NCBI RefSeq assembly: GCF_006345805.1
Contig: NC_043025.1
Coordinates: forward strand, 12,958,001-13,022,000
Length of the DNA: 64,000 nt
From: Octopus sinensis
Taxonomy: Eukaryota
Direction: 5' to 3'
Shown piece by piece: positions 1-64,000 of this stretch. Below the pieces are notes generated by a model that saw nothing but the letters and a program-made list of their open reading frames with translations, was not told the DNA's origin and made no database searches. Position numbers and translations under genes: made by a program. How positions within the stretch are numbered: position 1 is the first letter of the stretch; each line of letters opens with the position of its first letter.

Positions 1-1431
1 TACGCACTGGGGTTGATGTAATCGACTTAATACCTATGTCTGTCTTTGTTTGTCTCCTCTGTGTTTAGCCCCTTGTGGGTAGTAAAGAAATAGGTATTTT
101 TGCCATCTTTGTGTAATGCCTGCAAGACCTGGATTCTCATCACTGAGGTTAATGGTTCCAACATTGGTAAAGGGATGCTGCTGTGTTGTACTGGGACCCC
201 TTTACGAATGAGTGAGTCTGAGGAAGGTTCCTCAATCAAAGTGGCTATCATGAGGGAGAACTTCAGATGATGATGAAGGAAAGGAACCGGAAGGGGATAT
301 GGTGTAACCATATAACAAAATCCTGGGGCTGTGTAAGGACCGTTCTTCATCCTCGTCCTCCTCCTTTAGCATCTGTTTTCCATGCTGGCATGGGTTGGAC
401 GGGTTGACTGGAATTAGTATGCTGGAGAACTGCACCAGGTTCCAGTCTGATTTGGTAGGGTTTTCTACAGCTGGATGCCCTTCCTAATGCCAACCATTCC
501 AAGAGTGTAACGGGTGGCAGTCACGAAACACTAGCATTGGCCATGGCTACGATCTCACTTGGCTTGACAGGTCTTCTCAAGCACGGTGTATCGCCAAAGG
601 TTTCGGTCACTTGTCACTGTTTCTGTGAGGCCCAACATTCCTGCGGTGCTCTTTACGTGTCACCAGTATGGGTGCCAGTTACGCTACACTGGCATTGACC
701 ATGACTACAGTTTCACTTAGTTTGATGGGTCTTCTCAAGCACGGTGTATCACCAAAGGTCTCGGTCCCTTGTCACTGTTTTAGTGAGGCCCAACATTCGA
801 ACGGTGCTCTTTACGTGCCACCAGTACGGGTGCCAGTTACGCTACACCGGCATTGACCATGACTACGATCTCACTTGACTTGACAGGTCTTCTCAAGCAC
901 GGTGTATCACCAAAGGTCTCGGTCACTTGTCACTGTTTCAGTGAGGCCCAACATTCACATGATGCTCTTTATGTGCCACCAGTACAGGTGCCAGTTACGC
1001 TACACTGGCATTGACCATGACTACAGTTTCACTTAGTTTGATGGGTCTTAAGCACAGCCTATCGCCCAGTGTTTAAAGGATGCTTTTTACGTGCCAGTTA
1101 CGCGACCCCGGCATTGGCCCCCCAAAATCCTGTGGCTGTGTAAAAGACCATTCTTCAAGGAACTGGATTGAGAGAAAGAGTTGTGGTTGGAGGGAAAGCT
1201 GGATGGGACAGACAGACTCCTAAGAAAAGGTCATGCTACAGCACACAACCACAACAGATGCAGATCGATGTCCAGAAGTGGTTCTCAATCATTATTTTAC
1301 CCTTAGACCCCATTGTTCCCTATTTTACTCCGATGGATCAGTTATTTATGATTTTATGCAACACTTGCCCAAGGTGCCACGCAGTGGGACTGAACATGGA
1401 ACCATGTGGTTGGGCAGCAAGCTTCTTATTT

Positions 1432-1935
1432 CTTTACTACCCACAAGGGGCTAAACATAGAGGGGACAAACAAGTACAGACAAAGGGTTTAAGTCGATTA
1501 CATCAACCCCCAGTGCATAACTGGTACTTAATTTATCGAACCTGGCAGAATTTGAACTCAGAACATAACGGCAGACGAAATACCTATTTCTTTACTACCC
1601 ACAAGGGGCTAAACACAGAGGGGACGAACAAGGACAGACACACGGATTAAGCCGATATCGACCCCCAGTGCATAACTGGTCCTTTTTTAATCGACCCCGA
1701 TAGGATGAAAGGCAAAGTCGACCTCAGCGGAATTTGAACTCAGAACGTAGTGGCAGACGAAGTACCTATTTCTTTACTACCCACAAGGGGCTAAACGCAG
1801 AGGGGACGAACAAGAACAGACACATGGATTAAGCCGATTATATCGACCCCGAAAGGATGAAAGGCAAAGTTGACCATGGCAGAATTTGAACTCAGAAAGT
1901 AGCGGCAGACGAAATGCTGCTGAGCACTTCGCCCA
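1432..1935 (-). mobile_element. SINE array, same family, 3 partial units
   Basis: Reverse complement of the 3143-3908 units. Confidence 0.75.
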
Positions 1936-2295
1936 GCTCGCTTCTTACCACACAGCCGTGTGTGTGTGTGTATTCTTACACACTTGTTTGTAGCAGGAAT
2001 ATTTGGCAGTTGCAAAAAAAAAAATAAACCTAGGAATTGAAACCAGGTTGCTAAGTTTTGTCAATTCAGGATTTGTGTTAGGAATCAGTGACCACAGCAG
2101 TCATTTAACCAATCTGATCCCTTGCAGAGACCCCTGTGTTTGCACAGGTGGGACTTGCCCTAGTATTAATCACATCACCAAAGAAGCCGACCATTCAGAC
2201 ATCTGATAAACTGGATATGATCAGCATGCTGTTGCCTACCATGCCCTCCTCTCCATTTCCTCTACAGACATAAACTGTATGTAACATGCTTTTGA

Positions 2296-2885
2296 GGAGG
2301 CATATGGCCTAGTGGTTAGAGCAGTGGACTCGCGGTCGGGGGATCACGGGTTCAAATCTCAGACCAGGTGATGTGTGTGTTTATGAGTGAAACACCTAAG
2401 CTCCACGTGGCTCCGGCAGAAGGTAATGGCGAACTTCTGCTGACTCTTTTGCCACAACTTTCTCTCACTCTTTCCTCCTGCATCTTGCAGCTCACCTGCG
2501 ACGGACTAGTATCCCGTCCAGGTGGGGAACCTATACGCCAAGGAAACCAGGAAATCGGCCCTTATGAGCCTGGCATGGCTCAAAAAGGAACATTGTGGAG
2601 GCACATGGCCTAGTGGTTAGAGCAGCGGACTCGCGGTCGGGGGATCATGGGTTTGAATCTCAGACCGGACGATGTGTGTGTTTATGAGCGAAACACCTAA
2701 GCTCCACGCGACTCCGGCAGAAGTAATGGCGAACTTCTGCTGACTCTTTCGCCACAACTTTCTCTCACTCTTTCCTCCTGCATCTTGCAGCAGACCTGCG
2801 ACGGACCGGCGTCTCGTCCAGATGGAGAATCCTATACGCCAAGGAAACCGGCCCTTATGAGCCAGGCGTGGCTCAAGAAGGAACA
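2296..2885 (+). mobile_element. Two tandem copies of a tRNA-headed SINE (family D)
   Basis: gaggca(c/t)atggcctagtggttagagcag..ggttc/tgaatctc (A/B box-like), ~300-bp unit; another copy at 38232-38527 (-). Confidence 0.75.
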
Positions 2886-3142
2886 GACCAAAAAAAATTC
2901 TTTTGCCACCAACTGACTGACATGCTGCCTGACACAACCACTCGCCTTTGTCATCTTAACGTCTGTTTTCCATGCTTGCATGGGTGTGATGGTTTCACCG
3001 GTGCTGGAGGGCTGCACCAGGCTTCATTTGTCTGGTTTGGTTTGGTTTCTATGACTGGATGCCCTTCCTAACGCCAACCACTTTACTCTCTGTTCTGGAT
3101 GTGTTTATGTGGCACTGCATGGGCGCTTTTACATGGCAGTAG

Positions 3143-5506
3143 CACATTAGCACGCCGGACGAAATGCTTAGCCGTATTTCGTCTGCCGTTACGTTCTGAG
3201 TTCAAATTCCGCCGAGGTCGACTTTGCCTTTCATCCTTTCGGGGTCGATAAATTAAGTACCAGTTACGCACTGGGGCCGATGTAATCGACTTAATCCGTT
3301 TGTCTGTCCTTGTTTGTCCCCTCTATGTTTAGCCCCTTGTGGGTAGTAAAGAAATAGGTATTTCGTTCATCGCTACGTTCTGAGTTCAAATTCCGCCGAG
3401 GTCGACTTTGCCTTTCATCCTTTTGGGGTCGATAAATAAAGTACCAGTTACGCACTGGGGTCGATGTAATCAACTTGATCCGTTTGTCTGTCCTTGTTTG
3501 TCCCCTCTGTGTTTAGCCCCTTGTGGGAAGTAGAGAAATAGGTATTTCGTTCATCGCTACGTTCTGAGTTCAAATTGCGCCGAGGTCGACTTTACCTTTC
3601 ATCCTTTCGGGGTCGATAAATTAAGTACCAGTTACGCACTGGGGCCGATGTAATCGACTTAATCCGTTTGTCTGTCCTTGTTTGTCCCCTCTGTGTTTAG
3701 CCCCTTGTGGGTAGTAAAGAAATAGGTATTTTGTCCATTGCTACGTTCTGAGTTCAAATTCCGCCGAGGTCAACTTTGCCTTTCATCCTTTCGGGGTCGA
3801 TAAATTAAGTACCAGTTACGCACTGGGGTCGATCTAATCGACTTGATCCCTTTGTCTGTCCTTGTTTGTCCCTTCTGTGTTTAGCCCCTTGAGGGTAGCA
3901 CAGAAATAGGCAGTAGCACAAGTGCTTTTTAAATGGAACTAACATAGGATCCTTCCAGGCCGGTCCTCTCTGCCATAGGTTAGATAGTTTGACTGGAGCT
4001 GGTAAGCTGTAGAGGTACATCAATCTCCAGTCTGTTCTGATATGGTTTCTCCTGCTGGATGCTCTTCCTGATGCCAACCATTTTTACAGAGTGTATTGGG
4101 TGTCTTTTACGTGTCACTGGTGTCTTATTCCTAAGAATCTCTGTTTAGTTGTTTGTAGTAATGACCTCCTACATTTTTTCAATGATAAAGAAATCATCAT
4201 CATCATTTAACGAGCTGGCAGAATCGTTAGCACACCGGACGAAAAGCTTAGCAGTTTTTCGTCTGCCGCTACGTTCTGAGTTCAAATTTCGCCAAGGTCG
4301 ACTTTGCCTTTCATCCGTTCGGGGTCGATTAAATAAGTACCAGTTACGCACTGGGGTCGATGTAATCGACTTAATCCATTTGTTCTCTCTGTGTTTAGCC
4401 CCTTGTGGGTAGTAAAGAAATAGGTATTTCGTCCATCGCTACGTTCTGAGTTCAAATTCCGCCGAGGTCGACTTTGCCTTTCATCCTTTTGGGGTCGATA
4501 ATAAAGTACCAGTACCACTGGGGTCGATGTAATCAACTTGATCCGTTTGTCTGTCCTTGTTTGTCTCCTCTGTGTTTAGCCCCTTGTGGGTAGTAAATAA
4601 TAGGTATTTCGTCCATCGCTACGTTCTGAGTTCAAATTCCGCCGAGGTCGACTTTGCCTTTCATCCTTTTGGGGTCGATAAATAAGTACCAGTTACGCAC
4701 TGGGGTCGATGTAATCAACTTGATCCGTTTGTCTGTCCTTGTTTGTCTCCTCTGTGTTTAGCCCCTTGTGGAAGTAAAGAAATAGGTATTTCGTTCATCG
4801 CTACGTTCTGAGTTCAAATTGCGCCGAGGTCGACTTTACCTTTCATCCTTTCGGGGTTGATAAATTAAGTACCAGTTATGCACTGGGTCGATGTAATCGA
4901 CTTAATCCGTTTGTCTGTCCTTGTTTGTCCCCTCTGTGTTTAGCCCCTTGAGGGTAGCACAGAAATAGGCAGTAGCACAAGTGCTTTTTAAATGGAACTA
5001 ACATAGGATCCTTCCAGGCCGGTCCTCTCTGCCATAGGTTAGATAGTTTGACTGGAGCTGGTAAGCTGTAGAGGTACATCAATCTCCAGTCTGTTCTGAT
5101 ATGGTTTCTCCTGCTGGATGCTCTTCCTGATGCCAACCATTTTTACAGAGTGTATTGGGTGCTTTCTACGTGGCACCAGTACGGGTGTCTTTTACGTGTC
5201 ACTGGTGTCTTATTCCTAAGAATCTCTGTTTAGTTTGTAGTAATGACCTCCTACATTTTTTCAATGATAAAGAAATCATCATCATCATTTAACGAGCTGG
5301 CAGAATCGTTAGCACACCGGACGAAAAGCTTAGCAGTTTTTCGTCTGCCGCTACGTTCTGAGTTCAAATTTCGCCAAGGTCGACTTTGCCTTTCATCCGT
5401 TCGGGGTCGATTAAATAAGTACCAGTTACGCACTGGGGTCGATGTAATCGACTTAATCCATTTGTTCTCTCTGTGTTTAGCCCCTTGTGGGTAGTAAAGA
5501 AATAGG
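3143..5506 (+). mobile_element. Head-to-tail arrays of a SINE (~183-bp units) inside a ~1.08-kb tandem duplication
   Basis: Repeated gtatttcgt..ctacgttctgagttcaaattccgccgaggtcgactttgcctttcatcctttcggggtcgat..agccccttgtgggtagtaaagaaatagg. Other copies at 1-100, 1432-1935 (-), 11536-11758, 32130-32330 and 44772-44985. Confidence 0.8.
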
Positions 5507-6988
5507 TTCGACTGGGGTCTGGGAAGCCAGGAGGCTGCACCAGGCTCCAGTCTGATCTGACAGTGTTTCTACAACTGGATGCTCTTAACACCAACCACTC
5601 CATGAGGGTAGTGGTTGCTTTTTATGTGCCACCGGCACAGGGGCCAGAAGAGGCTAGCAACGACCACGATCGGTTGGTGCGTTTTATGCGCCACTGGCAC
5701 GGACGTCAGTCATGGCAGCACTGGCATCTGCCACGTTTAGATGGGGCTTTTTACATGCCACTGGCATAGGTATCACAACTACAATTTCCATTTGATATTG
5801 ATATTGATGTACATAACTCAATTATTCTCCTCAAGCACAGAAGTTCACCTTATATATATGTGTGTATATATATATCATCATCATCATCGTTTAACGTCCG
5901 CTTTCCATGCTAGCATGGGTTGGACGGTTCAACTGGGGTCTGTGAAGCCAGAAGGCTGCATCAGGCCCAGTCTGATTTGGCAGTGTTTCTATGGCTGGAT
6001 GCCCTTCCTAACACCAACCACTCCATGAGTGTAGTGGATGCTTTTTACATGCCACCCGGAGCTGGCAAACGGCCACGGACGGATGGTGCTTTTTACGTAT
6101 ATATATATATATATATAGGCGCGAGCATGGCTGTGTGGTTAGGGAGCTTGGTTCCTAACTGCATGGTTTCAGGTTCAGTCCCACTGTGGGTGTCTTCCGC
6201 TATAGCCCCGAGCCAACCGGAGCTTTGTGATTGAATTCGGTAGGCGGGAGTTATTGCCGTGTGTGTATGTGTGCGTATAGCTGCTCAGTGCCTCTCCGAA
6301 AGAGAGAGAGAGAGGGATAGCATGGTATTGATGAGACTATAAGATGTTGTCATACCCTGCTGGTCACAGTGTGCTTCTTTGCATTATTGTAGCTTTTGTA
6401 CCAGCTAGACAGAGAAGCCAACATTCCCCACGGAGCAGAATCCCGATCCGTCTCGGGGTGATCCATTTATAGCAGAGTGGAATGCAGCAATGGGAACCGA
6501 AGGGTTTAGCTCAAGAAAGTAACACACCACTGGTCTGAGAACCAAAACCACAACTGCAAAGATCTCGATTGCAACACCCTAGCTACCAGACCACATGCCC
6601 TCACTCATACACACACACATACACACAATGTATAAACATGTGAGTGTATATATTCTGGTTTCTTGTTACTCTAAAGGAAGTACCGTTTCTAAACACTCCT
6701 TCATACACACACTTGACATTATTAGAGAATACACATGCACACACACTTAGAGAAATATAAGCTAATATAGGGCTATATACACCATGCTTAATATATATAT
6801 ATACTTATGTACGAATATGGTAGTGTGTGCTTATATACTGTATTTATATATATTTAATTTTATATGCATTAATTGTTATACATGAACTAGTCTGTGTTTA
6901 TATATACTTAACACCTTTTATTTTGCGATATATATCTGCTTGTGGATAACTATGAACACTCATATGTATGTATATATATATATGTACG

Positions 6989-7030
<42 letters not shown>

Positions 7031-7345
7031 CAGAGAGATTCCAACTCTAATTTTTATGTTTTGTTTATATTCTTTATAATGTTAATGTAGAATATGGTAT
7101 ATATAGAGTATATATAATGTATATATAGTAAAATGAAATGAAGTATTGATTGTCTTATTGAATAGATGAAATGTTGAATATCAAATATTAAGGGACTTGC
7201 TATACTTTCTTGCATTCAAGCAGTCTCCAAGGTCCCAGGTTGTGACAGGAGTGTTTCAACTGTATATATATATATACACACACATACAATACAGTAGATA
7301 CGTAATGCATACATAAGTATCTAGGTATGTAATATATGCGCGCGC

Positions 7346-7382
<37 letters not shown>

Positions 7383-7883
7383 GACTCTAGTATATAATTA
7401 TACACACATACATATATAGATGTCGCATAGAATTTCTGGATCTCTCTCTCTCTGTATGTTATGTATATAATTTGCGTACATATGTGATGATGATTGTCTC
7501 ATCTTGCCGGATTATAGTCGTCTCACGTTCAGAAATGATGGTGGGACATTTGTAAAGCTTGTACAACACTTCTGCTATACTCTCTCTCTCTCTCTCGGTC
7601 ACCACAATCGGTTCCAGTGACAGTCCATTCCAGGATGGCTGGCAGCTATTTCGGCTGCAAGTTTTATGCCAGTGTATCATCTTTCTTCTAGAAGGGCTGC
7701 CTTCCCCCCTTTGTTTTTGACAAAATTAACGCGATTCTCCTCTGCCCCTGGGAGGTCTATTTAACTCATAGAAGGGATCTTACGAGGCTTTTCCATTCTG
7801 GGTAGCGGTAATTAAGGAGTGGCCCTATGCTCTCCAGAACTCTTAAACTGGGGTGTCAACACCGGATGCAGTTTATATATATC

Positions 7884-7930
<47 letters not shown>

Positions 7931-8811
7931 AACATACATGTACTTATACATATACACGTGTATGTATATATATAATATATAATACATACATACAACATCA
8001 ATGGAAATTGTAGCTGTGATACCAGTGCCGATGGCACGTAAGAGAACCATCCGAACATGGCGCCGCCCCGACTGGCCTCTGTGCCGGTGGCACGTAAAAT
8101 GCACCATCTGATTGTGGCTGTTGCCAGCCTCGTCTGGCACCTGTGCAGGTGGCACAAAAAAGCACCCACTACACTCTCGGAGTGGTTGGCGTTAGGAAGG
8201 GCATCCAGCTGTAGAAACTCTGCCAGATCAGACTGGAGCCTGGTGCAGCCTTCTGGCTTCCCAGACCTCAGTTGAACCGCCCAACCCATGCTAGCATGGA
8301 AAACGGACGTTAAACGATGATGATGATGATATACGTGTGTGTGTATATAGAAAGGCGTGTAAAACCAATAACTATATAATCCAACCAAACCGGTTACACA
8401 AACGTGATCGTAAATACTATTTAACCTTAGAATCCATTGTACATATTCAAAGAACCTTTCTTGGTTTAGCGATGCGGAACGCCCTTATGTTATTTTTTTA
8501 TTCTTCTACTTGTTTTAGTCATTTAACTGTGGCCATGCTGGAGCACCGCCATTTAGTTGAAGAAATCGACCGCAGGACTTATTCCCTGTAAGCCTAGTGC
8601 TTATTCTGTCAGTCTCTTCTGCCAAACACCTAAGTTATAGGGATGCAAATACACCAACTTTGGTTGACAAATAATGGTGGCAGGGGGGGGGGAACACAGA
8701 CACACACACACAAAAATATATATATGACGGGCTTTTTCAGTTTCCGTCTACCGAATTTGCTCACAAGGCTTTGGTTGGCTAAGGGTCCATATATAATTTT
8801 GTGTGTGTGTG

Positions 8812-8865
<54 letters not shown>

Positions 8866-8866
<1 letters not shown>

Positions 8867-9070
8867 TTTATTTGAAAGCAGCAGAAATTCAACAAAACCT
8901 GTTACTCTGGGTTTCAATTCTATCAAGACTAGTACAAACGCTACTAGCGTTTGTACTAGTCTTGATAGAATTGGCATATCGGTTCTATTCTAGCAAAAAC
9001 TGTCCGACAAACGGGAACGTGAAACTCAGAGTAACAGGTTTTGTTGAATTTTCTGCTGCTTTAAATAAAG
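8866..9070. repeat. Fold-back element: ~50-bp TIRs enclosing a perfect 28-bp-arm palindrome
   Basis: ctttatttgaaagcagcagaaattcaacaaaacctgttactctg..cagagtaacaggttttgttgaattttctgctgctttaaataaag; inner palindrome 8916-8972 with a 1-nt loop. Confidence 0.85.
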
Positions 9071-9229
9071 CATATTACTCTACCACTGGTATTTGAGTAC
9101 TCTTTTTTCCACCTTGTTTCACATTTATGTGTTTACTCCGGTGTATATATATATATATAGGTCCCTATATATTTGTGTGTGTGTCATTTTCCTTTTGTTA
9201 ACTTTGTTGGTTTTTTTTTCTCCTTTCAG

Positions 9230-9329
9230 ATTTGATGAAGAACCCCGTGGAAGGGTTTTCTGCTGGTTTAATAGACGATGACATTTATCGGTGGGAAGTT
9301 GTTATTATCGGACCCCCAGACACCTTATT
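9230..9329 (+). CDS. UBE2G1: Ubiquitin-conjugating enzyme E2 G1-like, coding exon 2 (exon 1 not found in window)
   Basis: tttcag| acceptor and |gtaagt donor; translates (D)LMKNPVEGFSAGLIDDDIYRWEVVIIGPPDTL(F), the UBE2G1/Ubc7 N-terminal region; phases join the next exon. Confidence 0.95.
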
Positions 9330-9475
9330 GTAAGTAACCCCTAACCTTTTGTCTTCCTTTCTTATCCCTTATTGCTCTTGTTCTTTATCACCAGAGCAGT
9401 AAGACGGTAAGCTGGCAGAATCAGGGAGCATCAGAAAAAAATGCCTTGTATTTCTTTTGGTCCTTTATGTACTGA

Positions 9476-9870
9476 CTAGGAGTATCACCCGGCGTTGATC
9501 GGGTTTGTTTTGACCCTTTAGAATAGGAATTTTTGAAAAGTAAAAATTTAGCATTATGTAGCTTGTTATTCTCTTGAAGTGAACATTTTTCTGGTTGAAA
9601 TACACCGAAAAATGGTGACACAGCAGTAAAAAAAAATCATAAAAAATAGGGATTTTCATAGAAAAAAAGCACCTTTTGGATGTAAATAATTTTTGGTGTT
9701 AACATGGTCCGAATTGAATTTTTTCTTCTACGGAATGAAGAGCAAGCCTTCTTCTATCATACTCTCAATTTTGGTCAACTTGCGCTGCAGGGTCTCGGTG
9801 GAGATAGTGTTAGTTGAAGGCTACCAAACCTGCCATACACGGACAACTTCAGCTTTATATATATATAGAG
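9476..9870 (-). mobile_element. Non-autonomous Helitron-like element, family 2
   Basis: CTAG/hairpin end as in family 1; the body is the reverse complement of 34458-35266. Confidence 0.65.
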
Positions 9871-10134
9871 AGAGATTTCAAATCCTGTCATGGTAAACTG
9901 TGACAATCATCCCTCCAGGGACAATAAAATAAAAGTAGGAATCAACCCCTGAGTTCAAATTCTGCCGAGGTTGACTTTGCCCTTCATGCTTTCAGGGTTG
10001 ATAAAATAAATACCAGTTGAGTACTGGGAGTTGAGATAATTGACTTAACCCCTCCCCAGACATGCTGGCCTTGTGCCCAAAGTTTGAGATTATTATTTTA
10101 TTTATAGTACCTTGGATTTCAGAACAACCCGCTG

Positions 10135-10795
10135 TGCTTGAGGAGACCTATTGGGTCAAGTACATGAACATCGAAATAAATATCAATGGAAATAGTAGTT
10201 CTGATACCTGTGCCGGTGGCACGTAAAAAGCACCGTCCGAGCGCGGCCGATGCCAGCGCCGCCTTGACTCGCTTCTGTGCCGGTGGCACTTAAAAAGCAC
10301 CATCCGAGCGTGGCCGATGCCAGTGCCGCCTCGACTGGCTTCTGTGCCGGTGGTACGTAAAAAGCACCATCCGAGCGTGGCCGATGCCAGTGCCGCCTCG
10401 ATTGGCGTGCGGACGGCACTTAAAAAGCACCATCCGAGCGTGGCCGATGCCAGCGCCGCCTCGACTGGCTTCTGTGCCGGTGGCACATAAAAAGCACCAT
10501 CCGAGCGTGGCTGATGCCAGCGCCACCTCAACTGGCTTCTGTGCCGCTGGCACATTAAAAGCACCATCCGATCGTGGCCGCTGCCAGACTCCCCTGGCAC
10601 CTGTGCCGGTGGCAGGTAAAAAGCACCCATTACACTCTCGGAGTGGTTGGCGTTAGGAAGGGCATCCAGCTGTAGAAACACTGCCAGATCAGACTGGAGC
10701 CTGGTGCAGCCTTCTGGCTTCCCAGACCCCGGTTGAACAGTCCAACCCATGCTAGCATGGAGAACGGACGTTAAACGATGATGATGATGATGAGG
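10135..10795 (+). mobile_element. SINE-like element with a (GAT)n tail and internal ggcacgtaaaaagcacc tandem units (family B)
   Basis: Ends ggacgttaaacgatgatgat. Copies at 345-1110, 5510-6095, 8000-8330, 26820-27115, 30500-30780, 36015-36272, 38625-39095, 41757-42020, 44003-44345 and 59500-59855, with variable internal unit number. Confidence 0.75.
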
Positions 10796-11374
10796 TGGAT
10801 TAATGGGAGGAAAATGCTTAAGGGCATTTCTGATGACTCCTTTATGTTCTGAGGTCAGCTTTGCCATCATCTTTTCAGGTTTAATAAGATAGTTACTCTT
10901 ATAGTTTAACGTTGGGGCCGATGTAATCGATTACCCCCACCCCCCGGTCCCCAATATTTCAGGCATTCTGCTTATAGTAGAAAGAATTTGAGTTCGAATG
11001 CCACTGAGGCCAAGTTTGTCTTTCATCCTTTTGGCATTGATGTAGTAAGTACCAGCTATGCACTGGGGGTCAGTGTAATTGACTAAGCCCACTCCCCACA
11101 AAATTTCAGGCCTTCTGCCCTACAATAGAAAGGATTATTATTATTATTATTATTTTCAGTCCTTTTGATGTTACTCTCCTGGGATGCCACAACAGAAAAT
11201 TGGACCCCGGTGCAGCCCCTGTCCTTGTCAGCTTCTGTCAAACTGTCCAACCCATGCTGGCATGGAAAACAGGCATTGAATGTTGATGATTATCTGTAGA
11301 CTCCAAATTCCTTCTTCTCTCTCCTCTCTCTGTCTCTCTCTGCCATCTTATGGTTGATGTTCTTGTTGTTTCAG

Positions 11375-11472
11375 TGAAGAGGGCCTGTTTAAAGCACATT
11401 TGGTTTTTCCTAAAGAATACCCTTTGAGGCCTCCAAAGATGACATTTAAATCAGAAATATGGCATCCAAACA
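11375..11472 (+). CDS. UBE2G1: UBE2G1-like coding exon 3
   Basis: tttcag| ... |gtgagt; 98 bp; (F)[32 protein letters not shown](I), containing the E2 HPN motif. Confidence 0.95.
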
Positions 11473-11812
11473 GTGAGTATTCCTTCCATAGCCATCTCTC
11501 CTTTTGTGTATATCAATGTATGCATGTGTGTGTGTGAGCTGACAGAAACGTTAGCACGCCGGGCGAAATACGTTGCCGTATTTCGTCTGCCGTTACGTTC
11601 TGAGTTCAAATTCCGCCGAGGCTGACTTTGCCTTTCATCTTTTCGGGGTCGATTAAATAAGTACCAGTTACGCACTGGGGTCGATATAATCGACTTAATC
11701 CGTTTGTCTGTCCTTGTTTGTCCCCTCTGCGTTTAGCCCCTTGTGGATGGTAAAGAAATGTATATATATATATATATATATAATCAAAATAAGCAACAAG
11801 GATGTCCAATGT

Positions 11813-11903
11813 AGAGTAGTACAATTGTTTCATGCTACTTCATCTTATTAAACACTGTAAGTATTCCATCAGTTTTAAAATGTTGAGCAATCTTCAGCCA
11901 CAT
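11813..11903 (-). ncRNA. Type I hammerhead ribozyme motif, antisense in UBE2G1 intron 3
   Basis: Minus strand: GTGG-CTGAAGA-TTGCT..AGCAT-GAA-ACAATTGT-A-CTAC. Same stem III and flank as the 51.9-kb copy; U.U at 10.1/11.1. Confidence 0.72.
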
Positions 11904-12309
11904 ATAGAATTTTGCAATTAAACGGACAATGCACTTAAGTACCATATTCATCTGAATCTAAATTTTCCTGAACTTATATGATATATACACACACACACAC
12001 ACACTTTTTCCTTTGTGTCTTCTTTTACTTGTTTCAGTCATTGGACTGTGGCCATGCTGGGGTACAACTCTGAAGAATTTTTAGTTGGACAAATCAACCC
12101 CTTTTACTCTTTTACTTATTTCAGTCATTTGACTGCGGCCATGCTTGAGCACTGCCTTTAGTCGAGCAAAACGACCCCGGGATTTATTCTTTGTAAGCCC
12201 AGTACTTATTCTATCGGTCTCTTTTGCTAAACCGCTAAGTGACGGGGACGTAAACACACCAGCATCGGTTGTCCAGCAATGCTAGGGGGACAAACACAGA
12301 CACACATAC

Positions 12310-12374
<65 letters not shown>

Positions 12375-12672
12375 TTTGACAGGCTTCTTTCAGTTTCCGT
12401 CTACCAAATCCACTCACAAGGCTTTGGTCGGCCCGAGGCTATAGCAGAAGACACTTGCCCAAGATGCCACGCAGTGGGACTGAACCCGGAACCATGTGGT
12501 TGGTAAACAAGCTACTTACCACACAGCCACTCCTGCGCCTCAGTACTTTTTTTTTTTTTTTTTGATTTGCAAATGACTGAAACAATTAAAAGAATAACGA
12601 TGATGCTGATGAATGACTAATGATTGATTTTCTTACACAATCTTTTCTAACTTTTCTTTCTTTCCGTTCCAG

Positions 12673-12851
12673 TTGACAAAGAAGGTAATGTCTGCATCTC
12701 AATCTTACACGAACCTGGAGAGGACAAATTTGGTTACGAGAAGGCTTCCGAACGCTGGTTACCTGTACACACTGTAGAGACCATCTTAGTCAGTGTTATA
12801 TCGATGTTAGCGGACCCCAACGATGAATCCCCAGCTAATGTAGAAGCAGCG
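12673..12851 (+). CDS. UBE2G1: UBE2G1-like coding exon 4 (catalytic Cys and acidic loop)
   Basis: ttccag| ... |gttagt; 179 bp; (I)[59 protein letters not shown], with the active-site VCISILH and the Ubc7/Cdc34-type insertion. Confidence 0.97.
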
Positions 12852-13137
12852 GTTAGTATTGAACCCACAACCTTGCTCTTCGCCACAACTACTGATTTTG
12901 TTGTAGCAATGCTTTAATTTTTATGTGTGTGTGTGCTTGTGAGGTAGGAAGTAGATTCGTTGCTGTTTTGTGAGCTTCGAAAGCAGTTTGGCTGTTATTT
13001 CTAGCATGGTAAAAGACCCGTATGTAGAATATTTGGGGTGGAAATGGCAGGTTGAGATGCTAAAGAGTGAAACACATTTAATACAAGCTGTGATTTAGAC
13101 ATGTCTAATACAAGATCTGGCTTAGTGTTTTATATAT

Positions 13138-13430
13138 CATCATTGTTCGACCGTGGTCGAGACAGTGGAATTTACCATGCTACACCAGACTTCACGGTCC
13201 ATCATGGCATTACGGAGGTCCTGTTGCTGGATGCTTGTTTCCCTGGAGATTACATCAGGGTAGGAGAGTGTGCGCCCTCTGGCATTGGGAGTAGATGGCT
13301 TCCAGAGGAGAAGAGTAGAAATTACCTCTTTTTCAGCTCTACAACAATGTCCAGCAAACTGGACTCTCCTACCTTTCACAAGAGATGACACAGGTGGTAG
13401 CTTCCCATATATTTGCATTTGCAAATGGAC
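13138..13430 (-). mobile_element. RTE-like LINE 3' terminus
   Basis: ARGRTLSYPDVISRETSIQQQDLRNAMMDREVW, an RTE-type C-terminus, with a (TGA)n tail; second copy at 35575-36000. Confidence 0.7.
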
Positions 13431-13962
13431 AGTGCTGAGTTGTCAAACATTTAAACCAATTTTCTCAAAACAACTTGTCCGACCGTCCCATAGGCCTCCC
13501 CTTTGAGAAACAATGATTTAACCTAAATTTGAGACACCAGCAAAAGAAGAAATAAAGATAGACTTTTTTTTCTCTATTCCAAAGAAAAACGATTTTATTC
13601 GCACAAATATGCAACCGAAGAGTTCAAAGTAGCAGTAATGATAAGGCTGTTGACTGGGAGAACACAAACATGGTTTAAACAGTAAGCTTGGCAGGAAAGA
13701 AACGTGCCTTTAAGCAGTACAAGAACAACAAAAAATGGAAGGTGCAGTTATGTACAGGTTGACGTATAAAGTACATGCAGTAATGTAGAAATATCTGGGA
13801 AGTGAACAGTGTATGAGTCAGATACATGCTTGCGTGTGTACGGAGAGGAGAAGATCAGGTGTAGTGTTGGCGAATCTCGGGAAGTTTTGAAGGATGCAAT
13901 GCTCCCACAACTAACAACTGATATATATGTGTGTGTGTGTGTGTATGTATGTATATATATAT

Positions 13963-14512
13963 ATGATGGCCGTCCACTCGTGACCGAGGAAGACCATTGC
14001 CGACTTTCAGGAACATTGTGCGCTCTATGACTAACTTATATTTTGCATTTGTGGCTCCGTTGGTGGCTAATGAGCCCTGCTCTTGACAAGCATACACGGC
14101 TGCAAACATTGCAGACCAAGCTTTCCCCATTCACTATACGAGCCGTGCACTTTCACGCAGCTCACTTAAGTTCTTTATGCTGGATACGTGCTCTCTCAAA
14201 AGTGTCGATCCCCTCCTTAACCTGCTTCCTCCATCTGTGGCGATGACAGGCATTGTTCTCCCAGTCAGTGTCCTGCATATCACAGGCCTTTAATGAGGAC
14301 TTGACACAGTCCTTAAATCATTGCAAGGAGAACAAAAGTTGCTGTGTACCGTGCTTGTGTACTGACATCGCTTCTCTACTCATGTGAGACATGGACTCTG
14401 TACAAACGTCAGGTAAGGGTCCTTGAACGTTTTCATCAGAGATGTCTCAGACACATTCTCAATGTTCGCTGGACCTCAAAAATTCCAGACACACAGGTCC
14501 TGAGGACAGCTG
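13963..14512. mobile_element. RTE-clade LINE 3' fragment with an inverted 5' part
   Basis: Minus 13963-14322: (R)FKDCVKSSLKACD...CNVCSRVCLSRAGLISHQRSH (C2H2 terminus). Plus 14325-14512: RTKVAVYRACVLTSLLYSCETWTLYKRQVRVLERFHQRCLRHIL. Confidence 0.85.
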
Positions 14513-14541
14513 ATATATATATATTTATATATATATATATA

Positions 14542-14580
14542 TATATTGATGAAGGGCAAATACCCTGAAACATGTCTGCA
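14542..14580 (+). ncRNA. Degenerate minimal hammerhead motif
   Basis: TTGATGA-AGGG-CAAATA-CCCT-GAA-ACATGT-C-TGCA; C3U in the core and a 5' stem I replaced by (TA)n. Confidence 0.55.
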
Positions 14581-14808
14581 GCTGTCTGACTGGCAGGATG
14601 AAGCGGCTGACCTCCCCTGTTCGAAGGTTTATAATGGACGCAGGTTGTGTGTTAAATAGCTAGCTTGAGGCGATGGCCTCTTGGAGCTAATCAGCGACAG
14701 CTTTAGTCTTATATTTATAAGACTGCAATATAAGTATGGCAATAACTATTAATTTCCAGGAACGCTGCCGTAATCTCCTTTAGAGAGACTTAGTAATTTT
14801 AATATTTC

Positions 14809-14847
<39 letters not shown>

Positions 14848-15005
14848 ATATACATATACACGATGGGATTCTTTCAGTTTCCGTCTACCAAATCCACTCA
14901 CAAGGCTTTGGTCGGCCCAAGTCTATAGTAGAAGACGCTTGCCCAAGTATGAATACTTTTTGTAGCTAAATCTTCTTATGCGTATTTTTCTTTTGTGTGT
15001 TTCAG

Positions 15006-15089
15006 AAAATGTGGCGAGAGCAACCAGACGAATTCAAGAGAACTGTCAGCAAGTGTGTAAGGAAGAGTCAAGAGGATTTTAATGACTAA
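15006..15089 (+). CDS. UBE2G1: UBE2G1-like last coding exon
   Basis: tttcag|AAAATG; KMWREQPDEFKRTVSKCVRKSQEDFND*, with stop TAA at 15087-15089. Confidence 0.93.
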   Translation, partial: KMWREQPDEFKRTVSKCVRKSQEDFND

Positions 15090-15446
15090 GCAGATTTTCT
15101 AATTGATTCATTTTAATTAAAAATAAGGTGGGTCTATTAATTACTGTTCTTGCTTTTGTTTCGTTACGTTGTCAGTTACTGGTCCTGAAAAATTTATCGA
15201 TCAAAGATGTTCCGCCTGTGATCCTCCTGTCTTTTATTCAGACATAGTGTATCTAGGACTACATTATCCAATGTATCCTTATTCAGCTGAAGTAGCTGTG
15301 CATCTCTGCTACAAGACACCTGTTTCCGTCCCTCTACTCATGGTTTAATCTCTCCATCACCAGGCACTAAGCCACCTCTCTCAATACTAAACCCTGCCCA
15401 TGAGTCAAGGGGTCTTTGTCTTGCAAGTCAACTTGGTGATTTCACT

Positions 15447-15780
15447 GGCGCACGGCTCAGTGGTTAGAGCGTCGAGCTTATGATCGTGAGGTTGTGAGTT
15501 CGAATCCTGGACCGGGCTGCATGTTGTGTTCTTGAGCAAGACACTTTATTTCACGTTGCTCCAGTTCACTCAGCTGTAGAAAGAGTTGTGACATCACTGG
15601 TGCCCAGCTGTATCAGCCTTTGGCTTTCCCTTGGCTAACATCAATGTTGTGAAGAGGGGAGTCTGGTGTGCATGGGCGACTGCTGGTCTTCCATAAAAAT
15701 AACCTTGCTTGGACTTGTGCCTGGGAGGGTAACTTTCTAAGTGCAATCCCATGGTCAGTCATGACTGAAGGGGTCTTTAT
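15447..15780 (+). mobile_element. tRNA-headed SINE (family C)
   Basis: ggctcagtggttagagcg..gagttcgaatcc; full copy also at 59026-59345, partial copies at 21150-21290 (-) and 31045-31175. Confidence 0.78.
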
Positions 15781-15794
15781 CTTTTATGTCCATA

Positions 15795-16086
15795 CTAGCA
15801 GTATCGCACGGCGTTGCTCGGAAATAACTATATAAGCATTTTTAGAGAGTTACTTCCCTTATATAAACAGAGCAAAAAATGCATTAAAAAGACGAAAAAA
15901 TGATGGTAAATTTTTTTAAATCGTAGATTCATCATAGACGCGCGCTAATACCCAGAAGGGCTCGATATGAATCACGACTATAAGATACTCGCTTTTGGTT
16001 AAACTGTACCGCAAAATGTGGGAGTAGTTAGGAATCTAATTCGGAGGAGACAGACTCTCACACAACTACAGTTTTACATATAAAGA
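15795..16086 (-). mobile_element. Non-autonomous Helitron-like element, family 1
   Basis: On the minus strand it begins A|TC and ends with a GC hairpin followed by CTAG|T; same family at 26208 and 47490. Confidence 0.72.
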
Positions 16087-16128
16087 TATGTGCAAGTGTG
16101 TATATGCGAGTGTTTTTTTTTTTATCAG

Positions 16129-17009
16129 ATATGTTTGTTTGTTTATACAATTTGTTGTTTTGTTTTTCGTTTCCCTCCTCCGACGTCGCCGATTCCGGTT
16201 CCAGAAGCAGGATGGCACCAACGGCACCCAGTACCCGCAGGGGAAAACGTACAACCAACAACAACAACAGCAGCAGCAACAACATCACTGATTTTCTTCA
16301 GCTTCTTCATCATAGCAGCGGCAGCAGCAATAGCGACAGCAGCAGCAGCTGCAGTGGAAGAAGCGGCAGCGGCAGCTGCAGATTACGGTGGGAAGTGGGT
16401 GCGGGAGTGCGTTGCCCCACAGTTTCTTTCCTTACAAGATTTCTCATCCAGCAGTTTGTGTGTGTGTGTGCGTATGCGTGCTATGTACGAGTGTGTGTGT
16501 ATGTATGTATGTATGTATGTATATATGTGTGTGTGCGAGAGAGAGGGGGTGGTGGTGGAGGTCGGGCGGGCGGGCGGGGCGACGGGAGGGAGGGATGGGG
16601 AGGAGTCTCGATGGGTGCACGCGCTGCGGCCATCCTCCTCGTCCTCCCCCCAACCGTCGTCCTTCGCCTCCTCCCTCTCTCCTCTTCTCCTCCTTCCTCC
16701 TCCTCCTCCTATTACTACTACCACCATTCATTGATCAAAGGACCTCTACTTCCTCTTCCTCCACCTCCACCACCTCCTCCGATACACATTTGAAGACATT
16801 GGAACGCCCCCTCACCCCTCCCACCCCGTCCCGTCCCCACCCCCTTTTCAACTCTTTTTTTTTTTTTTTCCTCCTCAAAAAAAAAAAAATTGATAAAAAA
16901 TTTTTAAAGTTGGAAACAACATAAAAAATGAAATAAATGATTAAATGTAACAAAAAATCAACCGAAAGCTGCCATAGATTTTAACATCACAGTGACTTAA
17001 AATGTTTCA

Positions 17010-17042
<33 letters not shown>

Positions 17043-18840
17043 CATGTGTGTGTATGTATGTATATGTGTATTTAGACATATATCTGTTCGTGCATGCGTC
17101 TGTATGTATGTATGTATATATATATATGCACACATACGTGCATGCGTCTGTATGTATGTATATATATATGCATACATAGGTCTCTATATGTACGTATGTA
17201 TATGTGTACTTATACATATATCTATGTGTGCATGCGTCTGTATGTATGTATGTGTACTTATACATATATCTATGCGTGCATGCGTCTGTATGTGTATATA
17301 TATATGCACACATAGGTCTCTATATGTATGTATGTATATGTGTACTTATACATATATCTATGTGTGCATGCGTCTGTATGTATGTATGTGTACTTATACA
17401 TATATCTATGCGTGCATGCGTCTGTATGTGTATATATATATGCACACATAGGTCTCTATATGTATGTATGTATATGTGTACTTATACATATATCTATGTG
17501 TGCATGCGTCTATATGTATGTGTGTATATATATATATGCATACATGGGTCTCTATATGTATGTATGTATACGTGTACTTATACATATATCTGTGTGCATG
17601 CGTCTGTATGTATGTGTGTGTATATATATATATGCACAGACATGTATATAGGTCTCTACATACACATACGTGTATACATACAGACATGCTTGCACACATA
17701 CATGTCTATGAGTGTGTATACACATGCACTCATGTATATAAAGACAGTTTGCACACACCTTTATATGAATGTGCATGTATATATGCACACTGAATATACA
17801 TACATAAGTATGTATATATATATATTATACACACGTGTGTGTACATATGGACGCATGTTCTCTCATAAACATGTCTATGAATGTGTGTGTGTATGTATGT
17901 ATATGTATATACACACCTATGCACCATATAGCTATATATAGATGTGTGTATACACACTATACAATGTGTGTGAGTGTGTATATATATATGTATATACATG
18001 CATACACAAATGCATGTGTATATATCTTTTCCTTACCCTCAACCCGTTTCTCTCTCTTTCTCTCTCTATCTCTCCTTCCCCTCAAAATGTCCACAGTTTT
18101 CTCCAAGACTGTGGGAAATTAGTTCCAATTCAATATTAAGGAAAATCGACGTACCAAAGACTTGATAAGAATATTCGTTATTAATATTAATGATATATAT
18201 ATATATACATATATATATATGAGAGAGAGAGAGAAAGACAGACGTGTGTGTGTGTCAATATATTTATAGATATTTGTGTGTGCACACATGTATACACACA
18301 CACACACACACACTATATTAAAAGATATGCATATGTATATATTTGTGTGCTGCCAGTATGTATACACACACACACACACACATATATATTGCACGTATGT
18401 ATAAATACACACACACACACACATACATACATACATACATACATACATACAACGTGATTATCTTTTAAAACATGATTCCCTCCCCGTGCCCCCTCCCTCC
18501 CGCCATTGTCCCTTTAAAAAAAAAATTGTTTTGGAAAAAAAAAAGATATAATAATAAATAACAATTAACACTTTAAAAGACAAAATCTTTTTACAGATAA
18601 AAAAAAAAAAGGATTTTTTTTTTTTTTTTTGTGGTCACTCAAGGAATTCGTTGAGTGTTTGTTTGGGGGGATTTCAGGGTTTTAAGGGATTGGTTAGGGA
18701 AACAGGGGAAAGGGGACGGGGGTTGGATTGGGTGTGTGTTTGGTAGGGGGGGTGGGGCATTGGAAATGAAATTTGAAAATTAAAAAAAAAAAAAAATATG
18801 ATAATTAATAAAGTGTAATGAAATTACGAAGCAGGCGAGA
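16129..18840 (+). other. Probable terminal non-coding (3'-UTR) exon of UBE2G1
   Basis: Donor AAG|GTGGGT at 15127/15128, 38 nt after the stop; acceptor T-run+atcag| at 16128; AATAAA at 16932, 18553 and 18807, the last followed by a T/GT-rich element (~18845-18865). No credible coding ORF. Confidence 0.55.
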
Positions 18841-19569
18841 AGTTGACTTTTTTTTTTTTGTGGTTCGTCTTGCGATTCGGAGTTATCTCCCTTCCATCTC
18901 TCTTCTCACTCTTTCTCCCTCCTCCTTTCTCTCTCTGTCTCTGCGTTTCTCTCTCACTCTTTCTTCCTCCACATTTCTCTGTGCTTCTCACCCTTTCGCT
19001 CTTCTCTGCGTCTCTCCGTTTTTCTCCCTCTCTCCCTGCCTTCCATCTCTCTCTCTCCTTCTCTGTCACACACTCTCCCTCTCCTTCACTTACATTCTTT
19101 TCTCTCATTCTCTTTCTTTCCTTTTTCTCTCTCTCACTCCATGTCACTTTCTCTTTCTCTCTGCCTATATCTCTCACCCCATCTCTCTCATTCACCTGTC
19201 TCCTTTCTTTTCTCTCTCTCTCCCTCTGCTCTCCTTCGATGTTCTCTCTCTCTCTCTCTCTCTCACAACTGCAATTCTCATCAAATTACTTTTGAATTCT
19301 ATCTTGCAGTGTACATCAAAAAGTGTACGACACATTAGATAATGTAGTCTTAGATACACTATGTCTGAATAAAAGACAGGATGGTCACAACTGGAACATC
19401 ACTGATCATAGATCTGCTGGATCAGGACCCACCTGGGGCTAAACAACAATACTTTATATACAGTAATCCCGCAATTATCGTGCCATAGTTGGAAATATGC
19501 GAAGCTAGAAACAGTACTGTACTGTATTTTTTATTTAATTTTTGTAATTTGTATATATTTATATTTCTG

Positions 19570-19907
19570 TATCTTGGACGAAAATTGTATGCACATTTTG
19601 CTTTGACGGTTAATGGCGTCGAAACTGAGGCTAGGATCGAGCTGAAAGTTGGCAGGGATACTAAATGCATTGTGAGGATGTGACCCGTGATGGTTAAAAT
19701 TCGCAAGCTATAAAGATGTGGTTGCTATGGCAAAAAGAGTGATTTTTTTCTATATCTATAAAACAGTCGTTGGACGAAAATTGTATGCACATTTTGCTTT
19801 GACGGTTAATGGCGTCGAAACCAAGGTGAGGGTCGAGCCGAAAATTGGCAGGGATACTAAATGCGTGGTGAGGATGTGACCCACGATGGTTAAAATTCGC
19901 AAGCTAT
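19570..19907 (+). repeat. ~197-bp tandem repeat running into the assembly gap, Helitron-like
   Basis: ttggacgaaaattgtatgcac..aaaattcgcaagctat twice; tctatatctataaaa at the junction resembles the Helitron family-2 5' end. Confidence 0.6.
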
Positions 19908-20007
19908 NNNNNNNNNNNNNNNNNNNNNNNNNNNNNNNNNNNNNNNNNNNNNNNNNNNNNNNNNNNNNNNNNNNNNNNNNNNNNNNNNNNNNNNNNNNNN
20001 NNNNNNN
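19908..20007. other. Assembly gap (100 N)
   Basis: Run of N. Confidence 1.
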
Positions 20008-20769
20008 TGTTGCTGGCCTGAAGGAAGGAAACTTGATTGCAGCTACTTAAAGAAGATTGTATATGTGTGGATATATATACTCTTTTACTCCTATACTTGT
20101 TTCAGTCATTTGACTCTGGCCATGCTGGAGCACCGCCTTTAGTCGAGCAACTCGACCCCGGGACTTATTCATTGTAAGCCCAGTACTTATTCTATCGGTC
20201 TCTTTTGCCGAACTGCTAAGTGACGGGGACGTAAACACACCAGCATCGGTTGTCAAGCAATGCTAGGGTAACAAACACAGGCACACAATCATATACACAC
20301 ACATACATATATACGACGGGCTTCTTTCAGTTTCCGTCTACCAAATCCACTCACAAGGCATTGGTTGGCCCGGGGCTATAGCAGAAGACACTTGCCCAAG
20401 GTGCCACGCAGTGGGACTGAACCCGGAACCATGTGGTTGGTTAGCAAGCTACTTACCACACAGCCACTCCTGCGCCTATATATATATACACTAAATATAC
20501 ACAATTTCTATATATGTTTAATAAAGAACCATGTAATTCACACCCTGAAAATTTTATTTCTGTAAAATGTTGGGAGCGGGTGAAACTTTCGAGGCTTCCA
20601 CCTCACCCCACTGCATTTTTCGAACCGCAAAAAGGGTTTTCTACCTTGTTGGGATGGGTCATGTTAGTATATCACAGGAATTCATTCAACAAAAAAGAAA
20701 AAAAAATCCAATTCGTCACCCCCTTTTCCGAACCAAAATAAGGGATTTGCAGCATAATTCGGGTAAGGA

Positions 20770-21480
20770 GGTTAGAGTACTTGATTCCACGCAAAAAATC
20801 CGAATTAAAAAAAAATATTTTTCCTTAGTGACAATTCCGGGGAAGGGGGGCTACCCACCACCTTCCGGATCAATTCCAAACCAAAATATGGGATATGCAG
20901 CATATTACGAGGTCAGGGTACTTGATTCCACGCAAAAAATCAGGGGTTTCTTTTGTGAAAATTCCGGGGGTGGGTGGGTGGCATAACACCACCCACCCCA
21001 ACCCCAGTGCCGGACCAATTCCGAACAAAAATATGGGATTCGCAGGATATTAGGAGGTCAGGGTACTTGATTCCACGCAAAAAGATCCGAGTTTTTTTGT
21101 CTTTTTCCTTAGTGAAAATCGTGCGGGTGTTACTCTGTAATTTTACCCTCCATTTCTACAGCCGAGTGAACTGGAGCAACCTTAAAATAAAGTCTCCTGC
21201 TCAAGAAAACAACACGTTACCCGTCTGGGATTCGAACTCACAACCTCACGATCGTAAGCTCGACGCTCTAACCACTGAGCCATGCGCCTCCCACACAGGA
21301 AAAACTGAAGAGTTACTGAATCAAGGGGACATAACTAGCCACGAGCGTCAGTTCACACAAGAAGACTAAAGAGTTACTGAATCAAGGGGAGGTAACTAGC
21401 CACGAGCGTCAGTCCACACAGGAAAAACTGAAGAATTACCGAATCAAGGGGACATAACTAGCCACGAGCTTCAGTCCACG
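20770..21480. repeat. Tandem ~140-bp units (x3) and ~61-bp units (x3)
   Basis: gtacttgattccacgcaaaaa at ~20777, 20917 and 21063; actgaa..ttac..aatcaagggga..taactagccacgagc three times at 21300-21480. Confidence 0.7.
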
Positions 21481-22849
21481 TTTGGCCGTCGACCATGGAA
21501 GGTCTTCTAAATGTAAGTCAGTCTTTCATTTTTCCCCTTTATGTATCTTATATCCTGCCTAAGTCCACCTTAGAATCCATCACAGATATTCACAACTATC
21601 AACTCGACCGTATTTTCAATTTACCGATTGCAAACTCCCGCCAGAAATCCTTCGCCACGCGGACTTTTTCGCGGGCTTTCCAACCCCTTCCCCGCGGTTT
21701 TTCAAACCCCTTCCACGCGGTTCGGGTTTAAAACATCTAAAAAAGTGAATTTATCTAAAATATTTACAGTATTTCTCTGAGAAAATACATCTTCCTTTGC
21801 TTTAAACAGTTTAATAATTTCCTTTATATCATCCACAATATTTGGTTGAAGAAGGATAATGAGTTCTTTTAGATTAAAATGTTATAAATTAGACCCCGAC
21901 TCACAACGTGGGGGAGATTTTGCTGTTTCTTGTAGCACGTGGGGGGGGGGGCGACCCCCTTCGTTTCTTTGGTATTTAATTTACCTTATCTCGAACATTC
22001 ATGACTGACAAAATTATTTCACTTAATTCTTCATTGCTTTCAAATAAAAAAAAAAGCCGACGGCAGTATATATGTGTGTGTGTGTGTCTGTGTATATGTG
22101 TGTGTATGCTTGTGTCTGTATATATGTGTGTGTGTATGCTTGTGTGTCTGTGTATATATGTGTGTATATATATATATAATAAAAGGGTAAATAATTTTTT
22201 CGATGGTTATGTCGTATACGGAGCCCCCACATGTAGAAAATGGAAATAAACAGTCTCTGACTGCTATTTCTAATTCTTTCGGTATGCGGCAGAGCAATCT
22301 GTTGCCTGCCCTTTTTCTTATGTTCTGTGTATATATATATATGTGTGTGTGTGTGTCTGTGTTTGTCCCCCTAGCATCGCTTGACAACCGATGCTGGTGT
22401 GTTTATGTCCCCGTCAATTAGCGGTTCGGCAAAAAGAGTCCGATAGAATAAGTACTGGGGTTCGATTTCTTCGACTGAAATCCTTCAAGGCGGTGCTCCA
22501 GCATGGCCGCTGTCAAATGACTGAAAGAAGTAAAAGAGAGAGGCAGTGTATTAGAAGAGGAATAGGTCTGAAACATTTGCTTGGTCCTTGCTGGACAACC
22601 CATGCCTGCGTCCACCCTTAACACCACGTGTAGAATTTACCCAAGGCTGTCAACACCACCAGAAGGCCCACAACACGTACATAGAACTGCCAAACAATTT
22701 CTTTTCCCCTTCAACAGGTTCTATCTTTATTTAACATTTGTTCCAAAGCAGATCAAACGAGAAAAACCTCCCATCACTTTCCATACGAAATCTGGACAAA
22801 TTTCGATCTCCACTTAAATACAGAGGTCCCTTAACGGTTCTACCTAAGT

Positions 22850-23700
22850 ACAGGTGTTACATACAAAACATTTTAAATGCACGCTGTGTACACGTGTAAT
22901 GAACACCCTAACAGTAACCCTTCCTTTTAAATTATTAGGATCTTTTCATTTTGAACGGCAGTTTTCAACATAATTTCTAGTTAATTAAACACGTTTAAAC
23001 TTCGTTTACTGGTAGAATGTGTCAAAATAAAATTTTTTGGCGATCTTTCGTCTCTAGTAGACCTTTTGAAGTAAAATTGGCGATCTTTCGTTTGTAGTAG
23101 CACGTTTCCGTCATCAGATCGCCGTAAAATACATACATATACACATACACCGAGTAAAAAATTTCAGTTATCTCTCTCTTTCACACATTACTTTGTCTCT
23201 TCACACACACTAACAGAAGCACTTCACTTGCACAACATACTGTCTATCTCCCACACCCCATCAAACACACACACACACACACACATGTACATCAATGCTT
23301 CACATGCACGGTAACTTCAAAAGAACTTCCCTCGTCATACAATCGCTTTCTCTTAGTCTCTTTCGCTCTCATTACTTCATAACTTCCCGCAAGCCCATAT
23401 GTAAAAAAAAAAAAAAAGAGGTTTTACGGAAATCGACGGAAAGGTCTACTAGAGACGAAAGATTGCCCAAAACATTTTAAATGCACGCTGTGTGCACGTG
23501 TAATGACACCCTAACAGTAACCCTTCCCTTTAAATCGTTAGGATCTTTTCCTTTTGAACAGCAGTTTTCAACATAATTTCTAGTCAACTAAATACTTTAA
23601 AACTTCGTATATTGGTAGAATGTTTCAAAGTAAAACATTTTTTTCTCTTGGCTTTCTTGAGAAAATTGTAATTTGTAAGTTTAACGTAGTTTAATTTTTC
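22850..23700. mobile_element. Rearranged MITE-like element with a direct duplication and internal ~30-bp TIRs
   Basis: aaaacattttaaatgcacgctgtg at 22866 and 23470; inverted ggcgatctttcgtctctagtagacc at ~23039 and ~23470. Confidence 0.55.
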
Positions 23701-23936
23701 GAATTTTAACCAATCGATTGGCCTCTATTGAGCTAAAATCATTTGCTGCGGCTAAAACCGAGACGTTGCTAAGTCCATGCAGCTTAACTACGAGAACAAG
23801 CAACACTTCGGGAGGCATTGATGTAAGGAAGCTTTTTTCCCCTTCTTTTTTTGTACATTTGGATATTTTCTTTATGTAATTTCTTTCACCATCTATTTAT
23901 ATGTTTGCTTGTCTATCTCTCTTTCTCCATGTATTA

Positions 23937-23970
<34 letters not shown>

Positions 23971-24304
23971 GGGGCAAGCAACAGTTTGCTTAGCCACATA
24001 CCGAAATCTACCCGGAAATAACGGATGATTTTAAAATTAATAATTATCTACCCTGATATATATACACACATACATAGATACAGTTGAAACACTCCTGTCC
24101 CAACGTGGGACCTTGGAGACTGCTTTAATGAAAGAAAGTATAGCAAGTCCCTTAATATTTGATACTCAATATTTCATCTATTCAATAAGACAATCAATAC
24201 TTCATTTCATTTTACTATATATACATTATTTATACTATATATTCTATATTCTACATTAATACTATAAAGAATATAAATAAAACCAAAAAAACAGTTGGAA
24301 TTCC

Positions 24305-24616
24305 TTAAAACATTACGTTATATAATTAGGGTTCAGTAAAATAATTTACTTTACCACACACCGAACTTTTAGAAATAGCAGCCAAAAATTTCTTAGCTAT
24401 TTTTTCTACTATAAGAATAAGAGATTTTTCTTATAGTAGCTAAGATTTTTTTGGCTGCTATTTCTAAAAGTTCAGTGTGTGGTAAAGTAAATTATTTTAC
24501 TGAACCCTAATTATATAACGTAATGATTTAAATATACCTTGAATGGTCCTCTTACATACTGAACACTACTTGGTAAAATTAATTAATAATTAATTAATTT
24601 TACCCTTTTATTATTG

Positions 24617-24663
<47 letters not shown>

Positions 24664-25045
24664 TCAATATAGGGTGGCAAAAAAATTTGTAGAATTTTTT
24701 TGCCACCAGCGGCCTAGTGGGAAAAATTAAATAGTCATAGACCATTTTTAAGTTCAACATCACAATCAAGGAACGGCCATAATAGGCCATTCACCCACTA
24801 GAAATAACAGCCAAAAGCTTTTTTGGCTGTTATTTCTAGTGGGTGAATGGCCTATTATGGCCGTTCCTTGATTGTGATGTTGATATATATATAATATATA
24901 TAATATATATACAAAATAAGAAATTCACCTTAATCAATAATCAACTACCGCATAATACCCAATCACATAGTTTAGTGGTTTAATAAATTATGTGAATGGT
25001 TATTATCTGGTAGTAGTTGATTATTGATTAAGGTGTATTTCTCCA
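24305..25045. repeat. Cluster of near-perfect fold-back palindromes
   Basis: Hairpins at ~24309-24528, 24672-24707, 24753-24884 and 24919-25042. Confidence 0.85.
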
Positions 25046-25450
25046 TTTTCTTATCTTGTATTAATTAGTAATTTGTGGTAAATCATTTTACCTTCGCCCA
25101 TAATAATACAGTAAATGAATTGATTGCATCGCAATCCTTAACATTTATGTATTAACTTTGTTGGGTACTTCACTAGCAGTTATCCCATGGTGGGTTGCAC
25201 TCACAACCCCTATCTCAATTCGTATATATATATATCAAGGGTGGAACATAATTAATTTAATAAAAGTAATAAATTTCACCTAGTAGATTTATCGGTATGG
25301 AAAAGACCATATTTGGTAAGGTTTATAATAATTATAATGAAGGGTTAATTGCTACAAGTTTCTCAAAACCACATACGGAAAATATTAGAAATAGCAGCCA
25401 AATTGATCACTATTTCTTCTACTAATAAAAAAGTCTCCACAAACAAACAA

Positions 25451-25490
<40 letters not shown>

Positions 25491-25779
25491 ATAAAATTAA
25501 GATATGTCTAGATCTGTCTAACTTAATAGCACCACCTGATAGCCTCGAGTTTGACAAAAGCTTTGTGAGTGGATTTGGGAGATGGAAACTATAAGAAGCC
25601 TATGATGTGTGTATATATATATGTATATATATATTTACAAAACAATTTTTCATTCAAGTAACGGAACGCAAAGCCCCTAGATCGGCTTTTATTAACATCG
25701 AGGGCAGCAGCAAAACTGCAGATTTTTTTTCCACCACCCCGACTTTAGATTATCATAACTTGCAGGAAAATGGATATGT

Positions 25780-26200
25780 TTTATTGAAATTCCCTACAAA
25801 TGTACCTCGGACTATGTAGATTCCGAGGAGATACGATAGGAAGTTTTGGCGAAAACAATTGGGGGTTGTTTTTGAGAACTGTTCCCCAAACGGGTGCGTT
25901 TCGGACGGAACAAGTCGTCCATGTTTGTTTCATTTTCTCCGTTTGTGCATCCGTAGATTTCTACCGAAGCAACAACAGGCAATAACGGCAAATGATTAAC
26001 CCTCACCAGGAAACTCGTTATGCTAAAAACTACAGCTAAAGGGTCTGGTACCCAGAAATATACTATTATGGCGACTTAGCTGTTGCACACGAATGTTTTT
26101 TTGGCACTGTCATGCTTATAGCTGTCAGAAGTGAAAGTCAACTTCGTGTATTTCCGTCAGGTTTATACCTTCGTTAATTTACGTACCACCACGCTGTTAG
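25780..26200. promoter_or_regulatory. CpG-enriched unique region, candidate promoter upstream of FKBP6
   Basis: Non-repetitive and CpG-richer than its flanks, ~3.2 kb 5' of the ATG exon, which itself begins at a splice acceptor and so implies an upstream exon. Confidence 0.3.
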
Positions 26201-26207
26201 GTTTAAT

Positions 26208-26691
26208 CTAGCAGTATCGCCGGCGTTGCTCGGGTTTGTAAGGGAAATAACTATATAAGCATTTTTAGAGAGTTATATCAAAAAAATGCATTAAAATGGA
26301 AAAAAATGATGGTAAATTTTTTGAAAAATCGTTGACTCATCGTAGACATTTTTAGAGAGTTACTTCCCTTATATAATGGCGAAAAAATGCATTAAAATGG
26401 AAAAAATGATGGTAAATTTTAAGAAAAAGTCGTAGACTCATCGTAGACATTTTTAGAGTTACTTCCCTTATATAATAGTGAAAAAATGCATTAAAATGGA
26501 AAAAAATGATGGTAAATTTTTTTTTAAATCGTAGACTCATCGTAGACGTGCGCTAATACCCAGAAGGGCTCGATATGAATCACGACTATAAGATACCCGG
26601 TTTTGGTTAAACTGCACCGCAAAATGTGGGATTACCTTAGGAATCTAAATCGTAGGAGACAGACACACAACTTCACTTTTATATATAAAGA
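26208..26691 (-). mobile_element. Non-autonomous Helitron-like element, family 1 (3 internal ~108-bp units)
   Basis: ctagcagtatcgccggcgttgctcggg ... cttttatatataaagat termini on the plus strand. Confidence 0.72.
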
Positions 26692-27184
26692 TACATTTCA
26701 TTCCATGTTCTGTTTGAACTTTATAAATAAATATATTCTTGCAGTGTGTGTATATGTGGCTATATGTCTGACTAATGTGTGTGTGTCTGTATTTATTGTA
26801 TGTGTGTATAAGTAGTTATCATCATCATCATCATTTAGCGTCCGCTTTCCATGCTAGCATGGATTGGACGGGTCAACTGGGGTGTGTGAAGCTGGAAGGC
26901 TTCGTCAGGCCCAGTCTGATCTGGCAGTGTTTCTACGGCTGGATGCCCTCCTAACGCCAACCACTCCGCGAGTGTAGTGGGTGTTTTTTACGTGCCACCT
27001 GCACAGGTGCCAGACAGAGCTGGCAAACGGCCACGAACGGATGATGCTTTTACGTGTCACCGGCACGGGGCCAGGCGATGCTGGCAACGGACACGAACGG
27101 ATGGTGCTTATCCATTATAGTAATATTTGTCTGTTGAAATCCGTTTTAAGGCGGTCAATAGTTTAATTAAAGATGTGTCTATAC

Positions 27185-27226
<42 letters not shown>

Positions 27227-27307
27227 ATACATTACACATGAAATGTATTTATTTATTTTACTTTACTTGGATCTTTTCCTTTTGAACGGCAGTTTTTAAC
27301 ATAATTC

Positions 27308-28010
27308 TAGTTAACTAAACACTTTAAAACTTCGTATACTCGTAGAATTTGTTTATAAAACATCTTTTTCTCTTGGCTTTATTGAGAAAATTCTATAGTT
27401 TGTAAGATATTTCGTCTGAAATTTCGAGCATTTCGGCAATTTTAACCAATCGCTGACCTCCATTTGGGGTGAAAAGATTCCGTGCTGTATGAATATGTCC
27501 CTCGTTTTAGAAACAGATTGGGTTTATTTACATTTGTGAAGAAAAAAAGATACCCTTCCCCACCCCCACCCCTGAAACAGATTGAAATGCAATAGATCGA
27601 TACTAGGGTTATAACTATGGGTGACAATTTCTTACGACACCGCTACAGAAAATGGGATTTTTTTCTAGCAGTGTCAAATGAAAATGTCACCCATAATTAT
27701 GGCCCTAGTATCGATCTATTGCATTTCAATCTATTTTAGGGTTAGGGTTGTGGTGGGATTAGGGTATCTTTTTTTCTTCGCAAATGTAAATAAACCCAAT
27801 CTGTTTCTTAAACGAGGAACATATTCATACAGCACGGAATCTTTTCACCCCAAATGGAGGTCAGCGATTGATTAAAATTGCCGAAATGCTTGAAATTAAA
27901 GTGGAAATATCTTACAAACTATAGAATTTTCTCAATAAAGCCGAGAAAAAAATGATGTTTTATAAACACATTCTACCAGGATACGAAGTTTTAAAGTGTT
28001 TAGTTAACTA
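27308..28010. mobile_element. Fold-back MITE with ~320-bp inverted arms
   Basis: 27308-27630 is the reverse complement of 27680-28010 (mirror ORFs 27442-27627 minus and 27678-27875 plus); related to 22860-23700. Confidence 0.75.
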
Positions 28011-28896
28011 AATTCTTTGTTATATTTAAAATAATTGAAAGAAACACAGAGCATCTCAACAGAAATACGGTAATGAAAGGGTTAAATCGGATAAATTGAG
28101 TGGAGTTTTGAGTTTAATGCTTGTCTCCATAAATTTCTTTTTGAAAAACAAAAAACGGCGTAGAGCAGAAAGAGATGTAAGCCGATATGAAATAAGTTGA
28201 GGTATGCCTACACACACACACACACACACGTGTATAGGCAATCAGTGAATATTAAGGTCAAGGTGCAGGTTTTACAGTTTGCTTAGGAATCAGTTCGTGT
28301 CTGGGCGTTTGTTCTTTTTCCTGCCTTGACATGTTTATTTATCCCTTAATAGACAAAACTGATCCTTTTTAACAAAAGGACATGTCACTCGAAGGGTACA
28401 AGAGGATCTGAAACAGCTGTGTGTATGTATGTGTATTTGTGTAATTATGTGTATAAATACGTCTACATATATATGTGTGTGTAATTAATATTCTCTCTTT
28501 TTACTCTTTTACTTGTTTCAGTCATTTGACTGTGACCATGCTGGAACACCGCCTTTAGTCGAGCAAATCGACCCCAGGACTTATTCTTTGTAAGCCTAGT
28601 ACTTATTCTATCGGTCTCTTTTGCCGAACCGCTAAGTTACGGGGAAGTAAACACACCAGCATCGGTTGTCAAGCAATGTTGTGGGGACAGGCATATATAC
28701 ACACACACATACATACATATATACATATATATGACAGGATTCTTTCAGTTTCCGTCTACCAAATCCAGTCACAAGGCTTTGGTCGGCCTGAGGCTATAGC
28801 AGAAGACACTTGCCCAAGGTGCCACACAGTGGGACTGAACCCGAAACCATGTGGTTGGGAAGTAAGCTACTTACCACACAGCCACTCCTACGCCTG

Positions 28897-28933
<37 letters not shown>

Positions 28934-29361
28934 TATATACGATGGGCTTCTTTCAGTTTCTGTCTACCAAATCCACTCACAAGGCTTTGGTCGGCCCGAG
29001 GCTATAGCAGAAGACACTTGCCCAAGGTGCCACGCAGTGGGACTGAACCCGGAACCATGTGGTTGGTTAGCAAGCTACTTACCACACAGCCACTCCTGCG
29101 CCTATATATATATGTACATATATACGATGGGCTTCTTTCAGTTTCCGTCTACTAAATCCACTCACAAGGCATTGGTCGGCCCGGGGCTATAGCAGAAGAC
29201 ACTTGCCCAAGGTGCCACGCAGTGGGACTGAACCCGGAACCATGTGGTTGGTGAGCAAGCTACTTACCACACAGCCAAGCAGTATTAATATGGAAAGGTA
29301 ATATTTATTCCCCATTTTAAGTGTGTTGTAATCTCTCTTTGGACAGGCCAGTGACAATAAG

Positions 29362-29434
29362 ATGGAGCTGAAGGATGCAATCAATTTATCGGATCTTCGA
29401 GAAAGCTCCGAGGCCATGTTTGAACTGAAGAAAG
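29362..29434 (+). CDS. FKBP6: FKBP6/Shutdown coding exon 1
   Basis: ATG at 29362 after an acceptor at 29346; MELKDAINLSDLRESSEAMFELKK|gtgaaa; phase matches exon 2. A further 5' coding extension cannot be excluded because the 15 nt between acceptor and ATG are open. Confidence 0.75.
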
Positions 29435-29639
29435 GTGAAATTCAAAATGGTAGGTCGTATATTTTGTCCTCTACCTGTCTGTCTCACCTGTACATTATTA
29501 CACGTGTCCTTTATCTCACCTGATCACGTGTCTGTCGGTAGTGTACACCACATTGCTGAAATACCTCTGTCTCCGTGTAGTATCTCGTATGTCTCACCTG
29601 CTGATGTACTTCTGTTGTCCGTCTCATTCATACGTGTAT

Positions 29640-30065
29640 ATGTGTGTGTATATTTGTATATATGTATATATATGCATGTATATGTGTGTATATTTGTATA
29701 TATGTATATATATGCATGTATATGTGTGTATATTTGTATATATGTATATATATGCATGTATATGTGTGTATATTTGTATATATGTATATATATGCATGTA
29801 TATGTGTGTATATTTGTATATATATGTATATATATGCATGTATATTTGTATATATGTATATATATGCATGTATATGTGTGTATATTGTATATATGTATAT
29901 ATATGCATGTATATGTGTGTATATTTGTATATATGTATATATATGCATGTATATGTGTGTATATTTGTATATATGTATATATATGCATGTATATTTGTAT
30001 ATATGTATATATATGCATGTATATGTGTGTATATTTGTATATATGTATATGTATATAGATATATG
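29640..30065. repeat. Compound TA/TG minisatellite (~36-bp unit); similar tracts at 17050-17620, 30780-30990 and 49530-50020
   Basis: tatatttgtatatatgtatatatatgcatgtatatgtgtg repeats. Confidence 0.85.
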
Positions 30066-31236
30066 CATAAGAGTAAAAGAGAGTAAAGAGTATATATTTC
30101 CATCTTTCCGCCATCGGCGGTGTCCTCTTCTTCTTCTTCTGCTGCTGCTGCTCAAACTTGAAAATCGCCATTACAAATTCCCAATTCAACTTCCTTTCTT
30201 CTTCAACTCAACTTCCAGTCGATACCCACAGCAAGTTTAAAGATTTATCTTATTATTTTTCCGTACATCGCACAACAGACATTCATTCGCTGTTACAACA
30301 TACATTTATACGTTGCCACTGTTAAATGTCTCAACTTGTACAATAACTTGATTTGTCTTTCCTATCTTTCTCTACGAAATTTAGCCTTTAAGGCTACCTT
30401 TAAGGCTAACTCAACTCTAGAATATCTGTATCTCTGGAGATATGCTGTGACTGCAAAGACCCGGGCTGCTTTCTGCAGCAATTCCACATGCCCCCTACCC
30501 ATTTAAAGTACCCCGGATCCCGTTGCCCCCGTGCCGCTGGCATGTTAAAAGCTCGAACCGATCGTGACCGATGCCGGACCCCCCGGCCCCTGTGCAGGTG
30601 GCATGTAAAAAGCACCCACTCCACTCACGGAGTGGTTGGCGTTAGGAAGGGCATCCAGCCGTAGAAACTCTGCCAGATCAGACTGGAGCCTGGAGTGGCC
30701 CCTGGCTTCCCAGACCCTGGTCGAACCGTCCAACCCGTGCTAGCGCGGAAAACGGACGTTAAACGATGATGATGATGATGATATGTGTGTGTGTATATTT
30801 GTATATATATATGTATATATATGTGAGTGGATGTGTATGTGCATGTACATATGTTTGTATATATGTGTATATTTGTGTGTATATGTATATACATGTGTGT
30901 ATATGTATATACGTGTGTATATATGTGTATATGTATATACGTGTGTATATACATGCGTATATGTATATGTGTGTATATGTATATACATATAAATGCTATA
31001 ATGGAGAAAGCTGCTTATTAATTAGGTATGTAACAATTACTAGTGACGGCGCATGGCTCAGTGGTTGGTGCGTCGAGCTTATGAACGTGAGGTTGTGAGT
31101 TTGATCCCGGACTGGGCTGTGTGTTGTGTTCTTAAGCAAGACACTTTATTTCATGTTGCTTCTGTTCATTCAGCTGTGATTGTGATTAGTAAGCAAGCTA
31201 CTTACCACACAGCCACTCCTGCGCCTATATATATTT

Positions 31237-31278
<42 letters not shown>

Positions 31279-31473
31279 TCTTTTACTTGTTTCAGTTATT
31301 TGACTGTGGCCATGCTGGAGTACCACCTTTAGTTGAGCAAATCAACCCCAGGACTTCATCTTTGTAACCCTAGTACTTATTCTATTGGTCCATTTTGCCA
31401 AACTGCTAATTTACGGGGGACGTAAAGACACCAGCACCGGTTGTCAAGCGATGTTGTGGGACACACACATATA

Positions 31474-31517
<44 letters not shown>

Positions 31518-31802
31518 ATATATACATACATACATATACATACATACATACATACACACACACATACATACATATATACGACGGGCTTCTTTCAGTTTCC
31601 TTCTACCAAATCCACCCACAAGGCTTTAGTCGGCCCGAGGCTATAGTAGAAGACAGTTACCCCATGTACTACACAGTGGGACTGAACCCAGAACCATATG
31701 GTTGGTAAACAAGCTATTTACCACACAACCACTCCTGCACCTTGTATATATATGTATATGGATGTTTTTCTACACAATCTGTTTATCTTTGTGTTTCTTC
31801 AG

Positions 31803-32018
31803 ATTCTGAGCTTCAAGACCTGGAAGGTGGTGACCGCTGGAATCACGAGGACTTCAAGAACTTGTACAACGATATAGCATTTGACAATGACATCATCACA
31901 ATGCCATACGCGGAGCAAGCCCTCAACATGACCGACATATCTGGAGATGGAGGTGTCCGCAAGATCAAGGTTAGGTCTGGACAAGGACCTCTCGTACCAT
32001 CCGATGCTGTCGTCCAAG
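31803..32018 (+). CDS. FKBP6: FKBP6 exon 2
   Basis: ag| ... |gtaagc; 216 bp; ...MPYAEQALNMTDISGDGGVRKIKVRSGQGPLVPSDAVVQ, resembling the FKBP6 region LDISGDRGVLK. Confidence 0.92.
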
Positions 32019-32529
32019 GTAAGCTTACCTCATCTCTTTCAGTTTGACAGGCACACACCTGCCCCTAAATATACTCTGTGCTACTAAGTCCGGATGCTGA
32101 CAGAATCGTTAGCATGGGCAAAATGGTTAGCGAGCTGGCAGAAACATTAGCACGTCTGGCGAATTGCGTTGCGGTATTTCGTCTGCCGTTACGTTGTGAG
32201 TTCAAATTCCGCCGTGGTCGACTTTGCCTTTCATCCTTTCGGGGTCGATAAATTAAGTACCAGTTACGCACTGGGGTCGATGTAATCGACTTAATACCTA
32301 TGTCTGTCCTTGTTTGTCCCCTCTATGGCTTTGTGCCAAAATTTGAAACCAATCTATGTACAAGTGTGGTTGCATGATGAGAAGTTTGCTTCTCAACCAT
32401 AGTTTTGGGTTCAGTCCCACTGCATGGAACTTTGGGCAAGCGTTTCCTGCTGTAGCCCCAGGGCAACCAAAGCCTTGTAGGCGGAAACTAAAAGAAGCCT
32501 CCCATATATATATATATATATATAGATGG

Positions 32530-33420
32530 CACCATCATGGATTCTTTTCATGTGGTACCAGCACGGGTGCTTACCATGTGGTACCATCATGGATGCTTTT
32601 TATGTGGTACCAGCACATGTGCTTTCCATGTGGTACCATTACGGATGGTTTTGATGTGGTACCAGCACAGGTGCTTTCCATGTGGTACCATCACGGATGC
32701 TTTTGATGTGGTACCAGCACAGGTGCTTTCCATGTGGTACCATCACGGATGCTTTTGATGTGGTACCAGCACAGGTGCTTTTCATGTGGTACCATCACGG
32801 ATGCTTTTGATGTGGTACCAGCACAGGTGCTTTCCATGTGGTACCATCATGGATGGTTTTGATGTGGTACCAGCACAGTGTGCTTTCCATGTGGTACCAT
32901 CACGGATGCTTTTGATGTGGTACCAGCACAGGTGCTTTCCATGTGGTACCATCACGGATGCTTTTGATGTGGTACCAGCACAGGTGCTTTTCATGTGGTA
33001 CCATCACGGATGCTTTTGATGTGGTACCAGCACAGGTGCTTTCCATGTGGTACCATCACGGATGCTTTTGATGTGGTACCAGCACAGGTGCTTTCCATGT
33101 GGTACCATCACGGATGCTTTTGATGTGGTACCAGCACAGGTGCTTTTCATGTGGTACCATCACGGATGCTTTTGATGTGGTACCAGCACAGGTGCTTTCC
33201 ATGTGGTACCATCACGGATGCTTTTGATGTGGTACCAGCACAGGTGCTTTTCATGTGGTACCATCACGGATGCTTTTGATGTGGTACCAGCACAGGTGCT
33301 TTTCATGTGGTACCAGCACAGGTGCTTTTCATGTGGTACCAGCACAGGTGCTTTTCATGTGGTACTAGACAGGGTGCTTTTTATGTAGTACCAACTGGTA
33401 CTTTTTACATGGTACCAGCA
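32530..33420. repeat. Minisatellite, ~45-46-bp dimeric unit (two GGTACC-containing ~23-bp halves)
   Basis: gtggtaccatcacggatgcttttgat + gtggtaccagcacaggtgctttccat, repeated ~18 times. Confidence 0.9.
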
Positions 33421-33600
33421 CATGTGCTTTTTATGTGACATGAGCATGACTGCTTTTTACATGGTGTCAGCTTGGTGCCCCTTTTATATGGCACCTTCAC
33501 AGATGCCTTGTACATGACTCTAGCACAATAACAAAATCATTAATCCTTAAGCAAGACATAACGCTTTAATTTGAACCCCTTTCCCCTCTTTCTTCCCCAG

Positions 33601-33690
33601 TGCATTACACGGGGTTCTTTGAATTTGCTGATGAGCCCTTCGATTCCAGCAGACTGAGGGGGGAAGTCTTCAAGTTCCGGCTAAGAAAAG
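33601..33690 (+). CDS. FKBP6: FKBP6 exon 3 (FKBP domain)
   Basis: ccccag| ... |gtgagt; (V)HYTGFFEFADEPFDSSRLRGEVFKFRLRK. Confidence 0.95.
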
Positions 33691-33859
33691 GTGAGTTAAT
33701 TCTTCATTGTTCTAACGTATGTTTGTATGATCCCTAAATGTTGTTATGTATTCTGGGCTGTTGTTGTTTAACCCCAGGCTATCCCTGATCCCGTGATCTT
33801 ATGATCAAAGTTCTTGCCTGCGTGGGTATTATTTATTGCAGCTGTTGCCATCAGAGTGC

Positions 33860-34138
33860 AACAGATAGCACCAGGTATTGCATTGCATCCTACAGTTTCA
33901 CTATCTCCTAGCACCAGGTATTGCATCCTACAGTTTCACTATCTCCTAGCACCAAGTATTGCATCCTACAGTTTCACTAACTCCTAGCACCAGGTATTGC
34001 GTCCTACAGTTTCACTAACTCCTAGCACCAGGTATTGCATCCTACAGTTTCACTAACTCCTAGCACCAGGTATTGCGTCCTACAGTTTCACTAACTCCTA
34101 GCACCAGGTATTGCGTCCTACAGTTTCACTAATTCCTA
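33860..34138. repeat. 37-bp tandem repeat, ~7 units
   Basis: ctagcaccaggtattgc(a/g)tcctacagtttcacta(a/t)ctc. Confidence 0.9.
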
Positions 34139-34457
34139 ATCCTGCTTCAGTGTTTTATCAACCCCTGAAAAGACAAAGTGTGATGCCAAACCTCCCCAAG
34201 AATTATGTTAAGGGTATGCGTGTCTGTGGAGTACTCAGCCACTTGTATGTTAATTTAATGAACAGGAAGAGGATGTGACAAGAACGACCCTTTTGGGGTG
34301 GGGGGTCCTAGGCAGCATGTAAATATCCAATATAGAGAGCCAGAATAAACCTAAGTTTAAAATGTTGACACAAGGCCAGCAATTTCAGTGCCGGGTGGGG
34401 GAGTTGATTACTTCAACACCCCCCAGTACCCGAAGGGACAAGTTGACCTTGGAATAA

Positions 34458-35266
34458 TCTATATCTATAAAGCTGAAGTTGTCTCTGTGTGTGTATGTGG
34501 CAGGTTTGGTAGCCTTCATCTGACACTATCTCCTCCGAGACCCTGCGGCGCAAGTTGACCAAATTGAGAGTATGATAGAAGAAGGCTTGCTCTTCCTTCC
34601 GTAGAAGATAAAATTCAAATCAGACTATGTTAACACCAAAAATTATTTACATCAAAAAGGTGCTTTTTTTCTATGAAAATCCCTCTTTTTTACGATTTTT
34701 TGACTGCTGTGTTGCCATTTTTCAGTATATTTTAACCAGAAAAATGTTCACACAACCCTTTCGTTACCAACCCGGCCAAAGCTGGCTCTGGCTCTGTAGT
34801 ACAAATGTCTTGTTTCCATAAGTTTTGAATTAAAATCTTCCACCAAACCTTAGTCGCAATTTATGTTCCTAACACTTGTTTAATGGTGAACTAAGTTATT
34901 TTACTAAATTCTTTGTTATATTTAAAATTAATTGAAAGGAACACAGAGCATCTCAACAGAAATATAGTAACGAAACGGTTAAAAAGAATAACAAGCTACA
35001 TACTGCAAAATTTTTACTTAGAATTCCAATTCTAAAGGGCCAAAAAGAATTTTTTTTCTCCATTCTGTTAATAGAAAGAATATTGACCAACAATTGAAGT
35101 CGGCATTACACATTTGCAGCACATTCAGAGTAAACTCGACCATTGCCACTCTTATACTGTTATCCATAGCTAGAAACTATGTCAAAACTTTGTTAACGCG
35201 ACATCAAAGTCTGCCGTTTTAAGCACAACTAAAAGACAAACCCGGGCAACGCTGGGCAATACTGCT
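34458..35266 (+). mobile_element. Helitron-like family 2 copy with a nested MITE (~34755-34980)
   Basis: 5' A|TCTATATCTATAAAG, 3' hairpin cccgggcaacgctgggc; the nested element has aaccctttcgttac / gtaacgaaacggtt ends. Confidence 0.65.
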
Positions 35267-35299
35267 TCAATCATTCCAACGATACTCTCTTCGTTACAG

Positions 35300-35431
35300 A
35301 TATGGTAATCCCAGGCTGGGTGATAGCTGTGACCACCATGCAGGTTGGAGAGCTGTCGCGGTTTCTAATCAGCCCCGAGTATGGATTTGGTGACTTTGGG
35401 TGTCCACCGAGGATCCCCCAGTCCATCACAG
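35300..35431 (+). CDS. FKBP6: FKBP6 exon 4 (FKBP domain)
   Basis: ttacag| ... |gtcagt; (D)MVIPGWVIAVTTMQVGELSRFLISPEYGFGDFGCPPRIPQSIT. Confidence 0.95.
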
Positions 35432-35574
35432 GTCAGTATTTTCCATTTATTGAATTGAATTTTACCATTTTGGTGCAATCAATCATGTGATAGATTATTG
35501 ATTTTCATTGAGTCAATCACTGGTCGATGGCAGTTGTCGACGATGCATGACTACTAGTTAGGGTGTGGGTTCCT

Positions 35575-36000
35575 CCTGGGCCGGGTGATGTATTGGGTCC
35601 CTAAGCCAGGCATATCCTTTCCTCTGGTGCTCCAGTTGGAAATGTGTTCCACTGTGGCTCTACAACAACGTCCAGCAAACTGGACTCTCCCACCTTTCAC
35701 AAGAGATGACACAGGTGGTAGTTTCCCATATATTTGTACTTTGGTTGGATGACACTTCCACAAGAGAACCCTAATCATCATCATCATCATCATCATTGTT
35801 CAACCGTGGTCGAGACAATGGAATTTACCATGCTATGCCAGACTTCACAGTCCATCATGGCATTACGGAGGTCCTGTTGCTGGATGCCTGTATCCCTGGA
35901 GATTACATCAGGGTAGGAGAGTGTGCGCCCTCTGGTATTGCGAGCATATGGCTTCCAGAGGAGAAGAGTAGAAATTACTTCGTTTTCAGCTCCACAAGGT
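35575..36000 (-). mobile_element. RTE-like LINE 3' terminus, rearranged second copy
   Basis: Near-identical to 13138-13430, in permuted order. Confidence 0.65.
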
Positions 36001-36473
36001 CATTACCAGTGTTGTTGGACTGACTCCTGTGCAGGTGGCACGTAAAAAGCACCATTTGAGCGTGGCTGTTGCCAGTACCGCCTGACAGGCCCTCGTGCTA
36101 GTGGCACGTAAAAGCACTCACTACTCTCTTGGAGTGGTTGGCATTAGGAAGGGCATCCAGCTGTAGAAACTCTGCCAGATCAAGATTGGAGCCTGGTGCA
36201 GCTATCTGGTTCGCCAGCCCTCAGTCAAATCCTCCAACCCATGCCAGCATGGAAAGCAGACGTTAAATGATGATATATATGTATATATTTGTGTGTTTGC
36301 ATGTTTCACGATTAATTCAAAAGAATGTGAATAAATGAAACCTTCAGTTTGACAAAGAAATCTGGGAGGGTTTTAACCACCACACATCCAAGGTTGACTG
36401 CTATTTCTAGCATTTCCCTTCTACCTCCACAGGACCTCAAATATTCCTGTCTTTCTTTCTTTCTCTCTTTCAG

Positions 36474-36544
36474 CTCTCTTTGAGATTGAACTCTTGTCCT
36501 TTGTCGAAGACGCTGGCATTGAAGATTATTTTCAAATGACGGAA
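36474..36544 (+). CDS. FKBP6: FKBP6 exon 5
   Basis: tttcag| ... |gtaaat; (A)LFEIELLSFVEDAGIEDYFQMTE. Confidence 0.92.
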
Positions 36545-36639
36545 GTAAATATCTCTTCTCTTCATTTCACTTCTCCCCTTCACTTCTCTCTGTTTCTCCT
36601 CTTCATTTCCTCTTCGCTTCTTCTCTTTGTTTCTCCTCT

Positions 36640-37125
36640 TCATTTCCTCTTCGTTTCATTTCCTCTTCTCTTCGTCTCTCCTTTTCGTCTCTCCTCTTCG
36701 TCTCTCCTCTGTCTCTCCTCTTCGTCTCTCCTCTTCGTCTCTCCTCTTCGTCTCTCCTCTTTGTCTCTCCTCTTCGTCTCTCCTCTGTCTCTCCTCTTCG
36801 TCTCTTCTCCTCGTCTCTTCTCTTCGTCTCTCCTCTTCGTCTCTTCTCTTCGTCTCTTTTCGTCTCTCCTCTTCGTCTCTCCTCTTCGTCTCTCCTCTTC
36901 GTCTCTCCTCTTCGTCTCTCCTCTTCGTCTCTCCTCTTCGTCTCTCCTCTTCGTCTCTCCTCTTCGTCTCTTCTCTTCGTCTCTTCTCTTCGTCTCTCCT
37001 CTTCGTCTCTTCTCTTCGTCTCTCCTCTTTGTCTCTCCTCTTCGTCTCTCCTCTTCTTTCCTCTTCTTCTCTCCTCTTCTTTCCTCTTCTTCTCTCCTCT
37101 TCGTCTCTCTCCTTCGTCTCTCCTC
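36640..37125. repeat. Pyrimidine-rich 13-bp repeat (ctcctcttcgtct)n
   Basis: Directly visible; fills FKBP6 intron 5. Confidence 0.9.
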
Positions 37126-37219
37126 TTATTTTCCTATTCATTCCACAATTTCTTTCATTTCTTTCCATCCTTTGTTTCTATCTAGTTTTTCATTCACTTT
37201 TTGGTTTCCCATTTTCCAG

Positions 37220-37279
37220 GAAGAGAAAAGTCAGATTCCATTTGACCAAATCCTAAAGATTGCCAACATGGAGAAATCG
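37220..37279 (+). CDS. FKBP6: FKBP6 exon 6
   Basis: ttccag| ... |gtaaat; 60 bp, phase 0; EEKSQIPFDQILKIANMEKS. Confidence 0.88.
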
Positions 37280-37619
37280 GTAAATAGACCTCTTTTGTTC
37301 TACACCCATTTCTACTCGCTTACATACATGTATATATTGTCTGTCACTGACTTGTTTCAATCATTGGATTGCGGCCATACTGGGACACCATCTTGAAGAA
37401 TTTTTCTTTGAATGACTCAACCTCTGTACTAATTCTTCTTCTAAGCCTGGTCCTTATTCTACCAGTCCCTTTTGCCAAACTGCTAAACCCACCAAAACTG
37501 ATTGTCAAGCGGTAGTGGAGGGGTCAAACATAGACACACAGACACAACAGGTCGCCAAGTAACTTGCTGAAGATCTCTCTACTGGGATGAGTAGTATTGA
37601 TGGACAGAAAAGTGTCTTG

Positions 37620-37706
<87 letters not shown>

Positions 37707-37710
<4 letters not shown>

Positions 37711-38090
37711 GCTGTGTGGTAAGTAGCTTGCTAACCAACCACATGGTTCCGGGTTCAGTCCCACTGCGTGGCACCTTGGGCAAGTGTCTTCTGCTATAGC
37801 CCCGGGCCGACCAATGCCTTGTGAGTGGATTTGGTAGACGGAAACTGAAAGAAGCCTGTCGTATATATGTTTATATATATATGTATATATATGTGTGTGT
37901 GTTTGTCCCCCTAGCATTGCTTGACAACCAATGCTGGTGTGTTTACGTCCCCGTCACTTAGCGGTTCGGCAAAAGAGACCGATAGAATAAGTACTGGGCT
38001 TATAAAGGATAAGTCCCGGGGTCGATTTGTTCGACTAAAGGCGGTGCTCCAGCATGGCCGCAGTCAAATGACTGAAACAAGTAAAAGAGA
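37707..38090 (+). mobile_element. Abundant tRNA-headed SINE with an internal (TA/CA)n (family A), full copy
   Basis: gtggctgtgtggtaagtagcttgc..gggttcagtccc..aaacaagtaaaagag. Further copies at 12105-12540, 20090-20477, 28500-29278, 31275-31742, 43255-43745 and 45775-46615 (all minus), plus fragments. Confidence 0.8.
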
Positions 38091-39591
38091 AAGAGATATA
38101 TATATATATATATATAGATATAGGTTGTTGTTGACTAATGACCACAATTGGTTCCAACTGACTGGTCCTAAGTCGAGTTGATCGTAAGTTTTCCTATAGG
38201 GCTGCATTTTCTTTCTTTTTTATTTATGCGCCCTTTTCAAGCCTAGCCAGGTTCACGGGCCTGGTTTCCCTGTTTGTATGGCATATGTGTTCCCCCCCAG
38301 CTGGACGGGTCGCCAGTCCATCGCAGCGTTACTCAAGAAACAGGAAGAAAGAGTGAGAGAAAGTTGGGGCGAAAGAGTACAACAGGGGTCGCCACCACCC
38401 CCTGTCGGAGCCTCGTGGAGCTTTAGGTGTTCTCGCTCGATAAACACACAACGCCCGGTCTAGGAATCAAAGCCGCGATCCTACAACTGCGAGTCCGCTA
38501 CCCTAACCACTGGGCCATTGCGCTTCCATAGGGTTGCATAGATTTGTTTTATATTTTTACATTCTTACGGTACATTCTCAGGTAAAAGTCACACACAGCA
38601 TTCTGTATTATATTATTATACTGGCATTGCGAAGACCTGTTGGGGCAAGTGAAATCGGAATCGAAATTGAACCAATCCTATGACTGGCACCCGGCAGATG
38701 CCAGGACCCCTGGACTGGAGATACGTAAAAAGCACTATCCGAATCGTGGCTGAAGCCAGTGCTGCCTCGACTGGCTTCTGTGCAGGTGGCACGTAAAATG
38801 CAATCCGACCGTGGCCGATGCCAGTGCCGCCTCGACTGGCTTCCGTGCAGGTGGCACGTAAAATGCACCAATCCGACTGTGGCCGATGCCAGCCTCGCCT
38901 GGCACCAGTGCAGGTGGCACGTAAAAAGCACCCACTACACTCACGGAGTGGTTGGCGTTAAGAAGGGCATCCAGCTGTAGAAACATAGCCAGATAAGACC
39001 GGAGCCTGGTGCAGCCTTCTGGCTTCCCAGATCCCCGGTCGAACCGTCCAACCCATGCTAGCATGGAGAACGGATGTTAAACGATGATAATGATGGTGAT
39101 TAGTAAAAAAAATTTGGAGTCTCAATCATTCGTCTTATAAACAAATATGAGGTTACCTCAATGTCTCCGCAACAGGATAGTCATCCAACACAGTGGCGGT
39201 CGATGATTAAACCTAGGGGGATTGTTTATTAGCTGACATCATCCACAGAATATAAACTTTTCTAAAAAAACTCTAAGAGTAAAAGACGTTTTATATGACA
39301 CATTCTACCTATCTATCCTAACAAACACACACCCTAACCAACCTGTCCTTATATACACACAAGTATACACACCCACTTACCTGTCCCAATTTGTAAAACG
39401 CCTTAGCGTTGTTCTTGTCAATTGCCAGTATACGGAGTTCGAAAGTGTTTAGTTACAAAACATTATTTTCTAAATCTGCCGGTCAAACGGTAAAGATCCG
39501 ATTTTCTTTTATCTCCTCTGTGTTGTATAATGTAGAGCTGTCTGTTAAGTTAGACACAAATAATCTCCATTTTTACTTCTTTTTCTTACAG

Positions 39592-39651
39592 TTTGGTACA
39601 GAATTCTTTAATGCCAAGAAAATTCGAAAGTCTTACAACAAATACCGTTTG
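39592..39651 (+). CDS. FKBP6: FKBP6 exon 7 (TPR1)
   Basis: ttacag| ... |gtaagt; FGTEFFNAKKIRKSYNKYRL. Confidence 0.88.
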
Positions 39652-39659
39652 GTAAGTAC

Positions 39660-40690
39660 TGTTCTGTTGTGAGGTGGTTCTGTTGTTGTTGTGGCATTGT
39701 GAGGTGGTCATCTTTTGGTCATGGTGTTGTTAGGCGGATGTTTTGTGGTGTTGGGAAGCAACTGTCTTGTGACTGGTGTTGTGAGGTCTGCTTATCCTGT
39801 TGTGAGGTGGTTCTGTTGTGGTTGTGGCATTGTGAAGTGACCATCTTTTGGTCATGGTGTTGTTAGGCGGATGTTTTGTGGTGTTGGGAAGCAACTGTCT
39901 TGTGACTGGTGTTGTGAGGTCTGCTTATCCTGTTGTGAGGTGGTTCTGTTGTGGTTGTGGCATTGTGAAGTGGCCATCTTTTGGTCATGGTGTTGGGAAG
40001 CAACTGTCTTGTGACTGGTGTTGTGAGGTCTGCTTATCCTGTTGTGAGGTGGTTCTGTTGTGGTTGTGGCATTGTGAAGTGACCATCTTTTGGTCATGGT
40101 GTTGTTAGGCGGATGTTTTGTGGTGTTGGGAAGCAACTGTCTTGTGACTGGTGTTGTGAGGTCTGCTTATCCTGTTGTGAGGTGGTTCTGTTGTGGTTGT
40201 GGCATTGTGAAGTAGCCATCTTTTGGTCATGGTGTTGTTAGGCGGATATTTTGTGGTGTTGGGAAGCAACTGTCTTGTGACTGGTGTTGTGAGGTCTGCT
40301 ATCCTGTTGTGAGGTGGTTCTGTTGTGGTTGTGGCATTGTGAAGTGACCATCTTTTGGTCATGGTGTTGTTAGGCGGATATTTTGTGGTGTTGGGAAGCA
40401 ACTGTTTTGTGACTGGTGTTGTGAGGTCTGCTTATCCTGTTGTGAGGTGGTTCTGTTGTGGTTGTGGCATTGTGAAGTGGCCATCTTTTGGTCATGGTGT
40501 TGTTAGGCGGATGTTTTGTGGTGTTGTGAGGTGGTTCTGTTGTGGTTGTGGCATTGTGAGGTGGTCATTTTTTGGTCATGGTATTGTTAGGCGGATGTTT
40601 TGTGGTGTTGGGAAGCAACTGTCTTGTAATTGTGATTGTGGTGTTGTGAGGTCGTCTGCTTGTTATCGTGTTGTTAGGTGGTTCTGTTGT
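39660..40690. repeat. GT-rich composite tandem repeat (~105-125-bp unit)
   Basis: gtgaggtggttctgttgtggttgtggcattgtgaagt..ggtgttgggaagcaactgtcttgtgactgg, repeated ~8 times and filling FKBP6 intron 7. Confidence 0.88.
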
Positions 40691-40730
40691 CTCCCCTAGC
40701 TAATCCTTCCTTCTGCTGTTCCCATTGCAG

Positions 40731-40928
40731 GCCCTTCTGGTACTCGACGAGTATGTGACGTGCAACAGTGAAGAGGAACGTCAGATCCAAGGGTTACGCC
40801 TTTTGGTTCTCCTAAACATGGCCCTCTGTTGTCTCCGTCTCAACAATGCCACCAAGGCCATCACATACTGCCAGAAAGCTCTGGCAATTGACAAGAACAA
40901 CGCTAAGGCGTTTTACAGATTGGGACAG
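40731..40928 (+). CDS. FKBP6: FKBP6 exon 8 (TPR2-3)
   Basis: ttgcag| ... |gtaagt; ALLVLDEYVTCNSEEERQIQGLRLLVLLNMALCCLRLNNATKAITYCQKALAIDKNNAKAFYRLGQ. Confidence 0.95.
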
Positions 40929-41725
40929 GTAAGTGTGTATATTTGTGTGTAGGGTGTGTATATTTGTGGTTAGGGTGTGTGTTTGTTAGGGTAGATAGGC
41001 AGGAGCATGAGGGTCTCAGCTAATCTTCATCTCAATCAAAGGAGAGGGGCTTTCTCCGTCCGGGTTGCGGATCCGTGGGATAAGCTGCCGGACGAGATGG
41101 TGAAGATGCCGACGACCGCTCGGTTCAAAGTCTCTCTTGACCAGAAATGGCCTGAACTCTTTACATGAACACCCTCCCTGTACATAACTCCATGTCACCC
41201 TACATGGCCTTGCTTTTTGCTTTTTGAGCCAAAAAATTAAGTTAACTTAATACGACCAATGAAACAGCTTGCTCGTGAAATTAGCATCCAAGTGGCTGAG
41301 TACTCCACAGACATGTGTACCCTTAACGTATTTCTCAGGGAGATTCAGTATGACACAGAATGTGACGAGGTTGACCCTTTCAAATACAGGTACTACTCAT
41401 TTTTGTCAGCTGAGTGGACTGGAGCAACGTGAAATAAAGTGTCTTGCTCAAGGACACGTGTCGCTGGGATTTGAACTCACGACCTTACAATAGTGAGCCG
41501 GATGCCCTAACCACTAAGCCATGCGCCTTCACTAGGATAGTTAGGTGCATGTGTGTATATTATGACGATGATGTGTGTATCATCATCATCTGTTTTCTGG
41601 ATTGGATGGTTTGATTGGAGCTGGAAATGGGTGGTGTTTTAAGTACCACTAGTATGGGTGCTAGTTACATGACACCAGCACCAGCCACAACTAGGATTTA
41701 ACTTGGCGTTTTGCTCGTGTATATA

Positions 41726-41756
<31 letters not shown>

Positions 41757-42194
41757 TCATCATCGTTTAACGTCCGCTTTCCATGCTAGCATTGGTTGGA
41801 CGGTTCAACTGTCTGGGAAGCCAGGAGGCTGCACCAGGCTCCAGTCTGATCTGGCAGTGTTTCTACAGCTGGATGCCCTTCCTAACGCCAACCACTCTGT
41901 GAGTGTAGTGGGTGCTTTTTACGTGCCACCGGCACAGGTGCCAGACGAGGCTGGCAAATGGTCACGATCGGATGGTGCTTTTTACATGCCACCTGCACTG
42001 GTATCAGATTTTGATTTTGATATATATATATATTTGGACATGTATGCATATACAGATGTATTTGTGTATGTGTATTAAACTAATGAATGTGTGTTTTGAG
42101 ATTTAGCTGCTATGTCTAGAAGGTTAAGTGATCACCTGCCTCAGGGTGTTATTGTTGTTGTTAATGATGTCTGTCTGTTTGTCTCCTTCTGCAG

Positions 42195-42304
42195 GCATAC
42201 CAGATGCTGGGCAAATACGACGAGGCAGTCACCAACCTGAAGCTGGCTCAGAAGTTGCGGCCAACAGATCCGAATGTTTCACAACAACTGCAGAAACTGC
42301 ACAG
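42195..42304 (+). CDS. FKBP6: FKBP6 exon 9 (TPR3)
   Basis: ctgcag| ... |gtgagt; AYQMLGKYDEAVTNLKLAQKLRPTDPNVSQQLQKLH. Confidence 0.93.
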
Positions 42305-42962
42305 GTGAGTTAGGAGGGACCAGGGTTGGCACAGGTGGGCCGAGGTAGGTTGGAGGGACCAGGGGTGGTGCAAGTGGGCCGAGATAGGGTGAAGGGACCA
42401 GGGTTGGCACAGGTGGGCTGAGGGAGGTTGGAGGGACCAGGGTTGGCATGAGTGGGCCGAGGTAGGTTGGAGGGACCAGGGTTGGCACAAGTGGGCTGAG
42501 GTAGGTTGGAGGGACCAGGGTTGGCATGAGTGGGCCGAGGTAGGTTGGAGGGACCAGGGTTGGCACAAGTTGGCCGAGGGAGGTTGGAGGGACCAGGGTT
42601 GGCACAAGTGGGATGAGGTAGGTTGGAGGGACCGGAGTTGGCACAAGTGGGATGAAGTAGGTTGGAGGGACCGGGGTTGGCACAAGTGGGATGAAGTAGG
42701 TTGGAGGGACCGGGGTTGGCACAAGTGGGATGAAGTAGGTTGGAGGGACCGGGGTTGGCACAAGTGGGCTGAGGTACGTTGGAGGGACCAAGGGTGGTGC
42801 AAGTGGGCTGAGGTAGGTTGGAGGGACCAGGGTTGGCAGAAGTGGGCTGAGGTAGGTTGGAGGGACCTGAGTTGACACAAGTGGGATGGAGTACGTTGGA
42901 GGGACCGGGGTTGGCACAAGTGGGATGAGGTAGGTTGGTGGGACTGGGGGTGGTGCAAGTGG
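42305..42962. repeat. 39-bp G-rich tandem repeat starting at the exon 9 donor
   Basis: gaggtaggttggagggaccagggttggcacaagtgggct, ~17 units. Confidence 0.9.
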
Positions 42963-43158
42963 GGTAAAATAAGCTGGACTCTTCGGGATTGGGTGGGTGG
43001 ACTGACCATCCTGTTATTTTATCAAGCAATTAAACCTGCTATGTCCAGTCACGATATTCTATTTGCTTTAAATGTTCAAACCTATTATACTCGAGGATTT
43101 CCTGTACCCTCACACTCACTCACTCACTCTCTCTCTCTCTCTTTCTCTCTTCCCTCAG

Positions 43159-43244
43159 TGATGTCCTCCAATACAAAGAAGACGAGAAAGCAATGTACAA
43201 GAAAATGTTTTGCCAAACCACAAAGAAATCACAGTCATCTTTAT
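43159..43244 (+). CDS. FKBP6: FKBP6 exon 10
   Basis: cctcag| ... |gtaagt; (S)DVLQYKEDEKAMYKKMFCQTTKKSQSSL, with the MYKKMF motif typical after FKBP-TPR domains. Confidence 0.9.
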
Positions 43245-43388
43245 GTAAGTACGAGCAAATCGACCCCCAGGACTTATTCTTTTGTAAGCCTAGTACTTAT
43301 TCTATTGGTCTCTTTTACTGAACCACTAAGTTACGGGGACGTGAACACATTAGCATTGGCTGTCAAGCGATGTTGGGGAGACAGACAC

Positions 43389-43423
<35 letters not shown>

Positions 43424-44550
43424 CGACAGGCTTCTTTCAGTTTCCGTCTATCAAATCCTCTCACAAGTCTTCGGTTGGCCCAAGAAATCCACTCGCAAGG
43501 CTTTGGTCGGCCCGAGGCTATAGTAGAAGACAGTTGCCCAAGGTACCATGCAGTGGGACTGAACCCAGAACCATGTGGTTGGTAAGCAAGCTACTTACCA
43601 CACAGCCACTCTTGAATGGCCTTCTTTCATGTTCCATCTACCAAATCCTCTCGTAAGGATTTTGGTTGGCCCAAGGAGCCACACAGTAAAACTGAACCTG
43701 GGACCATATGGTTGGGAAGCAAGCTTCTTACCACACAGCCATGCTTATACATATACACACACACACATACCCTGTTCAACATCCTGCCAAACTACTTCAT
43801 AGATTTGCGAGGGGTGGATGTGGAGGTCTTCAATGAATGTCAAGACCCAATTTTTCTCTGGGGTAGTAAACAAACCCACACCGTGGCAGGCGGCACAAAG
43901 AGCAGCAGCTCTATCCAACCCACTAGTTGGCAAAGAAGCCCGAAATTTATTAAAAGGCAGTGCTCCAGCGTGGCCTTGGCCCCTGACAAATTAGTTAAAG
44001 ATCATCATCATCATCATTGTTTAACGTCCGCTTTCCATGCTGGCATGGGTTGGACGGTTCAACTGGGGTCTGGGAAGCCAGGAGGCTGCACCAGGCCCCG
44101 GTCTTATCTGGCAATGTTTCTACAGCTGGATGCCCTTCCTAACGCCAACCACTCCAAGAGTGTAGTGGGTACTTTTTACGTGCCATCTGCACTGGTGCCA
44201 GGCGAGGCTGGCATCGGCCACGGTCGGATTGGTGCATTTTACGTGTCGTCTGCACGGAAGCCAGTCGAGGCGGCACTGGCTTCGGCCACGATTCGGATAG
44301 TGCTTTTTACGTGCCACCGACACGGAAGCCCGTCGAGGCGGCGCTAAGGACTTAGTTTTGTTGTGAAACTATTTTTTGGATATATTCTGTATTCTTTGTC
44401 ATATGGCACCAGTGTCAGACTGGATGGTCACATCTGGAACATTTTTGTTATAGGTCCACTAGATCGGCTAAATGACAATACAAACAACAGCAACATATTT
44501 TTTATTCATTTCTAAGATTTTTGTCTCCTTTTTTTGTTTCTCTTGTGCAG

Positions 44551-44644
44551 TTCCTTCGAATCGGGAGAACATGGTTCAGGAATCGGACGAGAAAGTTGTC
44601 GAAGTTTCTGAAGAATTTAAAGAAAACGTCAACAAGTACCTTAA
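44551..44644 (+). CDS. FKBP6: FKBP6 exon 11
   Basis: gtgcag| ... |gtgagt; phase-compatible; (F)PSNRENMVQESDEKVVEVSEEFKENVNKYL. Confidence 0.82.
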
Positions 44645-45014
44645 GTGAGTGTCCTGTCGTTTACATTGAGGGTCATCATCATCATCATCATCATCATCAC
44701 CATCATAATCACTATCACCGTCATCATCATCACCACCGCCTGTGCCTCCAATAGAAAGGATTATTATTATTAAGGCAGTGAGCTGGCAGAATTGTTAGCA
44801 TGTTGGGAAAACTACTCAGTGGCATTTTGTCCCTCTTTGTTCTGAGTTCAAATCCCGCCAAAGTCAACTTAGCCTTTCATCCTTTTGGGGTCAGTAAGTT
44901 AAGTACTAGTCAAATACTGGGGTATCAGTGTTATTGGCTTACCCCCCCCTCCCACGCAATTACTGGCTTTGTGCCAAAATGTGGAACGAATATTATTGAG
45001 GTTTTGCCTGTAAT

Positions 45015-45545
45015 TGAAAAAAGGTATTATAAAAGGAGAAAGGGGCTCTCTACCCCCCTTTTGACTAGGTTCCCGTGGCTTAAGTACCTTAAGTGAGTGT
45101 CTTGTCGTTTACATTGAGGGTCATCATTATTTAACCCTTTAGCATTCAGATTACCGTAAATCCTCAAGTATAGCCCGCCCTTGTGTATAATACGCAGGGG
45201 ATTTTTAGGGGGCTGTACCTCTGAAAAACCTAAACCTTGTGTATAATACGCACCCCTTCTCTAACTAGAGTAGAAGGTTTTTATAACATCCTTGGTTTGT
45301 AAAAATGTATACGCTAACGTCCTTTATTATTATTGTATATGGGTTTTTCTATGTGAGACCTTTCCTTTTTTCGAAGCGTCTCCTCTATTGGGAGTTTTGT
45401 AAATTGTTGAATTTTTTCGTTGTTGTAAAGCTTGTTTACATGGCCCTTTTTTCTTTCGAAAAACGGACAAAACCTTTTTGTCCCTTTATGTTTTCCGATC
45501 ATGTTTGTCACCCCTTGTGGCCAATAAAAAGAATTAATTATTATT
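45015..45545 (+). mobile_element. 3'-UTR fragment of a related Tx1-like LINE in FKBP6 intron 11, interrupted at ~45081-45335
   Basis: 45015-45080 and 45340-45545 match the 3' UTR of the 53-kb LINE (aaaaggagaa...ctctctac, gtctcc...ttgggagtttt, aaacggacaaaacc, ccttgtggccaataaaaagaatt + (att)n). Confidence 0.8.
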
Positions 45546-45571
45546 ATCATTATTTATTTTTGCTATTGCAG

Positions 45572-45698
45572 GAACTTCCTCTCAGACAATTGCCGGAGTG
45601 AGTGTCCAATGCCAGCCTCCAGTATGACCGTGGCCGAGATAGCCTATGTCCTCGAAATGGTTGACGATATGAAACTCACAGCTGTACAGACTGGTTCG
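45572..45698 (+). CDS. FKBP6: FKBP6 exon 12 (R3H-like module)
   Basis: ttgcag| ... |gtgagt; (K)NFLSDNCRSECPMPASSMTVAEIAYVLEMVDDMKLTAVQTGS. Confidence 0.82.
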
Positions 45699-47143
45699 GT
45701 GAGTTTGGTTGGCTTCTTGGATATCGTGGCACCAGTGGCGCCACCATCCTCATCTCTAGATCCTTCCTGTCACATACTCTTTTACTTGTTTCAGTCACTT
45801 GACTGCGGCCATGCTGGAGCACCGCCTTTAGTCGAGCCAATCGACTCCCATGACTTATTCTTTGTAAGCCTAGTACTTATTCTATCAGTCTCTTTTGCTG
45901 AACTGTTAAGTAACGGGGTGTAAACACACCAGCATCAGTTGTCAAGCAATACTAGGGGGACAAACACAGACACACAAACATATATACACACATATATATA
46001 CATATATGTATACATATATATGACAGGCTTTCAGTTTCCGTCTACCAAATCCACTCACAAGGCTTTGGTCGGCCCGAAGCTATAGTTAATTTACGGGGAT
46101 GTAAACACACAACATTGGTTGTCAAGCGATGGTGGGTGGGTGGGACACAAACATATACACACACATACATACATACATACATATATATACACACACACAT
46201 ACATATATATATATATACACACATACATATACATATATGTATACATATATATGACAGGCTTTCAGTTTCCGTCTACCAAATCCACTCACAAGGCTTTGGT
46301 CGGCCCGAAGCTATAGTTAAGTTACGGGGATGTAAACACACCAACATTGGTTGTCAAGCGATGGTGGGTGGGTGGGACACAAACATATACACACACATAC
46401 ATACATACATACATATATATACACACACACATACATATATATATATATACACACATACACACACACACACACATATACGATGGGCTTCTTTCAGTTTCCG
46501 TCTATCAAATCCATTCACAATGCTTTGGTCAGCCTGCGGTGCCGCGCAGTGGGACTGAATCCGGGGAACCATGTGGTTGGTAAGCAAGCTACTTACCACA
46601 CAGCCACTCCTGCGCCTTAATTAAACAATTTAATAAAATACTTAAGTCATTAATTAATTTGGAGCTTAGAACATAAATTAACATGATTTTACGAGGGAGT
46701 ATTTTAATTGCAATCATTTTTAAGCAGGAAATTTGTATCATGGAAACGATGGCAGATTTTGTATCAAAAGGAGTGTTGGTCATAAGTGGCTCCCAAGTTA
46801 GTTTTATGTTACTTGATTGGGAGTACAGCCTCAGTCTAGTTTCTGTGGAAACTCACTTGATTTACTCCCCAACCCCACACCACTTAGTGTTTAACTTCAC
46901 TCAAGATAGTCTACAGCTCCACTCCAGTTGATTCACAGCTCCACTCGGAATACATCCTCAGTTTGATTTCTGTTCAATCTCACTTGATTTACTTCTCACC
47001 CCCACTCCGCTTCGTGTTTAACCTCACTCAAGATAGTCTACGGCTCCACTCCAGTTGCTTCCGCAGCACCACCACTCATGTGACTCTCCAGCTTCACTCC
47101 ACCGATGTCTCTCCCCTAACCCCCTCTATTCGTCTATTTTCAG

Positions 47144-47233
47144 GGTGAGAACATCCAGATCGAAATCCGTAAGAACCGCAACAACACGAGCAACAACAGG
47201 AGAGTGAAGAAGCGTGAAACGGTGTGGCGGTGA
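47144..47233 (+). CDS. FKBP6: FKBP6 exon 13, last coding exon
   Basis: tttcag|GGTGAG; GENIQIEIRKNRNNTSNNRRVKKRETVWR*. The 13 exons sum to 1407 nt (468 aa plus stop) with no internal stop. Confidence 0.8.
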   Translation, partial: GENIQIEIRKNRNNTSNNRRVKKRETVWR

Positions 47234-47489
47234 ATTGTTACGAGGTAGGAGACGCACAGACAGACAACTGTGATTACACATCTCCACACATACATGCTTA
47301 AATATGCATACACACACTGTGTGTGTGTGTATATATTCACATACATACTCGTATATATGTATAAAATTAATACACAGCTGAAAGATATACAGAATAGTTT
47401 CATGCTATTATGGTACTGTATATGGATTTACAGATTATGCCGTTTGTGTTAAAGCTATCTTTCAGGTGCTGTTTATGAATTATAAGATA

Positions 47490-48268
47490 CTAGCAGTATC
47501 GCCCGGCGTTGCTCGGGTTTGTAAGGGAAATAACTATATAAGCATTTTTAGAGCAAAAAAATGGAAAAAAATGATGGTAAATTTTTTTTTTTAAAATTGT
47601 AGGTTCATTGTAGACACTTTTAGAGAATTACTTCCCTTATATAATAGCAAAAAAAAATGCATTAAAAATGGAAAAGAATGATGGTAAATTTTTTTTTTTA
47701 ATTGTAGACTCATCGTAGACATTTTTAGAAAGTTACTTCCCTTACATAATAGCAAAAAAATGCATTAAAAATGGAAAAGAATGATGGTAAATTTTTTTTT
47801 TTAATTGTAGACTCATCTTAGACATTTTTAGAAAGTTACTTCCCTTACATAATAGCAAAAAAATGCATTAAAAATGGAAAAGAATGATGGTAAATTTTTT
47901 TTTTTAATTGTAGACTCATCGTAGACATTTTTAGAAAGTTACTTCCCTTATATAATAGCAAAAAAAAATGCATTAAGAATGGAAAAAAATGATGGTAAAT
48001 TTTTTTTTTTAATTGTAGACTCATCGTAGACATTTTTAGAAAGTTACTTCCCTTATATAATAGCAAAAAAAAATTGCATTAAAAATGGAAAAAAAATTAT
48101 GGTAAATTTTTTTTTAAATCGTAGATTCATCGTAGACGCGCGCTAATACCCAGAAGGGCTCGATATGAATCACGACTATAAGATACCTGAATTTGGTTAC
48201 ACTGCACCGCTAAATGTGGGAGTAGTTAGGAATCTAAATCAGAGGAGACGGAGTCTCACACAACTACA

Positions 48269-48280
<12 letters not shown>
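47490..48280 (-). mobile_element. Non-autonomous Helitron-like element, family 1 (~6 internal ~108-bp units)
   Basis: Same termini, with tandem gtagactcatcgtagacatttttag... units. Confidence 0.72.
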
Positions 48281-48305
<25 letters not shown>

Positions 48306-48652
48306 CTCTTTCTTTCGGAGAGGCACTGAGCAGTTATACGCACACGGCAGTAACTTCCACCTACCGAATTCAAATACAAAGCTTCGGTCGACTCGGGGTT
48401 ATAGTGGAAGACACCTACTCAAAGTGTCACGCAGTGGGACCGTATATATATATATATATATATAAACTTGGAGAAGAGAAATAACGTGTGCGTTCAGTCA
48501 TATAGTAATATAATAAATAAATAAAATATATACATACATATGTGTACATACTTACATCTACATGTATATATATATATATGAGTTATATATATATATGCAT
48601 GTATATATACATGTAGATGTAAGTATGTACATGTATGTATGTATGCATATAT

Positions 48653-48689
<37 letters not shown>

Positions 48690-49248
48690 GCACAACATAC
48701 ACACAGACACACACATGATAAATAAATATATATATATTTATATATAAAACTTTGATAGGTTTTGGCCAGTATAGGCCCAGATCATGTGTAACTTAATAGC
48801 ACTACCTCTGTTTATTTATATATCTATCTCTATATATATGAATATGTATGTATGTTTGTGAATATGTATATATTTATGTGTATGTGTGTATTAATATATG
48901 TATGTGTATATATATTATATATATATATATATTACACACACATACATATAAATAAACATAAAGATCTTTTACGCATTCCATTTTATAAATACTGTTATAT
49001 ATATATGTGTGTATATATATATAATTTTTTTTGTATTTTATGTATTTTTTATTTTGTGTTTGTATATATATATATTTTTACATATTCATGAAAAATAAGA
49101 AAATGAAAGTAAATCATTCAATAAGTATCTTTATTCACTGCAAAGATAAGCATTAATCTCTTACAGCTGTTTCGATGTTTACTTTAAGGATTGCAATTAA
49201 CTATTATTCATGAGTATTAGTAATTCATTGGATATTACTATCCCTTAA

Positions 49249-49437
49249 CCCTTTCATTACTGTATTTATTTTCATATGCTCTGTGTTTCTTTCAATTAAT
49301 TTTAAATATAACAAAAAAATTAGTAAAATAACTTAGTTATCATTCAGCTAGTGTTAGGAACATAGGATTTTAACTGAAAACTTAAGAAAACATGACATTT
49401 TTTACTAAAGAGCCAGAGCAGGTTTGTAACGAAAGGG
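49249..49437. mobile_element. piggyBac-like MITE
   Basis: TTAA flanks (49245-49248 and 49438-49441) and TIRs ccctttc(a/g)ttac / gtaacgaaaggg; partial copy at 28008-28085. Confidence 0.75.
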
Positions 49438-49523
49438 TTAACGAGGCTCATGTAACCTCTAATTGAACTTACCTCTCTAAATATGAATCTATGTATATAT
49501 ATATGCATCTATCCATATATATA

Positions 49524-49556
<33 letters not shown>

Positions 49557-51784
49557 CTATTATATGTATGTATGTATGTATCTATTATATGTATGTATGT
49601 ATGTATCTATTATATGTATGTATGTATGTATCTATTATATGTATGTATGTATGTATCTATTATATGTATGTATGTATGATGTATCTATTATATGTATGTA
49701 TGTATCTATATTATATGTATGTATGTATCTATATTATATGTATGTATGTATCTATATTATATACATGTATGTATCTATATTATATACATGTATGTATCTA
49801 TATTATATACATGTATGTATCTATATTATATGTATGTATGTATCTATATTATATGTATGTATGTATCTATATTATATATGTATGTATCTATATTATATGT
49901 ATGTATGTATCTATATTATATGTATGTATGTATCTATATTATATACATGTATATATCTATATTATATACATATATGTATCTATATATTATATATAGGCAT
50001 GTATCTATATATTATATATATGCACACATATACAGGAACAGGTGGTTGAAACCATGTAGCACAAGTTATTTGATCTGATGCTCCACCGATTCTGTCCACA
50101 ACTTTCTTAGATACTTCATTATTTTCCCAATTATATCTTATTCCATTGTTTCCCTTCCTTTGTGTCTATCACACACACACACATATATATTTGTATGTAT
50201 ACTTACACATATATATATACACATGTATGTGTATATAGCTTAATGGTACCGACCACTCAGCTGGAATTTTACAAGTACAGGATTCAATCCCCTGTAGGAT
50301 GTTGGTGACCAATTTTTCCCATCTGCCAAGAATATCTGCCCTGTCTCCTAAACCATTTCCACAGCTATTCTGCTTTTGAAATTTGACTTAATTTTTCCCT
50401 GAAATTCCAAATTTCCTGATGTTTCCCAAAGAATCTTTGATCTTTTGTGAGACTGTTTTCTTTATATCTTTGTGTTTCAAGTTTATTTTTTAATGCCATT
50501 TCCCTTTTTTTTAATTTTCTGTGGGGGGCAATGGGTTTAATTTTATTGAAAGTTATTACAAAGACAATATAATTGTATAAGTTGTTACCGGTTGTTATAA
50601 CGAAATAGAAATTATTTATCATGCGAAAAGATTATTTAAACTTCATAAGAGAGGTAGGGATCTGGTGGACCCTTGTCACACTCAAACCTGGTCATTAGCC
50701 GCTAGGTTTGGCGTCTGGTTTTCCCTGTGTTTCATATCAGAAATATTAAGGCGTTGCTCAGAAAATTCTTTGGGTTCAAGTCACTTCTCCAATATTCACC
50801 CAAAATTCAGACATGACGAGCGATGTCTGCTTTTGCGTCTCTGTACTATATCCAAGTCTTTACGGAGGGAAGTGTGTAGATTTAGGGGTGGTCCCAGCAA
50901 GGTAGTTCTGGGATCAAATGAGATAATATCCAAAGAATTATCAGGAAAATACTGGGTTCTAGATGAAAGTAATAAAGGCAATGTCTGTGTTCATCCTCAT
51001 AATGAAATTCGTTTGTTTCTAAAGCCAGGTGTTAACAATTCTTGCCATCTCTGTCAACAACACCTTTCGAAAATATTATATGAATGCCTTGGAACAGGTT
51101 TCAATTCTTCTTAAATTCCCTATTTTTCACCAGTTTGGAAAGGGTTATCCTCAAAGAAAGTATAGAGGCAATGTCTGTGTTCTTCCTCATAATGAAATTC
51201 TTTTGTTTCTAAAGCCAGGTGTTAACGATTATTGCCATCTCTGTCAACAACACCTTTCGAAAATATGATATGAATGCCTTCCAATTATTTTGTGTTGTCC
51301 CTGTTGGAACAGGTTTCAATTCTTCTTAAATTCCCTATTTTTCACCAGTTTGGAAAGGGGTATCCTCAAAGAAAGTAATAGAGGCAATGTCTCTGTGTTC
51401 TACCTCATAATGAAATTCTTTTGTTTCTAACGCCAGGTGTTAACGATTCTTGCCATCTCTGTCAACAACACCTGTTGAAAATATATGAATACCTTCCAAT
51501 TTTTTCCTTGTAGTGTAGAAGCTCTCGTTCTGACCCTCAAAAATGTACTCAACAGCCTATTTCACCTCATTGTCGGTTCAATTCTTCTTCCCAGCCAGTA
51601 TCGGACTTGTCAAAAGAGAATCTCTCTTTGAGTTCCTGCTGCAGCATGGGCTTAAAACCATTTATTGGTTAGGTTTTATGTCCAGCTGTGTATCTGTGTG
51701 TCAGTTATACTGAATGGTCTTTTAATGTTTGAAATATGACCGACTGTGAGCTCAAGAGTGTGTATATTGTGATTAATGTCACGT

Positions 51785-51819
<35 letters not shown>

Positions 51820-51847
51820 GAGAAAGAAGCAACAAGAATGGATTAGT

Positions 51848-51938
51848 TTTTAGTACAATTGTTTCATACAAAGACAGGCTTTATTACAAGTTGCAAAAAT
51901 TGCAGCAGATAAAAGTGTCCCGTACTCATCAGCTAAAA
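51848..51938 (-). ncRNA. Type I hammerhead ribozyme motif
   Basis: Minus strand: TTTTAG-CTGATGA-GTAC..long hairpin..GTAT-GAA-ACAATTGT-A-CTAAAA. Perfect 6-bp stem I, palindromic stem III, GUA site. Confidence 0.85.
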
Positions 51939-52508
51939 TACATTTGAGTTCTCTAGACATCTTAGTGGGTGAGGCCATACTCATGAAGTATTGGGGATAA
52001 TTCCATTAGAGGCAGATATAGGTTGTAAACAGTTTTCCAAAGTTCCTTAATGATGATGCACAGACTTATCACAGATTTTTGAAAACTTATTAGTTTCGAA
52101 GAGAAGATGAATTAATCCATAGTGTAGATTTAAATTTCCAGAGATATGAGGAGGATGATGCACAGACTTATCACAGGTTTTTAAAAACTTATTAGCTTCA
52201 CAGAAAAGGTGAATTAATCCGTAGTGAAGATTTAAATTTCCAGCGGTAAGAGCAGGAATTTCATACTCACAGACGATGTATTTAACCATTATTAATCCAT
52301 ATTATTATATATATATATATATATATATATAATACAAAATTAGAAAATGGAGAAACATACTTAAATCAATCAAACATCAACCATCAGATGAAACCCAATC
52401 AATACTTTATTACACCATTACATAACAGTAAAGGCATTATACAAAATATATTGTAAATATAATTAGACAAGGAAATAGAAATATAAAATATAATATGTAA
52501 TTATATCA

Positions 52509-52623
52509 TATCTGACAGCTGTTTCGGCAGTAAGGGCAATCATGCCTCATTTAACCTATAAGCCATATAAGGCAGGTATAAATGAGACATTAACAAGGAT
52601 GCCCCACGGCCTCTTCAGAGAAT
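52509..52623 (-). ncRNA. Type I hammerhead ribozyme motif with a long stem II
   Basis: Minus strand: TCT-CTGAAGA-GGC..~85 nt hairpin..GCC-GAA-ACAGCTGT-C-AGA. Intact core, G-C at 10.1/11.1, GUC site. Confidence 0.82.
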
Positions 52624-53271
52624 TTAATAAATTATAATTGTGAAAAAATTTTTTTCCATATACATATCAATATAAAAATGTAAAATATAAAAATGTATAG
52701 ACACCATAATACTACACATATATATATATATATTCATTAATACAATAATACAAGATACACAGAACAAAATAAAACAAAATATATATCAATATATATTAAT
52801 AAGCTGTTATTCTACATATTGAGTTAATAGTTCTAAAAACTACCACACAAGAAGATATATGCACACTCACATTTAAATTAAAATCAGACCTATACATGAA
52901 AAATAATAAAAAAACACATTTCAGTTCATAAAATTATAAACCTGTAAAAGTCAATAAAAATTACTATTAATATTAATAATAATAATAATCAATTCTTTTT
53001 TATTGGCCACAAGGGCTGACACGCATGATTACATAAAGGGACAAGACAGGACGAAAGGTTACAAAGGGTTTTGTCCGTTTGTTAAAAAAATCCGTGTAAA
53101 AAACTTTAAAGCAATGATTATTAAAAACAATGAAAAACTCCCAAAAGGGGGAGACGTCTCGAAATGTTCCCGGTGGAAAAAACCCTACAAAAGCCAACGG
53201 GAGCCTGGTCAAAAAAAGGGGGTGTAGAGAGTCCCCTTTCTTCTCCTTTTACATTACCTTTTTCTTTGAAA

Positions 53272-56200
53272 TCACAGGCGAAACCTGAGAACTGGTCCAT
53301 TTATACAGGCCAGTCTCGCACAATTCACCCACCTTTCATAAAACTTGCTATCGGACAGCACTTTCCTCTCTAACCTCATCTTCCTTTTCAAGTGAAACTT
53401 GAAAAAGTTGATGAGGCCTTGACCAAAGAGGAAAGTGTCTGACTTTAGCCCTTTCAAACGAGTCCACCACACAACTTCTTTCGCCACAGCCACAAGGCAC
53501 AAGAAAACGGCCTCGCCCTCCTTGTTAAAGGAGGTCGGCGGGGCAATCTTCACTATGGATTCGGCCGATAGTCGGATCCGTCCTATACGTGACAGTAGCT
53601 GTTCGACATAAACCCATATTTCAGCAATACTCGGGCACTGGACGAGTGCGTGCAGAACGGTTTCGTCGTCCTGGCAACACCTCGGGCAGGCCCGGCTGAC
53701 GGAACTTCCGTGCCGGTAGAGTTTATCTCGAACAGGCAGAGCCCCTCGGTAGCACTGCCAGGCGAGAGACCTCTGGAAATTATCCATCGGCCCCGGCCCG
53801 AAAGTCCTCCCGAACAGACCGCTCAGTTCGTTGTCTTCAACGCCTAGAGTTTCCCCGAGAACGTCGTCGCATTTTTCCTCCACTAACCCTCTATAGAACG
53901 CTAGAGTGGAGCTGTAACCGACCGCATTGCCCGCCTGGTGGAGGGCGGAGAGGGCTTGACGGCACTCGAGGTGCCAAGCGCCTTTTCTCGGTCTACGTTT
54001 GATCCAGGTCTGCAGCTCCGTCAAAGAGACGAGCTGCGGAAAATCGCGTCTGACAAAAGACGACCACACCTGTTCACCGTCTAGGAAGCGCTTGAGATGC
54101 CGCAGCCTGAGCGCATGTCTGCGCAACAGCAACCACGGCATTCCAAGGCCTCCGTTCAGCGGTCGTTGACAGCAGATGGGTCGCCTGACCAGTGGCACCT
54201 GACCCTTCCACAAAAAGTCGAAGAGCAGGCGTACCAGCTTGGCCAACCAGCGGTCGGGACAAGGGACGACGGTCAAGCGGTAATAGATGATGGATGCGAT
54301 GTACACATTCGCCACCTCCGCTCGACCTTTCAGGGACAGCTTCCTCTCGGCCCATTTCTGGGTGAGACGTGCCACCCTGCTCGTCACCTCTTCCCAGTTC
54401 TTATCCACCTGGAGGTCCGGACCGAACCAGACCCCGAGCAGTTTAACGGGTCCGTCTGTCCAGCGCCCTACGACGCTGTTGGACGGCATGGGCTTGCCTC
54501 TCCAGGTGCCCAGTTGCAAGCCCACAGACTTTTCCGCGTTAATCTTTGCCCCTGTCACCGCTTCGTACTGGTTTAGCGTCTCGCCAATGTGCCTGTGGCT
54601 CGACACCACCACGGTGACGTCGTCGGCATAAGCAGACACGCTGTTTCCGCCTCCTAGATCGCGCGGGATGCCCCTCAGCGCCTCCAACTTGCGCAGTAAT
54701 GGCTCGAGAGTCAAAATGTACAAGAGGGAGGAGAGAGGGCATCCTTGGCGGACCGAACGCGAGATGTCGAACGGTTCCGAAAGGTGACCGTTCACCCGTA
54801 TCACCGAGCAGATGTTGCTGTATAAAGCAGCGATCCACCCGCGGAAGACTGGACCGAAGCCGGCTGCCTTGAGGACAGCTGCCAGGTACCGATGGTCGAC
54901 CCTATCGAAGGCTTTACTCTGATCCAAGTTGATCAAAGCCCCACCCGCGCCAGCGTCGTTACCCACCCTCTCTATGATGTAGCGCATGAGATGGAGGTTG
55001 TCGTGTATCGACCTGGTCGGCACGGCGCATGTCTGCGTCTCGCCGACCAGCTTGTCCACAACAAGCGCCAATCTCTTGGCTAGCACCTTGGCCAAAATCT
55101 TCAACTCTGCATTGAGCAGAGTGATGGGCCGGAAATTCCCTATAACGTCCCCCTTGTTTGGGTCCTTCTTTAGCAAAGCCACCACCCCTCGACAGACAAA
55201 AGCAGGAATTCTCCTGTTTTGCTGCCAATTGCAGTAGACGTTTGCCAACAGGTCCGCAAACAAGTCTGGCATTGAAAAGTAAAGCTCGTAGAGCAGACCA
55301 TCCAAACCCGGCGATCTACCTCTCGTGCAACTCTTCATCGCTTCCTGTACTTCCCAGGCAGATATCGGTCCTTCGCAGCACTCTGCCTCGCTGTCCGAGA
55401 GATGCGGCAGTCCGTCCAGGTACACACCGAAGTCTGTACCGTTGTGTCCGTTCCACCGCTCGTCCCAACAGTTGAGCAAAGTGCCGCTGAAGCACCGTAC
55501 ACATCTGCTTCGGTTGGGTAACCTCGCGCCCGTTCTGGTCCACCAAAGACCGAATGGTTGCTCTGTTGCCTCGCTTCGCCTCCGCCACGCGGGCCCATCG
55601 AGCGGATCTAGTCCCCTCCCCGCTTAGCGAACGTGCCTTAGCTCTGACAACGCAGCCTTCGTGTTTGGCGTCGAAGTGTTGGTCGAGGGCCAACCTTGCC
55701 GCCAACACGTCGGTCGCGATGCCAGTGTCAAGAGCCTCGTCTAGTTTCTTAACTAAATCCCACTCTCTCTTCCTACGTTCAATAGCTAGAGTCTTACTAT
55801 ACCTAATCGACTCTACTCTAATTGCTCTCTTGAGGGCAAACCACCAGTTGTTGTTGATGATTGCCCCCGTGAGCGCCCGCTTAACTAGTAAACTAATCCG
55901 GTCTCTGTAAGCTTTGCACGCCGTTAACGACGCGTTCAGCTTCCAGTAGCCGGGTCCCTGTCTGTGTAGCCTATCTAAGTCGACCGTACAGATCACTAAT
56001 TTGTGGTCCGTATATTCGACTAGGTGGAATTGTGGACACCCTACGCTGTCCTTATCCGCTGGCCTACAAAACACTCTATCTAAGTACGATCTAGATGACC
56101 CGATGCGGTTTGTCCAAGTCCACATTGGCACATTCGGGTTGTCTAGTCGAAACCTGTTGGACAGCTGAAAGCGGCCGAGTAGGTTGGCGAGGCTCTTGCA

Positions 56201-56695
56201 CCCTCCCCCTCTCCTATCAGACGCTCCCCTGCCCACCCGATCGAAACGTTCGTCTAAGACAGCGTTCCAATCCCCAACTAGTACTAGAGTGCGTGACGTT
56301 CCCAGGAAAACTTCCAGACGTTTGAAATAATCCGACTGCCCTGCTCCTGTCGGAGCGTAGGCAGCCAGCAGTCTGAAAGCACCGCCGTCACTACCGTCGA
56401 CGTCGAGGACCACCAACTTACCTTCCGGATCCAAGAAGACTGTCCTTATTTTCAGGTCCAGGCCCTTCCGAAACAACACCGCAGTACCACCACCGCCCGC
56501 TCCCGGCCGACACGGAGATAGAAATATCTCGTATCCGCCGAAAAGGGCTGCGAGTTCCTGCGGGTCGGAGAGCCTGGTTTCACTGATGGCTGCTACATCC
56601 ACATCATGAAACCTCAGGTCGTTTAACAGGTGACCCTGTTTCCAAGGTGACCCGAGGCCTCTCACATTCAAACAACCGATTCTAAGATTTGCCAT
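53272..56695 (-). CDS. LINE ORF2 (endonuclease + reverse transcriptase), split by one frameshift near 55450
   Basis: ORF 55316-56695: CLNVRGL, ISETRL, VGDWNAVLD, SYLDRVF, TDHKLV (APE). ORF 53272-55479: GRSPGLDG, NFRPITLLN, LDQSKAFDRV, VRQGCPLS, AYADDV, CPRC...H...C. Confidence 0.92.
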
Positions 56696-56698
56696 GTT

Positions 56699-57067
56699 TC
56701 AAAAATTAGGAAAAAAAAGGAGAAAAAAGGCTCTACTTACTGTTGTTGGTGGTGGGGGGGTGGCTCCCTTGTGCTTTTGCACGGGTGCTTCAATAATATT
56801 TTTGTAAAGTTTCTGAGAGAAACTTTTCCCTAACGATCCCACATCGTTAGGGAATATTTGTTTTATTTCGTTGTAAACTGTTTTATTTATTTTTATTGTG
56901 AGAATGTGTGCTGGTGGTGTGTTGTGTGTAGGTATTATGAAATCTGTAATGTTTGTGCTTGTTTTGTTTTTCAAATACTCAACCAGTTCTTGGTTTCTTG
57001 TATTCACTGCTGTAATCGTGTCTGTGTTTGTTTGTGTCTGTGGTATTGGCAGTAGTGGTGTCGAAAG

Positions 57068-57102
<35 letters not shown>

Positions 57103-57531
57103 GGAAGTACTGTTTGTTCGTGCTTCCCCTGTGAATCTTTTTGTTTTTTCCTCCTTTTCTTTTTTGGAGGTACTATGTTCCATTCTCCTTTGTTGGAATC
57201 AGAGCTCGCACAATCCGAGATCTCTTCATCCGGCAAAGGAATGGTTGAGGGGTCTGCTTCAGTAGCAGGACGAACAGTTTCTGGTTCCACCGGTATCGGT
57301 GGTGCCGCTGCTCCTGTTACTGTTGATGTCGCTGCTGTCGACCTTCGAGGTACTGGTGTCGGTGTTGGTTTGCTGGTGGTTGTCGGTGTTGGTTTGGTGG
57401 TGGTTGTTGTTGTTGGAGGTGGTGTTGTTCGTCTTGGTGCTGGTGATGGTGTTGGTGGTGTGGCAGCCTTTGGTGTTTCTTGCTGTTTTTGTTGTTTCTG
57501 TTGTTGTTGCTTGTGTTGTTGTTGTTGTTGT

Positions 57532-57563
<32 letters not shown>

Positions 57564-58607
57564 CTGCTGCTGCCGCTGCCGCCGCCGCCGCCGCCTCTTG
57601 CTGAAAGCCTCCATCCTCTTTTTGTGAATGGGACAGTCCCTCTTTAAGTGGCTTTCGCTGCTGCAGAGGAAACATTTTGGCTTTCGCCCCTCCACAGCAA
57701 CGTTTAGCCTGGTGCCGTCCGGCAAACTTACGAAATCAGGGATTTTACTTATATTCTCTTGCTGAATTTGCGCAAGAAGCAGCACTCCCATCCCCAACCA
57801 GTTTTTCGCCCTCACTCTCCTGACATCTAGAATGGTGGTAGTGTCCTCTATATCATAGAGGACAGCTGCCACCAGCCATGACATATTTAGCTCAGGGGGA
57901 CGAGGTCGATTTTTTTTTTTGTCACTCTTCGCCCGAGGTGGGTTGGAATTAGTAACAAATTCTCAGTTTGCAAGGGCGAAATGGCGTTCGCCCATGCCAG
58001 CTCCTCTGTTGGGAAGCGAACCTCCACGGTTCCAAAACGCTTCCCCTTGGTTACATAGCTCTTTTGGGCCCAAATGGGCTTTAGAGCTATCTCCAACTGT
58101 TGGGGTGTGGCATTTGTTATTTTTTTAGTTTTCTGTCGAAAACTTTGTAAATTATTGTTTGCTTGTTGGTGCTTTCAATCACCTCTTGTGGAGTATTGAG
58201 GAAGATACCATTGCCATCCTTCCTAACAATTCCTTCGCTCTTTTCACATCTTCTAGAGTTATCTTAACTTCCTCCGAAATTTGCTTCGCAGCAGAAGCAA
58301 AATTGTTGGAAGTTTTTTCTTTTATCTCCGTGTCAATGTTTGTGATGATTTTTGTATTTGTTTTTTCTTCCTCCTCCTTCCTTACCAAAGCATTGGGTGA
58401 AGGCAGAGGGGGAAAATCGAGAATTACGTCGAACGCGACGTCCTGGCTTGCATTCTCCTTTTGAACGGAGCTCGTGCTCTGCGGTTCGGAAGGAGAATCT
58501 TTGTTGCCTTTTAAGGCGTGAAGTGGGTGTTTTGCACGAGTTGTGTGTGTTTGCGGAGGGAGTGTATCTTGAAGGAAGGAACAGCCAACTGTTCGCTTCA
58601 TAGCCAT
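56699..58607 (-). pseudogene. LINE ORF1 (gag-like, zinc knuckle), in four frameshifted pieces
   Basis: Pieces 58179-58607, 57887-58096, 56979-57884 (CFLCSSESHLKRDC, polyQ, P/T-rich) and 56699-57007, whose TGA lies 3 nt before the ORF2 ATG. Confidence 0.8.
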
Positions 58608-59025
58608 GTTTTTTTTTTTGTTGTAATATTCAAAATGTTGAAAAATGTCAAATGTTCAAAATTTTAAAACGTAATTTCACCCCGAATGGGGCAAAATTTC
58701 GCCCAACCGACGAGCTCGCAAGAAGCCGGTCGGTTTGGCTACAAAAATATTAAAAAATATTCAAACCTAACAATAGATTTCCAATGAAATTGGTGTCAAA
58801 TTCACGGAGCTGATTCACGTACGTCCATCGGCGTCGGAAGGAATAATATACAATTATGTCTGTACCAAGTACATCCATCGGATATCGACATATCTATGAG
58901 TCTGGTTATTCTGTCCGCTTGATATTGATTATTCTAGATTAATTCGATAGGTTTATAGTTTAAAATTTGAATCACAAAAGAAATTTTACGGTTAGTTAGT
59001 CAAGAAACGCACACGCACATCCACA

Positions 59026-59345
59026 GGCGCGTGGCTCAGTGGTTAGAGCGTCGAGCTTACGATCGTGAGGTTGTGAGCTTGAATCCCGGACCGGGCTGGG
59101 TGTTGTGTTCTTGAGCAAGACACTTTATTTCACGTTGCTCCAGTTCACTCAGCTGTAGAAATGAGTTGTGATGTCACTGGTGCCAAGCTGTATCGGCCCC
59201 TTTGCCTTTCCCTTGGATAACATCGGTGACGTGGAGAGGGGAGACCGGTATGTATGGGCGACTGCTGGTCTTCCATAAAACAACCTTGCCCAGACTTGTG
59301 CCTCAGAGGGTAACTCTCTAGGTGCAAACTCATGACCGAATGGGG
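59026..59345 (+). mobile_element. tRNA-headed SINE (family C)
   Basis: Collinear with 15447-15780. Confidence 0.78.
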
Positions 59346-59441
59346 TCAATATATATATTTATAATAAGAGTAGATCGTATACGAACGGGTATATATTTGT
59401 AAAAAAGAAGTTTGAAAACGCCACTATATTAGATGAATTTT

Positions 59442-59490
59442 AATTTTACATGTTTCGGTTCTTGAAAAAACGAACCTTATCAAAAAAATT
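59442..59490 (-). ncRNA. Degenerate minimal hammerhead motif
   Basis: Minus strand: TTT-TTGATAA-GGTTC-10 nt-GAACC-GAA-ACATGT-A-AAA; two core substitutions (C3U, G8A). Confidence 0.45.
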
Positions 59491-60402
59491 TATTATAAAA
59501 AGTACATCCGATCGTGGCTGTTCGCCAGCCTCATCTGGCACCTGTGTCAGTGGCACATAAAAACACCATCCGAGCGTGGCCGTCTGCCAGCCTTGTCTGG
59601 CACCTGTGTCGGTGGCACATAAAAAACACCATCCGAGCGTGGCCGTTCGCCAGCCTCGTCTGGCACCTGTGTCGGTGGCACATAAAATCACCCACTACAC
59701 TCTCGGAGTGGTTGGCGTTAGGAAGGGCATCCAGCTGTAGAAACACTGCCAGAGCTGACTGGCCTGGTGCAGCTTTCGGGCTCCCCAGACCCCAGTTCAA
59801 CCGTCCAACCCATGCTAGCATGGAAAACGGACGCTAAATGAATGATGATGATGATGAATGGAACAGTTCATAATCGTTACATACATTCAATAGAATCCAT
59901 GTTACATACATTCAATAGAGTCCATGTTCTTGAAAAGACGAATCTTATCAAATATATTATAAAGAGTATAGTAGAAAAGATCCATAGTCGTTCCTTACTG
60001 TTTTGTCGAGTGTAGTGGAGAAGTTCATTATAGATTTCTTGCTGGTATCAAAAGGAACCGCTTCTGTGTTACCTTGTGTTCCAATGGGAGCAACAGTAGT
60101 GATTCTTGGTCGTCGTCTGTTGGTCGTATATATATATATGGGAAAAATTGTAAAAATGCAGAATGCTAAATTGAAAGAAAATTTTAATGAAATGAGAAAT
60201 TGATAAAATATATAAATATATATTAATTCAAACCGGTTTTCGTCATAATGTGACTTTTCAAGAATTGTAAGGTAAAAAATTTTTTTAAAAGTGAGAAAGG
60301 GGAAAAAAGAAAATTGCATTGTTTTTTGCAAAAGAATAATAAAAAATATGTACAAAAATTAAAAAATAAGTACTCCGATACATTGTGAATTCTTTGTAAA
60401 AG

Positions 60403-60443
<41 letters not shown>

Positions 60444-60632
60444 GAAAGAAAGTGTAATAATATGGGTTACTACCAGTGGCCCACCACAAAAGACGAATTA
60501 GTCATAAGACAAAATATTATTCATATAGAAATATAATTAAGGGCTCCTAAATAAGGATGCCAAGTGCTAGGGGCACAAAAAAAGGATAGATTTATCGAGA
60601 GTGAGAATCAAAAACATTTACCATTAACGATA

Positions 60633-60716
60633 CATCCCGGACTGATATCAGTTTCTACCTCTTTCTAGCAAAACAAACAGATTATGTATGCTAAGGTTGG
60701 TTTCATCAGCGAGACA
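60633..60716 (-). ncRNA. Type I hammerhead ribozyme motif
   Basis: Minus strand: TGTCTCG-CTGATGA-AACC..TAGCA/TGCTA..AGGTA-GAA-ACTGATATCAGT-C-CGGGATG. 7-bp stem I with wobbles, 12-nt palindromic stem III; A.A mismatch at 10.1/11.1. Confidence 0.78.
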
Positions 60717-62489
60717 CCTAAGTTAAATCGAGACTATTTAAACACACTGCTTCTTGATGTGACATTATTTCCCCTTGCGTCTGGTTCCCTCAATCCACAT
60801 TACCCGCTTCATTTCTTCACGTGACACCATCCCAGGTCTAAAGATCACTGCTCCTCTCTTCTTGGGTGGCCAATGTTCCCTTTGTTATCTTCGCAGGGTC
60901 ACAGGGCTGGTCTCTCCCTCAGCTTTTTCATCAGTGGAGCTAACCACCCTCCAAACACAAGATATGTGAACTGGCATGCATTATGGGGCTTCACCCATTC
61001 TTGCCCTCTTATCTGAACAGATTTAACCCCTTCTAAATCTGACTGCTGTGGGGTCAAACATGGATGTCTCCATTTATACTGGAATGCTTCAGAGGGCAGA
61101 TTCATCCCCACTAAGTTATGGCTTTGGTTGTGCGATGGTGTCATTCCACAATTCTATTTCTACCGGGTCTGTATGCAGCTCTTAAGAAATCTTCACCGGA
61201 ATCTAACATTGTCTTTCCAGTCAATTGAAGACAAGTTGATGGCTTCATTATCATGAACAATGCATACTTTTGTAATAGAATCTGCATCACGTCATCACCA
61301 ATTATGTAGAAGATAAAACAAAAAAATACTTCCCTAGCCACACCTTCTGCACTGGACAGCCCAGCAAAGAAAAGAACTGTTCAAACACTCTGCTTCTTAA
61401 TGTGACACCATTTCCCCTTCCTTTTGGTCCCCTCATTTTATTTAATTCTACTCTTATCCAATCACAGCATATGTAAAGCTGTATAACCATTTGCATGTCT
61501 CTCGCTGACATCTCTCCTCCTTCTTCTATCAATATCTCTATTAGTTCTATGTTACCTTGCTAACAAGATGTCACCATGAGAGTTTGGCCGTTTGAATTTA
61601 TTTGGTTGATTTTATCAGACGGTAATTTGTTTTTTCATTCGTCGGTTACAAATTCGCCTATCAAGATATGTTGTACTTTGAGTATGTTCTCAAAGATTCT
61701 TAAAGAAGTTGCCACTGTATGAAATTTGTTCCATTTCATGTTTTGAAATTTGTTATAGAATTTGGTAGCTAGAATTTCCATCTTAGACGATTCTTTCTTT
61801 GGTGTCATTCCACAATTCTATTTCTACTGGGTCTGTATGCAGCTCTTAAAGAAATCTCCACCGGAATCTAACATCGTCTTTATTAGTTCTATGTTACCTT
61901 GCTAACAAGAGGTCACCATGAGAGTTTGACCATTTGAAGTTGTTTCGTTGATTTCTTTAGGATGTAATTTGTTTTTTCATTCTTTTGATGAAATCTGACT
62001 AAGCTCCTGGTCAGAAAGGAATACTTTCCTAGCCACACCTTCTGCACTGGACAGCCCAGCAAAGAGACTGTTTAAACACACTGCTTCTTCGTGTGACATC
62101 ATTTCCCCTTGCGTCTGGTTCCCTCAATCCACATTACCCGCTTCATTTCTTCACGTGACACCATCCCAGGTCTAAAGATCACTGCTCCTCTCTTCTTGGG
62201 TGGCCAATGTTCCCTTTGTTATCTTCGCAGGGTCACAGGGCTGGTCTCTCCCTCAACTTTTTCATCAGTGGAGCTAACCACCCTCCAAACACAAGATATG
62301 TGAACTGGCATGCATTATGGGGCTTCACCCAATCTTGCCCTCTTATCTGAACAGATTTAACCCCTTCTACATCTGACTGCTGTGGGGTCAAACATGGATG
62401 TCTCCATTTATACTGGAATGCTTCAGAGGGCAGATTCATCCCCACTAAGTCATGGGTGTGGTTGTGCGATGGTGTCATTCCACAATTCT

Positions 62490-63905
62490 ATTATATTTTA
62501 TAAGAGTGATTTCTCTCTGGCGTTGCACACGATGGGGAACCTTGTCTTTTGCGCACTGGTCCCATTATGAATATACTTGTTAAGATTTGGCTTTATATAT
62601 TTTCAGTGGCAATGATCAATGGTGTTGGTGCAAGCTATTATATAGGCACTCCATAAATATGTTAGATGTATGAGGTCACGTAATCTTATTTTACAGTTTT
62701 CCAGGTACGATTTCTTCCTAATAGAAACTTTCTCACCTTTGTGTGTTGTGCAGCAAAATATTTTTTCTTTGTTGTATTTTATAAGAGTGATTTCTCTCTG
62801 GCATTGCACACGATGGGGAGAAACCTCATTCAGAACTTTCTTTTCCTTCAGGAAGGAATATGTCGCATCGAAGTCTTGGACGATACTATACAAATCACAC
62901 AACATATTATCTAATAATAATATTTTTTGAACAAAGCAAATAATTTTTTAAACTTAAATCATAATTTTGTTTTGTCATGTCATCATCCGCATAGGCAGAA
63001 ACAGACTTATGGGGACACCAGTTGAATTTCATTGCCACTTTTCTTCATGGTTGGGCCGTTGTGGCTTTCCTTGCATTTCCGTGTATTGTTGCTTGATCAG
63101 TCGTGCATCCCGTGGTGTGGGTAACACTGCTAGCTTTGTTCTTTTTTCCTGCGGCTCTTCTTTCGCAATCCCTTTTAAGGTGGGCTTCACTGCCGCATAT
63201 ATAGTAGCGTGGTCCTCTTCCCTCGACCACTACATACAATTTATGGTCTTCAGAAAGATGTATATGGGTGGGTATTTTATTTATGCAGTCTTGATTAATG
63301 TGGATAAGAAAGAATCTCCAGTCTCTTTCCCAGCCAGTTTTTCTGTTCTGAAACTGCAATTTGTAGGATATTCGCAGCTTGCAATAAAAACCCATGAATT
63401 CTTTTGGGAGTAGGGCGAAAAGCCTGCATGAATTGATATCTAGCAACATATTGCTTTAAGAAACACGTTTTAATTCCAGGCCTTATCACATTCCTTTTTA
63501 AGCTGCCCCAAAATCGTTCTATTGTTTGTGTATGAATAGATGGGTTTGCTGGGGCTACAAAGTTCTGGCTATGATTTATTTGAAAATGCGTGTAACCTAA
63601 ACTAGGTGGCCTATTATATACAGGCCAACAATCGCTATATACAGTTTAACCTTGATGAATGTGGCGTCTGATTAATGGAATCAGTGAGGAAGAATCATGT
63701 CTTGGAATTTCACGACAATGGGTAACAATACAAGCTTTGTTCTTTTTTCCTGCGGCTCTTCTTTTGCAATCCCTTTTAGGATGTGCTTCACTGCCGCATA
63801 TATAGCAGTGTGGTCCTTTTCCCTCGACCACTACATACAATTTGTGGTCTTCCGAAAGATGTATATGGGTGGGTATTTTATTTATGCAGTCTTGATTAAT
63901 TCATT
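62490..63905 (-). mobile_element. Decayed ORF1 of an older Tx1-like LINE, with internal duplications
   Basis: ORF 63045-63449 (INKIPTHIHLSEDHKLYVVVEGRGPRYYICGSEAHLKRDC) aligns by eye to ORF1 of the 57-kb element (ISKIPDFVSLPDGTRLNVAVEGRKPKCFLCSSESHLKRDC); the segment is duplicated at 63640-63905. Confidence 0.7.
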
Positions 63906-64000
63906 TACCTGACACAGGTATGGGTTCCATCTCATAATGAAACAACTCTATCTTCACAGCCAGGTGTAAACAACTGTTGCCTTTGTCAGCAGAACCTTTT

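What the first reader, a model, noticed from the sequence alone, without database searches (positions are those of the whole stretch)
44590..47175. FKBP6/Shutdown carries a C-terminal degenerate R3H-like domain
Exons 11-13 encode EFKENVNKYLKNFLSDNCRSECPMPASSMTVAEIAYVLEMVDDMKLTAVQTGSGENIQIEIRK. By eye this follows the R3H/SUZ-type pattern (helix-F..D-..-P-S-(l/m)s..eR..vH.la...gL...S.G.g..R.i.i.K), but the signature Arg and His are replaced by Ile and Leu. A basic tail follows. As I recall it, mammalian FKBP6 ends soon after the TPR helix. A nucleic-acid-binding-like fold on a piRNA-loading Hsp90 co-chaperone would be mechanistically interesting.
Basis: partly seen in the sequence, partly recalled or inferred. 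Interest (0 to 1): 0.7.

Follow-up and report, generated by a model that had tools for sequence, protein, structure and literature searches.

The report
FKBP6 carries a motif-less R3H domain
The octopus version of FKBP6/Shutdown, an Hsp90 helper protein needed to make piRNAs, ends in a real, well-conserved extra domain that is a diverged R3H (RNA-binding-type) fold without the RNA-contacting arginine and histidine; the domain is found in FKBP6 from sponges to amphioxus and does not appear in the FKBP6 papers I could search.

Summary
The window is Octopus sinensis. The three exons (44551-44644, 45572-45698, 47144-47233, + strand) are the last three of 14 coding exons of the NCBI FKBP6-like model (484 aa), which maps exactly with GT-AG introns.

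- A profile of 30 FKBP6-like C-termini hits the Smubp-2 R3H structure by sequence (E 6.6e-4).
- Against 1.84 billion proteins it retrieves canonical R3H proteins. All 14 that I checked carry Pfam R3H, and all 10 whose coordinates I compared carry it at the matched residues.
- hhalign against canonical R3H gives 99.2% probability.
- The AlphaFold2 model (pLDDT about 90 in the domain) has R3H domains as its top Foldseek matches.

The octopus sequence alone gets no Pfam R3H hit. The R-x3-H motif is I436...L440, and a third RNA-contacting Arg is I459. This loss holds across the family: the Arg survives in 1 of 30 sequences and the His in none.

The domain occurs in sponges, cnidarians, molluscs, an annelid, a brachiopod, a nemertean, a scorpion, a sea star, an acorn worm and amphioxus. 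It is absent in crabs. It is therefore an ancestral third domain of FKBP6.

Most likely it is a pseudo-R3H used for protein contacts rather than canonical RNA binding. That function is inferred, not shown.

The parts
21495..47233 (+). Whole FKBP6-like coding region. It has 14 coding exons: 21495-21512, 29347-29449, 31803-32018, 33601-33690, 35300-35431, 36474-36544, 37220-37279, 39592-39651, 40731-40928, 42195-42304, 43159-43244, 44551-44644, 45572-45698, 47144-47233 (stop included).
   Evidence: The concatenated exons translate exactly to P0002 (NCBI, Octopus sinensis, 484 aa). All introns are GT-AG.
32000..36496 (+). FKBP-type PPIase domain (residues 107-194), spread over exons 3-6.
   Evidence: Pfam FKBP_C E 2e-23. 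PDB human FKBP6 3b7x E 1.6e-28. Coordinates.
37241..43210 (+). TPR region (residues 218-337) and the long post-TPR helix (342-370), exons 7-11.
   Evidence: Pfam TPR_1/TPR_2 hits. AF2 helices H218-337 and H342-370 with pLDDT above 90. FKBP51/52 align over residues 85-378 only.
43159..43244 (+). It is needed to keep exons 12-14 in frame.
   Evidence: Without it the frame ends at a stop in exon 12.
43211..44606 (+). Flexible linker (residues 371-400: CQTTKKSQSSLFPSNRENMVQESDEKVVEV).
   Evidence: AF2 pLDDT below 50 for residues 374-397. Poorly conserved, 21-40% identity outside octopods.
44607..44644 (+). R3H-like domain, part 1: N-terminal helix (residues 401-413, SEEFKENVNKYLK).
   Evidence: AF2 H402-417. 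Aligned to the first helix of canonical R3H by hhalign.
45572..45698 (+). R3H-like domain, part 2 (exon 13, residues 413-455): strand 1 (CPMPA), helix 2 carrying E435, I436 (the Arg position of R3H) and L440 (the His position), and strand 2.
   Evidence: Conserved in L001 with 9 synonymous and 2 non-synonymous changes.
47144..47176 (+). R3H-like domain, part 3 (residues 456-466): last strand, with I459 (position of the second RNA-contacting Arg) and the invariant K465.
   Evidence: K465 is invariant in 30/30 and 35/35 orthologues.
47177..47233 (+). Octopod-specific basic tail RNNTSNNRRVKKRETVWR and the stop codon.
   Evidence: 7 K/R and 1 acidic residue. pLDDT below 50. 0-11% identity outside Octopoda.

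Best explanation
The last three coding exons of the Octopus sinensis FKBP6/Shutdown orthologue encode an independently folded domain of about 65 residues (401-466). It is a diverged homologue of the R3H domain, joined to the FKBP-TPR Hsp90 co-chaperone body by a disordered linker of about 25 residues. SHOWN: the exons are real, spliced in frame and under purifying selection. The domain is homologous to R3H by sequence profile and by predicted fold. It lacks the three side chains that contact RNA in solved R3H complexes (Arg->I436, His->L440, second Arg->I459). This loss holds across FKBP6-like proteins of many animal phyla, whose domain is net acidic on average. The FKBP-TPR-R3H-like architecture is therefore ancestral in animals and was lost in at least crabs, and by recollection in vertebrates. 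INFERRED, at about 55% confidence: it is a 'pseudo-R3H' that no longer binds nucleic acid in the canonical way. Instead it would serve as a protein-contact or regulatory module of the co-chaperone, for example by recruiting or positioning a piRNA-pathway client or partner next to the TPR-bound Hsp90. The octopod basic tail is a lineage-specific disordered appendage.
For: Gene model: exact 14-exon map to P0002. Selection: 9 synonymous and 2 non-synonymous changes in exon 13 against L001. Domain identity tracks or exceeds TPR identity among molluscs, at 79/61/53/44% against 76/54/42/42%. Homology: the A1 profile hits 1msz (Smubp-2 R3H) at E 6.6e-4. Pfam R3H matches 4 of 30 orthologous tails, best 27.0 bits, E 4.8e-6. 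The A2 profile gives 360 hits at E<=1e-3 in 1.84e9 proteins. All 10 non-FKBP6 hits checked carry Pfam R3H at the matched residues, and 4 further multi-stretch hits also carry Pfam R3H. hhalign of A2 against canonical R3H gives 99.2%, E 1.8e-19. A mollusc-only profile scores canonical R3H at 28-38 bits against at most 7.1 bits for 2000 shuffles. Fold: AF2 pLDDT is about 90 in the domain, alone and in the full-length model. Foldseek top hits are R3H domains, with TM 0.59-0.73 normalised to the target and rmsd 1.2-2.6 A for 1msz, 2cpm and 2lrr. Motif loss: the Arg position is I20/V3/M3/T3/R1, the His position is never His, and mean net charge is -2.2 against +2.4 in canonical R3H. In KhpB-RNA the R, H and a later R contact RNA, and the R/H->A mutant loses binding while keeping its fold (PMC12408800). 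Distribution.
Against: The octopus sequence alone gives no Pfam R3H hit, and no full-length FKBP6-like protein tested reaches the Pfam cut-off. Foldseek E-values are modest (8e-3 to 5e-2). The canonical R3H set used for hhalign was picked from hits of the same profile, so it is partly circular; the Pfam, PDB and Foldseek results are independent of it. No binding data exist. A non-canonical RNA contact, helped by the Lys-rich residues that often follow the last strand, is not excluded. One orthologue (P0016) keeps the Arg. The inter-domain arrangement is unknown (pTM 0.47).
Confidence: 0.85

Rival explanations
1. The domain still binds RNA, for example piRNA intermediates or cleavage by-products, through a non-canonical surface helped by the basic residues after the last strand. 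It would give the co-chaperone direct contact with the RNA being loaded into PIWI.
For: It is homologous to a single-stranded nucleic-acid-binding fold. K465 is invariant, and many orthologues have K/R-rich residues just after it (KKKK, KRN, and the octopod tail with 7 K/R). FKBP6/Shutdown acts at the PIWI loading step (PMC3463805).
Against: All three RNA-contacting residues are replaced, mostly by aliphatic residues, in 29 of 30 family members, and the domain is net acidic. The R/H->A mutation abolishes binding in KhpB. The basic tail is not conserved and is disordered. K465 is also conserved in canonical R3H, where it appears to be structural.
Confidence: 0.2
2. Exons 12-14 belong to a separate small downstream gene (ATG at 44571, about 96 aa), and the FKBP6 model is a false fusion.
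For: The TPR exon 42195-42304 spliced directly to 44551 is out of frame and stops after 20 codons. An in-frame ATG exists in exon 12 (MVQESDEK...). The first word-index search with the tail found no annotated protein.
Against: The 86-nt exon 43159-43244 restores the frame with canonical splice sites. A cephalopod transcript contig carries the whole FKBP-TPR-tail ORF uninterrupted (L002). The same architecture is annotated independently in more than 10 phyla.
Confidence: 0.03
3. The resemblance to R3H is a chance convergence of a small alpha/beta unit, not homology.
For: The domain is short. The defining R and H are missing. Foldseek E-values are only about 1e-2.
Against: E-values of 1e-7 to 1e-5 to canonical R3H in a 1.84e9-protein library. 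hhalign 99.2%. Shared FP, LT, E, LGL, GxG and K positions in the same order. Shuffled controls score at most 7 bits against 28-38 bits.
Confidence: 0.02

Closest known systems
R3H domain (Pfam PF01424); solved examples Smubp-2/IGHMBP2 (1msz, 2lrr), SPAG7 (2cpm), bacterial KhpB/EloR (9lrg, 9lri)
   Same: Same predicted fold and order of elements (helix, strand, helix, strand, strand). Shared sequence landmarks: L..F..D, FP, LT, E before the Arg position, LGL, GxG and the final K. Found as an accessory domain on a larger multi-domain protein.
   Different: The eponymous Arg and His and the second RNA-contacting Arg are I436, L440 and I459. Net charge is negative rather than positive. The sequence is below the Pfam cut-off. 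The host protein is a chaperone cofactor, not a helicase, nuclease or RNA-binding protein.
FKBP6 (mammals) / Shutdown (Drosophila), Hsp90 co-chaperones of piRNA biogenesis
   Same: Orthologous FKBP and TPR domains. The best named hits are all FKBP6(-like), and the human FKBP6 FKBP domain 3b7x matches at E 1.6e-28.
   Different: These proteins are described in the papers read as PPIase plus a 'C-terminal TPR domain' only (PMC3463805, PMC8147803). Human FKBP6 is 327 aa by recollection, too short for the extra domain. Whether the 455-aa fly Shutdown keeps it was not tested here.
FKBP51/FKBP52 (FKBP5/FKBP4), FKBP8, Cyp40, AtFKBP42: other immunophilin-TPR Hsp90 co-chaperones
   Same: The FKBP (or cyclophilin) plus three-TPR body and the long helix after the TPR align to residues 85-378.
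   Different: None of these chains aligns beyond residue 378, so none has an R3H-like C-terminal domain.

Membership tests
R3H domain (PF01424) | Sequence match to the family profile at the curated cut-off (26.8 bits) | tested here: not met
   Octopus tail: no hit at E<=10. Full-length P0002, P0062 and P0086: no hit. P0016 full length scores 23.7 bits. Only the isolated P0016 tail reaches 27.0 bits.
R3H domain (PF01424) | Remote homology to R3H by profile-sequence and profile-profile comparison | tested here: met
   1msz E 6.6e-4. All 10 non-FKBP6 hits compared carry Pfam R3H at the matched residues, and 4 further multi-stretch hits carry Pfam R3H. hhalign 99.2%. Shuffle control.
R3H domain (PF01424) | R3H fold (three-stranded sheet packed against helices) | tested here: met
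   AF2 gives H402-417, E423-427, H433-445, E449-453, E460-464 at pLDDT about 90. The top Foldseek PDB hits are R3H domains. This rests on a predicted structure, not a solved one.
R3H domain (PF01424) | Conserved Arg-x3-His motif in the helix | tested here: not met
   I436 and L440 in octopus. Across 30 orthologues the Arg is kept once and the His never.
R3H domain (PF01424) | Binding of single-stranded nucleic acid or 5'-phosphorylated nucleotide | not testable with these tools
   Indirect evidence only: the contact residues are lost and the net charge is -2.2.
FKBP6/Shutdown | FKBP-type PPIase domain followed by an Hsp90-class TPR domain | tested here: met
   Pfam FKBP_C E 2e-23 and TPR_1/2. 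FKBP51/52 align over residues 85-378. The carboxylate-clamp residues were not checked individually.
FKBP6/Shutdown | Closest named relatives are FKBP6 orthologues | tested here: met
   P0002 is identical to the window's protein and is named FKBP6-like. Hits in molluscs, amphioxus, sea star and others carry the same name. 3b7x (human FKBP6) matches at E 1.6e-28. No phylogeny was built.
FKBP6/Shutdown | Role in piRNA biogenesis and germline expression | not testable with these tools
   Known for mouse and fly only (PMC3463805, PMC8147803).
SUZ domain (as in R3H-SUZ proteins) | Conserved basic region following R3H that matches the SUZ profile | tested here: not met
   No Pfam SUZ hit. The tail is octopod-specific and disordered.

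The most novel reading that the evidence does not exclude
The pseudo-R3H is a functional third arm of the ancestral FKBP6/Shutdown co-chaperone. It would dock a specific piRNA-pathway partner (a PIWI protein, a Tudor/TDRD12-type factor, or the RNA itself by a new binding mode) beside Hsp90. Vertebrates and crustaceans would then have moved this function to another protein when they lost the domain.
Probability: 0.15. Interest if true: 0.8.

Novelty: new variant of a known kind. Interest (0 to 1): 0.55.

Why it matters
FKBP6/Shutdown is essential for piRNA loading and transposon silencing. Its mechanism is poorly understood, and the papers I could read describe it as a two-domain protein (PPIase plus TPR). 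This analysis shows that the ancestral animal protein had a third, conserved, folded domain derived from an RNA-binding fold. That gives a concrete and testable handle: what does the domain bind, and what replaced it in lineages that lost it? It also adds a clear case of an R3H fold that has lost its nucleic-acid-contact residues across a whole orthologous family. Finally, it is a domain that standard Pfam thresholds miss in these proteins.

Tried and rejected
(1) The word-index protein search with the 102-aa tail found only an intron read-through ORF (P0001) and missed the identical annotated protein. The same tool run with the A2 profile returned only two fragments. Both were uninformative. 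(2) Splicing the TPR exon directly to 44551 gave a frameshift and an early stop. For a while this suggested either a separate 96-aa gene starting at ATG 44571 or that FKBP6 ends at the TGA in the exon-10 donor. I rejected this once exon 43159-43244 was found and a full-length transcript contig was seen. (3) Pfam scans of the octopus tail alone gave only noise: Phage_sheath_domII at E 0.26 and DUF6951 at E 0.13. (4) The top PDB sequence hit, 8v2d, is a designed repeat protein matched by many sub-threshold helix fragments, so I treated it as spurious. (5) Literature searches for FKBP6+R3H and for Shutdown+'C-terminal domain' found nothing describing this domain. A search for the human protein length failed, and Preall et al. 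2012 is not held. (6) By memory I considered LAMTOR/roadblock-like and other small alpha/beta folds. I dropped them after the Foldseek result.
Full report
WHAT IS THERE. The window is Octopus sinensis. A reconstruction of the FKBP and TPR exons retrieved the NCBI protein 'inactive peptidyl-prolyl cis-trans isomerase FKBP6-like' (P0002, 484 aa) at 100% identity. A spliced mapping shows that P0002 is encoded exactly by 14 + strand coding exons between 21495 and 47233, all with GT-AG introns. They are coding exons 12-14, not 11-13.

Without it, the TPR exon 42195-42304 joins 44551 out of frame and the protein would stop after 20 codons. That mismatch made a separate downstream gene look possible for a while. 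The annotated model resolves it.

IS IT REAL CODING SEQUENCE?
- A 974-nt genomic contig from another octopod (L001, SRR11869384) aligns across exon 13 and both splice sites.
- A 1675-nt Logan contig from another cephalopod (L002, SRR8281681) carries an uninterrupted 483-aa ORF with FKBP, TPR and the same tail. Mature transcripts therefore include the domain.
- Among molluscs the domain is at least as conserved as the TPR region: 79/61/53/44% identity against 76/54/42/42% for Argonauta, the Logan cephalopod, Sepia and Sinanodonta.

IS IT R3H? The octopus tail alone gives no Pfam R3H hit, even at E<=10. Homologous C-terminal regions are present in FKBP6-like proteins of many animals, and I aligned 30 of them (A1, trimmed to A2). 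The consensus is S..F...V...L..F..D....E.P.P...LT..EI.C..E.A..LGL.....G.G....I.V.K, with K465 invariant and E435 present in 29 of 30. The evidence for homology has five strands.
- A profile of A1 hits the Smubp-2 R3H structure 1msz as a single 49-residue stretch at E 6.6e-4, and 1whr at E 0.5.
- Pfam R3H matches 4 of the 30 tails. P0016 scores 27.0 bits against a cut-off of 26.8 (E 4.8e-6), and P0024 has E 1.1e-3.
- Searched against 1.84 billion representative proteins, the A2 profile finds 360 proteins at E<=1e-3. FKBP6-like proteins come first, followed by helicases and other proteins at E 1e-7 to 1e-5. All 10 of those I scanned have a canonical Pfam R3H domain at the very residues matched: Smubp-2-like and YTHDC2-like helicases, DEAH helicases and a G-patch/R3H protein. 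Four multi-stretch hits are multi-R3H proteins.
- hhalign of A2 against an alignment of those canonical domains gives 99.2% probability, E 1.8e-19 over 65 columns. That set was chosen from the profile's own hits, so the Pfam, PDB and fold results count as the independent evidence.
- A profile built from ten mollusc sequences only scores every canonical domain at 28-38 bits. The best of 2000 shuffles scores 7.1 bits.

FOLD. AlphaFold2 with the 30-sequence alignment gives pLDDT of about 90 over the domain, with the element order helix, strand, helix, strand, strand. The top Foldseek PDB matches are, in order, 7zw0_sh, Smubp-2 R3H (1msz, 2lrr), SPAG7 R3H (2cpm) and KhpB (9lrg). From memory, 7zw0_sh is yeast Fap1, an R3H-containing protein. 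The top four have probability 1.0, and 1msz, 2cpm and 2lrr have rmsd 1.2-2.6 A and target-normalised TM 0.59-0.73. The E-values are modest, 8e-3 to 5e-2.

In a full-length model (35-sequence alignment, mean pLDDT 81.6) the domain (401-466) is again confident. It is separated from the long post-TPR helix (342-370) by a low-confidence linker (374-397). The basic tail (470-484) is disordered. At pTM 0.47 the model gives no reliable inter-domain arrangement. FKBP51/52, FKBP8, Cyp40 and AtFKBP42 align only up to about residue 378.

WHAT IS DEGENERATE ABOUT IT. The alignments place octopus E435-I436 on the E-R of canonical R3H, L440 on the His, I459 on the conserved Arg of the last strand, and K465 on the conserved Lys.
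- Across 30 FKBP6-like sequences the Arg position is I (20), V (3), M (3), T (3) or R (1).
- The His position is never His.
- Mean net charge of the region is -2.2, against +2.4 for the canonical set.
- In the KhpB-RNA crystal structure the motif Arg and His and a later Arg contact the RNA. The R/H->A double mutant keeps its fold but loses binding (PMC12408800).
The FKBP6-like domain thus keeps the structural landmarks of R3H and has lost the known ligand contacts. It has done so in every lineage sampled, which points to an ancient change of function rather than decay.

DISTRIBUTION. The domain is present in FKBP6-like proteins of these groups:
- cephalopods (Octopus, Argonauta, Sepia), gastropods and bivalves
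- an annelid (Owenia), a brachiopod (Lingula) and a nemertean (Tubulanus)
- a scorpion (Centruroides)
- a sea star (Acanthaster), an acorn worm (Ptychodera) and amphioxus
- a hydrozoan (Hydractinia) and sponges (Dysidea, Halichondria, Corticium)

Crab orthologues end shortly after the post-TPR helix (P0038, P0040, P0041, P0043). That mammalian FKBP6 (327 aa) lacks the domain is my recollection and was not tested. Fly Shutdown (455 aa) is long enough to hold it, and that too is untested. The octopod basic tail is not conserved beyond octopods.

HOW IT MOST LIKELY WORKS. Shown: it is a folded R3H-derived module on a flexible tether at the C-terminus of an FKBP-TPR Hsp90 co-chaperone, conserved since early animals, without the canonical RNA contacts. 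Inferred: it acts as a protein-contact or regulatory module, a pseudo-R3H, that brings or positions a partner next to TPR-bound Hsp90 during PIWI loading. I give this about 55%. Non-canonical RNA binding, perhaps helped by the K/R residues that commonly follow the last strand, gets about 20%. The remainder is unknown. A false gene fusion or a chance resemblance are each very unlikely.

NOVELTY. FKBP6 and R3H are both well known. The combination is not described in the literature I could search: FKBP6+R3H returned three unrelated papers, and the Shutdown/FKBP6 papers read describe only PPIase and a 'C-terminal TPR domain'. No full-length protein tested reaches the Pfam cut-off, so routine annotation would miss it. 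Structure-based resources may already flag it, and I could not check that. I rate it a new variant of a known kind, of moderate interest. It offers a specific, testable addition to a protein whose mechanism in piRNA biogenesis remains unclear.

Noticed in passing
window 44634-44682 and 45082-45130: A 49-nt direct repeat (96% identical) duplicates the last 11 nt of coding exon 12 together with its GT donor, 448 nt into the intron. The interval between the copies holds a CAT/CAC microsatellite and SINE-like sequence. It looks like an insertion with a long duplicated flank, and it leaves a decoy 5' splice site.
   Followed up: partly
window 45980-46534 and 46820-47061: The last intron holds a 231-nt unit repeated 2.4 times (a SINE-like core plus TA/CA microsatellite). 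It also holds a 127-nt unit repeated 1.9 times, ending about 80 nt before the last acceptor.
   Followed up: no
window 32527-33437, 42313-42963, 39664-40610, 36595-37127: There are large intronic tandem arrays in the FKBP6 gene. A 52-nt unit occurs 16.7 times and is open in all three + strand frames. A 39-nt unit occurs 16.7 times and starts 9 nt after the exon-10 donor. A 133/242-nt array and a 13-nt CT-rich array are also present.
   Followed up: no
window 12651-12914 (+): An open stretch matches the C-terminal half of a ubiquitin-conjugating enzyme core (Pfam UQ_con, E 2.2e-14). This is probably an exon of an upstream neighbouring E2 gene.
   Followed up: partly
window 53275-55623 (-) and 56982-57962 (-): A 783-codon open stretch carries reverse transcriptase (RVT_1, E 1.4e-29) and zf-RVT, in the GC-richest part of the window (GC 0.56), consistent with a retrotransposon copy. 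Just upstream of it on the same (-) strand is a 327-codon open stretch with a long poly-Q run, a Cys/His knuckle-like motif and no Pfam hit.
   Followed up: partly
window 21495-21512: The first coding exon of the FKBP6-like model encodes only six residues (MEGLLN). It is followed by a 7.8-kb intron. A 62-nt unit repeated 3.1 times lies immediately upstream, at 21291-21479.
   Followed up: no
related proteins P0106/P0217 (Argonauta hians): Argonauta has a second FKBP6-like protein (451 aa) that also carries the C-terminal R3H-like domain, in addition to the 498-aa orthologue P0003. This may be a paralogue or a second haplotype or assembly copy.
   Followed up: no
representative-library hits P0082-P0101 and similar (50-90 aa): Many short ORFs match only profile positions 13-55, which is exactly the span of octopus exon 13. 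They are probably single-exon read-through ORFs from genomic contigs of other animals, like P0001. If so, the intron positions flanking this exon are widely conserved.
   Followed up: no
representative-library hit P0067 (6841 aa): A giant protein matches the FKBP6-tail profile in 28 separate stretches, presumably a long array of R3H-type repeats. It was too long for the Pfam tool and I did not examine it.
   Followed up: no
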